Source: Blastocatellia bacterium (GTDB lineage: Bacteria; Acidobacteriota; Blastocatellia; UBA7656). From it: DNA of 64,000 nucleotides. The notes under the pieces were generated by a model, which ran no database searches, was not told the origin of the DNA, and saw only the letters and a list, made by a program, of their open reading frames with translations. Location of the stretch: the NCBI GenBank assembly GCA_963765495.1, contig CAVXWP010000009.1:809240-873239 (forward strand). The letters are read 5' to 3'. Below are positions 1-64,000 of the stretch, piece after piece. The first letter of the stretch is position 1. The number at the start of each line of letters is the position of its first letter. The translations under genes and the position numbers were made by a program.

Positions 1-882
1 CGCGAGCGCGTCACCGACACGCATCTTGCGCATATCCTCGAACTGCCCCGGGTGTTGCCGGAAATATTCGCAGCCGCAGCCCTCCGCGCTCGCCTCGCCG
101 GGTTCGACGGCGTAGAACTTCATTACGCGCACGCCTATACGATGGCCTCATTTTTAAGCGCGAAGAACAACCGCGAAGACGGTTACGGCGGGCCGCGCGA
201 AAACCGCGTGCGATTGCCTCTGGAAGTTTATCGAAAGGTGCGCGAGCGGGTGGGGGCCGACTACACCGTAGGCGTTCGCTTTCTCGGCGATGAGGTGATC
301 GAAGGCGGGAGCGATCTGGATGACGCCATCTATTTCGGTCTGGAATTTGCCCGCGCAGGATTCGACTATCTATCGGTCTCAAAAGGAGGGAAATTCGACG
401 ACGCGAAACAGCCTAAAGTCGGAAACGCGGTTTATCCTTACACGGGGCGAAGCGGGTATGAGTGCATGCCCACGGTGCTGTCGGACGAACGCGGGCCGTT
501 TGGCCGCAACGTCCCGCTCGCGGCGGCGATCAAACAGACGGTGAACGCGGCTGATTTTTCTACGCCTATAGTCACCTCAGGCGGGATAGCCACTTTCGAT
601 CAATCCGAAGCGATACTGCGCCGGGGAGAGGCCGACATCATAGCTGCCGCGCGACAGTCGCTTGCCGATCCTGACTGGTTTCTGAAGATGCGACAGGGGC
701 GCGGAGGCGAAATCCGCCGTTGCGAATTCACTAATTATTGCGAGGGCCTGGATCAGATGCACAAACAGGTGACCTGCAAGCTGTGGGACCGCGTGCAGAT
801 TGATGAACCGGGCATCACAAAAAGCGATGACGGTCGTCGCCGACTGGTCGCGCCCGCGTGGAAGGGCGAACAGGAAACTTAA
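1..882 (+). CDS. NADH:flavin oxidoreductase, Old Yellow Enzyme family (5' partial, continues upstream of window)
   Basis: Open frame from position 1; motifs GFDGVELHYAHAYTMASFLS and a C-terminal Cys cluster are typical of OYE/2,4-dienoyl-CoA-reductase-like flavoenzymes. Confidence 0.75.
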   Translation, partial: RERVTDTHLAHILELPRVLPEIFAAAALRARLAGFDGVELHYAHAYTMASFLSAKNNREDGYGGPRENRVRLPLEVYRKVRERVGADYTVGVRFLGDEVIEGGSDLDDAIYFGLEFARAGFDYLSVSKGGKFDDAKQPKVGNAVYPYTGRSGYECMPTVLSDERGPFGRNVPLAAAIKQTVNAADFSTPIVTSGGIATFDQSEAILRRGEADIIAAARQSLADPDWFLKMRQGRGGEIRRCEFTNYCEGLDQMHKQVTCKLWDRVQIDEPGITKSDDGRRRLVAPAWKGEQET

Positions 883-885
883 AAT

Positions 886-1003
886 GTCACAAACTGAAAT
901 CGACGAAGCAGATTATAAAGACTTCGATCGGGTCAGAGAGCAGTTTCCCGCGCTTCGAGATAAAGTCTTTCTCGACGCGGCCTGCGTGATGCGTGAGATT
1001 TGA
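886..1003 (+). pseudogene. 39-aa remnant resembling the N-terminus of a class-V aminotransferase / cysteine desulfurase (MSQTEIDEADYKDFDRVREQFPALRDKVFLDAA...)
   Basis: FP.L....FLDAA resembles SufS/CsdA N-termini; the ORF stops inside the left arm of a heptamer-repeat hairpin and the rest of the gene is absent. Confidence 0.35.
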
Positions 1004-1064
1004 GATGTCCGGCTAATAAGGAATTTGCCTTTAAGGTCACGCATCACGCATCACGCATCACGAA
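984..1064. repeat. Heptamer-repeat hairpin element: arms (TGCGTGA)2 at 984-997 and (TCACGCA)3TCACGAA at 1037-1064
   Basis: Inverted tandem heptamers read directly; same family as 25024-25116 and 57908-58002. Confidence 0.7.
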
Positions 1065-1066
1065 TT

Positions 1067-1438
1067 CTAAACTTCGTAAGTCGCCGATGTCGAAGGAGTT
1101 TCCCATACGCGCACCTTGTAAACCTTCACCCGGTCGTCGTTGATCTGTTCGGCTATCTTGTGAAGTATGAAACCGGCCAGATGCTCGGATGAGGGGTTCA
1201 TCTCGATGTCGAAGGGCTTAAGCTCGTTAAGATTCTGATGATCGAGAAAGCGCATGACCTCCCGCGCAGCCGCTTTCAACTCTCTGAAATCAACCAGCAT
1301 GCCTATATCGTCCAGCCGTTCACCGCGCACATAAACTTCGACCTTCCAGTTGTGGCCATGCAGGTTTTCGCATTTTCCGCGATACCCGCGCAAGGCATGA
1401 GCGGCGGAAAACTCTTCTTCGATCATCACCTCGTACAT
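1067..1438 (-). CDS. queD: 6-carboxy-5,6,7,8-tetrahydropterin synthase (QueD / 6-pyruvoyl-tetrahydropterin synthase family)
   Basis: 123 aa with the CENLHGHNW motif (Cx3HGH) and the EFSAAH N-terminus characteristic of QueD/PTPS. Confidence 0.9.
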   Translation of the reverse strand: MYEVMIEEEFSAAHALRGYRGKCENLHGHNWKVEVYVRGERLDDIGMLVDFRELKAAAREVMRFLDHQNLNELKPFDIEMNPSSEHLAGFILHKIAEQINDDRVKVYKVRVWETPSTSATYEV

Positions 1439-1481
1439 TATTTAATCCTCTTCATCCAACAAGCTTGTGAGGCCGCCTGCC

Positions 1482-2306
1482 TTAACTCCGGCTGACCTCT
1501 TTCAGTTTTATGTCGACCGTCGTGCCTGCGGTCTTGATCTTTGCGCGAACCGGAATGCGGTCGGCGTCCTCTGATACCCATATGGTCATCTCTCCGCTGT
1601 GGCGAACGTAGCGACCATCAAAGGCCTTCACATCCAGCCGCATGGTCTTGAATTTCCCCGCATCCACTTTTATTTCTTCCTGCTGGTCGGCTACGACTTC
1701 GATGGTATAAGTCTTAGCGCCGTCGCTCAAGGGCAACGATATCGTTTCACCCGGCTTCATCTGCTGGGTTCGTACGAAATAGATAGCCGAAAGCACATCC
1801 AGTACCCAGGAGGGCGACGCTCCTTCTTCAACAGTCGGCTCGCTCGATTCATCTGCAATGTTTCTGTCAATGTAAGTCACGCGCCCGGTTTCCCGGTTTA
1901 CGATGGATTTCTGCAATCGCCTGCGGTTTCCCTCCTCGATTTTAGTCGTGGAGGTGTAAAGCCCTATGTCTTTGGGAAAGACAACCGATGTATAACTGTT
2001 GTCGAGTTTGACGCCGAAGAGTTTAGGAAAGAACCCCCTGGAAACGGCTCTGGCATTGAGTTCCAGAAACCCGGGTTTTTGAGCCTCAGTGGGTTTCGCC
2101 ACTCTAAGCGTGATTTCGCCTATCGTGCCTGAAAATATGAGCTTTGAAAAACTGGCGTCATAAACAAGCGTCTCGCCCGGCTGGAAGGGAAGCGGCTCAA
2201 TTACCGCAGGCCCCTTCGCATCCTTTTCGACATCGGCCTGAGCGCCGATAAGAGTTGCTGCTTGAATGAATACTAGTATTAAGGCTAAAAACATCTTTTC
2301 TCGCAT
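1482..2306 (-). CDS. Secreted hypothetical protein (signal peptide; DUF3108-like?)
   Basis: 274-aa ORF with N-terminal hydrophobic signal MREKMFLALILVFIQAATLIGAQA and no internal stops; family assignment is tentative. Confidence 0.55.
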   Translation of the reverse strand: MREKMFLALILVFIQAATLIGAQADVEKDAKGPAVIEPLPFQPGETLVYDASFSKLIFSGTIGEITLRVAKPTEAQKPGFLELNARAVSRGFFPKLFGVKLDNSYTSVVFPKDIGLYTSTTKIEEGNRRRLQKSIVNRETGRVTYIDRNIADESSEPTVEEGASPSWVLDVLSAIYFVRTQQMKPGETISLPLSDGAKTYTIEVVADQQEEIKVDAGKFKTMRLDVKAFDGRYVRHSGEMTIWVSEDADRIPVRAKIKTAGTTVDIKLKEVSRS

Positions 2307-2342
2307 AATACTTATTATACCCGTTCTGCCTGTGCGGGTGCA

Positions 2343-2951
2343 TCAACCGCCGGTAGACAGAAAAAATTTGACCAGAAGCAGCGCGTAGACGATCACAAAT
2401 CCGAGCCCTGCTCGATACTCGCGATGATGCAGATAGCGCTTGAGATCAAAGCCCTTGCGAGCGCCGGGTATAGACTTGATTCCCTCTGAGGAGGAAGCCT
2501 GATAGGGTGTAATCCGAGGCAGAAAAAGCGGCACATTCCGGCTATAGTGCTCATATTCGCCCGGAAACAGTTCTCGTACGGTATCGGCTTCGGCAAACAT
2601 CACAGGCACGTAAATCAGCAGATATAGCGCGATGAAAAGGGCTACGAACCATAGCGCCCCCGTGCCGACCGCTACCCCCGCGCCCAGCAAAAGAGTGCCG
2701 AAATAAAGCGGATTGCGGGTGTGCGCGTAAGGCCCCCGAGTGGCCAGTTCCTGATTCTTTTTCAAATGCCCCGAAGCCCATGCGCGCAGGGCGAGGCCGG
2801 TAAGGGCGATGACGGCTCCGGCTATGAGTGTAAGGCTGGTCGGTCGGGCCGCTATCACAAAAAGAGGGGCCATTGCGAATCCGGCGGGCACCCTGATTCT
2901 TTGCGCCAGGGCACGGAGATGGATCATCTTTTCTTCACTTGCCTCAAACAT
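2343..2951 (-). CDS. Isoprenylcysteine carboxyl methyltransferase (ICMT) family membrane protein
   Basis: RGPYAHTRNPLYFG motif and multiple TM helices; start moved to the internal Met (MFEASEEK) to avoid overlap with the upstream gene. Confidence 0.75.
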   Translation of the reverse strand: MFEASEEKMIHLRALAQRIRVPAGFAMAPLFVIAARPTSLTLIAGAVIALTGLALRAWASGHLKKNQELATRGPYAHTRNPLYFGTLLLGAGVAVGTGALWFVALFIALYLLIYVPVMFAEADTVRELFPGEYEHYSRNVPLFLPRITPYQASSSEGIKSIPGARKGFDLKRYLHHREYRAGLGFVIVYALLLVKFFLSTGG

Positions 2952-2965
2952 AGATTTGGCTGATG

Positions 2966-4081
2966 TCAGATTCGAATTGCAGGTTCGGCGAGTCGCGCCG
3001 AGACAGCCTCTGTGACGGCGCTGACCGGGATGTCCATACATTGCCAGTGCCAGCATTTACGGCGATGGCACTCGTCGCGGCACCAGAGGTCGCGGCCTAC
3101 CGTCAGATCGCGTTTGTCGAAAGGGCCGTTGCGCTCGGGAGATGTCGGGCCGTAAATGCCGACTATGGGAGTGCGGCAGGCAGCCGCCAGATGTAGCGGC
3201 CCTGTGTCGCCGCCTACGAATAGCTCCGCCCGCCGGGCAAGAGCCGCGAATTGCTTTAGCGATGAGCGAAAGGGGCGGGCCGCGCCTGTCCGCGAACTGG
3301 CCGCTACAGCTTCGGCCAGCGCCTCCTCGCCCGGCCCGTAGGTTACAAACGATACGATCTGGCGCTCCGTCCACAACCAGTCCGCCACCTGTCCGTAACT
3401 CGAAACCGGCCAGAGCTTTGTCGGCCAGCCGCCGCCCGGGTTGAGTATGGCAAACCGTCTGCCTCGCTCGTTGATGGTTTCCATGACATAGCCTTCGTCT
3501 TCGCTGGGGATGACGATGGGAAATTCGTAGGCGGGCTGGCCAGACCGGGGATGAGTTATTCCTGACGCGCACGCGACATTCGGAGAATTTACGGCGAGGG
3601 AATCAAGGGCCGCACGGGCCAGCGCAAGATTCTTGTCAATAACATGTTTAATCTCTGCCGTCTTTACTTGATTGTTTAGAAAAAGACGACTTGCCTTTTC
3701 GCGCAGCTCGCCTGTTTCAAACCCCATCCGGCTCGCCGCCCTTGAGGCAGCCACGACCAGCCCGGATTTAATAAGCCCCTGAAAATCTATGGCAACATCT
3801 ATTGAGGATCGGGATTCATTTTTTAAGCCTCCCCGAACACGCCCGATCTGCTCACGGATGTCCGCAATAGTTGCATCGTTTAGCGGGCGCTTGCGCCAGG
3901 CGCGGGTGTCAACCTCTATCAATTCATCTATGGCGGGACAGTCTTTAAGAATGGCGCTCGCACGCCGCTCTACCACCCACGAGATGTGAGCGTCAGACAA
4001 ATTTCGCCTGATCTCAGCCGCCGCCGGCAGCGTATGAACCACGTCGCCTATCGAACTGAGCTTGACTATCAATATTTGCAT
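2966..4081 (-). CDS. Glycosyltransferase family 9 (ADP-heptose:LPS heptosyltransferase-like)
   Basis: N-terminus MQILIVKLSSIGDVVHTLPA is the canonical GT9 start; C-terminal GGDTGPLHLAAA motif. Confidence 0.85.
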   Translation of the reverse strand: MQILIVKLSSIGDVVHTLPAAAEIRRNLSDAHISWVVERRASAILKDCPAIDELIEVDTRAWRKRPLNDATIADIREQIGRVRGGLKNESRSSIDVAIDFQGLIKSGLVVAASRAASRMGFETGELREKASRLFLNNQVKTAEIKHVIDKNLALARAALDSLAVNSPNVACASGITHPRSGQPAYEFPIVIPSEDEGYVMETINERGRRFAILNPGGGWPTKLWPVSSYGQVADWLWTERQIVSFVTYGPGEEALAEAVAASSRTGAARPFRSSLKQFAALARRAELFVGGDTGPLHLAAACRTPIVGIYGPTSPERNGPFDKRDLTVGRDLWCRDECHRRKCWHWQCMDIPVSAVTEAVSARLAEPAIRI

Positions 4082-4222
4082 CGTATCCGGGTAAATAGAG
4101 ACTTTCGAAAAATCGCAAAGAGAGATTATACCACCTACCTCCCTCCTTAATTCATTACCCGAGTCGGCACAAGTACTGAAAGCGGCAACTGCTTCCGCCC
4201 GGATTTCTCTAATCCTCAATTC

Positions 4223-4420
4223 CAAAAATTGGTAACACTTTTGGCCACTCATCTGAAATGATCCGGCAGATACATTACTCCGTTTCCATATGTTTTGTAA
4301 TATATAAATCATTCAAATTTGGCAATTTATCTTACTTAAGTCTTCTTTTACAGATGTTTTCCGGATGTGGCAGTGGTTGTTGGTTATCCAAATATTTGGA
4401 ATTTAATTCAAATATTTGGA
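4223..4420. promoter_or_regulatory. Three copies of palindrome TCCAAA-(A/T)n-TTTGGA (4223-4236, 4387-4400, 4407-4420) in the divergent region upstream of the TonB-dependent receptor gene
   Basis: TCCAAATATTTGGA is a perfect 14-bp palindrome; related TTCCAAAATTTTGGAA recurs upstream of the paralogous receptor at 10697-10712. Confidence 0.45.
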
Positions 4421-4720
4421 TAAATTCAATAAAATTGATCTTCATTGAGGAACAAGAGAAAGCGAGCTAAATAGAGTTATAGCTAAGTTAAGCTCCCAAA
4501 CGGGTTTTCAGGTATAGGAATTGCCTGTATTGAACCGACTCAGGGGACATCCAGAGAGATTATGGGGCAATGCAACAAAGGTACTCACCGACTTTAGATA
4601 CGAGTGTATTTGGTCAAGCACAGGCTCCATTTTTATCAGTATTTCAAGGATAAGCTACTCCCCAAACTCTGTCGGTGAGCAAGACCAAACAATTCAACTA
4701 TTTATGAAGGAGGAGAATCC

Positions 4721-7700
4721 GTGAATAGAATCCTATCGATAAAAGGTTCTTTCCGTAAGGTGAGCAGCTTTCTCATGCTCATCGCTCTCCTGATCGGCCC
4801 CGGCTCTGCATTTTCAGCCCTGGCCTCTTCTCAGGAGATTTCCGGTAGCATTCAGGGGACGGTCAAGGACCCGGCCGGAGCAGTCATCCCCGATGCTTCC
4901 ATCACTGCTACGAGTGATAGACAAACCTTTAAGACCACATCCGACTCTGCTGGCAACTACACCATCTCGGCCCTCCCGCCGGGCAATTATGTAGTTACGG
5001 CATCGGGCTCCGGCTTCAAGTCGGTCAAGCGCGAGAATGTGCCTGTCGTACTTGGAAAGACCTTGCAGGTAAACTTCGACATGGAAGTTGCTGTAAGTGG
5101 AGAAGAAGTGACGATCACGGCAGCCGACGAGCCGCTGGTGGACGTGACCTCTACAAAGACGGCTACAAACGTGACCCAGCAAGAGATCAACGTCATACCG
5201 AAATCACTCAACTTCTCTTCGCTGATTCAGGTAGCCCCCGGAACCCGCGCTGAATCGAAATCAGGTGGATTCCAGATTGATGGAGCATCCGGCTCAGAGA
5301 ACGTCTTTATCGTAGACGGCGTGGAAGTTACCAGAATTGACGATGGAACTCTTGGCCGAACCAAGAACATTCCGAACGATTTCGTAAAGGAACTTCAGAT
5401 CAAGAGCGGCGGATATGAAGCAGAGTACGGCGGAGCGACAGGCGGAGTTGTAAACGTAGTGACCAGAGGTGGGACGAATGATTTCCACGGGGAACTGCGA
5501 TTCGAGTACACGTCTGACACGTTCCGAGCCGAAGACAACCCGACCTTGAGGCTTGCTCCGCAAGATACAGACACATTCGAGTACTTCCATAACCGGGACG
5601 GGAAGGACAAGACACGATTTTTCAGCCCGATCATCAACATCGGCGGGCCGATAGTCAAGGATCACGTATGGTTCTACACGAGCTATGCGCCACAGTACAC
5701 AAGGACGACACAACGGACCGATCTAATCCGTGTCAACCCGGGCGTGGGAGTAGATTCGCTCGACACTCGCTTTATCACGACGCGAGAAAAAATCGACTAC
5801 TTCCTGGGACGGCTTGACTGGGCCGCAAGCGACAGGCTTTCGGTATACGGCAACTTTATCAACAGCCCGATCAAATCCGAAGGTCAGCAACTGGGCGCTG
5901 AAGTCACAGGCTCTACGGCCTTCAATGACATTCGACTCGGCGAAAAAGGCGGCTACGTCCCGGCGTGGCAGGCAGCATTCGGAGTGAACTATTCGGCGAC
6001 GGATCACCTGATCCTGAGCTTCCGAGGCGGCCACACCTATCTCAACGATAAGGGCGGTTCCTACGACATTCCCGTAGGCATCCCGCTCTACACGATATCG
6101 GCTGCCTGCGCTCCTCCGCTCAACGGATGCGCTGCCGGTTCAACAGCTACGGGCACGCCGATCATACAGACCAACTTTGCAACGGCCTTCAACATCACTC
6201 GCCGTACGAACCTCAACTTTGATGCGACCTACATCACGAGGTTCCTCGGCCAGCAGCACACCTTCAAGGGTGGCTATCAGGTCAACCGCCTCAGCAACAA
6301 GGTCAACGAAGGCTATCAGGGCGGGATCATCAACTTCTACTTCAATCGTTCATATCTGGGCGAGCGAGGAACCTATGGTTATTATCGAACGACCGACTTC
6401 GGAACCGTAGGCGATGTCAACAGCAAAAACCAGGGTTTCTTCGTTCAGGATCAGTGGCAGATTCATCCTCGCTTGACCGCAAACATCGGTCTCCGCATTG
6501 AGAATGAGTTCCTGCCCGCATTCCCGATTGACACAACCTTCCACCCGACCATTCCAGCCGACGCGCAGATTTCGACCAAGCCGATTGATTTTGGCTGGGG
6601 CGACAAGATCGCGCCGAGAGTCGGATTGGCCTGGGATGTATTCGGAACCGGAAAGCTGAAAGTCTACGGCAGCTTCTCAATATTCTATGACACGATGAAG
6701 TATGAGCTTCCACGCGGCTCGTTCGGCGGCGATCACTTCATCAGAACATGGTACACGCTCGATACACCGAACTTCACGAGCATCAATCTCGGCAACACGC
6801 CGGGCAACATCATCGACGGACCGCTTGATTTCCGCGTACCGTCAAACGTAGTGCTTGCCGGTGAGCGGCCCACGATTGACCCGAACCTCAAGCCCACTAA
6901 AGAGCGAGAGTACACCTTTGGCGGCGACTATGCGCTGGGCACAAATCTTGTTGCAAGCGCACGATTCACCCGCAAGAGGCTTGACCGAACGATAGAAGAC
7001 ATCGGTGGGCTCGACGCGGCGGGCAACGAAGTGTACACGATAGGCAACCCGGGATTTGGAGTATCGATAACGGACTTCAATCCGCCGACGCCGAAGGCGG
7101 TACGCGAGTACACAGGGTTGGAATTGAGGCTCGACAAGAGGTTCACAAACAACTGGTACGCGAATCTGTCGTACACCTACAGCAAGCTGTATGGAAACTA
7201 CTCCGGGCTGGCCAGTTCGGATGAGAATGGACGAACAAGCCCGAACGTAAACCGCTACTTCGATTTACCGGAGCTTGTGTATGACACACATGGACAGCAG
7301 GTACTCGGCCGGTTGGCAACGGATCGACCGAACACGTTCAAGGCATTTGCCAGCTATCAGTTCCACTACTGGGGAATGAGTACGGACATCGGCGGTACGC
7401 AGTTGATCTACCAGGGCATACCGATCTCGACGATCCTATCGGAGCACGTCGGAGGGGGCGGAGCGGAAATCTATCCCGAAGGCCGAGGCGATCTGGGGAG
7501 AACAGAGGCGTTCACACAGACTGATCTGGTGATCAATCACCTGATCAAGCTGACGGAGAATGTGAAGCTGCGTTTCTCGATGAACGTATTCAATCTGTTC
7601 GACGAGAGAAACCAGACCAACATCTTCGCCAACTATCTTGCGGCGGGCCAGGTAGTGCAGTACGGAAATGCAAATGATTCGTTTGATGTAGCATTTCCGA

Positions 7701-7834
7701 TCTTCATCAACTCGAACGGAGATTGGCAGCAGAGAATCGCGAATCAGGGTCTGGTTGTTGACCCCCGGTTTGGCCAGGCCAACACCTTCCAGGCACCGCG
7801 CGAAGCTCGCTTCGCAGTCGGCGTCCAGTGGTAA
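4721..7834 (+). CDS. TonB-dependent outer-membrane receptor with N-terminal carboxypeptidase-regulatory-like domain (GTG start, RBS GGAGG)
   Basis: 1037 aa; signal peptide, CarbopepD_reg-like domain (GNYTISALPPGNYVVTASGSGF), plug-like region and long beta-barrel; GAAGGAGGAGAATCCGTG start context. Confidence 0.85.
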   Translation: MNRILSIKGSFRKVSSFLMLIALLIGPGSAFSALASSQEISGSIQGTVKDPAGAVIPDASITATSDRQTFKTTSDSAGNYTISALPPGNYVVTASGSGFKSVKRENVPVVLGKTLQVNFDMEVAVSGEEVTITAADEPLVDVTSTKTATNVTQQEINVIPKSLNFSSLIQVAPGTRAESKSGGFQIDGASGSENVFIVDGVEVTRIDDGTLGRTKNIPNDFVKELQIKSGGYEAEYGGATGGVVNVVTRGGTNDFHGELRFEYTSDTFRAEDNPTLRLAPQDTDTFEYFHNRDGKDKTRFFSPIINIGGPIVKDHVWFYTSYAPQYTRTTQRTDLIRVNPGVGVDSLDTRFITTREKIDYFLGRLDWAASDRLSVYGNFINSPIKSEGQQLGAEVTGSTAFNDIRLGEKGGYVPAWQAAFGVNYSATDHLILSFRGGHTYLNDKGGSYDIPVGIPLYTISAACAPPLNGCAAGSTATGTPIIQTNFATAFNITRRTNLNFDATYITRFLGQQHTFKGGYQVNRLSNKVNEGYQGGIINFYFNRSYLGERGTYGYYRTTDFGTVGDVNSKNQGFFVQDQWQIHPRLTANIGLRIENEFLPAFPIDTTFHPTIPADAQISTKPIDFGWGDKIAPRVGLAWDVFGTGKLKVYGSFSIFYDTMKYELPRGSFGGDHFIRTWYTLDTPNFTSINLGNTPGNIIDGPLDFRVPSNVVLAGERPTIDPNLKPTKEREYTFGGDYALGTNLVASARFTRKRLDRTIEDIGGLDAAGNEVYTIGNPGFGVSITDFNPPTPKAVREYTGLELRLDKRFTNNWYANLSYTYSKLYGNYSGLASSDENGRTSPNVNRYFDLPELVYDTHGQQVLGRLATDRPNTFKAFASYQFHYWGMSTDIGGTQLIYQGIPISTILSEHVGGGGAEIYPEGRGDLGRTEAFTQTDLVINHLIKLTENVKLRFSMNVFNLFDERNQTNIFANYLAAGQVVQYGNANDSFDVAFPIFINSNGDWQQRIANQGLVVDPRFGQANTFQAPREARFAVGVQW

Positions 7835-7869
7835 GAGAGTAGTCTTATTAAGTGAAATTCTTTTCACTT

Positions 7870-7903
7870 GCCCGCCCTCTCAGTGAGGGCGGGCAATTTT
7901 ATT
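7870..7903 (+). terminator. Rho-independent terminator (GCCCGCCCTC-tcagt-GAGGGCGGGC followed by AATTTTATT)
   Basis: Perfect 10-bp GC stem plus T-rich tail immediately after the receptor stop. Confidence 0.8.
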
Positions 7904-8165
7904 GAGTGCCCGCCTTATTACGAGCCTCGATTATTCTCGCTTCGCAGCAATAGCGTTTTATATGAATGGTTGGGAATGGGAGTCAGAGGCGGGGTCGCAT
8001 CGACCTGTTGAAATATCGGGCAGGTAGTCGGTAATGACCGGCAGAGAGCGAGATAACCTCGCCGATTATGCTTTTGTGGATGAGCGAAAGTGACCCTTCT
8101 TTTAGCGATCACTTTCCATGTCGCTCGCTACTTTCTCAGCCGCTACTTTCTCAGTCGCGGGGCGG

Positions 8166-9185
8166 TCAATTCTTTTGATTTGCTTTCTCGCGCAACTGCA
8201 CGATCAGGCTTTCGTATTTCTGACGCTGAGCCGTCTGATGCTCAGTCGGCGGGATGGTCTTCAAATAAGCATCCAGGACATCGGCCGCTTCTTTATACTG
8301 CTTGTTGTCGCTATAGAGAGTGGCGAGATAGAGGTAGGCATCTTTTACATCTTCCCCGCCGATTTCAATAGCTTTTTTCAAAAACTGCATAGCTTCCATT
8401 TTTGTATCCTTTGCCTGAGCCAGGACTATTCCCAGTTGCATATTTGTATAAGCCGAATCGGACTTGAGTTCCACTGTGCGCCTGAGCATCTCTATCGCAC
8501 GGTCTCGCTCGTTCAAACTGAAGAGAGTATAACCGAGCAGGTAACAGCTCTGCCAGCTGTCCTTATTTACTTCGACTGCGTGTTCAAGAATCGGCCTTGC
8601 CGCCTCGAACTGATTGCGCTTTACATATTCGAGTCCCATCACCTCAAGCGCGTCATAGTAATCGGGAAAGATTTTGACCGAACTCTTAAAAGCCGCAATC
8701 GCCTCATCGAAAGAGCCCTGTTCCAGGCTTTTCACGCCTTTAAGGTATTCATCTTTGGCTTTAGCCGGGACATCCTGATAAAAGACCAGACCGGGCGACG
8801 CACCCGCTTTTTCGTCTCGTTTTGCCTCTTTTACTCTCAGCACGAAATCAACGCGGAAGACCTCGCCGCCCCGATTGCTGACGGTAAAGGGGTTGACCTC
8901 GACTCTCTCGGTTTGCCGCTCGAAATCCGATCCCGCAGGCTCGACCCTCACATAGAAGGTCCCCGCAGTCAGGTTGTTAAACCTGTAGCGCCCGGCGCTG
9001 TCGGTATAGACCATTCTGAGTTCCGAATAGCCTTCGTTGAGAAGCGATACGCGGGCATTTTGATAGGGTTGATTCTTGGTCGTAGTGACCCGCCCGTCTA
9101 TGGTATTGCGCCCCTGAAAAGCAGAACTGCCGATCAGAGGTTGCCAAAACGTGAGTGCTAGCGCGATGAAAAAAACTGCTGGCAT
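8166..9185 (-). CDS. Secreted protein: carboxypeptidase-regulatory-like domain + TPR repeats (paralog 1 of 3)
   Basis: Signal peptide MPAVFFIALALTFW; GRVTTTKNQPYQNARVSLL...GTFYVRVEPAG domain, then TPR-like repeats; paralogous to 9387-10436 and 14285-15346. Confidence 0.75.
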   Translation of the reverse strand: MPAVFFIALALTFWQPLIGSSAFQGRNTIDGRVTTTKNQPYQNARVSLLNEGYSELRMVYTDSAGRYRFNNLTAGTFYVRVEPAGSDFERQTERVEVNPFTVSNRGGEVFRVDFVLRVKEAKRDEKAGASPGLVFYQDVPAKAKDEYLKGVKSLEQGSFDEAIAAFKSSVKIFPDYYDALEVMGLEYVKRNQFEAARPILEHAVEVNKDSWQSCYLLGYTLFSLNERDRAIEMLRRTVELKSDSAYTNMQLGIVLAQAKDTKMEAMQFLKKAIEIGGEDVKDAYLYLATLYSDNKQYKEAADVLDAYLKTIPPTEHQTAQRQKYESLIVQLREKANQKN

Positions 9186-9304
9186 AACTTTAATTCTCCA
9201 GGTTCCGTCGTCCACAAAATATGATGAGTGATTGGTTGAACACATTCTATCAGAAAAGCTCTTGCGGTTCTATTTATGATTGAGAGAGAAAGCGGGTGGG
9301 CAAA

Positions 9305-9349
9305 GAATAAAAATGGTTCGAGTCGGCAAAAACTTCGCCGACTCGAACC
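9305..9349 (-). terminator. Rho-independent terminator for the 9387-10436 gene (13-bp stem GGTTCGAGTCGGC/GCCGACTCGAACC with T-run on minus strand)
   Basis: Perfect inverted repeat preceded on the plus strand by AAAAA. Confidence 0.7.
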
Positions 9350-9386
9350 TGTTACTGTCGAGGCCGCAGGCGCTGCTGTATTCAGA

Positions 9387-10436
9387 TCACTTCTTTGTCG
9401 CAGCCGCTTTCTCTCTCAGTTTTTCTACAATCTTTTTGAACTGTTCGATCTGGGCTTGAACTTTCTGGTCGCCGTTTTTCGGGAGGGTTTTAATATAAGC
9501 CTCAAGCGCGTCGGCCGATTCGCTATATTGCTGATTCAGATTATACAGCTTGGCAAGTTCGAAATAGGAATCGGGCACCTGGCTGCCCGCCGCATCGGCG
9601 ACCTTCTTCAGTCTCTGAATCGCCTCTTCCCGTGTTGTCTTGTCTTCGGCCAGCGTCATCCCGAGCCGCATGTTGGCGTTTATCGAATCGGGGTTTAGTT
9701 CAAGCGCCTTTCTGAGCGCGCCTATGCCCTCCTCTCGTTGTTTCAATTCAAGCAGGGTGACGCCGAGCGAGTAAAAGGCCCTGTAGGCATCTTTATTTAT
9801 CTCAACTGCGTGAGCCAAAAGCGGGCGCGCAGCCTCATATTCTTGTCGTTTGAGATACTCTGTGCCGAGCATTTCAAGAGCGTAAAAGTAATCCGGGAAA
9901 AGCTCTATGGCCTTCTTCAGCGAGGCCGCCGCCGAATCGAAATCATTCTTATCGAGGCTCTTCATACCTTTCATAAACTCTTCCCTGGCAGGGTCCGGGA
10001 TTTCCTGATGAAAGGTTGTGGCGTCTGCGCCCGTTGGACCTTTGGCGGCGTTCGTGGTTTTTGGCTGGAATCTGAACTCGACCCTGAATATCTCACCGCC
10101 GCCCGTGGTGCTCATGCCGATAGGGTTGACTTCGACCCTTTCGGTCTGCTGATCGTATTCGCCTCCGATTGGTTCTACCCTGACGTAAAACGTTCCGCGC
10201 GGCACGCCCTGCAATCGGAAGCGCCCGGCTCCGTCCGTGTAGGCCAGCCTGAGTTGGCCGTAGCCGTCATCCAAAAGAAAGACGCGGGCATTTTCAAGAC
10301 CCTGATTGTTACCGACCGTCACCCGACCTTCGATAGTGTTAGACGAAGGCCGAATACTTGTATCCTGAAGGATTGGATTGATCGTTCCGCCAAAACCGAC
10401 AAAGACCGATAAGCTGAAGAGAAAGACTAGAAACAC
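9387..10436 (-). CDS. Secreted protein: carboxypeptidase-regulatory-like domain + TPR repeats (paralog 2 of 3)
   Basis: Same architecture and conserved blocks (FPDYYDALE, INANMRLGM, YLYLAKLY) as 8166-9185. Confidence 0.75.
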   Translation of the reverse strand: MFLVFLFSLSVFVGFGGTINPILQDTSIRPSSNTIEGRVTVGNNQGLENARVFLLDDGYGQLRLAYTDGAGRFRLQGVPRGTFYVRVEPIGGEYDQQTERVEVNPIGMSTTGGGEIFRVEFRFQPKTTNAAKGPTGADATTFHQEIPDPAREEFMKGMKSLDKNDFDSAAASLKKAIELFPDYFYALEMLGTEYLKRQEYEAARPLLAHAVEINKDAYRAFYSLGVTLLELKQREEGIGALRKALELNPDSINANMRLGMTLAEDKTTREEAIQRLKKVADAAGSQVPDSYFELAKLYNLNQQYSESADALEAYIKTLPKNGDQKVQAQIEQFKKIVEKLREKAAATKK

Positions 10437-10676
10437 GGTGAAATCCTCCTAAAGAAATGTATTTGCGGATGCGAAGAAACTGCTAAACGGCGCGCCTATT
10501 CTAGCAGATATGTCGATACCAATCTATCAGGGTCAGGGCAAAATCAGCGCCGTCGAGCCATCTGCGGCAAATCTCGCTCCACGAAGGGAGAAGGACTTCA
10601 AGTCGCAAGGGATTTGTCATTTTCATTGAGCCTGGCTCAAAGCCGCCACCTACTGGCGGCAATAGATAAAAGATCA

Positions 10677-10712
10677 TCCAAAATTTTGAATGAAATTCCA
10701 AAATTTTGGAAA
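10677..10712. promoter_or_regulatory. Palindromes TCCAAAATTTTGAA / TTCCAAAATTTTGGAA upstream of the second (pseudogenised) TonB-dependent receptor
   Basis: 16-bp perfect palindrome; same half-site as the sites at 4223-4420. Confidence 0.45.
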
Positions 10713-10968
10713 GCCTACGAACTTTACAAACGAATGGAAAGAGGCTGAAAAGAGCTAAGTAAAAGATATTACTATCTTAACCTGAAACGCTGAATCTTGG
10801 GTATCAAAGTTGCCAGGAAGGGCGGCTACGGGGAATTCCTATAATATTGCGAATGAACAAAACCGAGGCTCCGAACTTCGCAGTAGGATAGGAAAGCTAC
10901 TTCCCAATCTTAGCTAGAGATCAAAGACCTAAAATTTAGGATATCTGTATTTAGAAGGAGGAGAATCT

Positions 10969-13900
10969 GTGAAAAGAGTTTCATCACTAAGAGGTTATTA
11001 CCGTAAGGTGAGCAGCTTCTTTTTGCTCTTGGCTCTCTTGATCGGCCCCGGCTCTGCATTCACAGTGCTGGCGTCGCAGGAGGTAAGCGGCAATATCGAA
11101 GGTACATTGAAAGACTCAAGTGGAGCGGTCATCCCCAATGCAGCCGTCTCTGCAACGAGCCCGCAGCGCACCTATAACGCAACCACCAATGACGAGGGCT
11201 ATTACAGGTTTAACAACCTGCTGCCGGGCGTCTATACGGTCACGGCCAGCGGTACCGGCTTTGGCACGGTCAAGCGAGATGAAGTAACGGTCGAGCTTGG
11301 GCGCACGCTGCAAGTAAACTTTGAATTGAAGCCTGTTGCTTCGGGTGAGTCGGTCACTGTAACCGCGTCAGACGAGCCAATCGTTGACATTACCTCGAGC
11401 AAAACGGCCACCAACATCAGCAAAGAGAAGATTGACATCCTGCCGAAAGCCAGCCTCAACTTCTCATCCGTGATTGATGTCGCTCCCGGCGCTCGCAACG
11501 AGCCTCGTTCGGGGCAGTTCCAGATTGACGGCGCGTCAGGCTCCGAGAACGTCTTTGTTATCGACGGCGTCGAAGTCACTCGCGTCATCGGTGGTACGCT
11601 TGGCTCGACCAAGAACATACCCGTTGATTTCGTTCAGGAAGTTCAGATCAAGAGCGCCGGTTATGAAGCGGAATTCGGCGGCGCGACAGGCGGCGTTATC
11701 AACGTCGTGACAAAAGGCGGAACCAACGAGTTCCACGGCGAGGGTCGTCTTGGAGTACAGCTCCGACACCTTCCGCGCCGAAGACAACCCGACTCTGAGG
11801 ATCGTTCCGTCCGACCCGACGGCGCAGACCTTTGAGTATTTCAATAATCCGAGCGGCAAGGATGATACACGGTTCCTGAATCCGACCTTCCTGCTCAACG
11901 GACCGATCATCAAGGACAAGCTCTGGTTTTCAATCGGAGCCGCGCCCGAATACACCAAGACGACCCGACTGGTTCGCCAACTCACTCCCGTCATCTCGGG
12001 TGATCCCACAAGAACTCTGATCAATTCACGCCCGATTACCCAGAGAGTGCGCAACGATTACAACATCGTTCGTCTTGACTGCCTCGCCGTCGAGCAAGCT
12101 GTCGGTTTACGGCAACTTCATTCACACTCCTTTGAAGACCGAAGGGATCTTGAACTTCGGCTCTTTCACTTCCGGGTTCGATACAACAAGCGCTACTACG
12201 CTTACCGAATCCGCGTTATGATTTCCAGGGCGGTTACACCCCTGCATGGCAGGCTTCTTTTGGCGCGAACTATAGCGTCACCCCGCACCTGATCGTCGCT
12301 TTCCGAGGCGGCCACACATACTTTAATGACAAGGGCGGCAGCTATGACATCCCGGTCAATACGCCGAACCTGATCATCAGCGTTCCGTGCACTTCGACCA
12401 GCAACAATGCCGGCCCGTCCAACTGCACGCCGTTTACGACCTGCAACCGGTGCGAGCATCGTCACAAACCAGACGACCTCGTTCGACATCACTCGTCGTA
12501 CGAACCTCAACTTTGACGCCACCTACATCGGTCGCTTGCTCAATCAGCAGCACACGATCAAGGGCGGCTACCAGACAAACAGGATCAGCAATGATGTTTT
12601 GTTCGGTTTTTCAGGTGGCAGATTCCAGTTCGTCTTCGGACGAGCCAGACCCAGCGGACCGAGGTACCTACGGATATTACGTTGCTGACGAGTTTGCGCG
12701 TTCAGGGTAAGGTCAGCAGCAGCAACCAGGGCTTCTTTATTCAGGACTCCTGGCAGGTTCATCCGCGTCTAACTCTGAACCTCGGTCTGCGCGTCGAGAG
12801 TGAATTCCTTCCTTCGTTCCCGATTGACCGCGCCGGTCACCCGGATATTCCCGAAGGTCATCGAAGCCTCAACCAAGCCGATTGATTTCGGATGGGGCGA
12901 CAAGATTGCTCCGCGTATCGGCGGCGCGCTTGACGTTTTCGGCGATGGCCGATTGAAGATTTCCGGCAGCTACTCGGTATTCTTTGACACGATGAAGTAC
13001 AACCTGCCGCGCGGTTCGTTCGGCGGCGAAATCTTCCTCCGCACTTTCCGCGAACTGAATACGGCTGATGTCTCGGGAATCAGTCTCACGAATCAGCCCG
13101 GCAGAATCATTTCGAAGGTCCGGCAGACCTTCGCTTCCCGGCCAACGTCAATCTGCCCGGCGAGCGTCCCGGCATCGACCCGGACCTCAAACCGTATCGC
13201 GAGCACGAGTTCTCTTTTGCCGGCGATTACACTTTCGGTCGCGACCTCGTTGTCGGCGCGCATTTCACCCGCAAGGTGCTTGATCGCGCAATCGAAGACA
13301 TAGGCGGCGTCGACCCGGTAACGGGAACCGAATTCTTCACAATCGGCAACCCCGGTCGCGGGATTGCCGTGGATGCATTCGATCCTCCGACACCGGATGC
13401 GATTCGTGAATACACCGGATTAGAGCTTCGCGTTGACAAACGCTTCTCGAATCACTACTACTTCAATGGTTCTTACCTGCACAGCAAGCTGTATGGTAAC
13501 TACTCCGGTCTTGCAAGCTCGGACGAAAATGGTCGTACGGACCCGAACGTCAACCGCTACTTCGATCTGCCGTTCCTGAACTTCAACACGGATGGCTCGG
13601 TGCAAAAGGGTCGCCTGGCGACAGACCGCCCGAACACCTTCAAGTTCTTTGGTGGCTACCGTGGAGATTTCAACCTGTTCGGTAAAGGCATGAGCTTTGA
13701 CGTAGGCATTGGCGAGCGCATTTATCAGGGTATCCCGCTCTCGACAGAAGTTCCGACATGGTTGAAGCCGGAAGCGGCGCGGCGGCATTTCTTGCCGGAC
13801 GTGGCGATGTCGGTCGGACCCCCTGGTTTACGCAGACCGACGTGCTCTATACCCACTATATAAACGTGAGCGAAAATGTGAAGCTTCTGTTCCGCATCAA

Positions 13901-14123
13901 CGTGAACAACCTGTGGGATGAGCGCAATGCGACGGATCAGTTCCGCACCCTGCTCGGACCCGGCCAATCGCTGTTCTACCCGGATCTTGCGACCTTTACA
14001 TCGGGTCAGGATTTCCGGCAGCGGATTGCCGACCAGCATCTGGTCACAGACCCGCGCTTCCTCCAGCCGAACGTCTTCCAGACACCGCGTGAGGCGAGGA
14101 TCGCTTTCGGAGTCAAGTTCTAG
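10969..14123 (+). pseudogene. TonB-dependent receptor paralog disrupted by at least 6 frameshifts (fragments 10969-11835, 11750-12292, 12407-12688, 12682-12885, 12800-13303, 13276-13863, 13758-14123)
   Basis: Successive ORF fragments in different frames each align to consecutive parts of the intact receptor at 4721-7834 (for example NVFVIDGVEVTR, TDRPNTFK and the FGVKF C-terminus); same GTG/RBS start context. Confidence 0.8.
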
Positions 14124-14155
14124 TACTGAATCTCAGCACAAGAACTCTTCTTGTC

Positions 14156-14187
14156 GGCCCGTCCTCGAAAGGGGACGGGCTTTTTTG
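14156..14187 (+). terminator. Rho-independent terminator (GGCCCGTCC-tcgaaagg-GGACGGGC + TTTTTT)
   Basis: GC stem plus T-run directly after the receptor pseudogene. Confidence 0.75.
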
Positions 14188-14284
14188 GGTCTGTAGTAGA
14201 CCTCAATCAAGTAGACAGGGGATTTCAGGCGAGGCTTTCACTGTCTGAAGGTGTTTATGCTGAAGAATTACTGTGTGGAAAGGT

Positions 14285-15346
14285 TTATGATCTGGCCTTC
14301 TGTCTCATTTGATCGAGGACTTTTTTATACCGTTCGCGTAACTGCGTTTCGGCTTCGGGATTGAGCTTGATATAGGTTTCCAAGGCGCTGACCGCTTCCT
14401 TATATCGTTCCTTCTCGGCATAAAGCTTTGCCAGATAGAGATAAGCGTCTGGAACCTGCTTTCCGGCCAATGCTGCCACTTTCTCGAAAGATTTTAGGGC
14501 TTCTGCATAGGTCTCCTTGTTATTGACTAAAATCATCCCCAATCGCATATTGGCATTGATCGAATTGGGATTTATTTCAATCGCCCGGCGCAGCGCCTTG
14601 ACCCCCTCATCCGCCTGTTTAAGCTCAACACGCGCAACCCCAAGATAGTAATAGCTGGGCCAGGCATTTTTGTTGATTTCTGTAGCGTGCTCAAGTATCG
14701 GCACTGCCGAGTTGAAATCGTGTCGTCTCACGTATTCTGAACCGAGTTGCTCAAGAGCGTCATAGTAATCCGGGAACAACTCAAGGGCCTGTTTCAGCGA
14801 TTCAATCCCCCTATCGGCATCGTTCTCTTCTATGCTTTTTATGCCGGCGGCATATGCTCTCCTTGCCGCCTCGGGCACTTCCTGATAAAAGACGGCTTCG
14901 CTTGATCTCGCAGTAGCGCCACTCTTTTCATCGCCCGGCAGTCTTCTCGGCTTCAGTATAAAATCCGTGCGGAATATCTCTCCGCCTCTCCCGCCGCTCC
15001 GGCCATTTATGGCCACGGCTTCGATTCGTTGTGATTGTCGCTCGTACATGCCATCGGTCGGGTCTACCAGGATATTGTAAGTGCCTGATGCGACTCCCCT
15101 GAAGGTGAAGCGCCCGGAACCATCCGTATAAACAGTGGCGATTTCAGAGTATGCATCGTTTTGGAGAAAGACGCGCGCGTTGACTATCGGGCGGCGTTCA
15201 GGCGTCATGACCTGCCCGTCAATTGTGTTTCGCGCTTGAGCGATTGCGCCCACGGAAAAGAACTGTCCGCCCGCAAATACCATAGCGATAAACAATGATG
15301 TAATCACGTGCTGTACCTCCCGCAAAGCGATTGATTTGAACGGCAT
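14285..15346 (-). CDS. Secreted protein: carboxypeptidase-regulatory-like domain + TPR repeats (paralog 3 of 3)
   Basis: Same architecture as 8166-9185 and 9387-10436. Confidence 0.75.
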   Translation of the reverse strand: MPFKSIALREVQHVITSLFIAMVFAGGQFFSVGAIAQARNTIDGQVMTPERRPIVNARVFLQNDAYSEIATVYTDGSGRFTFRGVASGTYNILVDPTDGMYERQSQRIEAVAINGRSGGRGGEIFRTDFILKPRRLPGDEKSGATARSSEAVFYQEVPEAARRAYAAGIKSIEENDADRGIESLKQALELFPDYYDALEQLGSEYVRRHDFNSAVPILEHATEINKNAWPSYYYLGVARVELKQADEGVKALRRAIEINPNSINANMRLGMILVNNKETYAEALKSFEKVAALAGKQVPDAYLYLAKLYAEKERYKEAVSALETYIKLNPEAETQLRERYKKVLDQMRQKARS

Positions 15347-15563
15347 CTGATCTGTGCGACGGGCGGCCTGATCCTCAAGACCGGCTTTATCTCGTCATCT
15401 ATGTCGGATTTCAAAGATAAGGCAAGACCTGTTTTTGCCGCGAACTCAGTATTGGAAGAAAGATCATTCTAGCAGAAAAGGAAGCAATCACTCTACACTG
15501 TATTGCGCAAACCGCACGGTCATCACTCTCCTGCTTTTTAATTCGTATCGGCGCGGGTGAAAC

Positions 15564-17519
15564 TCAACCTTGAGAAGATTCTCCCTTGAGCCGGGCGCGC
15601 AGTGTTTCAAGATGCTGGGTCTCTCTTGCCGCGTCCGGCGCGTTCGGTTGTAGTTGCAAGTACCGGCTCAATTGCTCTACGGCTTCCTGCACTCGCCCCC
15701 TATCGGAATAAGCATAGGCCAGAAACTTATAGGTCTCGGCGTATTCGGGCTCTTGCTGCCGCGCGATTTCGAGAAAACGTATGCCGTTTTGCGCGTCGCC
15801 CTCCTTGATATAGGTCGCGCCCATGTGAAAGTTGCTTATGAACAGGTCGGGCTGAATCGCCAGCGCGCGCGCGAAAAAAGCGCGTGCGCGTGCATAGTTC
15901 TTCAATTCGGTATCGAAGGTATAGACGTGTCCGAGCGTATCCCACAGCGCCGGAGATCTATCATTCAGGCTCAGGCCCTTCTCAGCCAACTCGATGGCCC
16001 GGTCGAGATGCGAGCGATCTTTCGTTTGCGTGTACACCTCGATATGCGCCGGGGGCAGATTGGTCAAAACTATATAGTTGCTTGGATCAATCTCCAGACA
16101 TTTTTCAAGTTCTTCAACGGCTTTGTCATATCGTTTCTCTTTTATGTATTTGTGGCCGAGTATGTAGTGAGGCATTAGCTGTTCGTCCGCCACCTCCAGA
16201 CCGTGGGTATAAAGCGCCATATCATCCTTCCATACAGGATTCTGGGCGAGGGATTTCCCGGTCATTAAGAGGCAGATGATTGCTACGATTCCCGCCTGTG
16301 CAACCTTGCGATTGCCGATGGAAAACCATTCTTCAAACGGCACTTTCACAAGCGCCAGAGCTATCAGTAAAGAAAACCCGATTGAAGGCAAATAGACGTA
16401 ACGCTCCTGCACCATGAAGGCTTCGGCGAAGGCGCGAAGATTCAACACAGGCAGCAGGTGGATTGCAAACCACAGCAGGCCGAATCGAGCGATCTGTGAT
16501 CTTCGCAAAGGCCACATCCCGAGCGTGAGTGCGATCAGCCCGACGGCGGGCAAAATGAAACGCGCGCTCAACGCGCTTTGAACCATAGGCGTTTCATGGA
16601 ATAAAGAAAGATCAACAGGCCAGAACAAAAGCCCCAGATACTTGCAGATTACCAGAGGAATTGTCAGCACAACTTCCAGGTTAGTGCCGTGCGTAAATGA
16701 ACCGTCATTGAGCCAGAACCCTAAAGCGTTGCGCCTACAGACGAGGTAGAATGCTATGGGCACTATGAATATCGCCGCATTGATCGCCGACTGTTTTATC
16801 CGCTCCAGAAGAGGCTTTTCCAGATTGATGACGAATATTTCGTAGGCCGCGATGAAGATCGGAAGAGAGATGGCCGACTCTTTTGTGAAGGCCGCCAGCA
16901 GGAAAAAACCAAACGCTCCCGCCAGATATTTCGATCCCCCTTTTTCGCGATAGATCATGTAGAGATAAAATGCCGCCAGCATAAATACAGCGAGCAGAGG
17001 ATCGCTGATGCCGCAAAGCCAGGCTATTGATTCGCTCCGCAAAGGGTGAACTGCGAACAAGACCGCCGCAATCGCCGTCATCTTCAGGTCGCCCGTGATT
17101 CTTTCAAGTATCAGGAATGCCAGATAAACGACCAGCAGATGGACGAGTATATTGGCTACGTGCCAGCCGAACGGGTGGTCTTCAAACATCCACCAGCAGA
17201 CCATCTGGTAAACCGCAAACACCGGGCGGTAATATGCCGAAGTGGGGCCTGTGTCTTTGTTCGGATCCTTGTCCTGAAGCACACGGTAAAACCATAGCTC
17301 TTTTGTGAATACCGTGGGTATATTGGAAAAGTTGCGAACGAGTTTATTTTCAAGGATAAAAGTATTGTCGTCGTAGGCGAATTGATTAAAGACCGAGTTT
17401 GAGAATGCCAGAAACGTGATGCCAAGTATTATCCCTATCACCCATCGCCGTGTAGTATGTGACTCTGAAACGGCGTGCCGACGTTCCTTCTTTGTGCGCA
17501 CGCGACTCTTCTTGCCCAT
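15564..17519 (-). CDS. Polytopic membrane protein with C-terminal TPR repeats (TMTC/PMT-like GT-C glycosyltransferase candidate)
   Basis: 651 aa; N-terminal about 400 aa with many TM helices and an early DD motif (FAYDDNTF), C-terminal TPR repeats. Confidence 0.6.
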   Translation of the reverse strand: MGKKSRVRTKKERRHAVSESHTTRRWVIGIILGITFLAFSNSVFNQFAYDDNTFILENKLVRNFSNIPTVFTKELWFYRVLQDKDPNKDTGPTSAYYRPVFAVYQMVCWWMFEDHPFGWHVANILVHLLVVYLAFLILERITGDLKMTAIAAVLFAVHPLRSESIAWLCGISDPLLAVFMLAAFYLYMIYREKGGSKYLAGAFGFFLLAAFTKESAISLPIFIAAYEIFVINLEKPLLERIKQSAINAAIFIVPIAFYLVCRRNALGFWLNDGSFTHGTNLEVVLTIPLVICKYLGLLFWPVDLSLFHETPMVQSALSARFILPAVGLIALTLGMWPLRRSQIARFGLLWFAIHLLPVLNLRAFAEAFMVQERYVYLPSIGFSLLIALALVKVPFEEWFSIGNRKVAQAGIVAIICLLMTGKSLAQNPVWKDDMALYTHGLEVADEQLMPHYILGHKYIKEKRYDKAVEELEKCLEIDPSNYIVLTNLPPAHIEVYTQTKDRSHLDRAIELAEKGLSLNDRSPALWDTLGHVYTFDTELKNYARARAFFARALAIQPDLFISNFHMGATYIKEGDAQNGIRFLEIARQQEPEYAETYKFLAYAYSDRGRVQEAVEQLSRYLQLQPNAPDAARETQHLETLRARLKGESSQG

Positions 17520-17977
17520 TTGATACCTGTATTTGAAGTGATGTTAATTAATTCCCTAAATTCACTTGCCCTGGTAATTTATTGTGCGGGAAATGTTATC
17601 GCAGCCTATGAGGGGTGTCAAATGGGTGGAATACGTATGCCTCGCGTTTATGGTTGAATGAAATTTCCTCAACGATCTTGCCGGGAGCTGAGCTTTGGAT
17701 GGGACGCTACTTGACGAAACTGCTCCCGGCTAAGTAGAGTAAGGCGCACAGCAGGAATAGGACTGATAGAGCCTGTTTCATAATTCTGAGCGTCCTTTCG
17801 AATGCTAAAACCGAGAGTCGTTATGGACAGTTTTTAGAAACGAATGCATTGCTCCTCATCGGGCAGTGGAATTCCTGATCTGAAAATGCAAGAGTCTGTG
17901 GCAGGGCTCGCCGAGAAAACAGACCCGTTGCATCGGTGAAGTATGATCAATCGGGGTAATCAAGGGGTAGTTCCTTA

Positions 17978-18727
17978 ATGAACATCAATGAGTATGAAGA
18001 GATGTACAGGCTTGAGAATTTTTACTGGTGGTTTGTCGCCCGCCGAAAGTTGCTCAGACAATTAATCACGGAGATTGTCGGCAAACTCGATAAACCCGCT
18101 ATTTTGGATGTAGGTTGTGGGACCGGCATGAATTTTTCGATCCTCTCACAATTTGGAAATACCTTCAGCAGCGACGCATCGGAAGAGGCGCTTAAATTCT
18201 GCAAGTCGCGATCCATGAACGGCCTTGTTTGTTCCCGATCCGAAGCGCTTCCTTTTTCCTCAGAGAGCTTCGATATAATAACCGCGCTCGATGTGCTGGA
18301 GCATATTGATGACGATCTGAAGGCGATGGGAGAGTTGCGGCGCATCATGAAGAGCGAAGGGAGGCTGGTCATTACGGTTCCCGCTCACGGGTTTCTCTGG
18401 AGCGAACACGACGAAGCGCTGCATCACAGACGCCGCTACTCGGCTTCCGAACTCAGAAACAAACTGGTTGCTTCGGGCTTTAAGGTAGAGCAGATGAGCT
18501 ACTACATAACGATTCTCTTTTTCCCGATTCTCGTCATGCGTTTCCTTCAAAGCCTGCGAAAGAATTCAATCTATCCTAAGACATCTCACATCATCTTGCC
18601 GGGCTGGCTAAATTCTTTTCTGATAGGTCTGCTCGATTTCGAACGGATATTGCTCAAGTGGATTCGCCTTCCAATCGGCGTCTCGATAGTCTGCCTCGCA
18701 AGAAAAAGCGACGACCATTCTTCCTGA
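17978..18727 (+). CDS. Class I SAM-dependent methyltransferase
   Basis: LDVGCGTGMN motif I and DIITALDVLEHIDD motif. Confidence 0.8.
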   Translation: MNINEYEEMYRLENFYWWFVARRKLLRQLITEIVGKLDKPAILDVGCGTGMNFSILSQFGNTFSSDASEEALKFCKSRSMNGLVCSRSEALPFSSESFDIITALDVLEHIDDDLKAMGELRRIMKSEGRLVITVPAHGFLWSEHDEALHHRRRYSASELRNKLVASGFKVEQMSYYITILFFPILVMRFLQSLRKNSIYPKTSHIILPGWLNSFLIGLLDFERILLKWIRLPIGVSIVCLARKSDDHSS

Positions 18728-18972
18728 ATCCAACCGAGGACAATTTTGAGCCGCTATTGGCCCCTCCTGCCGCCTTATCGCCCTGCCTTCGACCAGCAAA
18801 AGGCGGGGAGAGAAGCCTCCTGCATTTGATTTGAAAAGCCGCCTTTTTGGGATTAAAGTGGCCTTATATTGCTTACTTGAGCGAAGCGGACTGCTTGTGA
18901 AGGTTCCAGAGCATTGTTTATCAGAGCATTGTTTAAACGGTCTGGCGTGCCGGACCCCACGAAAGGCCAACG

Positions 18973-20469
18973 ATGAATATCTTACTTTTATCAATGCCCG
19001 ACTCATTCGAGCACATGCCGACAGTCGCCATAAGAATGCCCAACGGAGCGCTCGCCTCACTTGCCGGCAACATAGACGCGCATCATAGAGTCGCAATCGC
19101 AGACCTCGTGCTTGCCCAACGAAATGTGCGCGAGACCGTCGAGCGGCTTGTGCGCGAGACCCGACCCGACCTCCTCGGGCTTTCGATCATGTCGTTTCAG
19201 CGCAAGACCGCCAAAAAGATCATAGATTTTGTGCGCTCGATCAGTCCCGGTCTGCGCGTAGTCGTGGGCGGGTATGATCCGAGCCTTGCCGCCGAAGCCT
19301 ATACCGATCAGGGTTCCGGCGAGGTCGATTTTATAGTGCGCGGCGAAGGCGAGATCACCTTTCGCGAGCTTTTGCGCGCTGTGGAAAATGAAAGCGGGTT
19401 TGATCATATTCAGGGTCTCTCATACAGAAGCGGCGACCGCTTTTATCACAACCCGGAACGCGCGGTAAGTTCACTTGAAGGCGCGGAGATTCGCCTGCCC
19501 AACCGCGCATCTCGCGTGCTTCATGGCTACACTATGCTTGGCCGACAGGTCGATGTGATAGAGACCTCGCGTGGCTGCACCTTTGATTGCAGTTTCTGTT
19601 CGATCATCGAGATGCACGGACGTAATTTTCACACCTATTCTTTTGATCGCGTAATCGCCGACATACGCGATGCCTGTGCGCACGGCGCGCGCTCGATCTT
19701 TATCGTGGACGACAACATAACGCTCAACGTGCGGAGGTTCGAAGCCCTTTGCGAGGCGATCATCGAAGCCGGGCTGAATCACATCGATTACATCGTGCAG
19801 GGGATGACTTCGGCAATCGCCAACCACGGCGAAACACTCGCCCCGTTGATGCGAAAAGCAGGATTTCGATATGTCTTTCTCGGCATCGAAAACATACTCG
19901 AAGATGATCTTCAGTTCCTGCGCGCAAGCTCGAAAAACAGCAAACGCGAGCAGGGGCACAGGACGGGCAACGCGACCTTGCAGGCCATAGAGTATCTCCA
20001 CCGGAACAAGATGTATGTCGTCGGCGGGTTGATAGTGGGAAACCCGGACGACACCCGCCAGTCCATCGAAGCCAATCTGAAATTCGCCCGGCGCTATATT
20101 GACTGGCCTTACATCCAGCACCCGACGCCTTATCCCCGCACTCCTATGACGAAAGAGTTTCGAGACCGTGGATTGATAATCAATGAAAACCTTGAAGAGT
20201 ACGACGGGACCACGGCAGTTGTAAAAAGCGAGCACCTGTCGGCCGAAGAGATCGAATTCATGCGGTGGAAAGAGGATCGCTGGATGAAGGTGCGCCACAT
20301 GCCCGTAGCGCTCTTTCACGACCCGGTCTTTGTCTTAAAGAACGCGCCGCAGATGTTTGCGCATACTTTCCGTGGCAGTACGATCAAGACCGTGATCGGG
20401 CTTGAAGACGAGCGCAAGGCATTCGAGCGATACCGCGCCCTCAGAAAAGCCGAGAGAGCCTATATCTGA
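18973..20469 (+). CDS. B12-binding domain radical SAM protein (class B radical SAM methyltransferase-like)
   Basis: N-terminal cobalamin-binding-like region, CTFDCSFCS (Cx3Cx2C) radical SAM motif, about 500 aa. Confidence 0.75.
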   Translation: MNILLLSMPDSFEHMPTVAIRMPNGALASLAGNIDAHHRVAIADLVLAQRNVRETVERLVRETRPDLLGLSIMSFQRKTAKKIIDFVRSISPGLRVVVGGYDPSLAAEAYTDQGSGEVDFIVRGEGEITFRELLRAVENESGFDHIQGLSYRSGDRFYHNPERAVSSLEGAEIRLPNRASRVLHGYTMLGRQVDVIETSRGCTFDCSFCSIIEMHGRNFHTYSFDRVIADIRDACAHGARSIFIVDDNITLNVRRFEALCEAIIEAGLNHIDYIVQGMTSAIANHGETLAPLMRKAGFRYVFLGIENILEDDLQFLRASSKNSKREQGHRTGNATLQAIEYLHRNKMYVVGGLIVGNPDDTRQSIEANLKFARRYIDWPYIQHPTPYPRTPMTKEFRDRGLIINENLEEYDGTTAVVKSEHLSAEEIEFMRWKEDRWMKVRHMPVALFHDPVFVLKNAPQMFAHTFRGSTIKTVIGLEDERKAFERYRALRKAERAYI

Positions 20470-20485
20470 CAGAGATCAAACCGGG

Positions 20486-21754
20486 CTATTTTATCTTGAT
20501 TACCGAGATTGTGAGGTCGTCTTCGGGGCCGCCCGCCTCCGATGAGAATTCCCGCACCGCGTTTACGACAGCCTGGCAGATTTCGTGTGCGCGGAGGCTG
20601 GCTGTTTCACGCACGACCCGTTCCAGCCCCTCGATCTCGAATGCCTCGTCGCGTTCGTTTGCGGCTTCGGTCACGCCGTCGGTGTAGAGCACGAGTATGT
20701 CGCCCGACTGGAAGTCTACGACCGATTCCGAGTAATGGGAGTCTTCAAATATGCCGAGCGGGAGGCCCCCGTCTTTAAGCAGCTTGCTTGTCGAGTCGGC
20801 GCGCAGGAGCAGGGGCGGATTGTGACCCGCGTTGATGTAGAGCAGTCGTCTGTTGTCCGGGTCTATCAACCCATAAAAAGTAGTGATATAGCGATCACCT
20901 GCCGTAGTCTCGTAGATCAGGCGATTCACCCGCGCCATCACAACTCGCATGGCCAGTTCGTTCATCACAGTGGCGTGAATGTATGCCCGGAAAGTGACCA
21001 TTATGAGCGCCGCCGCAAGCCCCTTGCCCGAAACATCCGATATCAATATGCCGAGTCTCTCCGAGACCGAATCTATAAAATCGAAATAATCGCCCCCGAC
21101 TTCGCGCACAGGAATCGTGGTGCCCGCGATGTCGAATCCTTTTATGAGTGGAAAGGCACGCGGCAGCAGGCTTTCGACCACCTTGCGCGCAAGCTCGATC
21201 TCGCTTTCGGCCCGCCTTTGCCGCATAACCTGACGATAAAGCATGGTGTGGTCGATTGCAGAAGCGGCCAGAGAAGCAAACATCGTGAGGAGTTCAAGGT
21301 CGCGCTCGTCATAGCAATTGATCCTGTCGGATTCCAGATTTATAGCGCCTATGACTTTACCGTCGGCCCGAATGATGGGGGCGGCGATCTCGGAAAGAGT
21401 TTCGGCGCGGGCCTTGACGTAGCGCTTGTCACGCTTTACATCGTTTACCACCTCTCCCGTGCCGTGCTCTATCACCCAGCGGATTATGCCGCTCGGAGAG
21501 GCGAGATAATCTTCGACTATGGCCGAGGGGGGATAGCCGCGAGCCTTCAATTCATAAACGGCCTCGGTCTTTGAATCCACGAGGCAGACGACCGCCGCCG
21601 AATACTCCATCAACTCTTCCAGAGAATCGAATATAGTTTCGGTCACTTCATCGATATCGGGCGAGGAACTGATTTTTCGCACCGCCTGAATGAGCGTTTC
21701 GATCCTCTTTTCGGTCACAGCCATCTGTGTAGTCTCAACTCTGCCTGCGGTCAT
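20486..21754 (-). CDS. GAF domain + PP2C-type serine phosphatase (RsbU/SpoIIE family)
   Basis: C-terminal PP2C motifs (GDYFDF, DVSGKG, LYTDGVTEA) and N-terminal GAF-like region. Confidence 0.8.
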   Translation of the reverse strand: MTAGRVETTQMAVTEKRIETLIQAVRKISSSPDIDEVTETIFDSLEELMEYSAAVVCLVDSKTEAVYELKARGYPPSAIVEDYLASPSGIIRWVIEHGTGEVVNDVKRDKRYVKARAETLSEIAAPIIRADGKVIGAINLESDRINCYDERDLELLTMFASLAASAIDHTMLYRQVMRQRRAESEIELARKVVESLLPRAFPLIKGFDIAGTTIPVREVGGDYFDFIDSVSERLGILISDVSGKGLAAALIMVTFRAYIHATVMNELAMRVVMARVNRLIYETTAGDRYITTFYGLIDPDNRRLLYINAGHNPPLLLRADSTSKLLKDGGLPLGIFEDSHYSESVVDFQSGDILVLYTDGVTEAANERDEAFEIEGLERVVRETASLRAHEICQAVVNAVREFSSEAGGPEDDLTISVIKIK

Positions 21755-21972
21755 AATCGCAAAACAAATATGCTAGATGCTTGCGCCCGTAATAGCAAGA
21801 GAAGACCTGCATGATTTTTGTCGGTGGTAATCTAATTTGCCTCTCGCTTGAAAAGGAGTATAATCGCCCTGAACGGGGTGTTAATTTTAAGAATAAAGTT
21901 TTAACCGTCTCAGCCCTGCTGATGTTGGAGACACAAGAGAAAATCCCGGCGGGCTTTGCAAGAGGAGGGCGT

Positions 21973-23058
21973 ATGAAATTCTATAGAATCAACCTGGCAG
22001 CACTGGCCATTCTCTTCGTGTTCTCGACCGCCTTCGGACAATCGCGCAAGCCAATCTCGCCCGAAGAGCAGAGCCAATACCTTGTCTCGATCAAGGCCGG
22101 CGCTATCAATTTTGCCGAAGGCGATGTCTCTTTCAAACGCGACGAAACCGGCTGGGGCACTCTGATTATGGGCGATGATCTGCGCGACGGCGATGTGGTG
22201 AAGACCGGCGCGGACGGCCACGTAGAGATATTGCTCAATCCCGGTTCTTATCTGAGGTTGAGCGAAAACACCGAACTCGTCTTCACAGACACGGCCCTTG
22301 ACGCCCTGAACCTTAAACTCGTCAGGGGCGCGGCCATCGTAGAGGCATCCGTGGTCGAAGAACCTATAGCGGTTGTGACCTCCGGCGCGGAATATTCCAT
22401 ACAGGAAAAAGGGCTTTATCGGATCAATGTGAATCAGGACGGAAGCTCCGAAATCTTTGTTCGCAATGGCAAGGTTATGGTGGCGGGCACAAAGGTCAAA
22501 AAAGGCAAGAAGGCTTTGATCGCCGGTTCCACGCCGGTCGTTACAAAGTTTGATAAGAAGGAAGAGACCACTTTTGACCTCTGGAGCAAGGACCGCGCCA
22601 GGACTCTGATAGCGGCAAACAAGCAGTTGTCGAATCGAAGGCTGAAATCGACTCTCGCAAACTCCAATGTCTTAGGCATGTGGCTGTACGATCCAGTGAT
22701 GGGTTTTTGCACATTCCTGCCCGGGTATGGTGGTTTTTCTTCACCATACGGATGGGGTTATTCCAGATATAATCCTTACTGGTACAACTACGGCTGGGGA
22801 TACAGCGGCGGATATTATAACGGCGGAAGCTCAAGCGGCGGACAAAATACTGGAACGGGCGGCGGAACCGCAAGCAATCCCGGAACCGGAACGGGCGGCG
22901 GACACAAAGGCGGACACAAAGGCGGCGGCGCGGCTGGCCCTCCGCGTCTGCCAAACCCCGGAAGAGGCAGAGATTTCGGCGGCGCTCCAAGCATTCCAAG
23001 AACCGAGATGCCTGCGCCAAGCTCGGGCGGCGGGAAAGGCCACAGACACGGTAACTGA
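21973..23058 (+). CDS. Secreted FecR-domain protein with Gly/Tyr/Trp-rich low-complexity C-terminal tail
   Basis: Signal peptide MKFYRINLAALAILFVFSTAFGQ; FecR-like block GDVVKTGADGHVEILLNPGSYLRLSENTELVF; tail with GWGY/GGHKGG repeats; RBS AGGAGGG. Confidence 0.65.
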   Translation: MKFYRINLAALAILFVFSTAFGQSRKPISPEEQSQYLVSIKAGAINFAEGDVSFKRDETGWGTLIMGDDLRDGDVVKTGADGHVEILLNPGSYLRLSENTELVFTDTALDALNLKLVRGAAIVEASVVEEPIAVVTSGAEYSIQEKGLYRINVNQDGSSEIFVRNGKVMVAGTKVKKGKKALIAGSTPVVTKFDKKEETTFDLWSKDRARTLIAANKQLSNRRLKSTLANSNVLGMWLYDPVMGFCTFLPGYGGFSSPYGWGYSRYNPYWYNYGWGYSGGYYNGGSSSGGQNTGTGGGTASNPGTGTGGGHKGGHKGGGAAGPPRLPNPGRGRDFGGAPSIPRTEMPAPSSGGGKGHRHGN

Positions 23059-23099
23059 GGCCGGTTGATACGGGATCGAATACAAGTTCGAATAAGATT

Positions 23100-23131
23100 A
23101 GGCGCTCTTCAAGGGGCGCCTTTCTTTTTTT
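23100..23131 (+). terminator. Rho-independent terminator (AGGCGC-tcttcaaggg-GCGCCT + TTCTTTTTTT)
   Basis: Hairpin plus long T-run just after the FecR-like gene. Confidence 0.75.
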
Positions 23132-23139
23132 CTGTCCGG

Positions 23140-24543
23140 CTCACCTGCTTTTAACCATCCGTAGCGAGAAGTCCCCTGCTCTTTAGGCGGGGGATGAATC
23201 GCGGCGGTACTAACTGAGATTTGGTACTGCTATGAACGTGTTTCGTGCTATAATGATGACGGCTCAAATCAGCACTTGCGATGCCAATCTGAGCCTCACC
23301 GATGCCGACTATAGGAGAGTCAACATGGCTGATGGAATCATAACACAAAGAGCCTACCGCTACAGAATCTATCCCTCTCACGCTCAAATCACACGACTTG
23401 AACAGACGCTTTCCTACTGTGCGGAGTTGTATAATGCGGGCCTTCAAGAAAGAAGAGACGCTTACCGGATAGCTCGAAAGTGTATCTCTTACAAAGAGCA
23501 GCAAAACCAGCTTCCAGAAATCAAAGCTGTTCGACCTGAGTGGAACACGGTGCATTCTCAGGTATTGCAGGATGTTCTCAAGCGACTTGATAAGGCTTTC
23601 GATGCGTTCTTTCGCAGAGTCAGAAGCAAGCAAGGCAAAGCCGGATTTCCGAGATTCCGCGCCCGCTCTCGCTATAATAGCTTCACCTATCCTCAGTCTG
23701 GATTTGCAATAGAGAATGGCAAGCTTAGACTTTCTAAAATCGGCCGCATCAAAATCAAACTCCATCGCCCGATTGAGGGTGCTATCAAAGGATTGACTAT
23801 CACGCGCAGTTCCACGGGCAAATGGTTTGCCTGCTTCACAGTAGAACAGGTAATCAATCCAGAGCCGCATAAGGGCAAGGCTGTAGGCGTGGATGTAGGT
23901 ATAAAGACCTACTGCACATTGTCTGACGGAACTGAGATTGATAACCCGAAGTTCTTTAGAGTGGAGGAAAAGAACCTTGCCAAAGCACAGCGCAAACTCT
24001 CTACCTTCAATAAAGGTTCTGATGAGTATCGGAAGCAGCGCAAGGTAGTAGCTCGCATTCATGAGCGAATCACAAATAAGCGAAAAGACTTCGCGCATCA
24101 ACTCTCTCATTACTTCGCTATTACTTATGCACTGATAATCTTTGAGAAGTTGAATATCAGAGGCATGGTGAAAAACCATTGCCTCGCCAAATCCATTCAG
24201 GATGCCAGTTGGAATCAGACTATTCAGTATACGACCTACAAGGCAGCATGGGCCGGGGGTATGTCGCTGAGAGTCAATCCAGCAGGCACAAGTAATACGA
24301 CTCACTGCTGCAAGGCGAAGGTTGATATTACGTTGGCAGATCGTGTAATCCATTGTCCTCAGTGTCATCGAACTATAGGCAGAGATGAAAATGCATCTCT
24401 GAATATTTTGAGTCTGGGATTACAGACTCTTGGCCTTAGCGCCATAGAAGCCGCTTCCTTTGGGTAGCGGAATAGTCACTCAACCGCAAATAGGGATAAA
24501 ATTGGCCTCGGAATGGAAACCGGAAGGCGGGTCCGGAACCTTT
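23140..24543 (+). mobile_element. IS200/IS605-family element of the single-ORF (IS1341-like, tnpB only) type; ends approximate
   Basis: Contains tnpB only, no tnpA; bounded by an upstream terminator and the start of the next gene; exact LE/RE not determined. Confidence 0.55.
23325..24467 (+). CDS. tnpB: TnpB (OrfB) RNA-guided endonuclease-like transposon protein, IS605 family
   Basis: N-terminus RAYRYRIYPSHAQITRLEQTLSYCAELYN (OrfB_IS605), RuvC-I GVDVGIKTYCTLSDG, C-terminal zinc ribbon CPQCHRTIGRDENASLNI; RBS AGGAGAG. Confidence 0.9.
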   Translation: MADGIITQRAYRYRIYPSHAQITRLEQTLSYCAELYNAGLQERRDAYRIARKCISYKEQQNQLPEIKAVRPEWNTVHSQVLQDVLKRLDKAFDAFFRRVRSKQGKAGFPRFRARSRYNSFTYPQSGFAIENGKLRLSKIGRIKIKLHRPIEGAIKGLTITRSSTGKWFACFTVEQVINPEPHKGKAVGVDVGIKTYCTLSDGTEIDNPKFFRVEEKNLAKAQRKLSTFNKGSDEYRKQRKVVARIHERITNKRKDFAHQLSHYFAITYALIIFEKLNIRGMVKNHCLAKSIQDASWNQTIQYTTYKAAWAGGMSLRVNPAGTSNTTHCCKAKVDITLADRVIHCPQCHRTIGRDENASLNILSLGLQTLGLSAIEAASFG

Positions 24544-25020
24544 ATGGCCTACATCGTAGACGGCAACAACGTAATGGGTCAAACGCCGGGCTGGCATCGC
24601 GACAAATCCGGGGCGCGCCGAGGGCTGCTTGAGCAACTGGCCGCTTTCGCGCATGTCAAAAAGGCTCGCGTAACGGCCGTATTTGACGGCGCTCCTGACG
24701 AGGGCGTGCCGGAGGGGTCTGCCTATCACGGCGTCAAAGTGCTTTACGCTAAGAGGGGATCGGATGCCGACACTCGAATCGAACAACTCGTAGAGTCGGC
24801 CCGTGATCGGCGCGGGCTGATCGTCGTCACATCGGATCGACGGCTTGCGCACGCGATTCGCTCGCTCGGCGCATCCGTCCTGCGGTCGGGAGAGTTCAGG
24901 AATTTGATCGAAGAGGTGATTGCCGGTCGCCCGCTCGCCGAAGACGGAGAGCAGTTCGATCTCGGAGATATGAATGAGTGGCTCAGATATTTCGGCGCTT
25001 CGCCCGAAGACGATGTGTGA
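24544..25020 (+). CDS. NYN/PIN-like domain protein, YacP (Rae1)-like
   Basis: MAYIVDGNNVMGQ N-terminus and about 158 aa length match YacP-like NYN proteins. Confidence 0.65.
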   Translation: MAYIVDGNNVMGQTPGWHRDKSGARRGLLEQLAAFAHVKKARVTAVFDGAPDEGVPEGSAYHGVKVLYAKRGSDADTRIEQLVESARDRRGLIVVTSDRRLAHAIRSLGASVLRSGEFRNLIEEVIAGRPLAEDGEQFDLGDMNEWLRYFGASPEDDV

Positions 25021-25023
25021 TGG

Positions 25024-25116
25024 GTGATATGTGATACGTGATACGTGATTCGTTGTCTTGATTGCCATCTCCGGTCACGCATCACGAATCACGTATCACT
25101 TACCCTGTATCACGAA
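25024..25116. repeat. Heptamer-repeat hairpin element: arms (GTGATAY)4 and TCACGCA-TCACGAA-TCACGTA-TCAC
   Basis: Inverted tandem heptamers starting at the stop codon of the NYN gene. Confidence 0.7.
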
Positions 25117-25129
25117 GGAGGTAATAGGC

Positions 25130-26791
25130 ATGGCTTACGAACGGCCTCGAGCTTACCGCGATGTAAGGGTAGGCGAATTGCTCACGCTGCTTGCGCGAGA
25201 CTACCCGCAGAACGAGGCGCTGATTTATCCCGACCGCGAGCTTAGATACGATTTCAGTCAGCTTGAATGGTTCGCCCGCCAGATAGCCAGAGGGCTGTTG
25301 AGCATCGGTGTAGAGCGGGGCGACCGCGTGGCCCTGTGGGCGCATAACATCCCGGAATGGGTCGTCTTGCAATTCGCCCTCGCAAAGATCGGAGCCATAC
25401 TCGTTACCGTAAATACCAGCCTCCGCGCTGCGGAAATCGAATACCTGCTCAGGCAATCGGAGACCAGCACGCTCATCACCGTGGCGGGCTTTCGCGATCT
25501 TGATTATGTAAAGACCATCTACGAGATCATCCCCGAATTGCGCGGGGCGAAAGAGGGCGCGCTCCATTCAATGAAGTTCCCCTATCTTCGCAACATAATT
25601 TATATCGGCGATGAGCATCCGGGTGGGATGCTCCGTTACGACTCTTTGCTCGACCGTTCGGGGCGGGTGAGCGATGATCAGCTAAACGCCCACTCGGATA
25701 TGCAGGACCTCGACGACGTGATAAACATGCAGTACACCTCGGGCACAACGGGCTTTCCAAAAGGGGTTATGCTGACGCATCGCAACATAGTAAACAACGG
25801 CTACTGGCTGGCCGAAGGGCTTGCGCTCACTTCAAGCGACAGGTTGTGCGTGCCCGTGCCTTTCTTTCATTGCTTCGGCTGTGTGATCGGAGTGCTGGGT
25901 GCTTACACTCACGCGGCTGCGATGATTCCGCTTGAATACTTCGACCCGTTGCGAGTGCTTCAATACGTGGAACGCGAAAGATGTACAGCCCTTTACGGGG
26001 TGCCGACCATGTTCATAGCCGAGCTTGAACAACTCGATTATCACTGTTTCGATATGTCGAGTTTGAGGACGGGCATAATGGCGGGCTCGCTGTGTCCCGA
26101 ATCGCTCATGCGAAAAGTGATGGAAAAGATGAACCTGACCGAGATGACCATCGCCTATGGATTGACCGAAGCCTCGCCCGGAATAACGCACACGCCGCGA
26201 GATGACAGCATCGAGTTGCGTACGCAGACCGTAGGCCGCGTGATGCCCGAAATGGAAGTCAAAATCATCGACCCGGCCACGGGCGAAGAATGCCTGCCCG
26301 GCAAATCCGGTGAGTTGTGCTGTCGCGGTTACAACGTGATGAAGGGGTATTACAACAACAAACAGGCCACAAGTGAGGCGATTGATGAAGAAGGATGGCT
26401 GCACACGGGCGATCAGGCCAGTATGGATGAGCGGGGGTATGTCAGGATCACCGGGCGTATAAAAGACCTGATAATTCGCGGCGGCGAAAACATCGCGCCA
26501 AAAGAGATTGAAGACCTGTTGCGCACGCATCCGAAGATCGCCGATGCCTATGTTTATGGTGTGCCCGATGAACGCTACGGCGAAGAGGTCGCCGTGGCTG
26601 TCCGCCTAAAGCCCGGCGAGACGGCAACCCCGGATGAAATCCGCGCATATTGCGAAGGCCGCATAGCCAAATTCAAATATCCGCGCCACATCCGTTTCGT
26701 CGAATCATTCCCCATGACGGCTTCTGGCAAGGTGCAGAAGTTCAAGCTGAGAGAAATGCATGCTCGGGGGCCGGGGGCCGGGGACCAGTAG
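25130..26791 (+). CDS. AMP-dependent synthetase/ligase (acyl-CoA synthetase family)
   Basis: [15 protein letters not shown]-binding motif, [13 protein letters not shown], and C-terminal lysine motif [10 protein letters not shown]; RBS GAAGGAGG. Confidence 0.9.
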
Positions 26792-26947
26792 GTGGGGGCC
26801 GGGAAGCATAAGATTACTTTTCGCTTGCTAACTCCAATAGCAAATCAGCAAGCGACATTATAAAGTACGCTTAGCCTTGATTGGTAAACCGGCCCCTGAT
26901 CCCCGGCCCCCGGCCCCTACCTTATGGCCCCTGACCCCCGGCCCCCA
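26766..26947. repeat. GGGGCC/GGCCCC-rich palindromic element: left arm GGGGGCCGGGGGCCGGGGA inside the 3' end of the synthetase ORF; right arms GGCCCCTGATCCCCGGCCCCCGGCCCC and GGCCCCTGACCCCCGGCCCCC; nested 8-bp hairpin CGCTTGCT/AGCAAGCG in the loop
   Basis: Read directly; same repeat family occurs in-frame at 47736-47902. Confidence 0.7.
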
Positions 26948-26949
26948 GT

Positions 26950-28488
26950 TCAGTGCTTGATCTTTTCCCAGTATGTCTGCAAATCGAAAGCGGGACTGGT
27001 CTCCGGCGTGTGGCACGCCGCACACGTGGATTTCATGTCGCTTATGTGGCCGTACCCTTTGGCAGGTTTTGCTATGTGCTCGCCTGCCGGGCCGTGGCAC
27101 GCCTCGCATTGTACGTGTTGAAGTTGAGGCAGATTGTTCTCGCTTATCAAAGTTCCTTTTTGCAGCCCGCTCGCGTGACAGTTCAGGCAACTCGGTTCAA
27201 ACTCCGCAGGCTTGAAGACGACAGGCCCCGTCGCCCGCGCGTGCAAAGTGTTTGCCCACTTTACATATTCCTGGGTGTGACACTGAGAACACGCCGAGGC
27301 TGAGGCATAGACATCTCCGTGCTCTGCGCTTTGGGGCGAATCCGCGGAATGTCTGCTTCGCTGCATTCTGGTGCTCGCCTGCCAGTCGAGCAATATCTTT
27401 TTTGATGTCTTTCTGAAATTGATTTCCGCCTCATTAGCCTGATTGATAGGCCCGACCGCGCCCGGCGCATCGGGTACCAGATCGTCGAGCACGATCTGAC
27501 GGTCTTTGATTGAAAATCTGCCCCGCTCGTCTCGGTAAAATCTAAGCTCGCCGAGCGCCCTGGTTTCATAAGGCGTAAAGGCTACGAGGGTCTGCCCCGC
27601 GTCATAGGAACGAGTGATTATATCGCCGTTGCCCGCTATGATGACATCGATGTCGGGGACCTGCCGGGCTATGTTGAGCGCCTCGGTCGTCGAGACGTGC
27701 GCGAGCGCCACAAGGAAATCAGATTTCTGTTTTGCCTCTGCTACAGACTTGCGGGCGGCTTCTACGGGGTCGATGATCTTGAGACCGCGCGGCGGTGCGG
27801 GCTGCGCGCCTGTAAGACCCAGAAAGGCCACCCGCAGAGGTTTCGTCAAAGATGATTCCTGGCTCTGGCGGACGGGGATTTCTCGAACGACGAACGGCTG
27901 AAGAAGGGCGCGGTCACCCGAATCGCTTGCGATGTTGGCCGACACGAGGCGGTTGAATATCGAATAAGTGTCGCTTGGATGAGCGGCATCTGTTTGTTTG
28001 AGCGCATCGGCTATATAGGCCAGGTCTTTCGCCGCTATGTTTACGGCGTCGAACCCGACCTGTTCATAGGCCTTGAGTATCATCTCGTTCATCACGGCAG
28101 CATCGGCCCGGAGATAGCCGTGAGTGTTGCGTCTGTCGGAGAGGAAGTTGCCGGTATCAACGACGAGCGCCGGTATCTTATCGAATTTTTCTCGGAATAC
28201 CTTAGTATAGCCGACACGCCGTGCCAGCCCCCCTACGCGGGGCCCCTTTCAACCACAGGTTCCGAGTTCGCCGTGAGTATCGCCTCCGAAATGAATGACG
28301 AAGGCGGCCCCGTCGTCCGCCCCGAGCCTTTCGGCAAGCGGCACACCCGTGGCGACGAGTTCGGTCTTACGCTCGGCAGGTTCCTGCGAGGCGCTTGTCT
28401 GCTGGAAGGGCAGGTAAGAGCATAAAAAGGCAGCGATCAGCGTGATAGCCGATAACTTGATGCGTTTGATTAGAGTTTTATGATGCAT
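26950..28488 (-). CDS. Secreted metallophosphatase/5'-nucleotidase-like domain fused to a tetraheme cytochrome c domain; reading frame contains one in-frame TGA (28249-28251)
   Basis: The two ORFs 28249-28575 and 26950-28095 are in the same frame, separated only by the TGA. Upstream part has a signal peptide and GDTHG motif; downstream part has four CxxCH motifs (CSQCH, CLNCH, CEACH, CAACH). Confidence 0.6.
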
Positions 28489-28780
28489 TGAGTTCAACCC
28501 GTTCGGTAAAAATCCTTTTGTTACGGTGAAAAAAGTCGAGTAAAAGACTCTAATTGATCCGGCATCGCTCCGCAAGCATTCGCGCCCGTCCCGGCCTGTT
28601 CCAATTTCTCTTGCTTACATTTTGGGAAACAGAACTATCCTGAGATGCTCTCAGTTTGTTTGCAACAACCCTGGAATTTGTATTGATCGGTTTGTTCTTT
28701 TGTAGTACGCTCCCGACAGATTTGGTGAAAGCCCCCGCTCGGCCCATTGGCCGGGTGGGGTTTTCTTTTTGGGGGAACGC

Positions 28781-29815
28781 ATGAATCAGGAAATTCTAAA
28801 TCAGTTCCTTGCTGTGGCCGTCAAGAATCGCGCCTCAGATGTGCACCTCCAGGTAGGCGAACATCCACTGCTGCGCATAAACGGTCTTTTGACCCAGGTA
28901 AAGTACCACCCGCTCACGTCCGATGATATGCGTTCCATAGTCTCTGCGCTCGCCGGGCGTGAGAGATTCGAAAGCGACTTTCACAGAAGGAATGAATTCG
29001 ACACCTCCTACGAAATCGCGGAAATCGGACGCTTTCGCGCAAATATCTTCAGACAGCGAGGCCATTACGGCGCGGTGCTGCGCGTAGTCCCGCTCGAAAT
29101 AAAGACTTGTGAAGAACTCCACCTGCCGCGCGTCTATGAAAAGATCGCGCACCTCAGTCGCGGGCTTGTGCTGGTTTCGGGCGCTACCGGGAACGGCAAA
29201 TCCACCAGCGTAGCCGCCATCGTCGAACACATAAATCGCTCGCGAAAGGCTCACATCGTGACCATCGAAGAGCCTATAGAATTTCTCTTCAAGAATAAGA
29301 AATCTGTCATCTCGCAAAGAGAAATAGGCACAGACACCGACAGCTTTGCAGACGCGCTGCGCTCGGCAATGCGCCAGGACCCGGATGTGATCTATGTAGG
29401 CGAAATCCGCGACCGGGAAACCATCGACATCGCGCTCAAGGCCGCTGAAATAGGGCATCTCGTGATCTCTACGATTCACACGCCCGACGCGCAACGGACC
29501 ATAGGGCGTTTGATCAGTTTCTTTCCCGCCGAAGAGCATATGGCCGTGCGCGAGCGGCTGGCTCAAAACCTGATGGCCATTACAAGCCTGCGGTTGCTGG
29601 CAAGCTGCAACGGCAGCGGGCGACTCCCCGCCGTAGAAGTCATGCTTGTCACGCGCAGCATCGAAGAGTGTATTCGCAACCCTGAAAAGACCGGAGAGAT
29701 TCAGCAGTATATTCAGAAAGGAACCGAGCTTGGCATGCAGAGCTTTGATCAACATCTGGTCGAGTTGTTGCAGCAAGGCAAGATTTCTATAGATACGGCT
29801 AAACTCGCCGGGTAG
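28781..29815 (+). CDS. pilT: Type IV pilus retraction ATPase PilT/PilU family
   Basis: Walker A GATGNGKSTS, Asp box and His box, about 345 aa. Confidence 0.85.
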   Translation: MNQEILNQFLAVAVKNRASDVHLQVGEHPLLRINGLLTQVKYHPLTSDDMRSIVSALAGRERFESDFHRRNEFDTSYEIAEIGRFRANIFRQRGHYGAVLRVVPLEIKTCEELHLPRVYEKIAHLSRGLVLVSGATGNGKSTSVAAIVEHINRSRKAHIVTIEEPIEFLFKNKKSVISQREIGTDTDSFADALRSAMRQDPDVIYVGEIRDRETIDIALKAAEIGHLVISTIHTPDAQRTIGRLISFFPAEEHMAVRERLAQNLMAITSLRLLASCNGSGRLPAVEVMLVTRSIEECIRNPEKTGEIQQYIQKGTELGMQSFDQHLVELLQQGKISIDTAKLAG

Positions 29816-29871
29816 TGCTAAGAAAGTAATGCTGGTGAAGACTAGCTCAAGGAACACTTTCCATCCAACCT

Positions 29872-29955
29872 GGCCTAACTCGTCATTCCAGCGGACGCGC
29901 ATGCCAACCGCTCGCGTTCCATCAGCTACCGGCGCGCCGCTGAACTCGTCGTTAG
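29872..29955 (+). repeat. attC-like recombination site 1 (R'' GCCTAAC ... R' GTTAGGC, 84 bp imperfect palindrome)
   Basis: Integron core / inverse-core consensus RYYYAAC...GTTRRRY; internal L boxes TTCCAGCGG / CCGCTGAA with unpaired spacer. Confidence 0.6.
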
Positions 29956-30014
29956 GCTTCCCTTGCCAAAGCAGGCACCAGACATTCAATTTCAAATAGG
30001 CTATTATACTAACG

Positions 30015-30488
30015 ATGGGAAAGACGGCTATCTATATCGAAACGAGTGTTGTCAGCTACCTTGTGGCAAGGCCAAGCCGCGACCTTATTGTTGCGGCACA
30101 CCAACAAATTACCTCTGACTGGTGGCATAGCCATAGCCATCAATATGATCTTTTTATTTCACAAATCGTCCTTGATGAATCAAGAGCAGGCGATAAAGAG
30201 ATGTCGAACAAGAGACTTGCTGCTATACAAGACTTGTCGCTTCTGGATATTAATGAAGATGTTATTCAACTCGCTGAACATCTTGTGAATTCTAATGCTG
30301 TTCCTCAGAAAGCAGCACAGGATGCTCTACACATTTCTACAGCATGTGTAAGTGGCATGGATTATCTTCTCACCTGGAATTGCAAACACATCGCAAATGC
30401 AAAAATGCGAAATCAAATTGAAAAAGTGTGCCGAGAAGCGGGTTACTTGCCGCCAATCATATGCACTCCTGAGGAACTGGAGGGTTAA
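30015..30488 (+). CDS. PIN-like domain protein (DUF3368-type?), putative toxin
   Basis: MGKTAIYIETSVVSYLVARPS N-terminus and LTWNCKHIAN C-terminal motif typical of a PIN-like family. Confidence 0.6.
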   Translation: MGKTAIYIETSVVSYLVARPSRDLIVAAHQQITSDWWHSHSHQYDLFISQIVLDESRAGDKEMSNKRLAAIQDLSLLDINEDVIQLAEHLVNSNAVPQKAAQDALHISTACVSGMDYLLTWNCKHIANAKMRNQIEKVCREAGYLPPIICTPEELEG

Positions 30489-30490
30489 GT

Positions 30491-30682
30491 ATGTGGAATG
30501 ACCCCATAGTAGAAGAAACCCGTAGAGTACGAGAAGTCTTAGCATCAAAGTTTGACTATGATGTTAGACTACTGGGCCAATACTATAGATCTCAACAGAT
30601 AAACGAAGGGCGGACTATCGTACGCAGGCAACCAAAGGATCGAGCACAAAGAGTGGAAGAAAGTCCTGTGGTTATGGACCAA

Positions 30683-30688
<6 letters not shown>
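30491..30688 (+). CDS. Small hypothetical protein, translationally coupled partner of the PIN-like gene
   Basis: 65-aa ORF starting 2 nt after the PIN stop; its TAA stop lies within attC 2. Confidence 0.5.
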
Positions 30689-31379
<691 letters not shown>

Positions 31380-31592
31380 ATACACGAATAATTCTTCTAT
31401 TTCGTGTGCTTCGTGTATTTCGTGGTTCACTTTTTGTTAAGACAGAATTTCTAAACCGAGAATTGCTGACAAGACAAGCCCTTTGTTATCAGTGTCATCA
31501 AGAAGGTGATTGAAATGCTTAATTACGAACCGATAAAGAATCGGCTTTGGGTTGTTGAGGAGACTCGAATAAGAATTCGCGGGGAGAAAGAA

Positions 31593-32602
31593 TAGATGAT
31601 CCGAGGAATAAGAAGGACTTTGGTAAACTATTCGCATGACAATCGAACAAATCAACAATCTCAAACCTGCAAGACTCCGCGCCTTGACCCGCATGACGAC
31701 AAACGCCCTTCAACAATTGTTGTCTACTACCGTGCCGGTCTTGGTTCATCTCCGTCAACAGGCCAAACTTCTTCGCCCTGATCGCAAACGCGCTCTCGGT
31801 GGCGGTAGAAAACCCAAACTCACTCCTTCTCAGGAGGTCTTGCTCGTTCTCATCTACCTGCGTCACAACCTCGCTCACGCGCGTTGTCGCAGCCTTGTTT
31901 GGTGTTAGCGCCGACACCTCCGAGAATCTCTTTCACGAGATTGTCCCCTTGCTCAGAGAACTCTTTCCCTCCAATCGCTTTGAGGCACAGAAGAGGTTTC
32001 GAGGTCAGGAACCGAGCCTCAAAATCCAAGAGATTGACCGAATTCTCATCGACAGTTTTGAGACGCCAATACCCCGCCCCTCCAATTATGAACGTCAAAA
32101 ACGGGTATATTCTGGTAAAAAGAAATGCCACACGCTCAAGAGCCAAGTAGAGAGTGATCGAAAGGGAGAAGTGCTGGGTATCAGAGGAGGGCATCGCGGG
32201 CCAGCATCGGATAAGCGAGTATATGAAGCCAGTGGAGTGGGGGAGAAATATCGAGAAGCGAGCAAGCAAGGGGATTTGGGATATCAGGGCACAGAGGGAA
32301 TCGAAGTACCACACAAGAAGCCGAAAGGAGGTGAGCTAAGTGATGATGAGCGAGAGGAGAATCGAGCGAAGGCGAGTGTGAGGGTACAGGTAGAACACGG
32401 CATAAGAAGAGTGAAAGGATTCAAGATCATGAGAGAGAAGTATCGGCTGGCAATGGGGTTGTTCCCGATGGTAGCGTCGGCAGTAGTCGGATTGGTACAT
32501 CTCAACCGAATCCTTATGTAAGCAGACTGCAAAGGGTGAAGTGTGCCCATCTGACGGTGGGTCGCCCAAGCACGCTTCATTTTTTATTTATCGGATCATC
32601 TA
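31593..32602 (+). mobile_element. IS5-family (DDE_Tnp_4 / PIF-Harbinger-like) insertion sequence with 12-bp terminal inverted repeats TAGATGATCCGA
   Basis: IRs at 31593-31604 and 32591-32602; internal transposase ORFs. Confidence 0.65.
31636..32521 (+). pseudogene. IS5-family DDE_Tnp_4 transposase split by a +1 frameshift near 31880 (HTH part 31636-31908, DDE part 31799-32521)
   Basis: N-terminal HTH_Tnp_4-like LGGGRKPKLTPSQEVLLVLIYLRHNL and C-terminal DDE_Tnp_4-like YSGKKKCHTLKSQVESD are in different frames. Confidence 0.6.
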
Positions 32603-32703
32603 ATGAGAGTGTCGACTTGGATGTGGCCTGGCGATTGCACATAATTTGAAGATAGATTGTTTCCTATAAGTATGGGATTACAATCAAGAGACGGCACGCG
32701 GCA

Positions 32704-33474
32704 GTGGAGGAAAGGAGAAAAAGATTGAAGACCGTTGCCCAAAGATCGAGAAAACGACTGACGGTGATGGTTCTTTCCTGTCTGTTTGTTATCTTTGCGT
32801 CGGTCTTCTTGATGAATCTCGAATCGCCGGGCAGCACCGATACGGGCGAGCCGACGCCTATCTACAAACCTGTTCTCGCCCCGTCTCCTCCAGAAAGCGC
32901 GCCTCATCCGAGCCGGGCCGACAATATGCAATCTGAGCAGAAGCCCAGAGAGCCTCAACCTGCCACGGGGTCCGAGGTCGGTGTGCAACCTTTGTCTGCG
33001 GCGGCGAGCAGTGTCGGCAATGCTGATCTCACTTACCTTGGCACAAGGAATCTGCTCATACCCGTTCAGGGCGTAGCCGCAAATCAGCTACACGACTCTT
33101 TTTACGAAGGGCGCTCGGAAGGAAGAACGCACGAAGCGCTCGACATCATGGCCCCCAAAGACACGCCCGTTCTCGCAACGACTGACGGGGTTATAAGAAA
33201 ACTGCACGAGAGCGTGAGGGGCGGCATTATGATTTACGAGATGGACCCTTCGGGGCTTTATGTATATTACTACGGCCACCTGTCGCGCTATGCAGACGGC
33301 CTGAGCGAAAACAAACAGGTAAAACGCGGAGAGATAATAGGCTACGTGGGCGACACCGGAAATGCGGGTGCGGGAAACTATCACCTGCACTTTGGCATTT
33401 CGAAATGCAGCGCGCCGGGCAAGTGGTACGGTGGCGACCCGATCAATCCTTTTCCTTTGCTCGGTGGAAGGTGA
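32704..33474 (+). CDS. M23 family metallopeptidase (LytM domain), membrane anchored
   Basis: HEALDIM...YYGHLSRY...GYVGDTGNAGAGNYHLHFGI motifs. Confidence 0.85.
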   Translation: MEERRKRLKTVAQRSRKRLTVMVLSCLFVIFASVFLMNLESPGSTDTGEPTPIYKPVLAPSPPESAPHPSRADNMQSEQKPREPQPATGSEVGVQPLSAAASSVGNADLTYLGTRNLLIPVQGVAANQLHDSFYEGRSEGRTHEALDIMAPKDTPVLATTDGVIRKLHESVRGGIMIYEMDPSGLYVYYYGHLSRYADGLSENKQVKRGEIIGYVGDTGNAGAGNYHLHFGISKCSAPGKWYGGDPINPFPLLGGR

Positions 33475-33597
33475 TTCTTCCCACCCCCTCGGCCCGATTC
33501 AATACACCAACGTACTCAATAAGAACGACAGCGCAAACAACGGGGCCGACGCTTTCAAGAGCGCCGGCCCGATTAAAAATTGAGCTTTTATGGATTC

Positions 33598-34107
33598 TTA
33601 CCAATCGTTGTTCTTGATGCGTTTTTTGATCTTGCGTTTGACCAGGTCTCGCTTCAACGGGCTTAAGTATTCAATGAACAGATCGCCATCCAGGTGATCC
33701 GTTTCGTGTGCCACACACCGCGCTTCAAGGTCCATCAGGTCGAGCGTGAAAGGGCTGCCGTTAAAATCCTGAGCGCGAACCACGAGGCGTTGGGGGCGTT
33801 TCACCTGAAAGAAGATACCCGGGAAACTCAGGCACCCTTCTTCGCCTACCTGCTCCCCTTCTTCGGTTTCGATCACAGGGTTTATCAACGCCAATTTCTG
33901 CGGTCTATTCTTGCCACTGCTGCAATCCATAACGAACAACCGCTTGAGCACGCCTACCTGAGGAGCCGCAAGCCCTACGCCCGGCGCTCCATACATAGTC
34001 TCAAACATATTGTCTATGAGCCGATGCAGGTCTTCATTAAATTCCGTAACCTCTTCAGCGCGTTTTGTGAGCACCGGGTCGCCGTATTTAACAATATCTA
34101 AAATCAT
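33598..34107 (-). CDS. def: Peptide deformylase
   Basis: [18 protein letters not shown] and HETDHLDG motifs. Confidence 0.95.
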
Positions 34108-34445
34108 CTCTCTATTTCGAACTCCTTCTGTCTCTCTTCGAGCTGTCGCCGCTCGGCAAGTTTCTCGCTGAGCAGATGCTTGATAACAGCGGTTCTGGCC
34201 CTGAATCCGGTCACTTCTCGCCAGGCTACGAGGGCCAAACCTATCAATATTATAACAGCACCTACAATGGTATGCGTAGCATGTCCTATGGCGAATCCAA
34301 TGAAAATTATGGTCACAAGCAAAAGATAATAAAATATACCGTGGGTCCGCGTAGAGTTGATAGACTGGCGAAGTTCATCCACCTCGTGGTCTATCTCTTC
34401 CAACCTTTTCGTCGGCCCATGCTGATCGCGGCTCGTGCTTATCAT
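34104..34445 (-). CDS. Small membrane protein, hypothetical
   Basis: 113-aa ORF with two predicted TM helices, 4-nt overlap with def. Confidence 0.5.
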
Positions 34446-34467
34446 ATATTCACCCCTCGCACAGGTC

Positions 34468-35643
34468 TCAGTATCGTTTGAGTTGTTCGAGATAGCTCTC
34501 GAAGTTTCGCTTCATCTCTCCTGTGCTGTCGCCGCCAAATTTCTCTCGCGCGGCATCGGCAAGCACAACAGCCACCATCGCCTCGCCGATCACGCCCGCC
34601 GCCGGAACCGCCACTATGTCGGAACGCTCAAAAGCCGCGACTGACTCTTGCTTGCTCACTACGTCAACGCTTGAGAGCGGCTGTCTCAGAGTCGAGATAG
34701 GCTTCAGATGGCCGAGCACTCGCACCTCTTCGCCGTTCGTGATGCCGCCTTCGATACCGCCCGCGCGATTCGTGGGCCGCGTAAATGTGCGTTCCGTATG
34801 ATTATACCCGATCTCGTCATGTATCTGCGAGCCTGTAGCCCGGCTGACCTCCACGCCCGCGCCTATCTCGACCGCCTTCACGGCAGGCACGCACATAATA
34901 GCCTGGGCCAGCCGCCCGTCAATCTTGCGGTTCCACTGCACGTGCGAGCCGAGTCCGGCAACTACGCCACGCGCCACGACTTCGAATATCCCTCCGAGCG
35001 TATCCTTCGCTTCTTTGGTCGAATCAATCAAGGCGATCATCCGTTGCTCGACTTCTTTATCCACACAGCGCAGTTGAGCGTCATCCGCGATGGCTACGAT
35101 CTGGTCCCAGTCAGCCGTTAATGGGATTTCGGGCACGCCGCCGATCATAGCCGTGTGGCTTGCTATCTCGATGCCGATCTCTTTGAGGAGCAGTTTAGCG
35201 AAGGCCCCTACGGCAACGCGAGCGGTTGTTTCCCTTGCGCTCGCTCGTTCGAGTATGTCGCGCAGGTCGTGCGTATCGTATTTGAGCCCGCCCGCAAGAT
35301 CAGTGTGGCCGGGCCGGGGCCGCGTCACCCTGCGCGCTCGCTTCTCTTCGGCAAAATCTGTCGGAGTGACGGCCATCACATCCTGCCAGTTCTGAAAATC
35401 CCTGTTGTGAACCAGAAAAGAGACGGGTGAGCCGAGAGTGCGCCCGTGACGCACGCCCGAAAGGATTTCAACTTCATCGCTTTCGATCTTCATGCGCCCG
35501 CCGCGACCGTAGCCTTGCTGTCGCCGCCATAACTGATGGTTGATGAACTCTACATCAACCGCCAGCCCTGCGGGCAGCCCTTCTATTATGGCTACAAGCC
35601 CTTTGCCGTGTGATTCTCCCGCTGTGATGAAGTTGAATTCCAT
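34468..35643 (-). CDS. aroC: Chorismate synthase
   Basis: [14 protein letters not shown]-terminus and conserved GGxSxGxR-type motifs throughout. Confidence 0.95.
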
Positions 35644-35866
35644 AACTCCTGTTCCCAACCATTCATATCAAATGCGGGGATTCTATCAATCGAGCCGCTC
35701 GCATCACAAGGAGCGCATAAGTGGCGCACCGAATCAGAACCGCCGGATATTGATTACAAGTAAATTTGAACGGACCGTAAAGCCTAATAGTCCGGGACGG
35801 ACGCGGATTCGACGGATTAGCGCGGCTCAGATCATATTCCGCCGGGTCCTGATCGAGTAGTGATTT

Positions 35867-37852
35867 TCATGACATTTCGATCTCGCGGTTTCGCAGGTAC
35901 TTGAGCTTGTCACGCAATTCGGCGGCGCGCTCAAACTCCAGACGTCCGGCGGCGGCGCGCATCTCGTGTTCCAGGCGCTCGATAGTCTCGCCGAGTTTGT
36001 CGGGCGAATATTCTTCGATCTCATCGAGATTTAATGGCACTTTGAAATAGTCGGCTTCGACTATGGAAACGAGCGTAGAATCGATCGCCTTCACGATTGA
36101 TTGAGGCGTGATGCCGTTTTCGCGGTTGTAAATCGCCTGCTTCTCGCGGCGGCGCTGAGTCTCGCCAATTGCGCGCCGCATGGAATCGGTTACGCGATCC
36201 GCGTAGAGTATGGCTTTGCCGTTTATGTTGCGAGCGGCGCGGCCTATCGTCTGAATGAGCGACATCTCCGAGCGCAGGAACCCTTCTTTGTCGGCGTCAA
36301 GTATCGCGACAAGCGAGACCTCGGGCAAATCCAAACCCTCGCGCAGAAGGTTTATCCCTACCAGCACATCGAAATCGCCCGCGCGCAAATCTCGCAGTAT
36401 CCTTATGCGATCAAGTGTAACGATCTCCGAATGCAGATAGCGCACGCGCACGCCCAGTTCGGCGTAGTATTCGGTGAGGTTTTCGGCCATCTTCTTGGTA
36501 AGCGTTGTGACGAGCACGCGCTCGTTTCTCGACACCCGTTCGCGTATCTCGTTCAGCAAATCGTCTATCTGCCCTCGCACGGGACGCACGTCTATCTCAG
36601 GGTCTATCAACCCCGTAGGCCGTATAACCTGCTCGACCACCTCGCCGCCCGTTCGGGTCATCTCGTAAGGGCCGGGCGTGGCGGAAACAAAGATTACCTG
36701 ATCGATTCTGCGCTCCCACTCTTCAAAGTTGAGCGGGCGGTTGTCCATGGCCGAAGGCAGGCGAAACCCGTACTCTACAAGCGTTCGTTTGCGCGACTGA
36801 TCGCCCGCGTACATGCCCCGGACCTGAGGAACCGTCTGGTGGCTTTCATCCACAAGCACGATAGCATCGCGCGGCAGGTAATCGAGCAAGGTCGGCGGCG
36901 GCTCGCCCGGCTGTCGCCCCGTCAGGTGGCGTGAATAGTTCTCGATTCCGTGACAATAGCCAAGTTCCTTGAGCATCTCAAGGTCATAAAGCGTTCGCTG
37001 ATGAAGGCGCTGGGCTTCCAGTACGCTGCCTCGCTCGATCAACTGCGGCTCCCACTCTTCCAGTTCCTGCTTTATGGTCTTTATCGCCCGTCTGATAGTG
37101 TCCTGCGACATTACGTAGTGAGTCTTCGGATAGATCGGCAACCTGTCGTGACGCTCTATCACCTCGCCCAGCAGCGGGTCTATCGTGGAAATCGAATCGA
37201 TTTCATCGCCCCAGAATTCTATGCGTATCGCCTTGTCCTGATAGACCGGATAGATCTCGACCACGTCGCCGCGCGCGCGGAAACTGCCGCGCTCAAACGC
37301 CACATCGTTGCGCTGGTATTGAATCTCCACGAGCCTTTTCAATAGCGCCGTGCGTGACAACTGCTGGCCTCGCTCTACGAAAACCACCATGCCGTAATAG
37401 GCATCCGGGTCCCCCAGACCGTATATGCAAGAGACGCTGGCTACGATCACGCAGTCACGCCGTTCAAACAGGCTCCGCGTGGCCGACAGCCTCAGCCGGT
37501 CGATCTCTTCATTGATCGTAGCCTCTTTCTCGATGAATGTGTCGGTAGAGGGAATGTAAGCTTCGGGCTGATAGTAGTCATAATAACTAACAAAATACTC
37601 TATGGCGTTATGAGGAAAAAAAGATTTGAACTCCTGATAAAGCTGCGCGGCAAGTGTCTTGTTATGAGCCATGACAAGCACAGGCCGGTTGATATGCTCG
37701 ATGACGGCGGCAAGCGAAAACGTCTTTCCGCTCCCGGTCACGCCGAGCAGCACCTGATGCTCGGCCCCTTCCCGGATGCCGCGTACGAGTTGCTCTATTG
37801 CCTGGGGCTGATCTCCCTGGGGCACATAATCCGATACGAGTTTGAAATCCAT
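35867..37852 (-). CDS. uvrB: Excinuclease ABC subunit B
   Basis: GVTGSGKT Walker A, full-length UvrB homology, C-terminal UVR domain. Confidence 0.95.
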
Positions 37853-38028
37853 TGATCGCCTTTCTCTGTCTGTCTGTCGCGCCGCTTCAAATCTGAGCGC
37901 CAGCGACGACGCATACGGTAACACCCGTTTGAGAGATTATACAGGCAGTCGAAAAGGGCAAGCAATCGAGGTAAAACAGACCGCGATGAGAAAAAAAATT
38001 GCCTGAATATAGATGGTTCGGCGATGTT

Positions 38029-38057
38029 CTCTTGACATTAAAACTCACGATGTCGAT
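38029..38057 (+). promoter_or_regulatory. Sigma-70-like promoter candidate (TTGACA-17 nt-GATAAT) upstream of purC
   Basis: Near-consensus -35/-10 with 17-bp spacing. Confidence 0.4.
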
Positions 38058-38205
38058 AATGCGACTTGCCATCACAAAACCAAAAAAATCGATAGCATAT
38101 ATCCTCGCAAATTGACAGTTTTACTCTGATAGAAAGGACAAAACAATTAGTAAAGTAATCACTCAAACCGACATCCCCGGCGTAGAGCTTTTCCGGCGCG
38201 GCAAG

Positions 38206-39033
38206 GTGCGTGATGTTTATGCCGTTGAAGACAAGCTGCTCATTATTGCGACCGACCGCATCTCGGCCTTCGACGTAGTGCTTCCGAGTGCCATCCCGCG
38301 CAAAGGCGAAGTGTTAACAAAGCTTTCGCTCTTCTGGTTCGATTTCTTCAAAGACAGGGTAGCCAATCACCTGATCACGACCGATGTTGATTCGTATCCG
38401 TCTCCGCTTGCCGATTACCGCGATCAGATCGAATCTCGCTCGATGCTTGTCACGCGCGCTGATGTGTTCCCTATAGAATGCGTGGCGCGTGGCTATTTGA
38501 GCGGGTCGGGCTGGAAGGAGTATCAAAAGACGGGCGAGGTCTGCGGCATAAAATTGCCCTCCGGGCTCACCGAATCCGACAAGCTCTCCGAGCCTATTTT
38601 CACCCCGGCTACTAAGGAAGAGACCGGACACGATATAAACATCAGCGAGCGCGAGATGGCAAACCGCATTGGCGAAGAAGCGACCCGAAAGCTCAAAGAG
38701 TTGACGCTTACCATCTACTCCGAAGCCGCCCGATATGCCTTGAGCCGGGATATAATCATCGCCGATACCAAGTTTGAGTTCGGCGAAAAAGACGGGAAAA
38801 TTCTTCTGGTAGACGAAGTGCTGACTCCGGATTCATCGCGATTCTGGCCAAACGAAACATACGCGCCGGGTCGCGCCCAGCAATCTTTTGATAAGCAGTA
38901 CGTGCGCGATTATCTGGAGACTCTCGATTGGAACAAACAACCTCCGGGGCCAAACCTCCCCGATACGGTGGCAGAGAAGACCAGCGAAAAATACCTTGAG
39001 GCATACAGCCTGCTGACGGGCCGGGAAATTTGA
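38206..39033 (+). CDS. purC: Phosphoribosylaminoimidazole-succinocarboxamide synthase (SAICAR synthetase); true start may lie about 45-60 nt upstream at a non-canonical codon
   Basis: PurC motifs throughout; conserved GKVRDVY block is encoded upstream of the first GTG with no in-frame ATG/GTG/TTG. Confidence 0.85.
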   Translation: MRDVYAVEDKLLIIATDRISAFDVVLPSAIPRKGEVLTKLSLFWFDFFKDRVANHLITTDVDSYPSPLADYRDQIESRSMLVTRADVFPIECVARGYLSGSGWKEYQKTGEVCGIKLPSGLTESDKLSEPIFTPATKEETGHDINISEREMANRIGEEATRKLKELTLTIYSEAARYALSRDIIIADTKFEFGEKDGKILLVDEVLTPDSSRFWPNETYAPGRAQQSFDKQYVRDYLETLDWNKQPPGPNLPDTVAEKTSEKYLEAYSLLTGREI

Positions 39034-39042
39034 GAGATATTA

Positions 39043-39108
39043 GGTTTTGGATTTTGGATTGGCCGGACACAATCGGGCCCGGTTTTTCAAGTCCAAAATC
39101 CAAAACCT
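39043..39108 (+). terminator. Compound hairpin after the purC stop: AT-rich 19-bp outer stem (AGGTTTTGGATTTTGGA... / ...TCCAAAATCCAAAACCT) with inner GC hairpin and TTTTT
   Basis: Inverted repeat read directly; inner GGGCCCGG followed by TTTTTC. Confidence 0.45.
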
Positions 39109-39124
39109 AATGTCGGGAACGGTA

Positions 39125-39649
39125 ATGACGGTTCTCGATTACTTCGTTCTGATTGTCGTCCTGGCATCTGTAGTCTCAGGAGTCACAAAAGGTATTCTCA
39201 AAGGCATTATTTCGATAATCTCTGCGCTGGCCGGGCTGGTTGCAGCCGCCTATCTGTATACGTATGCGGCAACCCTGTTTAGCCGTTTTACCGAGACGGC
39301 GCGGGCGGCAAATCTTCTGGGGTTTGTGGCAATCTTTTTGCTTGTGCTCATTGCCGGGAGCCTTTTAGCAAGACGGCTGCGCGGCTTGCTAAAGCGTGCC
39401 AGGCTCAATTGGATAGATCGCGCTCTGGGAGCCGTTTTCGGGCTCTTGAGGGGCTGGCTCATCTGCTCGGCTATATACCTGGCGTTGACTGCTTTCCCGG
39501 TACGGCTCGACGCAGTCGAGCGAGCCATGTTTGCGCCCGCGCTCCTGGAAGGGACGCGAGTAATCGCCTATTTGACTTCACGCGAGTTGAGAGATCGGTT
39601 TCTGGATGGTTACAGGTCTGTACAGAATTTGTGGGAGCAAAAAACTTAG
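39125..39649 (+). CDS. cvpA: CvpA family (colicin V production) membrane protein
   Basis: Four TM helices and CvpA-like sequence. Confidence 0.7.
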   Translation: MTVLDYFVLIVVLASVVSGVTKGILKGIISIISALAGLVAAAYLYTYAATLFSRFTETARAANLLGFVAIFLLVLIAGSLLARRLRGLLKRARLNWIDRALGAVFGLLRGWLICSAIYLALTAFPVRLDAVERAMFAPALLEGTRVIAYLTSRELRDRFLDGYRSVQNLWEQKT

Positions 39650-39688
39650 AAAACAAAAAACTGTGCCCCCGCGATTACAGGAGATGCT

Positions 39689-39988
39689 ATGACGATGAAG
39701 GCCCGGTTAGAAACGCTTGTGACTGAGATGGTTGAGAGGGGAATTCTTTTTGAGGATGCGGTTGCGGAATTCGAAAAACATTTCATTCTTTCTGTGCTTG
39801 ATCGGACTAATGGCAATATGTCAAAGGCCGCCGAAGAGCTTCGCATTCACCGCAACACATTATCCAAGCGCATAGAAAAATATTATCAGAACGGTAATAT
39901 GACGGACGGCCATCGCCGCCTGCCTCGCACGCGAAAAAAATCTCAAACCAGGCGAGTGGCAAGCGCCCCCACGCGTAAAAGAAGATGA
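39689..39988 (+). CDS. Small Fis-type HTH DNA-binding protein
   Basis: GNMSKAAEELRIHRNTLSKRIEKY helix-turn-helix (HTH_8-like). Confidence 0.6.
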   Translation: MTMKARLETLVTEMVERGILFEDAVAEFEKHFILSVLDRTNGNMSKAAEELRIHRNTLSKRIEKYYQNGNMTDGHRRLPRTRKKSQTRRVASAPTRKRR

Positions 39989-40080
39989 GAAACCGGCAGA
40001 TAAGACGTGGCAAGCAGAAGCCGCTTAACCGGATCGCTCTTTCAAATGAGAACGACTTTTGATGGCACCCCGGCCCGGCT

Positions 40081-41130
40081 TCACAGGATTAAGTTCAAAT
40101 CGCCAAACTCGTGCCATAAATAACCTTCTCTTACCGCCTCTTCGTATGATTGCCTTATCTCTTCCGCAGGCAAAAACGCCGTCAATAGATCGAGGTGGCT
40201 GGCCTCGGGCTCGTGCAAACCTGTGAGCAGGCCATCCACACCCCTCAGAATGTGATCGGATGTTATCCGTAGTCGCGTGTATCCGTGACCTGATTGCACG
40301 AATCCCTCTTTATCGGCGGTTGACTCTATGGCTCTCACAACCGTTGTGCCCACAGCGATGACGCGCTTGCCCTCGGCGCGAGCGCGGTTTATCTTGTCGG
40401 CCGCCGTTTCGCTTATCATGTACTCCTCTTCCGAAGCCGGATGCTGCGCGTCAAGATCGTCATCCATATAAGATGACAACCCCGTGTGCAACAATATGTA
40501 AGCCGTCTCGACGCCCCGGCGTTTCAGATCAAAAAGCAGTTTCCAGGTAAAAGCCCGCCCCGCCGACGGCATCTCGGCAGAACCCGGCTCCTGCGCGTAT
40601 ACGGTTTGATAATAATCCAGGTCCCACGGCGCCGATACGTATTCGTAGCGAACAGGCCGTCCGAGTCTGTAGATCGAATCTACAAGCTCGGTTCCGCTTT
40701 TTGAGAAGCGTAACCTCCAAAGTCTGGGAATGTTTTCGTCGCGGTCATAAACCGATCCCGCCAGCCCTTCGCCGAAGTCTATCTCCATTCCGCCCCTTAA
40801 CCCGCACGAGAACGGGTCTCCGTCCTCACACAACAGCAGCGCAAGCCACGAATCATCAGGCAAATGCTCGGCCAGCCGGACCTCAATGCAAGGCCCGCCC
40901 AGCACGCGGCAACCCTTTAAGGAGGCGGGAAGCGTGCGGCTGGTGTTGAAAACCAGGAGATCACCCGAGCCTATGAATTCCCCTAGATGATCGAAGCGAG
41001 TGTGAACAACTCGCCCCGTTTTGCGATCATTGACCATCAGCCGGACTCTATCGCGTGCAATGCCTCGGCGCTCAGGCGGCTCTTTCGCCTGAAGCTCAAG
41101 TGGGAGTGTGAAATGAAATGGAGTAGCCAT
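40081..41130 (-). CDS. queA: S-adenosylmethionine:tRNA ribosyltransferase-isomerase
   Basis: 349 aa; GTTVVRAIES and LLTGLHEPEASHLDLL motifs. Confidence 0.9.
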   Translation of the reverse strand: MATPFHFTLPLELQAKEPPERRGIARDRVRLMVNDRKTGRVVHTRFDHLGEFIGSGDLLVFNTSRTLPASLKGCRVLGGPCIEVRLAEHLPDDSWLALLLCEDGDPFSCGLRGGMEIDFGEGLAGSVYDRDENIPRLWRLRFSKSGTELVDSIYRLGRPVRYEYVSAPWDLDYYQTVYAQEPGSAEMPSAGRAFTWKLLFDLKRRGVETAYILLHTGLSSYMDDDLDAQHPASEEEYMISETAADKINRARAEGKRVIAVGTTVVRAIESTADKEGFVQSGHGYTRLRITSDHILRGVDGLLTGLHEPEASHLDLLTAFLPAEEIRQSYEEAVREGYLWHEFGDLNLIL

Positions 41131-41161
41131 ATTCGCTCCTGCATCAAATTAACCTGCGAAA

Positions 41162-41932
41162 TTAACCTGCATCGGCCGACAGCTTCTTATCCGAGCGCCC
41201 CCAGTCTTCCTCCTGCGCCTGGAATCTTTGCCCGTTCACTTCCCGGCTTTCATCCGAGGCCAGATAGATAAATACATCGGTCACATCGGCGGGATCGGCC
41301 CACTGAGTCGGGTCTTCCTCCGGTTCGGCGGCCCTATGCATATCAGTGTTCATCTCGCCGGGGTCCACCCAGTTGATGCGCACACCCGATTCGTCGAGTT
41401 CCGCAGCCCAGGTCTCGGTCATTCCCTCAATACCGAATTTAGATATACCGTAAGCGCCCCATCCGGGATAACCTACACGCCCCGCGTCACTCGTCACGTT
41501 TATAATTGATCCGCCGTGTTCGAGCATGGCCGGCAACGCCTTTTTGATTATCAGGTACGGAGCGATCAGATTTACATCTATTACCCGGCGGAAGTCTTCG
41601 AGCGGATAATCGAGCAGATAAGGCATCGGTGTGGGGCCGAGGTCAGAGGCATTGTTTACGAGCACATCAAGGCGGCCTCCGAATTCGGCAAGCGTAGTCG
41701 CAACGACACGCTCGACATCTTCCTGACGGCTGAGATCCGCTTCTATCGCTACGACCTTCGCGTCGGGCGCAATCTGCTTGATTCTGTCCCGGACGCCTTT
41801 TAAGGCTTCAAGGTTACGCGCTGAGATGGATATGCCGCTTGCGCCCTGTCGGGCGAAATCAATGGCGAGTTGCTCTCCCAGCCCCTTTGAAGCCCCCGTA
41901 ATCATTATGTGTTTGCCCTTAACTCTATCCAT
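41162..41932 (-). CDS. SDR family oxidoreductase
   Basis: ITGASKGLG cofactor motif and YGISK catalytic motif. Confidence 0.85.
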   Translation of the reverse strand: MDRVKGKHIMITGASKGLGEQLAIDFARQGASGISISARNLEALKGVRDRIKQIAPDAKVVAIEADLSRQEDVERVVATTLAEFGGRLDVLVNNASDLGPTPMPYLLDYPLEDFRRVIDVNLIAPYLIIKKALPAMLEHGGSIINVTSDAGRVGYPGWGAYGISKFGIEGMTETWAAELDESGVRINWVDPGEMNTDMHRAAEPEEDPTQWADPADVTDVFIYLASDESREVNGQRFQAQEEDWGRSDKKLSADAG

Positions 41933-42030
41933 AATTTCCTCCTGGCCTGACAGAGGGCCTTGGCCCTCTGTCAACTCTTCTCACGAAAATCCCGGCACGA
42001 ACGCCCCCCGGCACAATCTAGCTTGCGCTT

Positions 42031-42059
42031 CATTGCCCCTCATTGCCCTTCATTGCCCT
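42031..42059. repeat. Tandem 10-bp repeat CATTGCCC(C/T)T x3 immediately downstream of trxA
   Basis: Read directly. Confidence 0.8.
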
Positions 42060-42389
42060 TTACTGGATGTGTCTTTCGAGAACTTCCGAGAGCACATCCT
42101 TGCTGACTGCGCCGACTACGCGATCCTCTTCTTTGCCGCCCTTAAACAGTATCAGCGTAGGAATCCCTCGCACGCCGTAGCGCCCCGCCGTTTCATGATT
42201 TTCGTCCACGTTCAGCTTTACGACCTTCGCCTTGCCCTGATACTTCTCCGCAAGCGCTTCAACGGTCGGAGCTATCATTCGACACGGTCCGCACCATGTC
42301 GCCCAGAAATCCACAAGTACCGGCTGCTCCGATTGAAGCACATCCGTTTCAAAACTGTTGTCGCTCGTGTCATTAACGTAATTGCTCAT
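42060..42389 (-). CDS. trxA: Thioredoxin
   Basis: WCGPC active site, about 109 aa. Confidence 0.9.
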   Translation of the reverse strand: MSNYVNDTSDNSFETDVLQSEQPVLVDFWATWCGPCRMIAPTVEALAEKYQGKAKVVKLNVDENHETAGRYGVRGIPTLILFKGGKEEDRVVGAVSKDVLSEVLERHIQ

Positions 42390-42457
42390 GCTTTGTCTCC
42401 TTACCAAATATTTGTAACTGCTTCTGCTACAGATCGGATCAAAAAAATTTCAGACCA

Positions 42458-42892
42458 TCATTTCTTTGACTTCGACTGCTTCCTGACGGATTCGAGTATT
42501 TCCTCAACCGTAATCTCTGATAAAACCTGTTCCATAGCCGTTTCGACTCTGCTTAACACATCACCGAGCACCGGCGCGATGTTTGCGCCTATGCGGCAGC
42601 CGGGGTCAGGCGGCTGCCGATGCAGAGAGAATATCTCTCCTCCTTCGACCGCCCTATACACATCGAGAAGGCTTATCTGGTTCGGAGCGCGGGTTAGCTT
42701 CGAGCCGCCGTATGCGCCCGTCTGCGATGTGATAAGCGAGGCTTTTGAAAGTGCCGACATAATCCGTCTTATTACAACCGGATTCGTGTTAACGCTACAG
42801 GCCATGTCTTCCGACTTTAATTGCTCATCGTCGTAATAAGCCATCAGCGCCAACATATGTACGGCCACCGCAAAACGACTGCTTCCTGACAT
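42458..42892 (-). CDS. Rrf2 family transcriptional regulator
   Basis: N-terminal wHTH AVAVHMLALMAY...VNTNPVVIRRIMSAL typical of Rrf2/BadM. Confidence 0.8.
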   Translation of the reverse strand: MSGSSRFAVAVHMLALMAYYDDEQLKSEDMACSVNTNPVVIRRIMSALSKASLITSQTGAYGGSKLTRAPNQISLLDVYRAVEGGEIFSLHRQPPDPGCRIGANIAPVLGDVLSRVETAMEQVLSEITVEEILESVRKQSKSKK

Positions 42893-42907
42893 ATCATCCC
42901 TCTTTAC

Positions 42908-42938
42908 TGTAACAAGTATAGTTACAAATCAAAATTTG
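42908..42938. promoter_or_regulatory. Putative Rrf2 operator: palindromes TGTAAC-N7-GTTACA and ACAAAT-CAAA-ATTTGT immediately upstream of the Rrf2 gene
   Basis: Two overlapping perfect inverted repeats within 50 bp of the regulator start. Confidence 0.4.
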
Positions 42939-43254
42939 TCAAGGCCCAATTTTAGGCGATCCAATTTTTTGACTCTTCGAGCAATGGACAGAAAAAGAGT
43001 AATAAGGTTTATTTGAGCGAATGGAGGAGGGGAACAGGCCACGGATGCCGCGGATCAGGCGGATTTATGCGGGGCCGATCATATGATGACTAATCCGCGA
43101 AAACACGTCTGATCCGCGTTTATCCGTGGCCTATTTCTATTTTGCCTTTCAAAATTTTGGAAATCTGAATGAGTTTGCCCTACTGCTAACTGTTGCACCG
43201 AGTCCAGGTTGCCAGCTTGCGCTACCCGAGCGGCGCAAGATAAACTCTTGCCTT

Positions 43255-44307
43255 ATGGCGACAACCGAGAGTGCTCAACTGTACTTCAAGCAAGCCAAAA
43301 TGATCGGGCCGGTAGTATCGAATCCGCCGGTCTGTTTGTATCTGGAAACAACCAACCGATGTAATCTGCTCTGCCAGCACTGCCCTCGCACATTTGCTTC
43401 GGTCGAGCGCCCGGCCGATCTTTCATTCGAGCAGATGAAGCTGATCGTCGAACAGGTGCCCAACCTCAAGCAGGCAGTTCTACACGGCATCGGCGAGCCG
43501 TTAATCAACAAAGAATTGCCCGCTATGATCAGCTATCTGAAGGAGCGAGGCGTCTATGTTCTGTTCAATTCCAACGGCACGATGCTCTATCCGCACATTC
43601 AGAGACAGTTGATTGACAGCGGTTTGGACGAGTACCGCGTATCGCTCGACGCAGCGGACGCGAAAACATTCGCAAGGGTTAGGGGGCTTCCCCGTTTCGA
43701 TCTGATTGTCAAAAACGTGCGCGAGCTTGTTGCGCTGAAGAAGCAACTTGGCATAGAGCATCCGCGCCTGTCGCTCTGGCTTGTAGGGATGAAAGAGACG
43801 CTCGCCGAGCTTGTGGCCTTTGTCCAGCTTGCCCACGATATGGGCGTAGGCGAAGTCTATTTGCAGAGGCTGGTTTTCTTTGACGACCAGCAGAACGGGC
43901 AAGGGTTTGCCCGACCCGACCAGGCGCTTTTCGGCACGGTTGATGAGGAAGAGGCGCGATTGATTGCCGAAGCCCATATGATAGCCGATGAACTGGGGGT
44001 GACGTTTCACGCATCGGGGGCGACTACGCCAGAGCAAAGCCTGATGCCCCGCGACGATGATCAGCCGTGGAATCTGTGCCGACGCCCCTGGACGTTGATG
44101 TACATAACGGCTAACGGCAATGTGCTGCCGTGCTGCATTTCGCCCTTCGCCGAACGCGATTACGATTCGCTCATTTTAGGCAATGCGTTCGAGCAGCCTC
44201 TGATGGACATATGGAATGAACATCTCTATCAGAAATTCAGAAACGATCTTCAAAGCGATCACCCGCACAGCGCGTGCAAAAACTGTGGCGTGCGTTGGAG
44301 CCTGTAG
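43255..44307 (+). CDS. Radical SAM protein with C-terminal Cys-rich (SPASM-like) domain
   Basis: CNLLCQHC (Cx3Cx2C) near the N-terminus; C-terminal CRRPW...CCISP...CKNCG cysteine cluster. Confidence 0.8.
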   Translation: MATTESAQLYFKQAKMIGPVVSNPPVCLYLETTNRCNLLCQHCPRTFASVERPADLSFEQMKLIVEQVPNLKQAVLHGIGEPLINKELPAMISYLKERGVYVLFNSNGTMLYPHIQRQLIDSGLDEYRVSLDAADAKTFARVRGLPRFDLIVKNVRELVALKKQLGIEHPRLSLWLVGMKETLAELVAFVQLAHDMGVGEVYLQRLVFFDDQQNGQGFARPDQALFGTVDEEEARLIAEAHMIADELGVTFHASGATTPEQSLMPRDDDQPWNLCRRPWTLMYITANGNVLPCCISPFAERDYDSLILGNAFEQPLMDIWNEHLYQKFRNDLQSDHPHSACKNCGVRWSL

Positions 44308-44361
44308 TCGGTGAGCCCTTTAACACGCCGGGCACGACCCTGTAAAACAGGAGATGATTTG

Positions 44362-45189
44362 ATGAGACGAGTGTTTGTGATGGCAACGATGATTTTGGCG
44401 GCTTTGCCAATCGTTGCTTCGAGTCAGACAAAGACCAGACGCCCGCGCCGCAACGTGCGCCCCGGCCTGAGCCTGGAGCAGACCCTGAAGAAGATGGAAG
44501 GCGAATTGTTCGAAGCCTTCAAACAGCGCGACCGGGCGGCGCTTGATCGGTTGATGACCCCGGATTACATGGCCACAAATCAGGACGGGTCGACGAGCAA
44601 TAAGGCGGAGACTCTTGAGGCGTTCAAAAACGACGCGGTTTCAATCGAGTCATTCGAGACCGAAGATGTTTTGGTGCGCCCTTTGGGAAATACGGCCATC
44701 ATAACCGGCCACTCCAGGTGGAAAGGCCGCAGAGGCGGACAAGAAGCAAGCGGGCAGTTTCGCCATACAGGAGTGTGGGTCAAGCGTCAGGGGCGATGGC
44801 AGATCGTGTCGTGGCAAGAGACAGCGATAAAGGAACGAGCCGTGATCGGGAAGGAAATCACTACACCTACGGGGTTGAAATACATCGATCTGGTCGAAGG
44901 CACGGGAGAGAGCCCAAGACCCGGTCAGATGGTCACGGTAGATTATACGGGCACGCTCGAAAACGGAGAAAAATTTGATAGTTCGCTTGACAGAGGCCAG
45001 CCTTTGATTTTTCAGATCGGTGTCGGGCGCGTTATCAAAGGGTGGGATGAAGGCGTTATGAGCATGAAAGTAGGCGGCAAACGCAAGCTCATCATACCCG
45101 CGCAACTCGGCTATGGGGAGAGGGGCCGGGGCATGATTCCGCCAAACGCGACTTTGATCTTCGAGGTGGAATTGCACGGAGTGAAGTGA
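44362..45189 (+). CDS. Secreted DUF4440/SnoaL-like domain fused to FKBP-type peptidyl-prolyl cis-trans isomerase
   Basis: C-terminal FKBP motifs ([47 protein letters not shown]). Confidence 0.8.
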
Positions 45190-45237
45190 TTTGAGATTTG
45201 AAATCTCAGATCTGCTTACCCGGATTGAAGTTTTGCC

Positions 45238-46236
45238 ATGAGTGGGGAACATAAACACGAGCACAAACACTCTCACGGTTCAGCAAACAACCGGCGCAGA
45301 CTCTCTGTTGTGCTCGCGCTCACATTCCTTTACATGCTGGCGGAGGCAATCGGCGGGTATTTAACAAATTCGCTCGCGCTGTTGTCGGACGCGGGTCACA
45401 TGATGACCGACGTTGCCGCGCTCTCGCTGGCGCTGCTCGCGTTATGGTTCTCGACTCGGCCGATCACACCAAAGAAGACATACGGCTATTACCGTATGGA
45501 GATACTTGCGGCGCTCGCAAACGGCGTGGGTCTTGTAGTCATTTCGCTGCTGATTTTTTACGAAGCTCTGCATCGCATCAAACAGCCTCCGGCAGTCGAA
45601 GGTTTCGAAGTGACGCTGATCGCGATTGGAGGGCTGGCAATCAACGGAGTGAGCGTGTGGATGTTGCACGCGGCGTCTGCGGAAAACCTCAATATGCGCG
45701 GCGCGTTTCTGCACGTCATCAGCGATGCGCTCGGCTCGGTGGGTGCAATCACGGCGGGGCTTTTGATTTGGCTGAAGGGGTGGACGATCTCCGATCCGAT
45801 TATAAGCATCGCCATGTGCCTGCTTATAATCTACGGCGCGTGGCAACTCATACGCGAATCGGTAAACGTTCTGCTGGAAGGAACGCCGTCTCATATAAAC
45901 ATACTCGCGGTCATAGAGGCCATGCACGAAATCGAAGGCGTCACAAGCGTACACGACCTACACGTATGGACGATCAGTTCGGGCAACGAAGCGCTTTCGG
46001 TTCACGTTACGATTGAGCCGGGCGCATCGCACAAGGAAACCCTCGAAGCGCTTCAGTATAGGCTGCGATCAGGGTTCAAAATAGGACACCTGACCATACA
46101 GGTGGAATCGCCGGACGAGCCGGTTGTGGACAACGTCAAGCTTTACAAGATCAACCCAAGGAGCGAAACCTACACGGATGCGCCAAGCACTAGCGGTAGC
46201 CGCAAAAGCGCCGCAGCCCGGAACAGTAAAGACTAG
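45238..46236 (+). CDS. Cation diffusion facilitator family transporter (CzcD/ZitB-like)
   Basis: His-rich N-terminus, six TM helices, HMMTDVAALSL and HVISDALGS motifs. Confidence 0.85.
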   Translation: MSGEHKHEHKHSHGSANNRRRLSVVLALTFLYMLAEAIGGYLTNSLALLSDAGHMMTDVAALSLALLALWFSTRPITPKKTYGYYRMEILAALANGVGLVVISLLIFYEALHRIKQPPAVEGFEVTLIAIGGLAINGVSVWMLHAASAENLNMRGAFLHVISDALGSVGAITAGLLIWLKGWTISDPIISIAMCLLIIYGAWQLIRESVNVLLEGTPSHINILAVIEAMHEIEGVTSVHDLHVWTISSGNEALSVHVTIEPGASHKETLEALQYRLRSGFKIGHLTIQVESPDEPVVDNVKLYKINPRSETYTDAPSTSGSRKSAAARNSKD

Positions 46237-46885
46237 GCTGCACTCACTTCTTTCCATTGACGACGCGACCGAATTGTATCGCTGCTTTCTCAAAGATACT
46301 CTTGCGCTGATGGAAAGCGTCCCCGAAACCGAAACCGTGATATCTTACACGCCCGCCGGGGCCGAACACCATTTTGAAGGAATAGCCTCAGGCAACCATC
46401 GCCTCCTGCTGCAACGCGGCGAGAGTTTTGGAGACAAGCTCTATCACGCGCTCGCGGATTTGCTGAGAGAAGGGTTCCGAAGCGCCGCCATTATGGACGC
46501 CGACAGCCCGACTTTGCCTCCCCGGTATCTGGCGCAGGCATTTGAAGAACTGGCGCGACCGGGCGACCGCGTAGTCCTCGGCCCCGCCCTGGACGGAGGC
46601 TATTACCTTATAGGGATCAAGCAACCACACAGACAACTCTTCGAGCGAATAACATGGTCGACCGAGATGGTTCTCGCCCAGACCATCGAGCGCGCAAGAG
46701 AGATAAACCTCGAAGTGTCGCTGCTTCCCGAGTGGTATGATGTAGACAACGTCACCGAATACGAGCGACTGATGGAAGAGATAAAAACCGCCGCAAACGA
46801 AAGGACCGACTTGAACGGGTTTGCGGCAAATACCCGGCGTTTCATCCTGTCGCGCCGGTCGCAATATCAGGCAGACGGGAAGTAA
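46178..46885 (+). CDS. DUF2064 family transferase (TIGR04282-like, rSAM/selenodomain-associated transferase 1 family)
   Basis: N-terminus ALAVAAKAPQPGTVKTRL is the hallmark of DUF2064; overlaps the CDF 3' end by about 59 nt. Confidence 0.6.
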   Translation: MRQALAVAAKAPQPGTVKTRLHSLLSIDDATELYRCFLKDTLALMESVPETETVISYTPAGAEHHFEGIASGNHRLLLQRGESFGDKLYHALADLLREGFRSAAIMDADSPTLPPRYLAQAFEELARPGDRVVLGPALDGGYYLIGIKQPHRQLFERITWSTEMVLAQTIERAREINLEVSLLPEWYDVDNVTEYERLMEEIKTAANERTDLNGFAANTRRFILSRRSQYQADGK

Positions 46886-48456
46886 TGACAAGTCATTCGA
46901 AGCTCTTGCCAGGCGGTGTCGAGCGAGAAATGCTGACCTTCATAATATTCAAGGTCTCGCTTGTCGCTCTCGGCATTTTGAGCCTTGCGCTTTATCACAT
47001 CAGCGCGCCTCTTTACCGCTATTCGCCGGGCAACGTAACCTACATCGCCACCTTTATCGGCCAATTCGCGTTTTACCTTCTGGCCTGTTACGCGGTTACT
47101 CGCTTTCGCGCAACAGACGCGGCCCGCAATTTATCATCGGTCACGATTTTCACGCTGATGATAGTGCTGATGTTTGCGGCGGCTTTTCGCGCAAGGCTTG
47201 TGACCGAGCCGCCCTTCCTGTCGAGCGATGTTTACCGCTATATCTGGGACGGTCGCGTGCAGGCATCGGGCATCAACCCTTACCGTTACATTCCGGCAGA
47301 AGAGGAACTGGCTCCTCTGCGAGACGACCTGATCTATGCCAACATAAATCGCAAGGATTTCGCGCATACGATCTATCCACCCGTAGCGCAGGCGATATTT
47401 TTGGCCTCATACCTTGTACGGCCATCGAGCGTGACGACATTCAAAGTAACGATGAGTTTGTTTGACGCGCTTGCGGCGCTGGCCATAATGCTTGCGCTTG
47501 CGCGGGCAAGGATGGACCCCGCGCTTGTCATCTTTTTCGCATGGCATCCACTGGTAATCTGGGAAGGCGCGCACAGCGGTCATATCGAATCGGCAAGCAT
47601 GGCGTTTCTGGCGCTCGCGCTTCTCTGTTGGACCTATGAAAAACGCGCTCTTACCGGCGTAGCCCTCGCGCTCGCAACCCTGGTCAAACTCTATCCGATC
47701 ATGCTGCTGCCGGTGTTTGCCGCGGCGAAATTGCCGCAGGGGCCAGCTTCGCAGGGGCCAGCTTCGCAGGAGCCAGGGGCCGGGGGCCAGCTTCGCAGGG
47801 GCCGGGGGCCGGGGGCCGGGGGGCTGGGGGCTGGGGATGAGAAGAAAGCTACAGGCAAGAAAATTGACCTGATAAACCTACTGGCCCCCGGCCCCCGGCC
47901 CCTGCTCCATCTGGCAGCTGCATTTATCCTCACGATCATAATCGCGTATCTGCCTTATCTGAGCGTAGGCGCGAAAGTGATAGGATACCTGCCGGGATAT
48001 TTGAAAGAAGAAGGATATATGCACGCCGGGAATCGCTATTTTCTGCTGAGCCTCGTGCGATGGTTTGTCCCTTTGCCGACTGCCGCATACTCTGTTTTTT
48101 CGGCCCTCGCTCTACTGGGGTTCGGCGTGTGGCAGCTATTGAAACCGAAACGCAACGTTACGGATGTCGCTCGCGGAGCCGCTCAGTTGATAGGGCTTTT
48201 CATGATACTCAGCAGCCCTCGCTATAGCTGGTATGTAGCGTGGATAATTCCATTTCTCTGCTTTGCGCCACGGGCGGCCTGGCTATATCTGACCGGCGCT
48301 TCGGTCTTGCTTTATCTGCTCTGGTTCACGACCGATTATCCCAATATCCCTTTATGGCTGGGCGCGGCGATTTATGTGCCGGCCCTCGCGCTGTTTATCA
48401 GGGATAGGGTCAAGATAAAAGTTGTGAAAGAGAAGGCAAGCGCGTCACAGGCTTGA
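46885..48456 (+). CDS. Polytopic membrane protein, DUF2029 / GT87-like glycosyltransferase family, with a low-complexity loop insertion encoded by a GGGGCC-type repeat
   Basis: Many TM helices; loop PQGPASQGPASQEPGAGGQLRRGRGPGAGGLGAGD...LLAPGPRP is encoded by repeat DNA at 47736-47902. Confidence 0.6.
   Translation: MTSHSKLLPGGVEREMLTFIIFKVSLVALGILSLALYHISAPLYRYSPGNVTYIATFIGQFAFYLLACYAVTRFRATDAARNLSSVTIFTLMIVLMFAAAFRARLVTEPPFLSSDVYRYIWDGRVQASGINPYRYIPAEEELAPLRDDLIYANINRKDFAHTIYPPVAQAIFLASYLVRPSSVTTFKVTMSLFDALAALAIMLALARARMDPALVIFFAWHPLVIWEGAHSGHIESASMAFLALALLCWTYEKRALTGVALALATLVKLYPIMLLPVFAAAKLPQGPASQGPASQEPGAGGQLRRGRGPGAGGLGAGDEKKATGKKIDLINLLAPGPRPLLHLAAAFILTIIIAYLPYLSVGAKVIGYLPGYLKEEGYMHAGNRYFLLSLVRWFVPLPTAAYSVFSALALLGFGVWQLLKPKRNVTDVARGAAQLIGLFMILSSPRYSWYVAWIIPFLCFAPRAAWLYLTGASVLLYLLWFTTDYPNIPLWLGAAIYVPALALFIRDRVKIKVVKEKASASQA
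47736..47902. repeat. GGGGCC/GGCCCC palindromic element (15-bp tandem CAGGGGCCAGCTTCG x3, then GGGGCCGGGGGCCGGGGGCC... / GGCCCCCGGCCCCCGGCCCC arms) embedded in-frame in the DUF2029 gene
   Basis: Read directly; same family as 26766-26947. Confidence 0.7.
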
Positions 48457-48516
48457 TAACCGGGTGTGCTTGATAGAAACTTATTTTCCACATTTTTGCG
48501 AACCGGGGAGAATTGA

Positions 48517-49326
48517 ATGCCTACTTTAGATCAGGAATTTGACTTTGATTTCAACGAGCGATCCCTCGAAGGCCGGGTGATTTTAGTGGCGGGCGGAACA
48601 GGCGGTCTCGGAAGCGCCACGGTCGCATTGCTCGCGCGCGAAGGTGCTCAGCTCGTAGTCGGATATTGCAGCAACCGCGACCGGGCAAGGGCGCTCAAAC
48701 AGGTAGTCGAAGCCGCATACGATACTACTCTTCATCTGGTTGAAGGAGATATTTCCGATCCCGACCAGCGCAGGCGTTACATCGAAACAGCCGACCGGCT
48801 AGGAGATGGCCTCTATGGGCTGATCTGTTTCACAGGCGACCCGGCTCGCGTGAAATTCGAGGAGATGACCGATGAAGACATGCAGGCTTCGATGGAAGAG
48901 AATTACATCGCGCCCGTGTTGCTTGCGCGGCAGGCGGCTGAGAGCATGAAGCGCCGGGGCCAGCAGGGCGCAATAGTGTTGACTTCGACCATGCAGGCAG
49001 TGGCGGTCTTTGAATCGAGTGTAAATTACGCAGGGCCGAAAACGGCTCTGATACAGGCAGCACGCATAATGGCCAAGCAGGCGGGCGGGCCCGCCGACAT
49101 TCGTGTGAACGTGATAGCGCCCGGGGTCAATCGCGCAGGGATGGCGATGAAGTCAATCGAGTCGGGCAAATATGACTTCTTCATCGATCAGGAAGTCATT
49201 CCACGCTTCGGTCGCCCCGAAGATATTGCTCGCGTCGTGCGCTTGCTCGTCGAGCCTGATAATTACATAACCGGCCAGGTAATCACCGTAGACGGCGGGC
49301 TGACCCTGCGGCGAGATCGTGGATAA
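48517..49326 (+). CDS. SDR family oxidoreductase
   Basis: AGGTGGLGSA cofactor motif and SDR fold. Confidence 0.8.
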   Translation: MPTLDQEFDFDFNERSLEGRVILVAGGTGGLGSATVALLAREGAQLVVGYCSNRDRARALKQVVEAAYDTTLHLVEGDISDPDQRRRYIETADRLGDGLYGLICFTGDPARVKFEEMTDEDMQASMEENYIAPVLLARQAAESMKRRGQQGAIVLTSTMQAVAVFESSVNYAGPKTALIQAARIMAKQAGGPADIRVNVIAPGVNRAGMAMKSIESGKYDFFIDQEVIPRFGRPEDIARVVRLLVEPDNYITGQVITVDGGLTLRRDRG

Positions 49327-49379
49327 AGATAGCCCCTTGCCCGTACGGCGGTCTATAGACAAAAACCAGAAGGAGCAAA

Positions 49380-50957
49380 ATGCGAATTAATTTTCGGTTT
49401 TTCAACAAGAGTGTAATCACGAGCCTGATTCTGATTGTGGCCGTTTCCTGTATGGGGGCGCAGCAGAAGAGTGTCCGGCAATCGGCTCTGACCCGGAGCA
49501 GGCAGGCGACTCTTGATCATATCTCCGCTTCGTCGCTCGAAGGCCATCTGTCATTTATCGCCTCTGACATGCTCGAAGGGCGCAACACTCCATCAACGGG
49601 GCTCGATACTGCCGCTCTGTATATTGCCGCGCAGTTTCGCCGCGCAGGTCTCGAACCCGCGGGCGATGATGGTTATTTTCAAACGGCCAACTGGCTTGTT
49701 TCAGAGCGTACGCCTGATGGGTTTGAGCTAAAGTTTGATACCGGGAAAGAGACTATCAAGGTCGATAAGGATCGGGTGAGCATTTCTCTTAATCAGGCCC
49801 TCGATCTTTCGCGCGCTCCTTTGCTCAAGGTGAATTATGAAGATTCTGCGGCTATCTCGGCGCTTGGCGTTGATGCGCAGGGAAAGGCGATACTGACCGA
49901 GATACCCGATTTTCGCAAAGCAGACCGTTCTCGACGGGGCGAACTGTATCAGGCCAGAAGCCAGTTCATGAGGAAGATGGGAGAGGTTAAAGCGGCTGTG
50001 ATTATTTCGATTGACCGGAGCAGTCCGACCGGCACAGGCCCCGCGTCCAGCCGGTTGATAGACCCCGAAAACCGCCGAGATATCGCTTCAACCGCTTCAA
50101 CGCCTTTCATCACCGTTCACGATCCGGCAGTAGTAAAAATGTATGACTCGATGGCATCTGCATCGAATACGGGTACGGTCTCTATTCATCTTGCCGCGCC
50201 TGACGAGCACCCCGTCAAGCTGCGCAATGTCATAGGCATCCTGCGCGGATCGGACCCGCAGTTGAAAGATACTTATGTGCTGGTCACAGCGCATTACGAT
50301 CATATTGGCGTGGACCCGAGTCTTCCGGGCGACAAAATATTTAACGGCGCGAACGATGATGGGAGCGGCACGGTTTCGGTCATCGAGATAGCATCGGCCC
50401 TGGCCACGCTGAAGGCGCGACCAAAACGGACCCTTGTTTTTATGACCGTCTTTGGCGAAGAGAAAGGGCTGCTCGGCTCGCGTTATTACGGACGGCACCC
50501 GATCTTTCCAATCGAGAAGACTGTAGCCGACATCAATCTTGAACAGGTAGGCCGCACCGACAGCACCGAAGGGCCGCAAATCGCTAATGCCTCGCTGACG
50601 GGTTTTGATTATTCCGATGTAGGGGAGATTCTGAAACAAGCCGGCTCGCTTACAGGCATCACCGTCTATAAGCATGCCCAGAATAGCGATGCCTATTTTG
50701 GCCGCAGCGACAACCAGGCGCTTGCCGATCAAGGTGTCCCCGCTCATACGCTGTGCGTGGCTTTCGATTACGCCGACTATCACGGCGCGGGCGATCACTG
50801 GGAGAAAATAGACTATGCAAACATGGCTAAGGTAGACCGCATGGTAGCTCTCGCGCTCATAATGATTGCCGATAGCCGGGACGCGCCAAAGTGGAATGAA
50901 GCAAACCCAAAGACCGCCCGCTATGTGAAGGCATGGCAGGAGCACCACGGGAAGTAA
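49380..50957 (+). CDS. M28 family peptidase (secreted aminopeptidase)
   Basis: NVIGILRGSD, VLVTAHYDHIG, GANDDGSGTVSVIE and FGEEKGLLGSRYY motifs. Confidence 0.85.
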   Translation: MRINFRFFNKSVITSLILIVAVSCMGAQQKSVRQSALTRSRQATLDHISASSLEGHLSFIASDMLEGRNTPSTGLDTAALYIAAQFRRAGLEPAGDDGYFQTANWLVSERTPDGFELKFDTGKETIKVDKDRVSISLNQALDLSRAPLLKVNYEDSAAISALGVDAQGKAILTEIPDFRKADRSRRGELYQARSQFMRKMGEVKAAVIISIDRSSPTGTGPASSRLIDPENRRDIASTASTPFITVHDPAVVKMYDSMASASNTGTVSIHLAAPDEHPVKLRNVIGILRGSDPQLKDTYVLVTAHYDHIGVDPSLPGDKIFNGANDDGSGTVSVIEIASALATLKARPKRTLVFMTVFGEEKGLLGSRYYGRHPIFPIEKTVADINLEQVGRTDSTEGPQIANASLTGFDYSDVGEILKQAGSLTGITVYKHAQNSDAYFGRSDNQALADQGVPAHTLCVAFDYADYHGAGDHWEKIDYANMAKVDRMVALALIMIADSRDAPKWNEANPKTARYVKAWQEHHGK

Positions 50958-51146
50958 AACCGTGGCAACTGAATTTTAGTTTTCCTCAAACGGATTAGCT
51001 CATATTAGGTCAGATCCGCGTATATCCGCCGCATCCGCGTCCGTCCCGGCCTATTAACCCCGCCTTTCATTCAAATCCATCTGCACCGATCTCTCGGGGT
51101 ATGATTTAGAGGCTGTGACCGCAAATATGCAAAACTCGTCTAAGGG

Positions 51147-51322
51147 GGAGCATGCTCAGGGCTATTGCAAAGTAGCTTGACATGTATGGTAGGGGCAGGG
51201 CTTGTCCCTGCCCGGATCGCCCGAAGGGCGATGACTGTCATCGCGCTTACGCGCGATTCGGGCAGCCACAAGGGCTGCCCCTACATTTTTGCTCGACTTT
51301 GCAATAGCCCTGGGAGCATGCT
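51147..51322. repeat. Highly structured intergenic element: 27-bp terminal inverted repeats (GGAGCATGCTCAGGGCTATTGCAAAGT / ACTTTGCAATAGCCCTGGGAGCATGCT) enclosing four internal hairpins
   Basis: Read directly; internal hairpins GGGCAGGG/CCCTGCCC, ATCGCCC/GGGCGAT, ATCGCGC/GCGCGAT and GGGCAGCC/GGCTGCCC. Confidence 0.7.
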
Positions 51323-51404
51323 AAAGCAGATTTCCCCATGTCTGCTCGCTCCATTACAATACAAACAGGACGCTGTGAGCAGATGTCGGTAGCAATCGAG
51401 GATT

Positions 51405-52043
51405 ATGCAGCTATTGCTTGCAGTGCTCATAGAGTTCTGGAGTCTCCTCAGAAAACTCGGGGGGCTTGGCCTGATCCTTATGGGTTTTCTTGACAGTTCC
51501 GTCATTCCAACCCCGGGCGGGTTGGATTTGCTGACCATCGTGCTTGCGGCGGGGCAAAAAACCTGGTGGCCTTATTATGCCGCGATGGCTGTTGCCGGGT
51601 CGGTTATCGGCGGGTATCTGAGCTATGAACTTGGGCGCAAGGGCGGTGAAGAGGCCATTGAAAAAAGAATGTCCAAAAAGAAATTTGACCGCGTATGCCG
51701 AGCCTTCGAGAAATGGGGATTCGGAGCCGTCTTTGTACCCACGATCCTGCCTCCCCCTTTTCCGATAGGTCCGATTTTTATGGGCGCGGGGGCGCTTGAT
51801 TATCCGCTCAAAAAATTCCTGCTCGCGCTCACCGCAGGCCGCGTCATCAGATTCACTATAGTCGCTTACATGGCTTCAAGATATGGCCAGTACGTAATAA
51901 AGTTCTTCTCAGATAATTACGTGATGATACTCCTGATAATCGCGGGGCTGACGGCAGCAGGAGGCTTAGCCTTTTTTCTTTTCCGCTCACACGACAAACA
52001 AACCAAAAAGAAAGCGTCCGATGCCACGGCAAGCGGAGATTAA
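51405..52043 (+). CDS. DedA/YqaA family membrane protein
   Basis: GFLDSSVIPTPGGLDLL motif and 4-5 TM helices. Confidence 0.7.
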   Translation: MQLLLAVLIEFWSLLRKLGGLGLILMGFLDSSVIPTPGGLDLLTIVLAAGQKTWWPYYAAMAVAGSVIGGYLSYELGRKGGEEAIEKRMSKKKFDRVCRAFEKWGFGAVFVPTILPPPFPIGPIFMGAGALDYPLKKFLLALTAGRVIRFTIVAYMASRYGQYVIKFFSDNYVMILLIIAGLTAAGGLAFFLFRSHDKQTKKKASDATASGD

Positions 52044-54178
52044 ATGACCGGCACAGGGACGGCCATCTCTTCTCCGCCAACAGGCGCAAGTGGAATTATT
52101 AACCGGAACTCGGTTCCGTGGCCGTCGCGTGCGGGGCTCTTGAGTTCTATAATGCCGCCAAGCTCAACGATACGGCGCTGAACTATGGCAAGTCCCAATC
52201 CCGTGCCTCTGGACTTGGTGGTATAGAAAGGCTCGAACACCCGGCGCTGATCTTCTTCGGGAATGCCCGGCCCCGTGTCTGTGATCGTAAGCATCACGCT
52301 GGACGAAGACGGGGTGCCTCTCTCCGAGTGGGTCTTTTGCCTGTCGAATTCCACGCTCGCAACCACGGCGACCTCTCCCCCCTCGCCCGTTGCCTGAAGA
52401 CCGTTGAGCACAAGATTGCCGAGCGCCTCGCGCACCGCCGAGGCCTGCGCGCCTGTAAGCGTCACATCCTGATCAACCACAACGTTCAGCGCGACGCGCA
52501 GTTCGCGAGCCTCTTTGCCAATGAGTGCCATCGTGGAGTCGAGCAATTCCGACATCGACACGGGGCGGCTGTCTTGATGATTTGGGCGCGAGAAGGCGAG
52601 AAGTTGCGAAACAGTCCGGTTGAGGCGATCTATTTCGCTGACGATCAACTCCAGATCACGGTCGTATTCCTTGAGCGACTCTTCTTCGCGCATCACCTGG
52701 GCTATGGATTTGATCGAAGAGAGCGGGTTTTTGACTTCGTGCGCTACGGTAGCGGCCATCTGTCCAAGCGTAGCCAGTCGCTCGCGCGCGGCAAGCTCAC
52801 GTTCGAGTCGTATCTTTTCTTCTACAAGCAGGCAGCCTTCGACTTCGATGGCTACCTGCCCCGCCAGCACATCGAGAATAGATCGCTTCTCAGATGTCAA
52901 CGTCTGAGCTTCGGCCTCTATTATCATCAGCCCTATAACTTTGTTTTCGCGTCTGAGGCCGTAAGCGATGCTCGCGCCCAGTTCCGTCAAATCCTCGTCC
53001 GTCTCGATCATATCCGATTGCCAGAGGCGGAGCTTTTCAATCAGCCGCCGCTCGGGGCCTTCGGCGAGCGTAGCGATTGAAGGGACTACGCGAACCCGCG
53101 CCAGATCAAGCCCCCGGCGAATGATCTCTTCCGTGTACCGCACAACCGCGTCGAGTTCACCAAGCCCCGCAGTGCCTGCCGACACCTGTCGCACAACGTC
53201 GCGGTACAACCCGATCTCATGAGCAAACAGGCGATGCACCATTCTCTCGATCACCCGTATGACGGGACCGGCCAGCGCGACCATCCCGAGTATCAATATC
53301 GCTTCGATCACTCCGGGCCGCGACCCAAATCGCTCGACAAAAAATTGATCCAGTTGCCTCACGCCGTAAGTGTAAACCGCTATAAAGACGACCGCGAATC
53401 CCGCGTACATCAAGCTGTCTTTTATGATGATGTCCACTATCTTGTAGCGATAGACGTAGTAGGCCACAAAGAAAGTCGGCAAAAGCGACAGCAAAATGTA
53501 GGCTACCCAGAGAAAATCGTTCGGGCCTGAGCGACGCAACCCGACTATGGCGAATTCGAACCCGCCTATGATGAACAGGAAAATGGCGAGCAATTTGAAG
53601 AACGCTCGCTCGCGTGTGGCAGATATATTTAGGCGATCCTTGATCACCCAGTCAATTGCCGACGCCGACCAGAAGGCATACATCCACCATACGGAATAGG
53701 GAATAAGCAATCTTCTGAGCTTTACAAAAAACAACTGGTAATCGCCGGTATTGATCAGGTAGATCGCATAAGGCAGCACGATCATCGGCGCATAAAAAGC
53801 CAGCCCCGCGATTCGGGCCTGCCTCTCGCTTGCAGTCCGATTCTTATTAAATGAACTCCAGACGGCAAAGTGCGCGTGAAGTAGCGCGGAAGGGACCAGC
53901 GCTACGCCGATCATAGTAATGGTATCCCAGACTCTCAAAAGAGAGGTTAGCCGCTCGCTGCCAAGCAGCAGAAGGTGCAGCATAGTGAGCATATTTCCGA
54001 GAAACCACCCGCCCAGACAAAGACCCAGCAATACGAATGTGCGTTCGGCAAGCGTCATATGCTCGCGTGCGCCCAGCCGCCTCTTCCAGATCAACCAGGC
54101 GATGTAGAGGTGCAGCGCCGCCCCGGTGGCGAATCCTACGAGCTTTAATATTTCAAGCAGTGACATAACCGAAGACAA
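52040..54178 (-). CDS. Sensor histidine kinase with N-terminal multi-TM sensor region
   Basis: HisKA H-box ATVAHEVKNPLSSI and HATPase_c G-boxes (DTGPGIPE, GTGLGLAIV). Confidence 0.85.
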   Translation of the reverse strand: MSSVMSLLEILKLVGFATGAALHLYIAWLIWKRRLGAREHMTLAERTFVLLGLCLGGWFLGNMLTMLHLLLLGSERLTSLLRVWDTITMIGVALVPSALLHAHFAVWSSFNKNRTASERQARIAGLAFYAPMIVLPYAIYLINTGDYQLFFVKLRRLLIPYSVWWMYAFWSASAIDWVIKDRLNISATRERAFFKLLAIFLFIIGGFEFAIVGLRRSGPNDFLWVAYILLSLLPTFFVAYYVYRYKIVDIIIKDSLMYAGFAVVFIAVYTYGVRQLDQFFVERFGSRPGVIEAILILGMVALAGPVIRVIERMVHRLFAHEIGLYRDVVRQVSAGTAGLGELDAVVRYTEEIIRRGLDLARVRVVPSIATLAEGPERRLIEKLRLWQSDMIETDEDLTELGASIAYGLRRENKVIGLMIIEAEAQTLTSEKRSILDVLAGQVAIEVEGCLLVEEKIRLERELAARERLATLGQMAATVAHEVKNPLSSIKSIAQVMREEESLKEYDRDLELIVSEIDRLNRTVSQLLAFSRPNHQDSRPVSMSELLDSTMALIGKEARELRVALNVVVDQDVTLTGAQASAVREALGNLVLNGLQATGEGGEVAVVASVEFDRQKTHSERGTPSSSSVMLTITDTGPGIPEEDQRRVFEPFYTTKSRGTGLGLAIVQRRIVELGGIIELKSPARDGHGTEFRLIIPLAPVGGEEMAVPVPVI

Positions 54179-54337
54179 TAAACTTCAACTGGATGGCAAG
54201 TCAGGTCTAAACGCTACGGCTTACTGTAAACGTCGGCGGAAAGAAATGTCAAAGCCCTTTGAGGGCGAGCGAGAATCCGCGTGGCCTGATCTATGATATG
54301 TGGATACAATGTCAGGGCGGGAATCAAGGATCAGCAA

Positions 54338-55024
54338 ATGAAGGCCACCGACAAAGAAGAGACTCTCAAGGCTTATGAGCGCCACGCCTCATCGGTAGAC
54401 GCGGAGTTTCACCGTGTCTTCGAGCAGTTTGCCGACCGCATGCAGTGCGGTAAAGGCTGTTCGATGTGTTGCAGTCAGATGTTTTCGATCTCGCTAATCG
54501 AAGCCGCCTACATATCTCGCGCAGTAAAAGCTATGCCCGAAGAGCGCCGCCACCGCCTGCGCGCCTCGGCTCGCGATTACATCGCAAAGGCCAGAAAATT
54601 GACCTTAGACAACGATGAAGACGACGGCGAAGAAGCCATAACGCCGCGCCCCGGATTGAGACTTCCCTGCCCGGCGCTCATCGATGATGCCTGCTCGATC
54701 TATGATGCGAGGCCGCTCATCTGTCGCAAGTGGGGCATACCGCTTTTCAATCCAAAAAAGCCTGTGGAACTTCAAGCCTGCGAGCTGAATTTTCGCCCCG
54801 GCGAAGAGGTTGATATAACCGGATTGCTCGAACCCCAGGTGTCGCTGCTGGAAGAGTGGGTCGAACTCAAAGACCAGACAAGAAAAACTCTTCGCCATCC
54901 GAAGATGACAACTACCGTGGCTGAAGCGATAATGTATGACTTTGAAGATATCTTATTTAACGAAGAAGAAGGACAAAGAAAACATGGTTTTGAAGCTGCA
55001 AGAACTGAGACGATACGTGATTGA
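54338..55024 (+). CDS. YkgJ family cysteine-cluster protein (CxxCxxCC)
   Basis: CGKGCSMCC motif. Confidence 0.65.
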   Translation: MKATDKEETLKAYERHASSVDAEFHRVFEQFADRMQCGKGCSMCCSQMFSISLIEAAYISRAVKAMPEERRHRLRASARDYIAKARKLTLDNDEDDGEEAITPRPGLRLPCPALIDDACSIYDARPLICRKWGIPLFNPKKPVELQACELNFRPGEEVDITGLLEPQVSLLEEWVELKDQTRKTLRHPKMTTTVAEAIMYDFEDILFNEEEGQRKHGFEAARTETIRD

Positions 55025-55274
55025 TAATCGAGTTGAAATCAAATTCAGCGACCCCGATTCCAGCCACCAGTTCCTACTCAACAACAAGGGGCAGATAAAG
55101 ATTTTAAGCGAAGACAAGGATTCCCGCCTTGAGGATATTTTTGCCTCTGTTCAAACCTTTGAGGTAATCAATGAAGATAAGACGCAGCAGATGTCGCGGG
55201 CGGCTCTGGCCGAGGCAGTCGGCGAAGCGTTCAAGCGGCGCGGATTTGCCGCCTGGAAAGATGAGGAAGAGTAA
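54984..55274 (+). CDS. Hypothetical small acidic protein
   Basis: ORF only; overlaps the 3' end of the preceding ORF in a different frame. Confidence 0.3.
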   Translation: MVLKLQELRRYVIDNRVEIKFSDPDSSHQFLLNNKGQIKILSEDKDSRLEDIFASVQTFEVINEDKTQQMSRAALAEAVGEAFKRRGFAAWKDEEE

Positions 55275-55333
55275 TTCAAAAAGGCCACCGAGATATTTCG
55301 GTGGCCTTTGTTGTTTTCAAATCAGAGGTCAGG

Positions 55334-57460
55334 TTAGTCGCCAAAACCGGCTCTCTCCTCCTGCGCCTGCCCCTTCCCCTTGCTTCCCATCTGCACCAGC
55401 TTCCCTTCCACCTTCGGCCCTACTCCCAACTGTACCAACTTCGCCTCCGGCTCCCCGCTCTCTTTCAATACGTGCTGCCGGTACAACTTCGCCATCCTCA
55501 AGTTCTCCGCTTCGCTCAACTTCGCTGCCCTCGCCCTCTGCTTCTCTTCCCTCGCCGTCTTCGCTATCCCTAACTCGTCCAGGTCGTGTTGCACTTCCCT
55601 CGTGATTATCTCTTCCTTCAACACCAGATTGTGCTCTACACTGTTTAACTCTACTGCTCTCCCTCCCGCAAATATCTCGTGCCTCCCGTACTCCTCATAC
55701 CACTTCGTCAAACTCGCCGTCATGTGCATCTTCTCTACTATGTTCCTCCACCCTATCCCCGTGTTGTATGCGCAGAAACTTATCTCCCCTTCCTGCGTCG
55801 CATACGGGATTATGCACCTCTCCGTCCGCCGAAAATCATAGTTGAACAAATCCTGAAACCACATCCCCGCTATGAACAGGAAGTTCCACCTGTCTGCTCT
55901 CCTCTTCTCTATGTCTTCCTTCGTCCGGTCTCCTGAAACCTTCCCATAATTCTTCCCCGTCGCTCCCCACGTCTTGTCAAACTTCGTCAACAAATCCTTT
56001 AACTTGAAATGCGTCGGCGACTGGTACGGGTCGTAGTTCTTCATCAAGGCCAGGGCCATCCCCACTATCGACAGCCACTTCCCTCTCCCAGCATCGTTGA
56101 CCTTCATCACATCCTTCGCCAACTGCTCCCCGTCCAAAAACGCCGTCACTGGCACCGACTCCTTCGTCTCCTTGTCCACCATGATCGCCATACCTACTCC
56201 ACAATTCGGATGGCATCCACAACTCAACTGCCCCCAGTCCGCCTCTGGCCCGTGCACCAGATCCGACCAGTCTGAAAATGTGCTCATAAACGAGATCGGA
56301 AACCAGTCTCTCACTGGCTCTCCCAGCCCCGTCTGTTTCTTCACATCGTGCGCCAGGTGCGACAGCGTGTATCTCTGCGCCATTCTCCGCTCGTCCGTGA
56401 TCGCCTCATCTCGCCCCGTGAACGAAACGGGCTGGAACGACAAAAACGAGGTCTTCTTTGGATTATCTAGCGCAAACTGGATTATCCGCCCCACCTGCTC
56501 GTTGTTTATCCCGTTTATGATCGTTGTCACTGGCACAATCTCCACTCCCGCGCTGTGGAGGTTCTCGATTGCTCGCAACTTCACATCAAAGAGGTTCCCG
56601 ACTTTTCTGTGCTCGTTTGCAGCGTTGCCGATCCCATCGAATTGCAGATACGCATATCTCAGCCCCGCTTCTGCCGCTTGACGCGCAAACTCGGCGCTCT
56701 TTGCAAACTCTATCCCGTTTGTAGCCGCCTGCACGCTGTTGTAGCCAACCTTGCGTGAATACCTGACGGCATCCAAAAAGTAGGGCGAAAGCGTTGGCTC
56801 CCCGCCCGAAAACTGAACGCTCAACTGGCGGCGGGGCTTGATAGAAATCGCGTTGTCGAGCATGGTCTTGATGTCATCCCAGGTGAGTTCGTGAACAAAG
56901 CCAACCTGATTGGCATCCATAAAACAGGGGTCGCACATCATGTTGCAGCGATTTGTGAGATCTATCGTAAGGACAGAGCCGCGCCCGTATTTTATGGTAG
57001 AAGAGCCGTGATCGTGAAGGGTCTCGTCGTTGTGAGCGCGGATGTCAGAGCCAGGAAAGACCTGTTCAAGGTGTTTGAAGAAATCGGCGTCGATAGCCAT
57101 GATGTCTTCGAAGTGGCCGTGTTTAGGGCAATCCTTGACCATGAGGATATTGCCGTCGCGTTCGATGATCTGGGCCTTGATTTCGCCGATGCGTTCATTT
57201 TTGAGGATATCGACGGGAAGAATGCCGTCGAGGACCTGCTGGCGGATTTCGGGAACGCAGCGAGGGCAGAGGGAATCGGTAGTGCGAGGCCAGCCGAGAG
57301 GAGGCTTGACCTTCTGATAGGATTTCAAGAGAGGCTTATCGCTCCAGGCAGGAGTGAAGGAGGGATTCTGTTTGATGCGATTGAATCTCTCGAACAGGGC
57401 CCAGGAGCCGCGAGCGGCCAAGGTCAATCCTTTTTCAACATACTTTATTGGCTTGTGCAT
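55334..57460 (-). CDS. Large radical SAM protein (708 aa) with N-terminal Cys/His zinc-ribbon-like motif and long C-terminal extension; family not recognised
   Basis: TIDLTNRCNMMCDPCF (Cx3Cx2C), upstream CPRC...CPKHGH, additional CGCHPNCG cluster, Lys/Glu-rich tail. Confidence 0.75.
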   Translation of the reverse strand: MHKPIKYVEKGLTLAARGSWALFERFNRIKQNPSFTPAWSDKPLLKSYQKVKPPLGWPRTTDSLCPRCVPEIRQQVLDGILPVDILKNERIGEIKAQIIERDGNILMVKDCPKHGHFEDIMAIDADFFKHLEQVFPGSDIRAHNDETLHDHGSSTIKYGRGSVLTIDLTNRCNMMCDPCFMDANQVGFVHELTWDDIKTMLDNAISIKPRRQLSVQFSGGEPTLSPYFLDAVRYSRKVGYNSVQAATNGIEFAKSAEFARQAAEAGLRYAYLQFDGIGNAANEHRKVGNLFDVKLRAIENLHSAGVEIVPVTTIINGINNEQVGRIIQFALDNPKKTSFLSFQPVSFTGRDEAITDERRMAQRYTLSHLAHDVKKQTGLGEPVRDWFPISFMSTFSDWSDLVHGPEADWGQLSCGCHPNCGVGMAIMVDKETKESVPVTAFLDGEQLAKDVMKVNDAGRGKWLSIVGMALALMKNYDPYQSPTHFKLKDLLTKFDKTWGATGKNYGKVSGDRTKEDIEKRRADRWNFLFIAGMWFQDLFNYDFRRTERCIIPYATQEGEISFCAYNTGIGWRNIVEKMHMTASLTKWYEEYGRHEIFAGGRAVELNSVEHNLVLKEEIITREVQHDLDELGIAKTAREEKQRARAAKLSEAENLRMAKLYRQHVLKESGEPEAKLVQLGVGPKVEGKLVQMGSKGKGQAQEERAGFGD

Positions 57461-57622
57461 AACTATCTCCTAGTAATGTGCGAAGCCTCAAAAACATATT
57501 TCCAACTTCGCTGTTGCTGTCAGAATTTAAGCACAGCGGATCAACCGGATAACCGCTTCCCGATTGCGCCAGTGCCTGGCAAATACGTTCGTCCCCGAAT
57601 CGAAAAAAGCTCCGGCGAAAGC

Positions 57623-57904
57623 TCAAGCCAGATATTCGGCAAGCTCCCGCTCAAGTTCTTCCGGGCCGACCTGCTCACCCCGATTAAGCCGGTCCAGAGT
57701 GCGATCAATTACGGCCTTCGCTTCATCCTTGTGGTCCTCACTCAAGAACCCATCGAGGAAATGATCCCCCGCGAGGGCGTGGTTGATCTCCGATTCCTTG
57801 TTGTGCTCGTCCAACTCCGTGAAGTAGACAACCTTGTATTTGCGGTTGTAGCTGGCTTCACGATAAACCTCAAACATTATCTTTTCCGAATTTCGCATAC
57901 TCAA
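57623..57904 (-). CDS. Hypothetical small protein
   Basis: 93-aa ORF downstream of the activase operon. Confidence 0.4.
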   Translation of the reverse strand: MSMRNSEKIMFEVYREASYNRKYKVVYFTELDEHNKESEINHALAGDHFLDGFLSEDHKDEAKAVIDRTLDRLNRGEQVGPEELERELAEYLA

Positions 57905-57907
57905 AAC

Positions 57908-58002
57908 GTGACCAGTGACGCGTGATTCGTGAAAAGGGAATCAACTGATGACGATTCGGGTCCCTGAAAATCACGCATCACGCGTCACTGGTCACGAATC
58001 AC
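57908..58002. repeat. Heptamer-repeat hairpin element: arms GTGACCA-GTGACGC-GTGATTC-GTGA and TCACGCA-TCACGCG-TCACTGG-TCACGAA-TCAC
   Basis: Read directly; about 25-bp arms, about 38-nt loop. Confidence 0.7.
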
Positions 58003-58006
58003 TTTC

Positions 58007-61000
58007 CTAGTCTCCCGAAGCGCCTATCTGATACTGTGGCACATTGCCTGAAAGCACGGGCAGCGAAATAATTGAACCTCGCCGCGAACTGGCTTTCTCT
58101 TCTGCCTCGGCCTGCAATCGCAGAAGACGCTCGAATTCGGCAAGCTTCTCTTCCAGCGTCCTTACCTTGCCTTTGTTCTTGATCATGTCTTCACGATAGC
58201 GCTTGAGGAAATAACCTATCGTCTCGACTCTGATCTTGATAGAGCCGGTCGGTTTATTTTCGTCTATGTCCTTGAAGCAGAAGTAAGGCGTACCCGCATT
58301 CTGAACGGTCTCTTCGACCACGGTGTAAATCGGCGCGTCGTGGCCGCATTTGAACGACGAAAGCTCCAGCGCTACTAGATTCGGATGGCGCGCCGTGTAT
58401 TTCGCGGCCCAGATCTTGCGGCTGGTGTTTTCCGAATAGGAATTCTTCCACGCATCCTGAATGTCCATCGGATGCTTGATTATTCCCGCCCGCACTTCGT
58501 CGCCAAACAACCGCCACAGTATGTCGTCATCTATCGGCAGCGAGTCCATAGTAAAGACCGGGTATCCAAGCTTCTGGAACTCTTCAAGTATCTCGTGATT
58601 GATGCCCGGATCGTTATGATAAGGACGACCAAGCATCACGACTCCAAGCCCGTCTTCGGCTTCGAGTTTTTCGAGCACCTCGCGGCCCGCGCCGCGCAGC
58701 GTCACATTATAGAGAGTATCGAGCGCCTTGAATCCTTCTTCGATGGCCCGATGATTCTCCTCCTGCGTGAGACCTAGCAGGTCTTTGAATACTTCATACA
58801 TCTGCTTTTCAAGCAGTGGCGGCTCATCGAGATTCAGAATCGGGTCAAGGTATCTGGTGCCCAATTGCGCAAACAGATCGCCCTCTTTGATGAATGCCGC
58901 CTTGACCGCTTCGGGCGTTGCCGTGACGGTAGGGCATGCGCGGCTGCCCTGCGTGTTGACAAGATCGGTGGGCAGAGCGTCTATCATCGGGAAGAAGATA
59001 AAATCGAGCGGCTTCTTTTTGTGATGAACCTGGAGCAGGTTGTGAACGTGCGGTATGCCCACCTTTGACGGGAAGCACGGATCGATGGCCCCGCGTTTCG
59101 CGCCTTCTTTGTAAAGCTGCTCGGTTGTGTAATCGGAATAAACCAGATTCTGCGGTTTGACTCCGAGGCTTTCAAAGTAAGCCGAAACAAACGGATTGAT
59201 CGAATACTGATTAAGAACGCGCGGAATGCCTATGCGCAGGGACTCGCGTTTCTTGAGCAATTCGTTGCGCTGTTTCTGCGACTTTGTGAAAGCATATTTA
59301 TGAGCCGGGTCCGCCACCTTCTGCGGATTGTAGCTGCGCCATGCGGCTTTGGCCGCGATCTCGACAAAGTTCGGATTTGCGGACTTCATCGAATCGAGCC
59401 CCTTCTTGATGACCCGCATATCGGCCACGTCTTCGACCAGCCCCTTCTCGCAAGAGTTGCCTACGATAAGGCGCTGCACGCCCGGCAGGATCGGAATCTT
59501 CGATTTGCGCGGCGGTTCGGTGCTCTCTTTATCCGACACCTTCACGTCAATAAAGGTGCGCAGACATTTGTTCTTGCAGAAGTAACACCTGGTGTCCTCA
59601 TTGCGATGCGTGACATAGGTGATATCCTCGACGCTCTTCAATCCGATAAAGCTTGTCCGGCGACCGTTTTCCCAGAGTCTTACCGCTTCGATTGCAGCCC
59701 CAATCGCGCCCGATTCGCCGCAGTGCTCGTGGACTATGATTCGCGGCTGGATATCTTTGCCCTTAAAGCGCGACTCGATAAAATCAACCTGAGACTTGAC
59801 CGCCGCGAGGTTGTGCTGAGTGCCGCCCTGCAAGACGAAGTTTGTACCGAGCGCGGCGATGTTTGGTATCTGCGAAACATAGAGCCAGATGTTTTTCGGA
59901 AGCACGGCGGCAAGACCCGCCATGATCTCTTCGGGCTTCCAGCCCTGTCGCTGAAAGTCAACAATGTCGGATTGCATAAAGACCGCGCATCCGTAACCGA
60001 ACGTGGGCATCGCCTGCGCGCTGAAGGCTATGTCGGCGTACTGCTCTACCTGCATGCCAAAACCTTCGGCCGTCGATTGCAGGAAGTAGCCGTTTCCAGC
60101 CGAGCATTGCGTGTTCAATTTGAAGTCTTTGACCTGACGATTCTTCAGGATTATCAGCTTGATGTCCTGTCCGCCCACGTCAACGATCACATCCACATCT
60201 TTGTAAAACTGCAAAGCGGATTCGGTATGCGCGACCGTCTCGACTAAAGCGACATCGGCGTTGAGCGTGTCTCTCAAAATGTCTTTTGCGTATCCGGTAG
60301 TGCCTACGCCGAGTACGTTGAGAGTTGCGCCCTGATCGGTTACCTGCTTTTCGAGTTTGCCGAAGACTTCCATGGTGTCTTCTATCGGGTTGCCTTTTGA
60401 CAGTTGATAAGTCTTCACAAGAATCTTGCGGTCCTTATCGAGCAGCACGGCTTTCGTAGAAGTCGAGCCGCCGTCCAGACCTATGAAACCTTCAACGACC
60501 TGCCCCGGTTCAAAAGTGGCGGGCGTGAACTTCTTGCGCTTGTATCTCTCCTTGAATTCCAGCAGATCCTTTTCGTCTTCCGACAGTCCCTTTCCTCCGG
60601 CCTTCTTCTTCTCTTCGATGCGACCGTAGGTGATGTAATACTCAAGATCGGCAGTGCCGCGATAAACGCCTATACTATCGTCTTCGGACTTGCCGAATTC
60701 GACAGCGCCGAGTGCCGCGAAGTACTGCGCGTTTTCCGGCACTTTTATCAGGTCTTTCGGGTCAACCCCTTCGGGCAGCGGATAGTTGCGCTCTTCCCAC
60801 ACCTTCGGGATATTGGACTTCCAGCCTTCGACCATGCCCCGGATGTATGTATTGGGACCGCCAAGCAGCAAAACGTGCGGGCGCAGGGTGTTGCCTCGCG
60901 TAAGCACGGCGAGGTTCTGGCCTATGATCGCTTCAAACAGCGAGGCCATAAGCTCAGAAGGCGGCACGCCCATTTTCTGAAGCGAGTTGATGTCGGTTTC

Positions 61001-61543
61001 GGCAAACACGCCGCACTTGCCCGCTACCGGATGGAGCTTTATATCGTAGTAGCCCATGTCGCAGAGCTTGTCGGGCGGGATGCGGAGTTTGGCGTTGATC
61101 TTATCGATGACCGCGCCGGTTCCGCCCGCGCATTTGTCATTCATCGAAGGGATTTTTTTCTTCTTGCCGGTTTCCGGGTCTTCCTTGAATATGATGATCT
61201 TGGCGTCCTGACCGCCAAGTTCGATGACCGAACCGGCTTCGGGGTAAAGTTTTTCGACCGCAAGCGATACGGCGTTGACCTCCTGCACAAACTTGGCCCC
61301 GATCATGGTCGCAACGTTTCCGCCTCCCGACCCTGTGATGAATATCCTCACGTTTTCTTTGGGAATCGGGAAATCGGCTTCGATGCGCTTGAGGAATTCC
61401 AGGCATTTTTCGGGCTGTTTGGTATCGTGACGCTGATAATCCTGCCATAGGATTTCGTCTTTTACGGGGTCTACAACTACCGCCTTGACGGTCGTCGAAC
61501 CAACATCCAAACCTATGTATAGTTTTTCGTAGTCTTGACTCAT
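58007..61543 (-). CDS. Fused CoA-substrate-specific enzyme activase (two BcrAD/BadFG/HgdC-type ATPase domains) with C-terminal dehydratase-associated domain (YjiL/YjiM-like)
   Basis: Two acetate/sugar-kinase-fold ATPase domains (LDVGSTTVKAVVVD, GLDGGSTSTKAVLLD) and a long C-terminal domain; 1178 aa. Confidence 0.75.
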   Translation of the reverse strand: MSQDYEKLYIGLDVGSTTVKAVVVDPVKDEILWQDYQRHDTKQPEKCLEFLKRIEADFPIPKENVRIFITGSGGGNVATMIGAKFVQEVNAVSLAVEKLYPEAGSVIELGGQDAKIIIFKEDPETGKKKKIPSMNDKCAGGTGAVIDKINAKLRIPPDKLCDMGYYDIKLHPVAGKCGVFAETDINSLQKMGVPPSELMASLFEAIIGQNLAVLTRGNTLRPHVLLLGGPNTYIRGMVEGWKSNIPKVWEERNYPLPEGVDPKDLIKVPENAQYFAALGAVEFGKSEDDSIGVYRGTADLEYYITYGRIEEKKKAGGKGLSEDEKDLLEFKERYKRKKFTPATFEPGQVVEGFIGLDGGSTSTKAVLLDKDRKILVKTYQLSKGNPIEDTMEVFGKLEKQVTDQGATLNVLGVGTTGYAKDILRDTLNADVALVETVAHTESALQFYKDVDVIVDVGGQDIKLIILKNRQVKDFKLNTQCSAGNGYFLQSTAEGFGMQVEQYADIAFSAQAMPTFGYGCAVFMQSDIVDFQRQGWKPEEIMAGLAAVLPKNIWLYVSQIPNIAALGTNFVLQGGTQHNLAAVKSQVDFIESRFKGKDIQPRIIVHEHCGESGAIGAAIEAVRLWENGRRTSFIGLKSVEDITYVTHRNEDTRCYFCKNKCLRTFIDVKVSDKESTEPPRKSKIPILPGVQRLIVGNSCEKGLVEDVADMRVIKKGLDSMKSANPNFVEIAAKAAWRSYNPQKVADPAHKYAFTKSQKQRNELLKKRESLRIGIPRVLNQYSINPFVSAYFESLGVKPQNLVYSDYTTEQLYKEGAKRGAIDPCFPSKVGIPHVHNLLQVHHKKKPLDFIFFPMIDALPTDLVNTQGSRACPTVTATPEAVKAAFIKEGDLFAQLGTRYLDPILNLDEPPLLEKQMYEVFKDLLGLTQEENHRAIEEGFKALDTLYNVTLRGAGREVLEKLEAEDGLGVVMLGRPYHNDPGINHEILEEFQKLGYPVFTMDSLPIDDDILWRLFGDEVRAGIIKHPMDIQDAWKNSYSENTSRKIWAAKYTARHPNLVALELSSFKCGHDAPIYTVVEETVQNAGTPYFCFKDIDENKPTGSIKIRVETIGYFLKRYREDMIKNKGKVRTLEEKLAEFERLLRLQAEAEEKASSRRGSIISLPVLSGNVPQYQIGASGD

Positions 61544-61628
61544 CGTCTACTCCAACTCTTTCTTTTCGTCGTTCATTGGCCGGTGGCCAGTCGTTATTCA
61601 CAACCGGCCACCGAACACTGACCACTGC

Positions 61629-63431
61629 TTAATCGGCGGCGTAGCTGGATGCGCGTTTGCCTTTATCTTTCGCCATCAATTCGGAAACGTGCATGACAAA
61701 GTTGGCCGCCGAGCCGATCACACCCTTGTGGTGCGGCACATGGTAGAGGCCGCTTTGAAGCTCGGGGTGTTCATCAGCATAGGCGCGCACCTCGTCGAGC
61801 GTGAGGCCGGTCTGCTCAAGTATGCGGGCCATCTCCTGTTTGGCCTTCACCTTAGCTTCGCCCAGAGCCATCTGCACGCGGCTGTGCGCATTGATCTCGC
61901 CCTCGCCCGATGTCTCGATTGGCAGGTAGATCATGTCTTTATACTGATTGACGACCGCCGATTGAGCGCCGTCTGATTGCGTGGAAGGCATACAGCCGAA
62001 CGGCTTGAGCGACAGGACCATATGAGCGAGGTCTTTGTTGGAGTAGTAAATATTCTTTGCGACTTCGAGGTGTCCTTCGCCGCCCGCCGCCCGCGAATTG
62101 TAGTAAGGATGAGCCGCTCGCTGAAGTTCGTACTGATCTACAAGCTCGTGCGGCAGGTTATTGAGCGCCTCGCGCAGGCGATTCCACTCGCGTTTGAATA
62201 TCGCTTCGGCAAGCGTAAGCTGGGTTGTCGCCTTGCGGACCTTCATCTCGTTCTTGAGTCGCTTGTCGATTCTCCAGGCCGGCGGCATCGCTTCATCTTC
62301 GCTTACGCCCTTGCGGTCAACCTTCTGCTGCTTGGCCTGATGAATCAGGTACATAATCCACGTTCCGATTGGCTCGACTATGACCTGCGCGCCTTCGCGT
62401 TCGAGGAACTTGAACATGTTGAAGTTGCCGTCGCCTTCTGTGGTCTGAGCCCAGAATTCGCCCGTGACCTTGACGATGGGCTTGACGCGGGTGCGGTCTA
62501 CCTTGACGGTTGCAAGCCGGTCGCCCACGGCCTTGAAGGCCGAGGTGTATTCATCGCCGAACAACTGGTCTACGAATTTGCCAATGTACTCGGCCGTGCC
62601 GCCGACCTTTGGCAGGTTCTTGAGGAAGCCGCCCGCTTTGCCCTCAAGCGTAAACGAACGATGCTTGCGATAGACTTCGCGCAGAAGTTCGAGCGACTCT
62701 TCCATAGCGGTGTTGGTATCGCCCTCGCTCAACTCGTAGGGTCGGATTTGATAGCAGGCATCGCCGATCAGATCGCCCATGTTCAGCGCGTTCAGGATCG
62801 CGAGGAAGAAGTCTACGTTTAGCTCAAGCCCGGCTTCGGCCTCGGCCTGATTCAATCCGCCGGATTGCTGAAACAGCATTACGCGGAATCCCTCGAAGCC
62901 GGAATTGCGAAGCGCCAGCCGGTATTCGCTCTCATACATCCCAAAGCGGCACGGACCGCAAGCGCCCGCCGTGAAGAAGACATAGTTGTCTATAATATCC
63001 TGGCGAGACAGGCCCTGCTGTTCGAGCGATTGAAGATACTGCACAAGATTTCCGACCGTGAAATAGGTGGGATTGCACTGGCCGTTGTTGCCGTATTCTT
63101 TGCCCAACTGGAAAGCAGCTACGTTGGGAGTGGGCAGATACTGACATTTGTAGCCGAGCCCTTCGAGCGCACCCTGTATCAATCGCTCGTGCCTCCAGGT
63201 CAATCCGCCGAACAGGAGCGTCGTATAGGCTCGTTGCTCCTTCGTAAAAGTGCGCTCGACCGGCTTTGCGAAGTGTTCAACGCTCTTTTCCTCGATGCCC
63301 AGTTCCTGCAAAAGTCTCAATCTCTCCTGTGCCAGCTTCTTTTGAATCGTTTCTTCTTTGGACGAGATTTGAACCAGTGATTGCAAAGACTCCGGCTGCG
63401 CGCCAGACTGCCTTTCCGTACTTGCGCTCAT
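61629..63431 (-). CDS. 2-hydroxyacyl-CoA dehydratase family (HgdB/YjiM-like) protein
   Basis: 600 aa; Cys residues GACGPCRFG typical of the HgdB-like family; operonic with the activase gene. Confidence 0.65.
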   Translation of the reverse strand: MSASTERQSGAQPESLQSLVQISSKEETIQKKLAQERLRLLQELGIEEKSVEHFAKPVERTFTKEQRAYTTLLFGGLTWRHERLIQGALEGLGYKCQYLPTPNVAAFQLGKEYGNNGQCNPTYFTVGNLVQYLQSLEQQGLSRQDIIDNYVFFTAGACGPCRFGMYESEYRLALRNSGFEGFRVMLFQQSGGLNQAEAEAGLELNVDFFLAILNALNMGDLIGDACYQIRPYELSEGDTNTAMEESLELLREVYRKHRSFTLEGKAGGFLKNLPKVGGTAEYIGKFVDQLFGDEYTSAFKAVGDRLATVKVDRTRVKPIVKVTGEFWAQTTEGDGNFNMFKFLEREGAQVIVEPIGTWIMYLIHQAKQQKVDRKGVSEDEAMPPAWRIDKRLKNEMKVRKATTQLTLAEAIFKREWNRLREALNNLPHELVDQYELQRAAHPYYNSRAAGGEGHLEVAKNIYYSNKDLAHMVLSLKPFGCMPSTQSDGAQSAVVNQYKDMIYLPIETSGEGEINAHSRVQMALGEAKVKAKQEMARILEQTGLTLDEVRAYADEHPELQSGLYHVPHHKGVIGSAANFVMHVSELMAKDKGKRASSYAAD

Positions 63432-64000
63432 AGATTTCCTCCTTAACTTTCTAGGTGCCTTTCCTTAGCAATTAAAAAAACGTCTGCCAGTGTGATTTGG
63501 AGAGTGGCTATTACGAACGGCTCCGGCCAGCTCAATTGATGAGCGGTCGCGCTGCCAATGATTGCCGGACCCCCTGTCATATTCTTCTTGCTATCGTTTC
63601 TTACCATTCGCCGATCATACTAATCAGGCTTTGGGACGAACATTACTGCAAATAGCGTCCGTCAGGTGAAATGCTTGCGAATTATACAGATGTGAGAAAA
63701 AAATCCGTCGGTTTACAGTGGCAAGTTGCGCGCCACAATTCCTAAGAGAATATTCCTGTTGCCGACGATCATCCCTGAAAGGCGTTTCTCTAATTATTAC
63801 TGCAATTAGCCATCTGCAAAAGAGATTCACAAATAAAACGCCTGACCCGATCAGGGAACGCTGTGCCTCCAAATGACCCATGCGCTTTTAGAGCCCTCTT
63901 GAAGGCGTCAGTTTGACCCGACATCCTTTTAAGGTCTTTCGTGGCCTTAAAGCGGCGTGTCCTATTGACTCATAGCAAGCAATTACAGCATTTACGAGCT

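What the first reader, a model, noticed from the sequence alone, without database searches (positions are those of the whole stretch)
4223..4420. Conserved palindromic operator-like sites TCCAAA-(W)n-TTTGGA upstream of both TonB-dependent receptor genes
TCCAAATATTTGGA is a perfect 14-bp palindrome. It occurs twice, 6 bp apart, at 4387-4420, and a related TTCCAAAAATTGG is at 4223-4236. Upstream of the second receptor, TCCAAAATTTTGAA and the perfect 16-bp palindrome TTCCAAAATTTTGGAA occur at 10677-10712. The motif matches no binding site I recognise (Fur, CRP/FNR, LexA). It is conserved in two paralogous leaders about 300 nt before the start codon, which suggests a dedicated dimeric regulator.
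Basis: seen in the sequence. Interest (0 to 1): 0.5.

Follow-up and report, generated by a model that had tools for sequence, protein, structure and literature searches.

The report
Sigma-54 enhancer sites before receptor genes
The paired palindromes are real and conserved, and are most likely enhancer-type binding sites where an NtrC-family activator switches on sigma-54 promoters of outer-membrane TonB-dependent receptor genes in Acidobacteria: a textbook mechanism, but a regulon I could not find described.

Summary
The palindrome pairs exist (4387-4420; 10677-10710), each two 14-bp sites 20 bp centre to centre, and are far above chance (5 exact matches vs 0 expected). In ten homologous leaders (42% identity) the only conserved islands are the pair and this element. 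In 74 metagenome loci chosen by the pair alone, 55% have a near-canonical TGGCAC-N5-TTGC promoter within 260 bp, against 0.9% of control regions. Spacings fall into classes about 11 bp apart, and most downstream genes are Oar-like TonB-dependent receptors. So the sites are upstream activator sequences rather than repressor operators. A candidate regulator emerged: an unnamed, highly conserved Acidobacteriota NtrC-family response regulator with its kinase, encoded beside exbB-exbD-exbD. In four orthologous loci it is preceded by the same 20-bp-spaced pair; in three of them a sigma-54-type promoter follows at 98-100 bp. The mechanism is ordinary; the regulon appears undescribed. The window's own promoters match the consensus only moderately, and the regulator is not in the window.

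The parts
4387..4400 (.). UAS site, distal, leader of receptor 1: TCCAAATATTTGGA (perfect palindrome)
   Evidence: conserved column block in alignment A2
4407..4420 (.). UAS site, proximal, leader of receptor 1: TTCAAATATTTGGA, 20 bp centre to centre from the distal site
4510..4525 (+). Predicted sigma-54 (-24/-12) promoter AGGTATAGGAATTGCC, 90 bp after the pair. Inferred transcription start about 4537, giving a 5' leader of about 185 nt
   Evidence: GG and TTGC are invariant in 10 leaders. Rank 35 of 127,970 window positions with a matrix built from independent loci
4721..7834 (+). TonB-dependent receptor 1 (CarboxypepD_reg + Plug + beta-barrel; Oar-like), the regulated gene
   Evidence: Pfam
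10677..10690 (.). UAS site, leader of receptor 2: TCCAAAATTTTGAA
10697..10710 (.). UAS site, leader of receptor 2: TCCAAAATTTTGGA, 20 bp from its partner
10799..10814 (+). Predicted -24/-12 element GGGTATCAAAGTTGCC, 89 bp after the pair. A weak match on its own; homologous in sequence and position to the receptor 1 element
   Evidence: rank 486 of 127,970
10566..10581 (-). Possible divergent sigma-54 promoter TGGAGCGAGATTTGCC, 96 bp from the same pair, facing the CarboxypepD_reg-TPR gene
   Evidence: rank 17 of 127,970. L026 shows promoters on both sides of one pair
9387..10436 (-). CarboxypepD_reg + TPR protein gene, divergent from receptor 2; a possible second target of the shared UAS
   Evidence: Pfam; this kind of gene is a conserved neighbour of the receptors
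10969..14123 (+). Receptor 2, disrupted (frames 3, 1, 3, 2 against intact homologue P0042)
43148..43161 (.). Orphan single site TTCAAAATTTTGGA between an Rrf2 regulator gene and a radical-SAM/SPASM gene; membership in the regulon is uncertain
   Evidence: 0 expected by chance; no convincing -24/-12 nearby

Best explanation
Each pair of TCCAAA-N2-TTTGGA palindromes is an upstream activator sequence (enhancer). Two dimers of a sigma-54-dependent activator (bacterial enhancer-binding protein, bEBP) bind the two sites, which lie on the same face of the helix 20 bp apart. They seed the active AAA+ oligomer, and by DNA looping this contacts sigma-54 RNA polymerase held at a -24/-12 promoter about 90 bp downstream (4510-4525; 10799-10814). 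ATP hydrolysis then opens the promoter and the receptor gene is transcribed with a 145-185-nt leader. The second pair may also serve a divergent promoter (10566-10581, minus strand) for the adjacent CarboxypepD_reg-TPR gene. The most likely activator is an unnamed, highly conserved Acidobacteriota NtrC-family response regulator (REC, AAA+, HTH_8; about 460 aa). It would be phosphorylated by a GAF-PAS histidine kinase of about 950 aa. The two are encoded together beside exbB-exbD-exbD, and they appear to be autoregulated through the same site pair. Shown here: the sites, their conservation, their coupling to -24/-12 elements, and the architecture of the regulator loci. Inferred: binding, activation, the identity of the regulator and the signal it senses.
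For: (1) Footprint. In 10 homologous receptor leaders with 42% mean identity, the only conserved islands are the palindrome pair and GG...TTGC spaced as -24/-12. The palindrome family occurs in 12 of 14 leaders that were chosen without reference to the motif. (2) Independent association. Of 74 metagenome loci selected only by the pair pattern, 55% have a sigma-54 score of 18 or more (near-canonical TGGCAC-N5-TTGC) within 20-260 nt. Only 0.9% of 1546 control regions from the same contigs do. (3) Spacing. Distances from the pair to the -24 element fall into classes at 52, 65-66, 74-79, 85-88 and 97-102 bp. The Rayleigh test gives R = 0.70-0.77 and p about 1e-8 to 1e-10 at periods of 11-11.5 bp on 36 dereplicated promoters. 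This is face-of-helix phasing, as expected for looping activators. (4) Targets. The downstream genes are mostly Oar-like TonB-dependent receptors. (5) Regulator. In L063 a pair with the same two site sequences as W1 (TCCAAATATTTGGA and TTCAAATATTTGGA) and a promoter at 98 bp precede a kinase plus NtrC-type regulator operon. Orthologous operons L096, L097 and L098 (67-77% identical regulators) each carry a pair of TCCA-N6-TGGA-type sites exactly 20 bp apart upstream of the kinase gene. L096 and L098 have promoters at 99 and 100 bp; the L097 pair is degenerate, one point below the scoring threshold, and no promoter was found there. In L063, L096 and L098 it is the only such pair in the 8-17-kb locus, against 0.03 expected per 64 kb. 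The operon is adjacent to exbB-exbD-exbD, the energiser of TonB-dependent receptors. The recognition helix NPTTLNEKLKRLNI is at least 90% conserved in 119 family representatives, and GAFTGA is present. (6) No sigma-70-like promoter above chance in either leader, and no RNA element.
Against: The window's own -24/-12 elements deviate from the consensus (GGTAT instead of GGCAC, and no T at -26). With an independent matrix, W1 ranks in the top 0.027% of window positions, roughly p = 0.05 for a 200-nt search. The W2 plus-strand element ranks only in the top 0.38%, which is not significant alone. Their spacings (89-90 bp) fall between the 85-88 and 97-102 classes. No bEBP or rpoN gene lies in the 64-kb window, so their presence in this genome is assumed. 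The regulator assignment rests on autoregulation logic in other genomes. GAF-type bEBPs also lie near similar pairs (L069, L082), so more than one activator may read this motif. L097's pair is degenerate and no good promoter was found there. The metagenome loci are not phylogenetically independent, so the p-values are optimistic. L019 has a good pair but only a poor -24/-12 candidate.
Confidence: 0.8

Rival explanations
1. The sites are sigma-54 enhancers as above, but they are bound by a different activator than the exbBD-linked NtrC-type regulator. One possibility is a GAF-domain bEBP. Another is several paralogous bEBPs that share the PTTL recognition helix.
For: GAF-AAA+ bEBPs are encoded divergently from pair-controlled genes in L069/L032 and L082, and their HTH regions resemble that of the NtrC-type regulator. 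'Group 2' loci with TCCGAA half-sites and 19-bp spacing control non-receptor genes.
Against: Those loci have a distinct half-site (TCCGAA), spacing and promoter class, and their targets are not receptors. The receptor-type architecture (TCCAAA, 20 bp) recurs upstream of the NtrC-type operon in four orthologous loci, and that operon is linked to exbBD.
Confidence: 0.2
2. One reading: the palindromes are operators where a dimeric repressor (or a classical class I/II activator) controls a sigma-70 promoter.
For: Perfect dyad symmetry is typical of dimeric repressors. One sigma-70-like match (TTCAAA-17-TAAAAT, 4407-4435) overlaps the proximal W1 site.
Against: That match is within chance (1 found, 1.7 expected), and none exists in leader 2 (0 found). 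The sites lie 270-480 nt before the start codons. The only other conserved element is a -24/-12 motif at a phased distance. Pair-selected loci are about 60-fold enriched for canonical sigma-54 promoters.
Confidence: 0.06
3. The 34-bp inverted repeat acts as a structure rather than a protein site: an AT-rich hairpin terminator, or a small mobile or repetitive element.
For: The terminator scan flags the W2 pair as a 14-pair hairpin followed by a T-rich run. Some pair-pattern hits in low-GC contigs are tandem arrays (L045, L047, L057), and one lies between convergent genes (L031).
Against: Both window pairs lie between divergently transcribed genes, where a terminator has no role. The stem has only 3 G-C pairs. 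Across orthologues the half-sites are conserved but the spacers are not, and the position is fixed relative to a -24/-12 element. Mobile elements would not keep that phasing.
Confidence: 0.03

Closest known systems
NtrC (NRI) enhancer at glnAp2 in enteric bacteria
   Same: Two dyad-symmetric sites for dimers of a REC-AAA+-HTH response regulator lie about 100-140 bp upstream of a -24/-12 promoter. The sites nucleate the oligomer, activation is by looping and depends on the face of the helix, and the regulator's own operon is autoregulated (established knowledge).
   Different: The half-site is different (TGCACC-N5-GGTGCA for NtrC from my own knowledge, TCCAAA-N2-TTTGGA here). The regulator scores 429 bits against a cut-off of 559 for the NtrC equivalog. 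The targets are outer-membrane receptors, not nitrogen assimilation genes.
AtoS/AtoC (best NCBIfam hits) and ZraS/ZraR two-component sigma-54 systems
   Same: Same domain architectures for kinase and regulator. AtoC is the best-scoring named family for the regulator and AtoS for the kinase. These regulators bind paired inverted repeats upstream of sigma-54 promoters.
   Different: The scores are far below the curated cut-offs (457 vs 714; 285 vs 646). The kinase has an extra N-terminal region of about 450 aa plus a GAF domain. The genomic context is exbBD, not ato or zra genes.
Aquifex aeolicus NtrC1/NtrC4 (closest solved structures, 4l4u and 1ny5)
   Same: Full-length similarity (E about 1e-100): REC-AAA+-HTH regulators that activate through tandem upstream sites.
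   Different: No evidence of shared DNA specificity or targets; a different phylum.
PrsK/PrsR (PEP-CTERM box sigma-54 system)
   Same: An environmental-bacteria two-component sigma-54 system that controls many secreted or envelope protein genes through a shared upstream box. The regulator gives a sizeable hit (399 bits).
   Different: Below the cut-off of 503. The kinase lacks PrsK architecture (96 vs 300). The targets are receptors, and no PEP-CTERM or exosortase context was seen.
Classical control of TonB-dependent receptors: Fur/Zur repression, FecA-FecR-FecI surface signalling, Bacteroidetes hybrid two-component systems
   Same: Dedicated transcriptional control of receptor genes, with genomic linkage of the regulator to TonB-system components.
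   Different: Those act at sigma-70 or ECF-sigma promoters through operators or anti-sigma factors. Here the promoter type is -24/-12 with a remote enhancer.

Membership tests
Sigma-54 (RpoN) dependent promoter | GG at -24 and GC at -12 separated by exactly 10 nt | tested here: met
   4510-4525 AGGTATAGGAATTGCC and 10799-10814 GGGTATCAAAGTTGCC. GG and TTG are invariant and C nearly invariant across 10 leaders.
Sigma-54 (RpoN) dependent promoter | Extended consensus TGGCAC-N5-TTGCW | tested here: inconclusive
   In the window the -24 region is GGTAT. W1 ranks in the top 0.027% and W2(+) only in the top 0.38% with an independent matrix. The consensus is met strongly in related loci: L011 has TGGCACGTCTATTGCC, and 55% of pair-selected loci score 18 or more.
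Sigma-54 (RpoN) dependent promoter | rpoN present in the genome; transcription start about 12 nt after the GC | not testable with these tools
   The window holds no rpoN, and the rest of the genome and transcript data are unavailable.
bEBP upstream activator sequence (enhancer) | One or more dyad-symmetric sites, typically a pair, about 70-200 bp upstream of the -24/-12 element | tested here: met
   Two 14-bp dyads 20 bp apart, 89-90 bp before the -24 element in the window; 52-102 bp in 47 of the 48 pair-selected loci with a promoter score of 17 or more, and 88-173 bp in homologous leaders.
bEBP upstream activator sequence (enhancer) | Helical phasing between the sites and the promoter | tested here: met
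   Rayleigh R = 0.70-0.77, p about 1e-8 to 1e-10 at periods of 11-11.5 bp on 36 dereplicated promoters. Caveats: related lineages, and the window spacings (89-90) sit between two classes.
bEBP upstream activator sequence (enhancer) | Bound by a sigma-54 activator protein | not testable with these tools
   Indirect only: the same pair architecture precedes a kinase-bEBP operon in four orthologous loci.
NtrC-family response regulator (candidate binder) | REC + Sigma54_activat AAA+ (with GAFTGA) + HTH_8 domains | tested here: met
   Pfam on L063:2718-4094; GAFTGA visible; the same architecture is precomputed for P0121-P0240.
Named equivalogs AtoC, NtrC, PrsR, ZraR, NtrX | Score at or above NCBIfam's curated cut-off | tested here: not met
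   457 vs 714, 429 vs 559, 399 vs 503, 388 vs 760, 387 vs 600. The regulator is not filed under any of them.
   Sigma-70-like matches: 1 found vs 1.7 expected, and 0 vs 0.8. The sites lie 272-334 nt before the start codons.
Known cis-regulatory RNA in the leader (riboswitch etc.) | Rfam match, or conserved and stable structure | tested here: not met
   0 Rfam hits in the window. The leaders are 34% identical with no invariant column. Fold z-score 0.08.

The most novel reading that the evidence does not exclude
The exbBD-linked kinase and sigma-54 regulator, the CarboxypepD_reg proteins encoded beside them and beside every receptor, and the CarboxypepD_reg N-terminal extension of the receptors together form a trans-envelope signalling circuit. 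Substrate occupancy of an Oar-like receptor would be relayed through the CarboxypepD_reg/TPR partners and the TonB-ExbBD machinery to the kinase, which then activates the whole receptor regulon through the TCCAAA-N2-TTTGGA enhancers. This would be a sigma-54 and two-component counterpart of FecA-FecR-FecI surface signalling, and a master regulator of nutrient uptake across Acidobacteriota.
Probability: 0.12. Interest if true: 0.75.

Novelty: new member of a known kind. Interest (0 to 1): 0.5.

Why it matters
Acidobacteriota are among the most abundant soil bacteria, are hard to culture, and have almost no experimentally defined transcriptional regulons. Their genomes carry dozens of Oar-like TonB-dependent receptors of unknown substrate. 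A defined enhancer motif, a promoter class and a candidate two-component regulator linked to exbBD give three things. First, receptor regulons can be predicted directly from MAGs. Second, there is a concrete protein-DNA pair to test by EMSA or DAP-seq. Third, there is a handle on which signal induces these uptake systems. The mechanism itself (bEBP, looping, sigma-54) is textbook, so the value is in the new regulon and its breadth, not in a new principle.

Tried and rejected
1. Divergent 448-aa ORF as a sigma-54 activator: it is a GT9 heptosyltransferase that starts at 4081.
2. Leader RNA or riboswitch: no Rfam hit, no conservation, no excess stability.
3. Sigma-70 promoter with an operator: nothing above chance.
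4. The site near 4223 as part of the system: a 2-mismatch, chance-level, unpaired and unconserved match.
5. A regulator encoded in the window: no bEBP by tblastn. The histidine kinase at 52043-54178 has no adjacent bEBP. The Rrf2 regulator next to the orphan site has its own different palindrome.
6. The orphan site at 43148 as a third sigma-54 unit: the best nearby -24/-12 candidate ranks only 2713 of 127,970.
7. A 'many phyla' distribution inferred from the 32-66% GC range: homologues of the low-GC receptor are named Acidobacteria or Aminicenantes, so I claim only Acidobacteriota classes.
8. My first sigma-54 regex had the spacing off by one and was replaced by a weighted score.
9. P0001, the closest relative, could not be fetched.
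10. Five completed literature searches found no description of the motif or regulon; a sixth was rejected for its syntax.

Full report
OBSERVATION

The reported strings are in the sequence, with small corrections.
- Leader 1 has TCCAAATATTTGGA (4387-4400, a perfect palindrome) and TTCAAATATTTGGA (4407-4420). The second is one mismatch off, so it is not an identical second copy.
- Leader 2 has TCCAAAATTTTGAA (10677-10690) and TCCAAAATTTTGGA (10697-10710).
- Both pairs are spaced exactly 20 bp centre to centre.
- The degenerate pattern TYCAAAWWTTTGRA has 5 exact matches in the window against 0.00 expected from shuffles.
- Relaxed pairs spaced 19-22 bp are expected 0.03 times per 64 kb. The window has exactly the two reported.
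- The 'related' TTCCAAAAATTGG is at 4220-4232, not 4223-4236. It is a 2-mismatch match of the kind expected about once per window, is unpaired and is not conserved. I treat it as chance.
- A fifth, single site (43148-43161) was not in the finding.

SURROUNDINGS

The gene after leader 1 (4721-7834) is a TonB-dependent receptor with an N-terminal CarboxypepD_reg domain, a plug and a barrel. This is the Oar-like type common in Acidobacteriota.

The gene after leader 2 is a paralogue that needs at least three frame changes to align with an intact homologue.

Both pairs lie between divergently oriented genes. Upstream of leader 1 is a GT9 heptosyltransferase that starts at 4081. Upstream of leader 2 is a CarboxypepD_reg-TPR gene (9387-10436, minus strand). 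No regulator lies nearby, and no bEBP is encoded anywhere in the window.

The two leaders share GGTAT-N5-TTGCC at 4511-4525 and 10800-10814, 89-90 bp after each pair. It has the GG-N10-GC geometry of a sigma-54 (-24/-12) promoter.

ORTHOLOGOUS LEADERS

I fetched homologous receptor loci without reference to the motif: L001 and L002 from genomes, and L011-L021 via homologous proteins. Twelve of 14 receptor leaders carry TCCRAA-N2-TTYGGA sites 230-480 nt before the start. These are pairs spaced 19-22 bp, or one good site plus a degenerate partner.

In an alignment of ten leaders with 42% mean identity, the only conserved islands are the palindrome pair and GG...TTGC. The best sigma-54-like element in each leader lies 66-173 bp downstream of the pair, and L011 has a textbook TGGCACGTCTATTGCC.

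INDEPENDENT TEST

I scanned metagenome contigs for the pair pattern alone and obtained 74 loci.
- 55% have a near-canonical sigma-54 promoter (score 18 or more of 19.5) within 20-260 nt on one side. Only 0.9% of 1546 control regions from the same contigs do.
- The distance from the end of the pair to the -24 element falls into classes at 52, 65-66, 74-79, 85-88 and 97-102 bp. On 36 dereplicated promoters the Rayleigh statistic peaks at a period of 11-11.5 bp (R = 0.70-0.77, p about 1e-8 to 1e-10).
- These p-values ignore shared ancestry, so they are optimistic. Still, the pattern is what face-of-helix dependent looping predicts.
- The genes behind these promoters are mostly Oar-like receptors.
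- Homologues of one low-GC example are named Acidobacteria or Aminicenantes, so I claim spread across Acidobacteriota classes, not across phyla.

CANDIDATE REGULATOR

Among the pair-selected loci, L063 has the same two site sequences as W1 (with a different 6-nt spacer) and a promoter at 98 bp. These precede a 965-aa GAF-PAS histidine kinase and a 459-aa REC-AAA+-HTH_8 regulator.

The regulator family is very conserved: more than 120 clusters at 66-84% identity, named Acidobacteriota where a name exists.

Three orthologous loci from large contigs show a fixed neighbourhood: a large upstream gene (a CarboxypepD_reg protein in L096 and L097, no domain on record in L098), kinase, regulator, ExbB, ExbD, ExbD, TPR. 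Each has a pair of TCCA-N6-TGGA-type sites exactly 20 bp apart just upstream of the kinase gene:
- L096: TCCAAGAATATGGA / TCCAGAATATTGGA, with a promoter at 99 bp.
- L097: TCCAATTTATTGAT / TTCAACACATTGGA. This pair is degenerate, one point below the scoring threshold, and no good promoter was found.
- L098: TCCAAAAAAATGAA / TCCAATAAAATGGA, with TGGCACAAAACTTGCA at 100 bp.

In L063, L096 and L098 this is the only such pair in the locus. The recognition-helix region NPTTLNEKLKRLNI is at least 90% conserved across 119 representatives.

The regulator is below the curated cut-off of every named NCBIfam equivalog, including AtoC, NtrC, PrsR and ZraR. Its closest solved relatives are the Aquifex NtrC1 and NtrC4 proteins.

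The simplest reading is autoregulation: this regulator binds the motif. The linkage to exbBD fits a role in controlling TonB-dependent receptors. This step is inference. I give it about 0.6, compared with about 0.8-0.85 for 'sigma-54 enhancer' as such.

MECHANISM

Two dimers bind the two dyads on one face of the DNA. Phosphorylation of the receiver domain allows the AAA+ ring to assemble. The ring loops to sigma-54 polymerase at -24/-12 and remodels it using ATP. Transcription would start near 4537 and 10826, giving leaders of about 185 and 145 nt.

Because the site pair is symmetric, it could work in both directions. At leader 2 a minus-strand element TGGAGCGAGATTTGCC (10566-10581) lies 96 bp from the pair and faces the CarboxypepD_reg-TPR gene. 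It ranks 17th of 127,970 window positions with a matrix built from independent promoters. L026 shows promoters at 99 bp on both sides of one pair.

WEAK POINTS

- The window's own promoters are only moderate matches. With the independent matrix W1 ranks 35th, roughly p = 0.05 for a 200-nt search. The W2 plus-strand element ranks 486th, which is not significant alone. It belongs to a disrupted gene.
- Their 89-90-bp spacing sits between two spacing classes.
- rpoN and the regulator are not in the window.
- GAF-type bEBPs sit beside related pairs in L069 and L082. A second group of loci has TCCGAA half-sites, 19-bp spacing and the promoter TGGCCCGCTTCTTGCG at 97-100 bp, and controls non-receptor genes. 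So more than one activator may read this motif family.

RIVALS

- A repressor operator at a sigma-70 promoter has no support: sigma-70-like matches are at or below chance, and the sites are far from the genes.
- A hairpin terminator or repeat element is excluded by the divergent gene context, the AT-rich stem, the conservation of half-sites rather than of pairing, and the phased promoter. However, a few pattern hits elsewhere are unrelated tandem repeats (L045, L047, L057), and one lies between convergent genes (L031).
- A leader RNA is not supported.

NOVELTY

The mechanism is the classical NtrC-type enhancer. Five completed full-text searches found no description of this motif, of sigma-54 control of Oar-like receptors, or of an exbBD-linked NtrC-type system in Acidobacteria; a sixth search was rejected for its syntax. 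That library lacks most subscription journals, so 'undescribed' is provisional. I rate it a new member of a known kind, of moderate interest: it defines a testable regulon in a poorly studied, ecologically dominant phylum.

Noticed in passing
window 10969-14123 (+): The second TonB-dependent receptor gene is broken into at least four frame segments (frames 3, 1, 3, 2 against the intact homologue P0042). It is a pseudogene, or a stretch with assembly indels, while neighbouring genes look intact.
   Followed up: partly
window 8166-9245 (-), 9387-10436 (-), 14285-15346 (-); L011-L019: Three paralogous genes of about 350 aa encode CarboxypepD_reg + TPR proteins. A gene of this kind sits next to the Oar-like receptor in nearly every homologous locus, so this is a conserved gene pair of unknown function.
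   Followed up: partly
window 43148-43161: A single exact motif match (TTCAAAATTTTGGA) lies in the intergenic region between an Rrf2 regulator gene (42461-42892, minus strand) and a radical-SAM/SPASM gene. There is no partner site and no convincing -24/-12 element, so its role is unknown.
   Followed up: partly
window 42908-42926: A palindrome TGTAAC-N7-GTTACA lies immediately upstream of the Rrf2 gene start. It is probably that regulator's own operator.
   Followed up: no
L096 3038-12120; L097; L098: Conserved Acidobacteriota cluster: a large upstream gene (a CarboxypepD_reg protein of about 600 aa in L096 and L097), GAF-PAS histidine kinase, sigma-54 response regulator, ExbB, ExbD, ExbD, TPR protein. 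The first 450 or so residues of the kinase match no Pfam family.
   Followed up: partly
L026, L027, L037, L042-L044, L051, L056, L059, L065, L071, L073, L082, L085: A second class of loci has TCCGAA-N2-TTCGGA pairs (19-bp spacing) and a nearly invariant promoter TGGCCCGCTTCTTGCG at 97-100 bp. These precede small secreted proteins, a sulfatase and a carbonic anhydrase. L026 has promoters on both sides of one pair. A GAF-type bEBP lies nearby in L082; L069 (a different promoter class) also has one.
   Followed up: partly
L045 3985-4103; L047 4280-4335; L057 3143-3236; L031 943-976: Some matches to the pair pattern are 20-21-bp tandem repeat arrays in low-GC contigs, or lie between convergent genes, with no sigma-54 promoter. 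They are unrelated sequences that happen to fit the pattern.
   Followed up: no
window 4526-4720 and 10815-10968: The two long 5' leaders share blocks (for example AAGCTACTYCCCAA and the GAAGGAGGAGAATC ribosome-binding region). These blocks are not conserved in orthologues, and the leader does not fold better than shuffles, so they are probably left over from the gene duplication.
   Followed up: yes

What the first reader, a model, noticed from the sequence alone, without database searches (positions are those of the whole stretch)
4721..15346. Duplicated module: TonB-dependent receptor followed by secreted proteins with a carboxypeptidase-regulatory-like domain plus TPR repeats
Module A is the receptor at 4721-7834 plus two convergent paralogs at 8166-9185 and 9387-10436. 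Module B is the receptor pseudogene at 10969-14123 plus a third paralog at 14285-15346. All three about 340-aa secreted proteins share a prealbumin-like carboxypeptidase-regulatory domain of the same type as the receptor N-terminus, followed by TPR repeats, with conserved blocks FPDYYDALE, INANMRLGM and YLYLAKLY. Both receptor genes share the same start context GAAGGAGGAGAATC(C/T)GTG and a long, about 300-nt, leader. A fixed pairing of a carboxypeptidase-regulatory-domain receptor with such partners suggests a dedicated uptake or adhesion system whose function is, to my knowledge, unknown.
Basis: partly seen in the sequence, partly recalled or inferred. Interest (0 to 1): 0.55.

Follow-up and report, generated by a model that had tools for sequence, protein, structure and literature searches.

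The report
Receptor plus co-evolving TPR partner module
[quoted passage not shown] The two genes stay adjacent and co-evolve across dozens of genomes.

Summary
recA (4721-7834) is an intact Oar-type TonB-dependent transporter. recB (10969-14123) is the same kind of gene, broken by nine single-base frameshifts but with no in-frame stop. Three ~340-aa paralogs carry a signal peptide, a CarboxypepD_reg beta-sandwich and about 5.5 TPR repeats.

The pairing is not chance:
- Of 59 partner blocks in 51 Blastocatellia loci, 54 lie within 2.5 kb of such a receptor, against about 11% expected. Four of the five exceptions are cut by a contig end.
- Four of four loci sampled through the receptor carry the partner.
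- Only these two gene families are conserved around the loci.
- Partner and receptor distances correlate (Mantel r 0.86). The correlation collapses to 0.21 if partners are swapped within two-module genomes.

New here: the receptor genes sit behind an invariant sigma-54-type -24/-12 promoter. A conserved 35-bp enhancer-like element lies 121-133 nt upstream of it. This explains the "long leader". Partner genes are mostly convergent and lack this promoter.

The partner has no lipobox, no SusD domain and no solved or named relative. Its mechanism is inferred: most likely a soluble periplasmic adaptor of its cognate receptor. I found no description of it in the literature. I rate it a new variant of transporter-plus-accessory systems.

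The parts
4387..4421 (+). Enhancer-like (UAS) element of recA. It holds two palindromic boxes, TCCAAATATTTGGA and TTCAAATATTTGGA, 20 bp apart.
   Evidence: It is homologous to the 35-bp element TTCAAATTTTTGGAAGAAAATCCAGAATTTCATAT. All 13 hits of that element in 936 kb lie upstream of, and on the same strand as, an Oar-type receptor.
4511..4524 (+). Sigma-54-type -24/-12 promoter of recA (GGTATAGGAATTGC), 210 nt before the GTG start.
   Evidence: GG and TTGC are invariant in 12 aligned upstream regions. The pattern occurs only 3 times in the whole window on both strands. It is about 16-fold enriched upstream of receptors.
4721..7834 (+). recA, an intact Oar-type TonB-dependent transporter. It has a signal peptide, CarboxypepD_reg N-terminal extension (aa 43-122), TonB-box-like EEVTITA (aa 128-134, nt 5102-5122), plug and barrel.
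   Evidence: The TonB-box-like block is conserved in alignment A4.
7868..7896 (+). Intrinsic-terminator-like hairpin after recA.
8166..9185 (-). par1, a partner protein with signal peptide, CarboxypepD_reg domain and TPRs. It is convergent with recA. An alternative start lies at 9245.
   Evidence: The database protein P0065 is 339 aa.
9315..9349 (-). Strong terminator-like hairpin between par2 and par1.
9387..10436 (-). par2, the second partner paralog. It is divergent from recB.
   Evidence: It corresponds to P0042.
10677..10711 (+). Enhancer-like element of recB (TCCAAAATTTTGA ... TCCAAAATTTTGGA).
10800..10813 (+). Sigma-54-type -24/-12 promoter of recB (GGTATCAAAGTTGC), 169 nt before the GTG start.
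10969..14123 (+). recB, an Oar-type receptor reading frame interrupted by nine single-base frameshifts, with no in-frame stop.
14156..14181 (+). Terminator-like hairpin after recB.
14285..15307 (-). par3, the third partner paralog, convergent with recB. An alternative start lies at 15346.
   Evidence: P0001 is a 100% match of 340 aa. The AlphaFold2 model has pLDDT 89.4.

Best explanation
The region holds two old paralogous copies of a two-gene outer-membrane transport module specific to Blastocatellia (Acidobacteriota).

Each module has two genes:
1. An Oar-type TonB-dependent transporter. It is probably transcribed by sigma-54 RNA polymerase from a -24/-12 promoter, activated from a conserved 35-bp upstream element.
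2. One or two separately transcribed, usually convergent genes for a Sec-exported, non-lipidated, about 315-aa mature protein. The protein has an N-terminal CarboxypepD_reg beta-sandwich, a flexible linker and a 5.5-repeat TPR superhelix.

What is shown: the anatomy, the conserved adjacency in both directions, the module-specific co-diversification and the promoter architecture.

What is inferred: the partner is a soluble periplasmic adaptor of its cognate receptor. On this reading its beta-sandwich docks on the receptor's periplasmic N-terminal extension, which lies immediately before the TonB box. The TPR groove then holds an extended peptide of a third component, either the TonB/ExbD linker or a peptide or protein cargo.

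Module B in this genome is either very recently inactivated or mis-assembled.
For: Adjacency:
- 54 of 59 partner blocks in 51 loci have an Oar-type receptor within 2.5 kb, with a median gap of 365 bp. 37 are convergent. Chance expectation is about 0.11, and the loci fall into at least 23 flanking-context groups.
- Reverse sampling through the receptor gives 4 of 4.
- Only the two families are conserved around the loci.

Co-evolution:
- The partnered receptors form a distinct clade.
- Partner clades map onto receptor clades.
- Mantel r is 0.857 (0 of 2000 permutations reach it). It drops to 0.212 when partners are swapped within the 7 two-module loci.
- The recB and par3 orthologues are paired in L053.

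Partner properties:
- Signal peptides end ..AQ(A/G)|RNTIEGRV, and none of 42 members has a lipobox.
- The model is confident: a beta-sandwich, a disordered linker and a TPR superhelix. It resembles peptide-binding TPRs such as OGT, SPY, MamA and YrrB.

Promoter and enhancer-like element.

Precedent that a CarboxypepD_reg domain on periplasmic Ton components may work with the receptor N-terminal extension: B. thetaiotaomicron TonB7 and TonB11 carry the domain, and the extension is essential in BT1763 (bioRxiv 10.1101/2023.07.07.548152).
Against: - No interaction was tested.
- The partner beta-sandwich and the receptor N-terminal extension share only the Pfam family, with no BLASTP similarity.
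- Convergent, separately promoted genes are unusual for obligate complex subunits.
- In M. xanthus Oar the N-terminal extension is dispensable for PopC secretion (PMC6434023, section 11).
- Periplasmic localisation rests only on a Sec-type signal peptide and the absence of a lipobox or other sorting signals.
- No TonB, ExbBD, EBP or substrate-processing gene is conserved nearby, so substrate and third partner are unknown.
- One orphan partner exists (L045).
Confidence: 0.45

Rival explanations
1. The partner is a dedicated biogenesis or stability factor. On this reading it is a periplasmic TPR chaperone, like BamD, BepA or LapB-type TPR proteins, that escorts or stabilises its large cognate receptor rather than taking part in transport.
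For: The partner has a TPR scaffold and periplasmic targeting. Co-diversification with the receptor is equally expected for a specific chaperone. A separate, non-sigma-54 promoter fits a factor made independently of receptor induction. NCBIfam gives weak sub-threshold hits to BamD, BepA and LapB models.
Against: Other Oar-type receptors in the same genomes have no such partner (11 non-adjacent receptors). All family-model hits are far below their cut-offs. Nothing explains why a chaperone would carry a domain like the receptor's N-terminal extension.
Confidence: 0.15
2. The partner is a SusD-like or hemophore-like extracellular or surface substrate-capture protein that feeds the receptor from outside.
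For: SusD proteins are built on a TPR-like helical scaffold and pair one-to-one with receptors that carry a CarboxypepD_reg-type N-terminal extension (established knowledge of SusCD). Strict pairing and co-evolution are seen here.
Against: None of 42 members has a lipobox. There is no SusD/RagB Pfam hit. No known surface-export signal is present. At about 340 aa the partner is much smaller than SusD's roughly 550 aa. Most pairs are convergent rather than in a susC-susD operon.
Confidence: 0.12
3. The receptor works outward like M. xanthus Oar. The partner would then be its secreted cargo, or the periplasmic adaptor that hands cargo to it.
For: The receptor has the Oar architecture. [quoted passage not shown] The partner reaches the periplasm by Sec.
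Against: There is no evidence that any acidobacterial Oar-type transporter exports proteins. The partner has no enzymatic or effector domain. A TPR scaffold is more typical of adaptors than of cargo.
Confidence: 0.12
4. The partner is a periplasmic signal relay. It would sense receptor occupancy through the N-terminal extension and pass the signal to a sensor kinase and enhancer-binding protein that activate the receptor's sigma-54 promoter. This would be a sigma-54 analogue of FecA-FecR-FecI cell-surface signalling.
For: A conserved enhancer-like element and sigma-54-type promoter sit upstream of the receptors. The receptor N-terminal domain lies where signalling receptors carry their STN domain. 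The partner is exported and co-evolves with the receptor.
Against: No kinase or EBP gene is conserved near the module, and none lies in the window. The sigma-54 motif is also found upstream of receptors without partners. The partner has no membrane anchor.
Confidence: 0.08
5. The adjacency is chance or mere synteny in receptor-rich genomes, with no functional link.
For: These genomes carry many Oar-type receptors: 11 additional ones appear in the flanks. The genes are mostly not co-transcribed.
Against: 54 of 59 blocks are adjacent against about 0.11 expected. There are at least 23 different flanking contexts. Reverse sampling gives 4 of 4. The within-genome swap test drops r from 0.86 to 0.21.
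Confidence: 0.02

Closest known systems
Myxococcus xanthus Oar (Oar subclass of TonB-dependent transporters; PMC6434023)
   Same: The receptor architecture matches: signal peptide, PF13620 N-terminal extension, TonB box, plug and a large barrel, about 1040 aa in total.
   Different: Only domain-level similarity was established. No dedicated CarboxypepD_reg-TPR partner has been described for Oar. The direction of transport here is unknown. The sigma-54 promoter and enhancer-like element are reported here and are not known for oar.
SusC/SusD (RagA/RagB) pairs of Bacteroidota
   Same: A receptor with a CarboxypepD_reg-type N-terminal extension is paired one-to-one with a co-evolving partner built on TPR-like helices. 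Multiple paralogous pairs occur per genome.
   Different: The partner here is not a lipoprotein and has no SusD/RagB domain. It is about 200 aa shorter and carries its own beta-sandwich. Its gene is usually convergent rather than downstream in an operon.
Bacteroides thetaiotaomicron TonB7/TonB11 (TonB paralogs with a CarboxypepD_reg-like domain; bioRxiv 10.1101/2023.07.07.548152)
   Same: A periplasmic Ton-system protein carries the same domain family as the receptor's N-terminal extension, which suggests contacts between the extension and like domains.
   Different: The partner here has no TonB C-terminal domain, no proline-rich region and no membrane anchor. It has TPRs instead.
CpoB/YbgF of the Tol-Pal system and other periplasmic TPR adaptors
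   Same: It is a small exported TPR protein that binds a TonB/TolA-type energy transducer in the periplasm. NCBIfam gives a weak hit to tol_pal_ybgF.
   Different: The hit is far below the family cut-off. CpoB has an N-terminal coiled coil rather than a beta-sandwich and is not paired with a receptor gene.
PelB/BcsC/PgaA (periplasmic TPR fused to an outer-membrane barrel)
   Same: A periplasmic TPR scaffold is combined with an outer-membrane barrel.
   Different: Those are single polypeptides for polysaccharide export with 16-18-strand porins. Here two proteins combine with a TonB-dependent 22-strand-type barrel.

Membership tests
Oar-type TonB-dependent transporter (recA) | N-terminal CarboxypepD_reg extension (PF13620) | tested here: met
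   E 2.7e-22, 79.4 bits against a cut-off of 32.3, aa 43-122.
Oar-type TonB-dependent transporter (recA) | Plug domain (PF07715) and TonB-dependent barrel (PF00593/PF25183) | tested here: met
   Plug 33.2 bits (cut-off 23.9), PF25183 133.6 bits (cut-off 30), PF00593 36.4 bits (cut-off 27).
Oar-type TonB-dependent transporter (recA) | TonB box between the N-terminal extension and the plug | tested here: inconclusive
   EEVTITA (aa 128-134) matches the conserved block ExVTVTAxxEPIVDVTSSKTATN in 20 receptors. This is motif inspection only, with no binding test.
Oar-type TonB-dependent transporter (recA) | TonB/ExbBD-energised transport (import, or PopC-like export) | not testable with these tools
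   This requires genetics or biochemistry.
SusC/SusD-type pair | Partner is a surface lipoprotein (lipobox Cys) | tested here: not met
   no conserved Cys at the signal-peptide end in 42 members. 21 of them have no Cys at all.
SusC/SusD-type pair | Partner has a SusD/RagB domain | tested here: not met
   only generic TPR families and PF13620 are found.
SusC/SusD-type pair | Partner gene immediately downstream of the receptor in the same operon | tested here: not met
   37 of 54 pairs are convergent. Only 9 have the receptor-then-partner order on one strand.
TonB-dependent transducer / cell-surface signalling (FecA-FecR-FecI) | STN signalling domain on the receptor and an adjacent anti-sigma/ECF sigma pair | tested here: not met
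   One search finds no PF07660. The FecR-like gene at 21811-23058 is 6.5 kb away and is not conserved in other loci.
Sigma-54-dependent promoter | GG at -24 and GC at -12 with canonical spacing (TGGCAC-N5-TTGC) | tested here: met
   GG and TTGC are invariant in 12 aligned loci; 3 hits in the window, 2 of them here; 0.78 per kb upstream of receptors against a background of 0.048 per kb.
Sigma-54-dependent promoter | Upstream activator site about 80-150 bp upstream, bound by an enhancer-binding protein | tested here: inconclusive
   A conserved, partly palindromic 35-bp element starts 121-124 or 131-133 nt before the GG. Binding, the EBP gene and rpoN were not identified in the window.
Slam / DUF560 (TXISS) receptor-associated TPR proteins | C-terminal DUF560 outer-membrane barrel after the TPR | tested here: not met
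   only a faint, sub-threshold TPR_Slam hit. The 340-aa protein ends with the TPR.

The most novel reading that the evidence does not exclude
The partner family is a new class of soluble periplasmic accessory subunit for TonB-dependent transporters. It would recognise the receptor's CarboxypepD_reg N-terminal extension through a like domain and couple it, via a TPR groove, to the Ton machinery or to cargo. That would give the first defined binding partner, and so a testable function, for the widespread but enigmatic N-terminal extension of Oar and SusC-type transporters. The whole module would sit under dedicated sigma-54/enhancer control.
Probability: 0.35. Interest if true: 0.75.

Novelty: new variant of a known kind. 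Interest (0 to 1): 0.6.

Why it matters
About 28% of TonB-dependent transporters have the Oar-type architecture with a CarboxypepD_reg N-terminal extension (PMC6434023), including SusC proteins of gut Bacteroidota. The role of that extension is unresolved. It is essential in BT1763 but dispensable for PopC secretion by Oar.

A partner that carries the same domain family, is strictly paired with its receptor and co-evolves with it offers a concrete candidate interactor. It also offers a tractable two-protein system for testing what the extension does.

Oar-type receptors are numerous in these Blastocatellia loci. Knowing that a subset needs a partner, and that the receptors appear sigma-54/enhancer controlled, would improve annotation. 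At present the partners are labelled only "TPR repeat protein", "TadD", "PilF" or "HemY". It would also help interpret soil metatranscriptomes.

Tried and rejected
- Rfam scan of 4200-15700 at E<=1 gave no match, so there is no known riboswitch or leader RNA.
- Folding of the putative 5' UTRs gave z-scores of 0.04 and -0.66, so there is no evidence of a structured leader. Alignment A5 shows no conserved block between the promoter and the ribosome-binding site.
- The exact palindrome CCAAAWWTTTGG was absent from 51 related loci. This first suggested a species-specific motif. A degenerate search then recovered the homologous 35-bp element.
- The AFDB Foldseek library was unavailable.
- Foldseek and HMM searches against the PDB returned only generic TPR proteins for the partner, and only plug-level hits (YncD, PqqU) for the receptor.
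- BLASTP of the partner beta-sandwich against the receptor N-terminal extension found no alignment.
- The sister genome (93%-identical receptor P0121 on a 943-kb contig) could not be retrieved. P0162 turned out not to be the recB orthologue.
- The profile search of 1.84 billion representatives was swamped by giant repeat proteins. It shows only that at least about 70 full-length clusters at 50% identity exist.
- Cluster look-up gave no organism names.
- Four literature searches on this architecture and two on related topics found no description of the module.
- No conserved promoter motif was found upstream of partner genes.
- No EBP, TonB or ExbBD gene lies in the window.

Full report
**1. 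What is in the window**

- recA (4721-7834, +) encodes 1037 aa. It has a signal peptide, a CarboxypepD_reg domain (aa 43-122, E 2.7e-22), a TonB-box-like EEVTITA (aa 128-134), a Plug and a large OMP_b-brl_4/TonB_dep_Rec barrel. This is the architecture of the Oar subclass of TonB-dependent transporters (PMC6434023).
- Three minus-strand genes encode 42-45% identical proteins: par1 8166-9185, par2 9387-10436 and par3 14285-15307. Each has a signal peptide, a PF13620 beta-sandwich (E 3e-12 to 5e-11) and TPR repeats.
- NCBIfam has no specific model for them. There are only sub-threshold hits to generic TPR families.
- The rest of the 64-kb window contains no other receptor.

**2. The second receptor**

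tblastn shows recB (10969-14123) in pieces across three frames. I ran a frameshift-aware alignment with two guides, recA and the closest intact orthologue.

- Both guides give the same nine single-base frameshifts: seven +1 and two -1.
- There are no in-frame stops.
- After frame correction, identity is 61% to recA and 71% to the orthologue.
- The shifts are not in homopolymer runs. The upstream control elements are intact.
- Other long ORFs in the window are unbroken.

So recB is either a very recent pseudogene or a locally mis-assembled gene. The absence of any nonsense change alongside nine indels keeps the artefact possibility open. Read mapping would settle it.

**3. Is the pairing real?**

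A homologue search with par3 found about 113 clusters with the same architecture and length. Their names are uninformative: "TPR repeat protein", "TadD", "PilF", "HemY". A scan of one genome per species with an alignment of 42 members returned 51 loci. All are Acidobacteriota MAGs, mostly Blastocatellia, Pyrinomonadaceae or Chloracidobacterium.

- tblastn found 59 partner blocks comprising 72 genes. Thirteen blocks are tandem pairs, as in module A.
- 54 blocks have an Oar-type receptor within 2.5 kb, with a median gap of 365 bp.
- Of the five blocks without a receptor, four are cut by a contig end within 270 bp. Only L045 is a true orphan.
- Orientation is tail-to-tail in 37 cases, as in the window. 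The order is receptor then partner on one strand in 9, partner then receptor in 6, and divergent in 2.
- Receptors not adjacent to a partner occur at 0.014 per kb in the same loci. This gives a chance expectation of about 0.11.
- Clustering of all ORFs shows that only the partner family (48 loci) and the receptor family (42 loci) are conserved. The next most common family is in 11 loci. The loci fall into at least 23 flanking-context groups.
- Sampling in the other direction, four receptor homologues on long contigs (59, 55, 49 and 45% identical to recA) all have a 337-345-aa CarboxypepD_reg-TPR gene immediately downstream. Three are convergent. One is co-directional with a 113-bp gap.

**4. 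Co-diversification**

- Partner-adjacent receptors form a clade 33-60% identical to recA over the full length. Other receptors in the flanks align only at 25-30% over the N-terminus.
- A second, more distant receptor class has its own partner clade in a co-directional arrangement with gaps of 64-192 bp.
- Partner clades map onto receptor clades.
- Over 48 cognate pairs, the partner and receptor distance matrices correlate with Mantel r = 0.857 (0 of 2000 permutations reach it). Swapping partners only within the seven loci that hold two modules drops r to 0.212. The signal is therefore module-specific and not just species phylogeny.
- The window's two modules are old paralogs. par3's best relatives are 62-65% identical proteins from other genomes. 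In L053 the par3 orthologue is convergent with the recB orthologue.

**5. The partner protein**

- An AlphaFold2 model built on 42 sequences is confident (pLDDT 89.4). It shows a signal-peptide helix, a seven-strand beta-sandwich (aa 27-113), a disordered linker (about aa 120-140) and eleven helices forming about 5.5 TPRs with a capping helix.
- F140, Q142 and P145 (VFxQxVP), just before the first TPR helix, are invariant or nearly so, as is the FPDYY turn.
- Foldseek and HMM searches of the PDB return only generic TPR superhelices: designed CTPRs, OGT, SPY, MamA, YrrB, APC subunits and PEX5. Several of these are known peptide binders, which is background knowledge rather than something tested here.
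- None of the 42 members has a lipobox. Signal peptides end ..AQ(A/G) directly before the conserved RNTIEGRV first strand. Receptor signal peptides end similarly before QE(T/N)TGxIxGxV.
- The partner sandwich and the receptor N-terminal extension belong to the same Pfam family but show no pairwise BLASTP similarity.

**6. Regulation: what the "long leader" really is**

- The two upstream regions share tandem palindromic boxes (CAAAWWTTTG occurs six times in the window against 0.55 expected).
- A degenerate search shows these are the local form of a conserved, oriented 35-bp element, TTCAAATTTTTGGAAGAAAATCCAGAATTTCATAT. All 13 hits in 936 kb, both strands, lie upstream of an Oar-type receptor and on its strand, including one receptor of the second class.
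- Aligning 12 upstream regions reveals a second invariant block downstream of the element: GGNAT-N5-TTGC, the -24/-12 signature of sigma-54 promoters. The element starts 121-124 or 131-133 nt before this block, so the two spacing classes differ by about one helical turn.
- In the window the signature occurs three times on both strands. Two of the three are at 4511-4524 and 10800-10813.
- Across the loci it is found upstream of 38 of 63 Oar-type receptors (0.78 per kb against a background of 0.048 per kb), but upstream of only 3 of 76 partner genes.

I infer that the receptors are transcribed by sigma-54 polymerase, activated by an enhancer-binding protein bound to the 35-bp element. Partners would be transcribed from their own promoters. 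Terminator-like hairpins separate the units.

The remaining 145-185 nt of 5' UTR shows no Rfam match, no unusual stability and no conserved block. No EBP gene lies in the window.

**7. Mechanism**

Shown: a two-gene module that is inherited and diversifies as a unit, an exported non-lipidated partner, and a TonB-box-bearing receptor.

Inferred, about 0.45: the partner is a soluble periplasmic adaptor.

- The receptor's N-terminal extension lies in the periplasm immediately before the TonB box.
- A partner with a like beta-sandwich could dock there. Its TPR groove could then hold an extended segment of TonB/ExbD or of cargo.
- There is precedent. B. thetaiotaomicron TonB7 and TonB11 carry the same domain family, and the extension of BT1763 is essential (bioRxiv 10.1101/2023.07.07.548152).
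- Against this, the Oar extension is dispensable for PopC secretion (PMC6434023), and the genes are mostly convergent.

The rivals are listed below with their probabilities.
- A dedicated assembly chaperone: 0.15.
- A SusD-like surface cap: 0.12. The defining features of lipoprotein, SusD domain and operon order were all tested and not met.
- Cargo or export adaptor of an Oar-like secretion route: 0.12.
- A signal relay to the sigma-54 activator: 0.08.
- Chance adjacency: 0.02.

**8. Novelty**

Neither four full-text searches on this architecture nor two on related topics found a description of the module. NCBIfam has no family model for the partner, and the PDB holds no specific relative. The receptor is a member of a known kind. 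The obligate, co-evolving soluble partner and the sigma-54/enhancer architecture are new features. I class the module as a new variant of transporter-plus-accessory systems. Interest is moderate to high, mainly because it offers a handle on the unexplained N-terminal extension of Oar and SusC-type transporters.

Noticed in passing
window 42404-42415 and 43149-43160: Two further single copies of the CAAAWWTTTG palindrome. One lies between an Rrf2-like regulator gene (42458-42892, -) and a thioredoxin gene (42060-42391, -). The other lies at the start of a radical SAM/SPASM gene (43126-44307, +). Neither has a sigma-54-type motif nearby. They could bind the same factor as the receptor elements, or be unrelated.
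   Followed up: partly
L021:7980-9920, L023:4177-6156, L026:7996-9915, L029:7999-9915, L036:9965-12016, L048:9959-11896: A longer partner variant of about 640-680 aa. It carries a roughly 300-aa C-terminal extension with no Pfam or PDB match, and usually sits in tandem with a normal-length partner.
   Followed up: partly
L003:11356-15695, L007:5128-9473, L011:4374-8556, L012:5142-9377, L015:15246-19628, L035:1972-6219: A second module class. A distant Oar-type receptor (25-30% identical to recA) is followed on the same strand, after 64-192 bp, by its own partner clade. In L012 it carries the same 35-bp upstream element.
   Followed up: partly
loci L007, L030, L036, L037, L041, L053, L054 (receptor upstream regions): The sigma-54-type -24/-12 motif also precedes Oar-type receptors that have no adjacent partner. 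Sigma-54 control may therefore be a general feature of these receptors in Blastocatellia.
   Followed up: partly
L045:9833-11044: The only partner gene with full flanks and no receptor within 10 kb. It lies between priA and a Uma2-family gene.
   Followed up: partly
window 15564-17519 (-): A 651-aa protein with a multi-pass membrane N-terminal part (no Pfam hit) and C-terminal TPRs lies 217 bp upstream of par3 on the same strand. It is not conserved next to the module elsewhere.
   Followed up: no
window 30001-32000: A stretch of low G+C (0.449 against about 0.53 elsewhere) with only short ORFs.
   Followed up: no
window 41975-43125: Between an SDR gene and the radical SAM/SPASM gene lie the Rrf2-thioredoxin pair and about 230 nt of non-coding sequence. 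I did not look for a short precursor-peptide gene for the SPASM enzyme.
   Followed up: no

Follow-up and report, generated by a model that had tools for sequence, protein, structure and literature searches.

A tnpB-only IS200/IS605 element with mapped ends and a predicted omega-RNA scaffold in an acidobacterium-like genome

Our analysis of a 64 kb stretch of DNA (the window) indicated that positions 23156-24479 very likely represent a complete IS200/IS605 element of the tnpB-only form (IS1341 type, by architecture), with both ends intact. The element is 1324 bp long. Its bounds were derived by comparison with relatives, because the window contains no second copy of its DNA or protein. The relatives used for end mapping were 80 loci in GTDB genomes, 79 metagenome loci and nine contigs encoding the nearest proteins. 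A preliminary description of this DNA had placed the element at 23140-24543; the mapped ends are narrower and leave space for tnpB alone, and no Y1 transposase is present in the window, consistent with the solo, IS1341-like TnpB proposed there. That description had also considered a single copy with no identifiable ends. Both ends were identified, and one copy is found in the window. The correct annotation for the locus is a mobile element, not a host gene. Coordinates of its features are listed in Table 1.

Table 1. Positions of the element's features in the window.
Feature	Position	Strand	Basis
TTAAC, likely TAM and insertion target	23151-23155	+	host DNA directly 5' of left end; boundary shared in relatives
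Left end (LE) and tnpB leader	23156-23324	+	LE profile HMM, DNA fold, relatives
LE subterminal hairpin	23164-23202; inner stem 23171-23180 with 23186-23195	+	DNA fold, conservation
Candidate extended -10, TGCTATAAT	23246-23254	+	kept in L002
Leader hairpin, GGCTCA..TGAGCC	23261-23295	+	kept in L002; stem letters differ in L082, pairing kept
AGGAG	23313-23317	+	ahead of tnpB ATG
tnpB, 380 aa	23325-24467	+	Pfam domains, ISDra2 structure match, homologue alignment
RuvC D190	23892-23894	+	aligned to ISDra2 D191
RuvC E274	24144-24146	+	aligned to ISDra2 E278
RuvC D354	24384-24386	+	aligned to ISDra2 D361
Putative zinc ligands	C328/C329 24306-24311; C344 24354-24356; C347 24363-24365	+	alignment
Predicted omega-RNA scaffold core and right end (RE)	24385-24479	+	covariation, independent covariance model
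P-a	24410-24416 with 24423-24429	+	covarying helix
P-b	24431-24433 with 24442-24444	+	covarying helix
P-c	24451-24457 with 24464-24470	+	covarying helix
Pseudoknot, P-a loop with 3' tail	24419-24422 with 24473-24476	+	mutual-information scan, pair counts
Predicted guide, 16 nt, TCAACCGCAAATAGGG	24480-~24495	+	analogy with ISDra2; host DNA just 3' of RE
Antisense ORF, 405 aa, not a gene	23151-24368	-	no Pfam match; reverse frame of tnpB

On its left the element is bordered by the terminator (23100-23131) of a FecR-like gene and on its right by a YacP-like NYN gene starting at 24544, whose promoter region it displaced. Pfam identified the upstream ORF as a FecR-domain protein and the downstream ORF as a YacP-like NYN protein, in agreement with the downstream neighbor named previously. 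The YacP ATG follows the tnpB stop by 76 nt, not 77 nt as first counted. The host genome is acidobacterium-like. The GC content of the element is ~47%, compared to 56-60% in the flanks, which suggests a recent arrival. The flanks read ...TTTTAAC and TCAACCG... and share no direct repeat. Neither terminal inverted repeats nor a target duplication is present, and subterminal hairpins at the LE and at the RE (24451-24470) are both kept across loci. Further downstream, between the YacP stop (25020) and the ATG of an acyl-CoA synthetase at 25131, positions 25012-25099 contain two inverted arrays of 7-nt units. Positions 25024-25053 carry ~4 repeats of GTGATAC, and 25075-25099 carry ~3.6 repeats of its complement (TCACGAA/GTATCAC). 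The two arrays make up a long imperfect palindrome, possibly serving as an operator array or as a terminator of unusual type.

The forward-strand frame is open from 23232 to 24467. Its likely start is the ATG at 23325 with AGGAG ahead of it, giving a protein one residue shorter than the 381 aa originally reported. Three Pfam domains were found, all above curated cut-offs: HTH_OrfB_IS605 (PF12323, E 8e-10), OrfB_IS605 (PF01385, E 6e-27) and Cas12f1-like_TNB (PF07282, E 1e-16). A search of solved structures aligned residues 5-372 to Deinococcus radiodurans ISDra2 TnpB (8h1j, 8bf8/8exa) with an E value of ~2e-62. Homologues of the protein number in the thousands, with a top identity of 76%. The catalytic residues of ISDra2 TnpB are D191, E278 and D361 (PMC10097598). 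This alignment was proposed in the preliminary description as a check for loss of the triad, and all three of D/E/D are kept. Across 17 aligned close homologues there is no variation at E274 or D354 and almost none at D190. Judged from the aligned sequences, the RuvC catalytic triad of the window TnpB is intact.

Three TnpB hallmarks had been ascribed to the protein. The N-terminal OrfB_IS605 domain and the RuvC residues are borne out by our analysis, whereas the third, a canonical CxxC...CxxC zinc ribbon, has to be revised to CC...CxxC. In the alignment, the first zinc half reads T-H-C328-C329 and the second C344-P-Q-C347, with the canonical first Cys changed to Thr. Four Cys remain as putative zinc ligands; those of ISDra2 are C331, C334, C351 and C354. 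The pattern TTxCC...HCPxC(H/Q) is found in nine sequences of the nearest subclade (the window protein, P0001, P0003-P0008 and P0012), and more distant relatives have the canonical CxxC...CxxC. Since CC...CxxC is common to the nearest relatives, the alignment indicates that it is a conserved trait of an acidobacterial subclade, not decay or damage. The DNA encoding this variant (24300-24368) lies directly upstream of the omega-RNA core.

A long ORF on the opposite strand was previously judged almost certainly spurious, and our results agree. Its codons lie exactly opposite those of tnpB, and it is open because tnpB contains one TTA codon and no CTA or TCA codons. It has no Pfam match, and in 67 homologues the same frame contains a median of 9 stops at varying places. 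The antisense ORF results from codon usage and should not be called in annotation.

The position of the LE is defined by where similarity among relatives begins. Similarity starts at TTAAC in L002, L003, L064, L083/84, L101 and L104, and at TTATC in L005-L008, L012, L059, L091, L095, L098 and L100. One of these two motifs is located directly 5' of the LE in ~18 related loci, and DNA further upstream is unrelated. The LE profile HMM matches 23152-23203 with an E value of 6e-13; the LE and RE profiles each have a single match in the window. About 12 nt inside the boundary is a hairpin of the form AGAAGnCCCC..GGGGATGAAT, common to bacterial and archaeal relatives. Sites matching TTAWC are not depleted in the window (198, compared to 193 expected). 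The candidate -10 box and the leader hairpin (23246-23295) may provide a promoter plus a translational control hairpin. The same family is abundant in Methanothrix and Methanocrinis (L015-L081, L109-L169), with 47-57% protein identity and the same LE hairpin, RE and pseudoknot. Several copies are present per genome there, and a TTATAG-like motif is located 5' of the LE. The occurrence of methanogen and bacterial copies indicates spread between domains.

The RE stops at ...GTAGTCAC (24479; ...AATAGTCAC), 12 nt past the TAG stop of tnpB. In ~80 loci, conservation is lost abruptly after GTAGTCAC. The region shared 3' of tnpB consists of ...TAGAAG, a hairpin and GGAG(N)2-3 TCAC, and from the next base onward the loci are unrelated. 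The segment 24260-24479 folds better than 200 of 200 shuffled sequences (z-score -3.5). RNAalifold analysis of 59 non-identical bacterial and archaeal sequences placed three helices within the final 75 nt; of their 17 pairs, 15 show compensatory changes. Pairing is observed in 96.2% of helix cells, compared to 73.4% after shuffling and 33-49% when partners were slid, and the helix covariation score is 0.547, compared to 0.06-0.09 for slid partners. A mutual-information scan also revealed covariation between the tail before the element end and the loop of the first helix. The resulting four-pair pseudoknot pairs in 100% of 236 cells (11-65% in slid controls), and one of its pairs occurs as AU 30, GC 22 and UA 7 times.

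A covariance model (R1) was built from 58 relatives with the window sequence left out. It matches 24385-24479 end to end with 85.1 bits and an E value of 3e-17; the next match in the window scores 10 bits. A covariance search had been suggested in the preliminary description, together with the possibility that it would find no conserved structured RNA at the 3' end; a conserved, covarying structure is found. We predict that 24385-24479 is the omega-RNA scaffold, overlapping the RE and the terminal ~80 nt of tnpB. The omega-RNA had been expected at ~24400-24543. Its placement across the 3' end of tnpB and the RE is supported by a covarying structure and pseudoknot that end at the RE boundary. 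The 3' limit is not, as the structure ends at 24479, 24496-24543 is host DNA and the scaffold is mostly inside the ORF. Upstream of 24405 no runs of covarying pairs were found. An 8-bp hairpin at 24380-24401 was considered as a scaffold helix and dropped, since it is specific to the window. No omega-RNA family in Rfam matches the locus, where only chance matches were obtained, and a literature search with the right-end string returned unrelated primers only.

Transposase genes were searched by tblastn with IS200 and IS608 TnpA sequences. No tnpA is found in the element or elsewhere in the 64 kb window, as the preliminary description had stated, and the 169 nt between the LE and tnpB contain no transposase ORF. 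With the identical query, 18 related loci, among them L091, L092, L098, L100 and L104, proved to have a Y1 tnpA immediately 5' of tnpB, and autonomous partners therefore exist in the family. All five of these named loci also have an LE HMM match, which in L092, L098, L100 and L104 is located just upstream of tnpA at the TTAAC/TTATC boundary. Judged from these gene arrangements, the family includes autonomous members of IS605 type, and the window copy represents its tnpB-only form. Small ORFs beside tnpB in the nearest relatives were considered as tnpA and rejected, having no Pfam match. An IS607-type element was also rejected: the only gene is tnpB, and relatives carry a Y1 (IS200/IS608-like) tnpA, not a serine recombinase. 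Further TnpB-like genes are located close by on the nearest-relative contigs L083/L084 (823-2001) and L085/L086 (1977-3572). They include a second TnpB of 392 aa and a 531-aa protein with only a Cas12f1-like TNB domain, beside HNH and TIR genes. These surroundings resemble phage or defence islands.

Near-identical copies are absent from GTDB representatives (best 63%) and JGI metagenomes (best 64%), which leaves present-day mobility unproven. The exact protein is found elsewhere only on one 1384-bp Logan contig, L001, which corresponds to window positions 23126-24509 and extends 30 nt beyond the element at either end. No empty site was recovered. A fork between occupied and empty sites in the k=31 graph was considered for L001 and rejected. 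Contig L170 of run ERR11718635 ends at 23124, so that only base 23125 is uncovered. This is the pattern of a single-base bubble, whereas an empty-site fork predicts ends at 23155 for L170 and at 24507 for L001. The contigs of this run break at 23125 and 24510, each exactly 31 nt (k) outside the element ends, a symmetry that is unexplained. Recovering an empty site through the neighboring genes was likewise abandoned, as identity to the next YacP homologues reaches no more than 75%, too low for intergenic comparison.

These observations raise the question of whether the element is a stranded copy, structurally intact and immobile because its genome lacks a matching TnpA, with TnpB and its RNA idle or guarding one site until mutations accumulate. 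The single copy, the lack of tnpA in 64 kb and the lack of near-identical copies in GTDB representatives and JGI metagenomes are all in line with this. The RE also departs slightly from consensus: P-c carries one T-T mismatch, and the near-invariant GGAG before the tail is GGAA in the window, as in only 3 of the 59 sequences. However, the reading frame is uninterrupted and retains all catalytic residues, neither end has been lost, all helices and the pseudoknot are preserved, and the low GC content relative to the host points to recent arrival. In addition, a 64 kb window cannot prove that tnpA is absent genome-wide. We regard a stranded copy as rather unlikely, although it is the strongest of the alternatives considered.

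A second alternative concerns the covarying helices, which could be single-stranded DNA structures read by TnpA at the RE instead of an RNA scaffold. IS200/IS605 ends bear subterminal DNA hairpins bound by TnpA (PMC8612924). P-c sits at the place expected for such a hairpin, and a similar one is present at the LE. However, two more helices are located inside the coding region, and a loop-to-tail pseudoknot is not known to be required for TnpA recognition. The pseudoknot covaries perfectly beside the guide position, as expected from the guide architecture of omega-RNA and Cas12 (PMC10097598). This makes a DNA-only role of the helices very unlikely. The two roles are mutually compatible for P-c, which may act as a DNA hairpin and as part of the predicted omega-RNA.

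In ISDra2 the last ~16 nt of the RNA are the guide, copied from the flank (PMC8612924). By analogy with this and with the homing model (PMC10055086), the omega-RNA of the window element would run ~16 nt into the flank, to ~24495; both the length of this guide and its expression as RNA are predicted from ISDra2. TCAACCGCAAATAGGG is unique in the window, and conservation between loci is gone from 24480 on. The complex of TnpB and RNA would cut TTAAC followed by the flank sequence, a combination present only after excision of the element. Its target would be the empty donor joint left by Y1 TnpA excision, with the predicted joint ...CTGCTTTTAAC/TCAACCGCAAAT. Repair of the break from a sister copy would then retain the element. 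Movement to new TTAAC sites would depend on a full-length relative at another genomic location providing TnpA in trans. While the element is in place, GTCAC and not a TAM precedes the guide-matching DNA, and the element would therefore spare itself. Cleavage activity, the role in retention and mobilization in trans are all modeled on ISDra2.

The guide region lies within 64 nt upstream of the YacP start and domestication of solo tnpB genes has occurred on repeated occasions (PMC10705468), yet recruitment of this TnpB by the host to regulate YacP, as a nuclease-dead repressor (TldR-like) or another derivative, is extremely improbable, given that the D190/E274/D354 triad is intact and the C-terminus untruncated, that transposon ends and a target motif are present, that the neighbors of related copies are mutually unrelated, and that GTCAC instead of a TAM precedes the guide-matching DNA. 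TldR proteins are distinguished by a mutated triad or truncation, missing ends and a conserved partner gene, none of which is found for the window TnpB.

The family to which the element belongs is already well known and has thousands of members. The present locus is one further well-delimited copy, and it leaves knowledge of how TnpB elements work unchanged. For this locus the exact ends, the target motif (TTAAC/TTATC) and a predicted guide are now defined, together with an RNA model containing a covariation-supported pseudoknot.

Comparison with ISDra2 showed extensive similarities. The two TnpB proteins have the same domain order, align over their full length and share the D/E/D triad. In both elements the RNA, which is predicted for the window copy, spans the 3' end of tnpB and the RE, and a 5-nt T-rich target motif is located 5' of the LE. 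The ISDra2 omega-RNA has a 116-nt scaffold with four stems and a pseudoknot, followed by a 16-nt guide from the flank (PMC10097598, PMC8612924). Its pseudoknot pairs the tail at -5 to -3 with a loop ~100 nt upstream, and a UUUA tetraloop is located at -20 to -17 (PMC10097598, PMC8612924). The scaffold ends are alike, with GAAG, a hairpin with a UUUA/UUUG loop and GAG..UCA(A/C): the published ISDra2 RNA reads ...GAAG, hairpin, GAGGUUCAA and guide, and the window reads ...GAAG, hairpin, GGAAUAGUCAC. Both have a pseudoknot between the first-stem loop and the tail beside the guide. The P-a codons (LSLGLQTL) align to those of ISDra2 stem 1 and its pseudoknot loop (EALVAAGIS), which makes P-a and the pseudoknot equivalent in position to ISDra2 stem 1 with its pseudoknot. 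P-c is the counterpart of stem 4, and the architecture is of the same kind and shorter.

A number of differences from ISDra2 were also found. The window element lacks tnpA. Its target motif is TTAAC (TTATC in sister elements), compared to TTGAT, and its RE ends in GTCAC, compared to TTCAA. The window pseudoknot pairs the tail at -7 to -4 with a loop ~60 nt upstream, whereas that of ISDra2 involves -5 to -3 and a loop ~104 nt upstream. The long stem 3 of ISDra2 is reduced to the 3-bp hairpin P-b, no covariation-supported stem 2 was found, and the covariation-supported core is ~75 nt long, compared to 116 nt. The zinc ligands are CxxC...CxxC in ISDra2, and the putative ones of the window protein are CC...CxxC. 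We tentatively suggest, as a possibility that we consider somewhat doubtful, that the window subclade is a natural compact TnpB variant, with a core of ~75-95 nt, stem 3 shortened to a 3-bp hairpin, the pseudoknot at -7 to -4 and a CC...CxxC zinc motif with flanking His. If active, such a system would combine a TTAAC/TTATC motif with a naturally shorter guide scaffold. For mining TnpB as small genome editors, the compact RNA core may be of interest.

IS1341 itself is from a thermophilic Bacillus. Like the IS1341 group, the window element has tnpB as its sole gene, hairpins at the LE and RE, and no inverted repeats or target duplication; the label as applied to the window refers to architecture only. 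The full-length IS605-type relatives from Acidobacteriota metagenomes (such as L092, L098, L100 and L104) encode TnpB proteins 59-64% identical to that of the window and share its LE hairpin, TTAAC/TTATC boundary and RE/omega-RNA architecture. They carry a Y1 tnpA of ~130 aa between the LE and tnpB, whereas the window element has the 169-nt leader at this position.

Follow-up and report, generated by a model that had tools for sequence, protein, structure and literature searches.

The sequence under study is a 64-kb stretch of acidobacterial DNA out of a contig of 910,649 bp, called the window in the following; homologues of the proteins encoded beside its loci bear the name Blastocatellia (Acidobacteriota). 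Three of its intergenic loci, which were read directly base by base, share a common plan consisting of a left arm of GTGAnnn units, an unrelated spacer of 21-40 nt, and a right arm of TCACnnn units, most of which read TCACGNA (Table 1). Neighboring genes were set by Pfam scans, which covered part of the ORFs of the window, and by synteny in relatives. Locus 1 is situated between convergent genes and its right arm stops 2 nt short of the TAG (1067-1069, minus strand) of a 6-pyruvoyl-tetrahydropterin synthase gene. Locus 2 occupies the gap between a NYN/YacP-like gene, whose TGA stop (25018-25020) falls inside the first unit of the locus, and an acyl-CoA synthetase gene starting at 25130; the last TCAC lies 3 nt upstream of a GGAGG sequence (25117-25121). 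Locus 3 takes up the 117 nt that separate, on the minus strand, a CoA-enzyme activase gene from a conserved ORF of 88 amino acids. Its right arm stops 4 nt from the activase TAG (58007-58009, minus strand) and its GTGA arm, which is the C-rich arm of the minus strand, ends 9 nt before the ATG of the 88-aa ORF (57888-57890). As the first-pass annotation of this DNA had stated, all three loci are therefore found at gene 3' ends, locus 2 containing a TGA and loci 1 and 3 abutting TAGs. Since loci 2 and 3 also reach the ribosome-binding site or start of the next gene, both fill their entire intercistronic gaps, and at the three loci together five of six arms are within 0-17 nt of a gene boundary.

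Table 1. Arms of the three GTGA/TCAC loci and hairpins of other unit families in the window.
Feature	Position	Sequence	Units or context
Locus 1, G-rich (GTGA) arm	983-996	TGCGTGATGCGTGA	two clean units (GCGTGAT GCGTGA)
Locus 1, C-rich arm	1037-1064	(TCACGCA)3 TCACGAA	
Locus 2, G-rich arm	25017-25053	GTGATGG GTGATAT GTGATAC GTGATAC GTGATTC	
Locus 2, C-rich arm	25075-25113	TCACGCA TCACGAA TCACGTA TCACTTA (decayed unit) TCAC	
Locus 3, G-rich arm	57907-57932	CGTGACCAGTGACGCGTGATTCGTGA	GTGACCA GTGACGC GTGATTC GTGA; C-rich arm on minus strand
Locus 3, C-rich arm	57971-58002	TCACGCATCACGCGTCACTGGTCACGAATCAC	TCACGCA TCACGCG TCACTGG TCACGAA TCAC
GGGGCCG hairpin	26765-26948	(GGGGCCG)n, spacer, (CGGCCCC)n	between convergent acyl-CoA synthetase and cytochrome c554-like genes
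TTTTGGA hairpin	39038-39110	(TTTTGGA)2-3, spacer, (TCCAAAA)2-3	fills the gap from SAICAR synthetase stop to CvpA start
GGGGCCG-family hairpin with 15-mer repeats	47735-47905	(CGCAGGGGCCAGCTT)x4.7	in frame within a GT87-like membrane-protein ORF (46885-48456)

Decayed units trail the clean ones of the locus 1 left arm to about position 1008, so that the 3-5 tandem heptamers per arm reported at first do not apply to this arm. The spacer measures 40 nt in locus 1, 21-26 nt in locus 2, and 38 nt in locus 3, where the arms are complementary at 96% over 26 nt; stems of the three loci comprise 14-26 bp. Tandem Repeats Finder (TRF) assigns a period of 7 to 1037-1062, 25024-25053, 25075-25099, and 57970-57988, as well as a higher-order period of 14 nt to the left arm of locus 2. 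Within the TCAC family of the window the core is constant and variation is confined to unit positions 5-7 (about 22 units). Spacers and flanks, on the other hand, are unrelated among the three copies, and unit number and order differ too. Scanning the window with the pattern TCACNNNTCACNNNTCAC yields 12 matches, all of them within the three loci, when shuffled sequences lead one to expect 0.01, and the pattern TCACGNNTCACG is matched 9 times vs. 0.12 expected. The complete arrangement (GTGAnnn)n, 21-40 nt, (TCACnnn)n exists at three places only in 64 kb, where chance would give about 0.01. With 12 matches for 0.01 expected, the original proposal of dispersed heptamer hairpins that did not arise by chance is confirmed. 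Predicted RNA folds of loci 1, 2, and 3 have energies of -35.1, -44.1, and -55.5 kcal/mol and z-scores of -3.7, -3.9, and -8.9, respectively (range -3.7 to -8.9 on either strand), and folding with DNA parameters gives similar z-scores for the three loci.

No T-run follows the stems of the three loci on either strand, and none of the three appears in the list of terminator-like sites of the window. An intrinsic terminator would have a short G+C-rich stem and a loop of 3-8 nt ahead of its T-run, whereas the loops of these loci measure 21-40 nt. Canonical hairpin-plus-T-run terminators are encountered elsewhere in the window, at 7868, 14156, 23100, 28733, and 55280. Lack of a T-run, loops of 21-40 nt, and the ordinary terminators elsewhere uphold the earlier view that these are not simple terminators. 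Comparison with Rfam gave no match at or above gathering score anywhere in the window. Also among the terminator-like sites of the window is a palindrome, TCCAAAATTTTGGA ... TCAAAATTTTGGA, at 10677-10710 on the minus strand, which has the TTTTGGA/TCCAAAA motif in common with the 39038-39110 hairpin.

A TnpB-only element of the IS200/IS605 type extends over 23155-24491. Its tnpB ORF (23232-24467) has the Pfam domains OrfB_IS605, Cas12f1-like_TNB, and HTH_OrfB_IS605. The element is inserted between the terminator of a FecR gene and the NYN gene, with the junctions ...gcttttaacc on one side and ...agtcactcaacc gcaaatagg on the other, and is not present in any relative examined. For some TnpB enzymes TCAC serves as the target motif, and tnpB is 550 nt away from locus 2. 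A link between the two was considered and rejected, because in alignments with relatives the element proves to be an insertion of its own, with TTAACC as its boundary. Between it and locus 2 lies the NYN gene, and locus 2, being outside the element, is neither an IS200/IS605 end nor a TnpB-associated RNA.

The GTGA/TCAC family is not alone. At least three unit families (GTGA/TCAC, GGGGCCG, and TTTTGGA) share one architecture within 64 kb, the window containing three copies of the TCAC family and three of other families. The hairpin at 39038-39110 folds with -44 kcal/mol (z -7.7), and the predicted stem encloses and pairs the cvpA ATG. It ends 2 nt upstream of this ATG, and a Shine-Dalgarno sequence is not visible. 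In the GT87-like ORF, the Pfam match stops at residue 282, just upstream of the hairpin at 47735-47905; this is the sign of a split gene or else an insertion of 171 nt that is tolerated in a protein loop. Other short tandem repeats are located at 42023-42060, (TTGCCCTTCA)x3.8, and at 4389-4429, a 20-mer x2.2 in an A+T-rich gap.

Common to these families is the period. Arrays of at least three copies with period 7 number 8 in the window, 20 in 78 kb of relatives, and 347 in 796 kb of other loci, the corresponding numbers being 0-3 and 1-3 for periods 5, 6, 8, and 9 in the window and in the relatives, and 8-38 for other periods in the other loci. Within-array variation is not column-concentrated in general (0.767 vs. 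0.759 for the null in 172 arrays), in a test contaminated by ragged array ends. A conserved core with a variable spacer as a general law was therefore discarded, as there was no overall signal in this test.

At orthologous sites in relatives the hairpins turn over. In the gap between the NYN and acyl-CoA synthetase genes, the window has GTGATAC-type units with GTATCAC, the relative L123 has (GTGATGA)2 with TCATCAC-type units, and L121 and L124 have (GATGAAT)3 with (TTCATCG)3-4. In L126, which shares about 90% nucleotide identity with L123, this gap is reduced to 16 nt and the hairpin is absent, as it mostly is in remoter relatives. In the CoA-activase gap, L207 (88% protein identity) contains (GTGACAA)/(TTGTCAC) where the window has mixed GTGA units, a different dispersed palindrome is found in L208, and L210 has a 13-nt gap devoid of a hairpin. 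On the 3' side of the synthetase gene, the window carries GGGGCCG, L126 GGGGTCA, L121 AAAAGTR, and L124 a plain hairpin. These comparisons indicate that position and architecture endure while both arms change jointly, and that entire blocks can be lost. The TCAC family itself is also encoded in the relatives L207, L059, and L121.

Two further repeats were observed in the relatives. One is a true dispersed palindromic element, CACCGCAGAGACACAGAGAAC ... GTTCTCTGTGTCTCTGCGGTG, with conserved arms and a partly conserved loop, present in L123 (6612-6738 and 11690-11830), L208 (6560-6635), and L121 (about 9300-9370). In L123 it forms a 127-nt block that is cleanly missing at the equivalent site of L126, and in L208 it stands in place of the TCAC hairpin at the activase site. 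The other is the motif gcgcgaagcgcatcat(c/g)ggcc, which is repeated in intergenic gaps of the relatives, often next to heptamer arrays (L126 14790-14840, 4850-4880, and 1180-1215; L123 11760-11800).

The arms of heptamer hairpins are arranged with a strong polarity. Whichever strand is read, the G-rich array comes first, and this near-absolute rule is common to different unit families, types of gene context, phyla, and viral contigs. A generic inverted-repeat finder was applied to the window and 205 loci, considering stems of at least 14 nt and classing a hairpin as periodic if its arms were at least 70% identical at lag 7. In this set, the G-rich arm is the 5' arm in 65 heptamer-armed hairpins and the C-rich arm in 3, and for the TCAC family the ratio is 26:0, whereas non-periodic inverted repeats are balanced (271:251). 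In loci not chosen by pattern the ratio is 21:2. Among 552 viral-contig loci (5.0 Mb), the G-rich arm comes first in 125:13 hairpins of period 7 and 18:2 of period 8, other periods being balanced and non-periodic repeats amounting to 871:768. The rule applies to co-directional (37:0), convergent (9:1), and divergent (11:1) gaps alike. Stop codons had been considered as its cause, since three or more GTGAnnn units place TGA in three frames, but non-TCAC families are G-first as well, at 18:2 with stops balanced between the arms and at 7:1 with stops in the second arm. With longest-ORF calls that are crude except in the window and six annotated loci, the G strand also has its 5' end nearer to an ORF, at a median distance of 7.5 vs. 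92 nt for paired arrays of the wider set. Of 69 TCAC-family arrays without a detected partner, 49 have the nearer gene on the 5' side of their GTGA strand. Where the arms have period 8 (e.g., GGCGACGC), the G-rich arm likewise comes first, in 7:2 at bacterial loci (L126 1104-1179; L026 5864-5921; L044 3533-3666) and in the ratio given above at viral-contig loci. One such hairpin, in L126, lies within the loop of a GGATGAA heptamer hairpin.

The explanation that we favor, although tentatively and at slightly less than even confidence, is that the loci are intergenic heptanucleotide repeats in their convergent-pair form which grow at the DNA level by slippage and arm copying. Their unit consists of a GTGA/TCAC core, usually TCACG, plus two or three free positions. 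Loci would be made and maintained as DNA, replication slippage adding and removing units and intrastrand template switching copying one arm from the other, so that the arms stay alike. A hairpin may thereby long outlast its unit sequence, which drifts, and neither a TCACG-specific protein nor a transposase would be required. Where the loci are transcribed, stems of 14-26 bp would extend from a stop codon to the ribosome-binding site that follows, and TGA would be present in all three frames of the GTGA arm. A barrier to exonucleases, a site for RNase III, or a stop of translation would be secondary effects. Anatomy, membership in the class, turnover at orthologous sites, preference for period 7, and polarity are direct observations, whereas slippage, copying between arms, and the effects on RNA are inferences.

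Several observations fit this explanation. Identical units are found adjacent to each other in 37.7%, at distance 2 in 31.3%, and at distance 3 in 26.8%, and two-unit higher-order patterns occur in arrays, both of which fit slippage. Variable triplets are common to both arms in 73.5% within the same locus, compared to 54.8 +/- 3.5% between different loci, and the order of triplets is mirrored between the arms of locus 3 and of L078. Sharing of triplets within loci and the mirrored order in locus 3 fit copying from arm to arm. The explanation also draws on the preference for period 7, the several unit families with one architecture, the turnover at orthologous sites, and the like anatomy of Xanthomonas and Geobacter repeats. 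A gradient of unit decay along arrays was considered and dropped, since the asymmetry was only weak (0.49 vs. 0.35 for the first flanking unit). However, neither the strong polarity (65:3 and 125:13) nor the sharp preference for 7 over 6 or 8 would be predicted from slippage with arm copying. The kept TCAC core of the window, with its variation at positions 5-7, resembles constraint, and the presence of one family at three unlinked loci of the window also fits poorly. Some pairs in other genomes (L052, L009, and L113) share just the TCAC core between their arms, which is unexpected from copying. Finally, the persistence of a hairpin at orthologous sites could reflect selection.

Such selection is the essence of the first alternative, which we consider unlikely, namely that the loci encode a REP-like RNA stem-loop, placed between cistrons or at 3' ends, that would stall 3' exonucleases, serve as a cleavage site for RNase III, or bring transcription or translation to a stop, heptamer periodicity being just the way in which stems grow. 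The strong predicted folds and the extension of the arms from stop codon to next ribosome-binding site agree with it, and so does the hairpin kept at two orthologous sites with both arms changing together. RNAalifold recovered 10 pairs from four orthologous hairpins and 4 of these 10 had changed on both sides, in what is a poor alignment due to unequal lengths. Other kinds of hairpins fill the same gaps in relatives, and a hand count of annotated Blastocatellia loci together with the window gives 10 co-directional, 4 convergent, and 0 divergent contexts. In the larger sample, however, and with crude ORF calls, heptamer hairpins have 36 co-directional, 13 convergent, and 10 divergent contexts vs. 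a baseline of 367, 119, and 124, thus matching it, divergent gaps included, and the association with gene 3' ends is weak. If pairing in RNA were under selection, G.U mismatches should exceed A.C mismatches on the sense strand, but the numbers, 30 vs. 33, reveal no asymmetry. The close relatives L126 and L210 do without the hairpin, the wider set of heptamer hairpins has a median loop of about 40 nt, and T-runs are lacking at the three loci and Rfam matches in the window, where canonical terminators are used elsewhere. The G-rich-5' rule in convergent gaps (9:1) is left unexplained as well. Together, the signs of slippage and copying, the lack of a G.U excess, and the baseline-like contexts favor a DNA-level and largely self-maintaining origin over selection for RNA pairing.

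The polarity rule might instead be a mark left by a specialized, strand-polar transaction on bacterial DNA that writes heptamer arrays into intergenic regions, a conjecture that we regard as rather doubtful. Candidates for such a transaction would be the synthesis of repeats on 3' ends at breaks, followed by head-to-head joining, or, alternatively, stalling on G-rich templates that triggers arm copying. As an account of the loci themselves, the addition of repeats or snap-back synthesis on the 3' ends of breaks with subsequent rejoining would yield head-to-head G-strand arrays resembling fused telomeres; this we judge quite unlikely. It would account for a polarity limited to arms of period 7 or 8 and seen in every type of gap, whatever the location of stop codons, for arm pairs that share a core and not the order of triplets, and for spacer DNA of a block that is unlike the local sequence of the relative without the block. 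In contrast, the mirrored triplets of locus 3 and L078 require arm copying, a single template is hard to reconcile with several unit families in one genome, the most parsimonious history of the NYN site is a loss in L126 and not a gain in L123, and an enzyme was not identified. If true, a strand-polar DNA process would explain the long-noted excess of heptameric repeats, and the present loci would gain interest should the polarity rule turn out to mark such a dedicated process.

Arrays of binding sites, with one heptad per subunit of a protein that recognizes double- or single-stranded nucleic acid, are in our opinion an improbable alternative. The model is the omega repressor, whose heptad operators have the sequence WATCACW; most units of the window read NATCACG, and the kept core, the variable positions 5-7, the presence of one family at three unlinked loci, and the pairs whose arms share the core alone would fit binding sites. 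In 185,579 species genomes scanned for (TCACGNN)3TCAC, at least 119 stretches were found, compared to about 4 estimated by chance for 19 specified bases in 596 billion bases. The matches listed include cultured isolates and belong to Chloroflexota, Verrucomicrobiota, Nitrospirota, Bacteroidota, Desulfobacterota, Acidobacteriota, Gemmatimonadota, Planctomycetota, and Proteobacteria, and TCACG arrays adjoin other heptamer arrays in loci among them. Many TCACG arrays are situated at extreme contig ends (L012, L017, L055, L063, L071, L228, and L275). Such positions would be expected if the arrays are multi-copy and interrupt short-read assemblies, in which case counts from draft genomes would be too low.

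A scan of a viral-contig collection gave at least 120 TCACG arrays, and permuted cores served as controls, with 69 arrays for CATCG, 102 for ACTCG, and at least 120 for TCCAG. With the TCACG core, period 8 gave 32 and period 6, which is compatible with coding, gave 117. Permuted cores are about as common as TCACG, which suggests that TCACG is not privileged and that what matters is the array of heptamers; these control scans, two of which are lower bounds, argue against TCACG as a special core. All-vs-all clustering of 702 ORFs from the 119 TCACG loci among the matches listed did not reveal a recurrent neighboring gene family, the largest cluster spanning 9 of the 119 loci, so that no gene is associated with the arrays there. 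At least three unrelated unit families within 64 kb, with many more in relatives, different units at orthologous sites, and the missing column concentration in 172 arrays with ragged ends also speak against binding arrays. In favor of a binding partner, a preprint on Nostoc describes that the deletion of heptamer repeats changes reporter output, a partner protein being speculated upon and neither a partner nor a mechanism identified (10.1101/2022.06.06.494920).

Weakest is a non-autonomous mobile element of the REPIN or MITE type, spread by a transposase acting in trans, which we consider very improbable: the copies are palindromes scattered outside genes, close relatives differ in having or lacking whole blocks, relatives carry the true dispersed palindrome CACCGCAGAGACACAGAGAAC..., and a TnpB gene is near locus 2, but the three copies have no common spacer or internal sequence, ends, or target-site duplication and vary in unit number and order, the TnpB element is a separate one (...TTAACC) that ends before the NYN gene and is missing in relatives, and a recurrent transposase was not found near the arrays at the 119 loci among the matches listed. 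Several unit families, drifted orthologous units, about equally common permuted cores, and the lack of a recurrent gene thus indicate neither a TCACG-recognizing system nor a REP- or MITE-like element. The initial suggestion of a protein-recognized TCACG repeat is therefore probably wrong, and so is its REP/BIME-like variant, as neither loops nor termini have a sequence common to the three copies.

Compared to known systems, the loci resemble REP/BIME and REPIN elements, which also form hairpins, are dispersed outside genes, and frequently lie at gene 3' ends in operons, and they resemble REPINs also in consisting of two inverted halves that flank a spacer. REPs, however, are fixed sequences of 20-40 nt that share a conserved tetranucleotide at the 5' end and have a cognate RAYT transposase. 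The three copies of the window lack a fixed palindrome with conserved ends; instead, their arms are periodic and the unit differs by site and species. With omega operators they share units of 7 bp, an ATCAC core, and the occurrence of direct and inverted orientations. The omega heptads of pSM19035 are contiguous, belong to three plasmid promoters, and are bound by the product of a linked ribbon-helix-helix regulator gene, whereas the present arrays are chromosomal, split by 21-40 nt, located between unrelated metabolic genes with no recurrent neighbor at the 119 loci examined, and found alongside unit families of other sequence. An excess of heptameric repeats in the intergenic DNA of bacteria has been on record since 2007, and we know of no mechanism or established function for them to date.

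Among described heptamers, Geobacter metallireducens possesses multicopy paired sites of four or five tandem heptanucleotides (GGACCGG; MTYCTGA), annotated as unexplained regulatory sequences (Aklujkar et al., 2009; PMC2700814). These families have different units and were read as binding sites of regulators or as RNA elements, without an analysis of polarity or turnover (PMC2700814). The TAACTGA repeats of Beggiatoaceae and the STRR heptamers of cyanobacteria form abundant intergenic arrays in distant phyla, which abut start codons, often in place of a visible ribosome-binding site, and contain stop codons (MacGregor, 2015; PMC4679880). These arrays are nearly all direct, with one indirect case among 170 sets (PMC4679880), whereas the loci of the window are inverted pairs.

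The closest counterparts are the heptameric repeats GGGAATC of Xanthomonas and GGGGA(C/T)T of Nostoc (Rehm et al., 2015; PMC4692102). Xanthomonas genomes contain 70-75 convergent inverted pairs each, the G strand being 28 nt away from the 5' neighboring ORF vs. 160 nt on the other side, and related species occupy the same intergenic sites with variation in length and sequence (PMC4692102). In the window, TRF and pattern scans detect tandem 7-nt units with at least two or three copies per array, the arrays of all three loci are convergent with the G-rich strand first, and they lie between genes, the G strand having its 5' terminus near an ORF. The loci are thus a new family, in a new phylum (Acidobacteria), of the known class of intergenic heptanucleotide repeats. 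As in Xanthomonas and Nostoc, a conserved core is combined with variable positions and the arrays form convergent pairs. Unlike there, the host is an acidobacterium, several unrelated families coexist, and the GTGAnnn units, having no G-tracts, are not capable of forming G-quadruplexes, a property proposed for the Xanthomonas and Nostoc members that stands outside the anatomical definition of the class. G-quadruplexes are the rationale proposed for the GGGAATC repeats (PMC4692102), and with a unit of this kind in the class this main published rationale does not cover the whole class and fails as a general explanation. For genome annotation, such stems should not be labeled terminators, REPs, or regulator sites by default. 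The present loci broaden the class by the Acidobacteria and by a unit incapable of G-quadruplexes, and the set of loci compared here provides two testable regularities, namely that hairpins persist while both of their arms change together and that the G-rich arm is the 5' arm.
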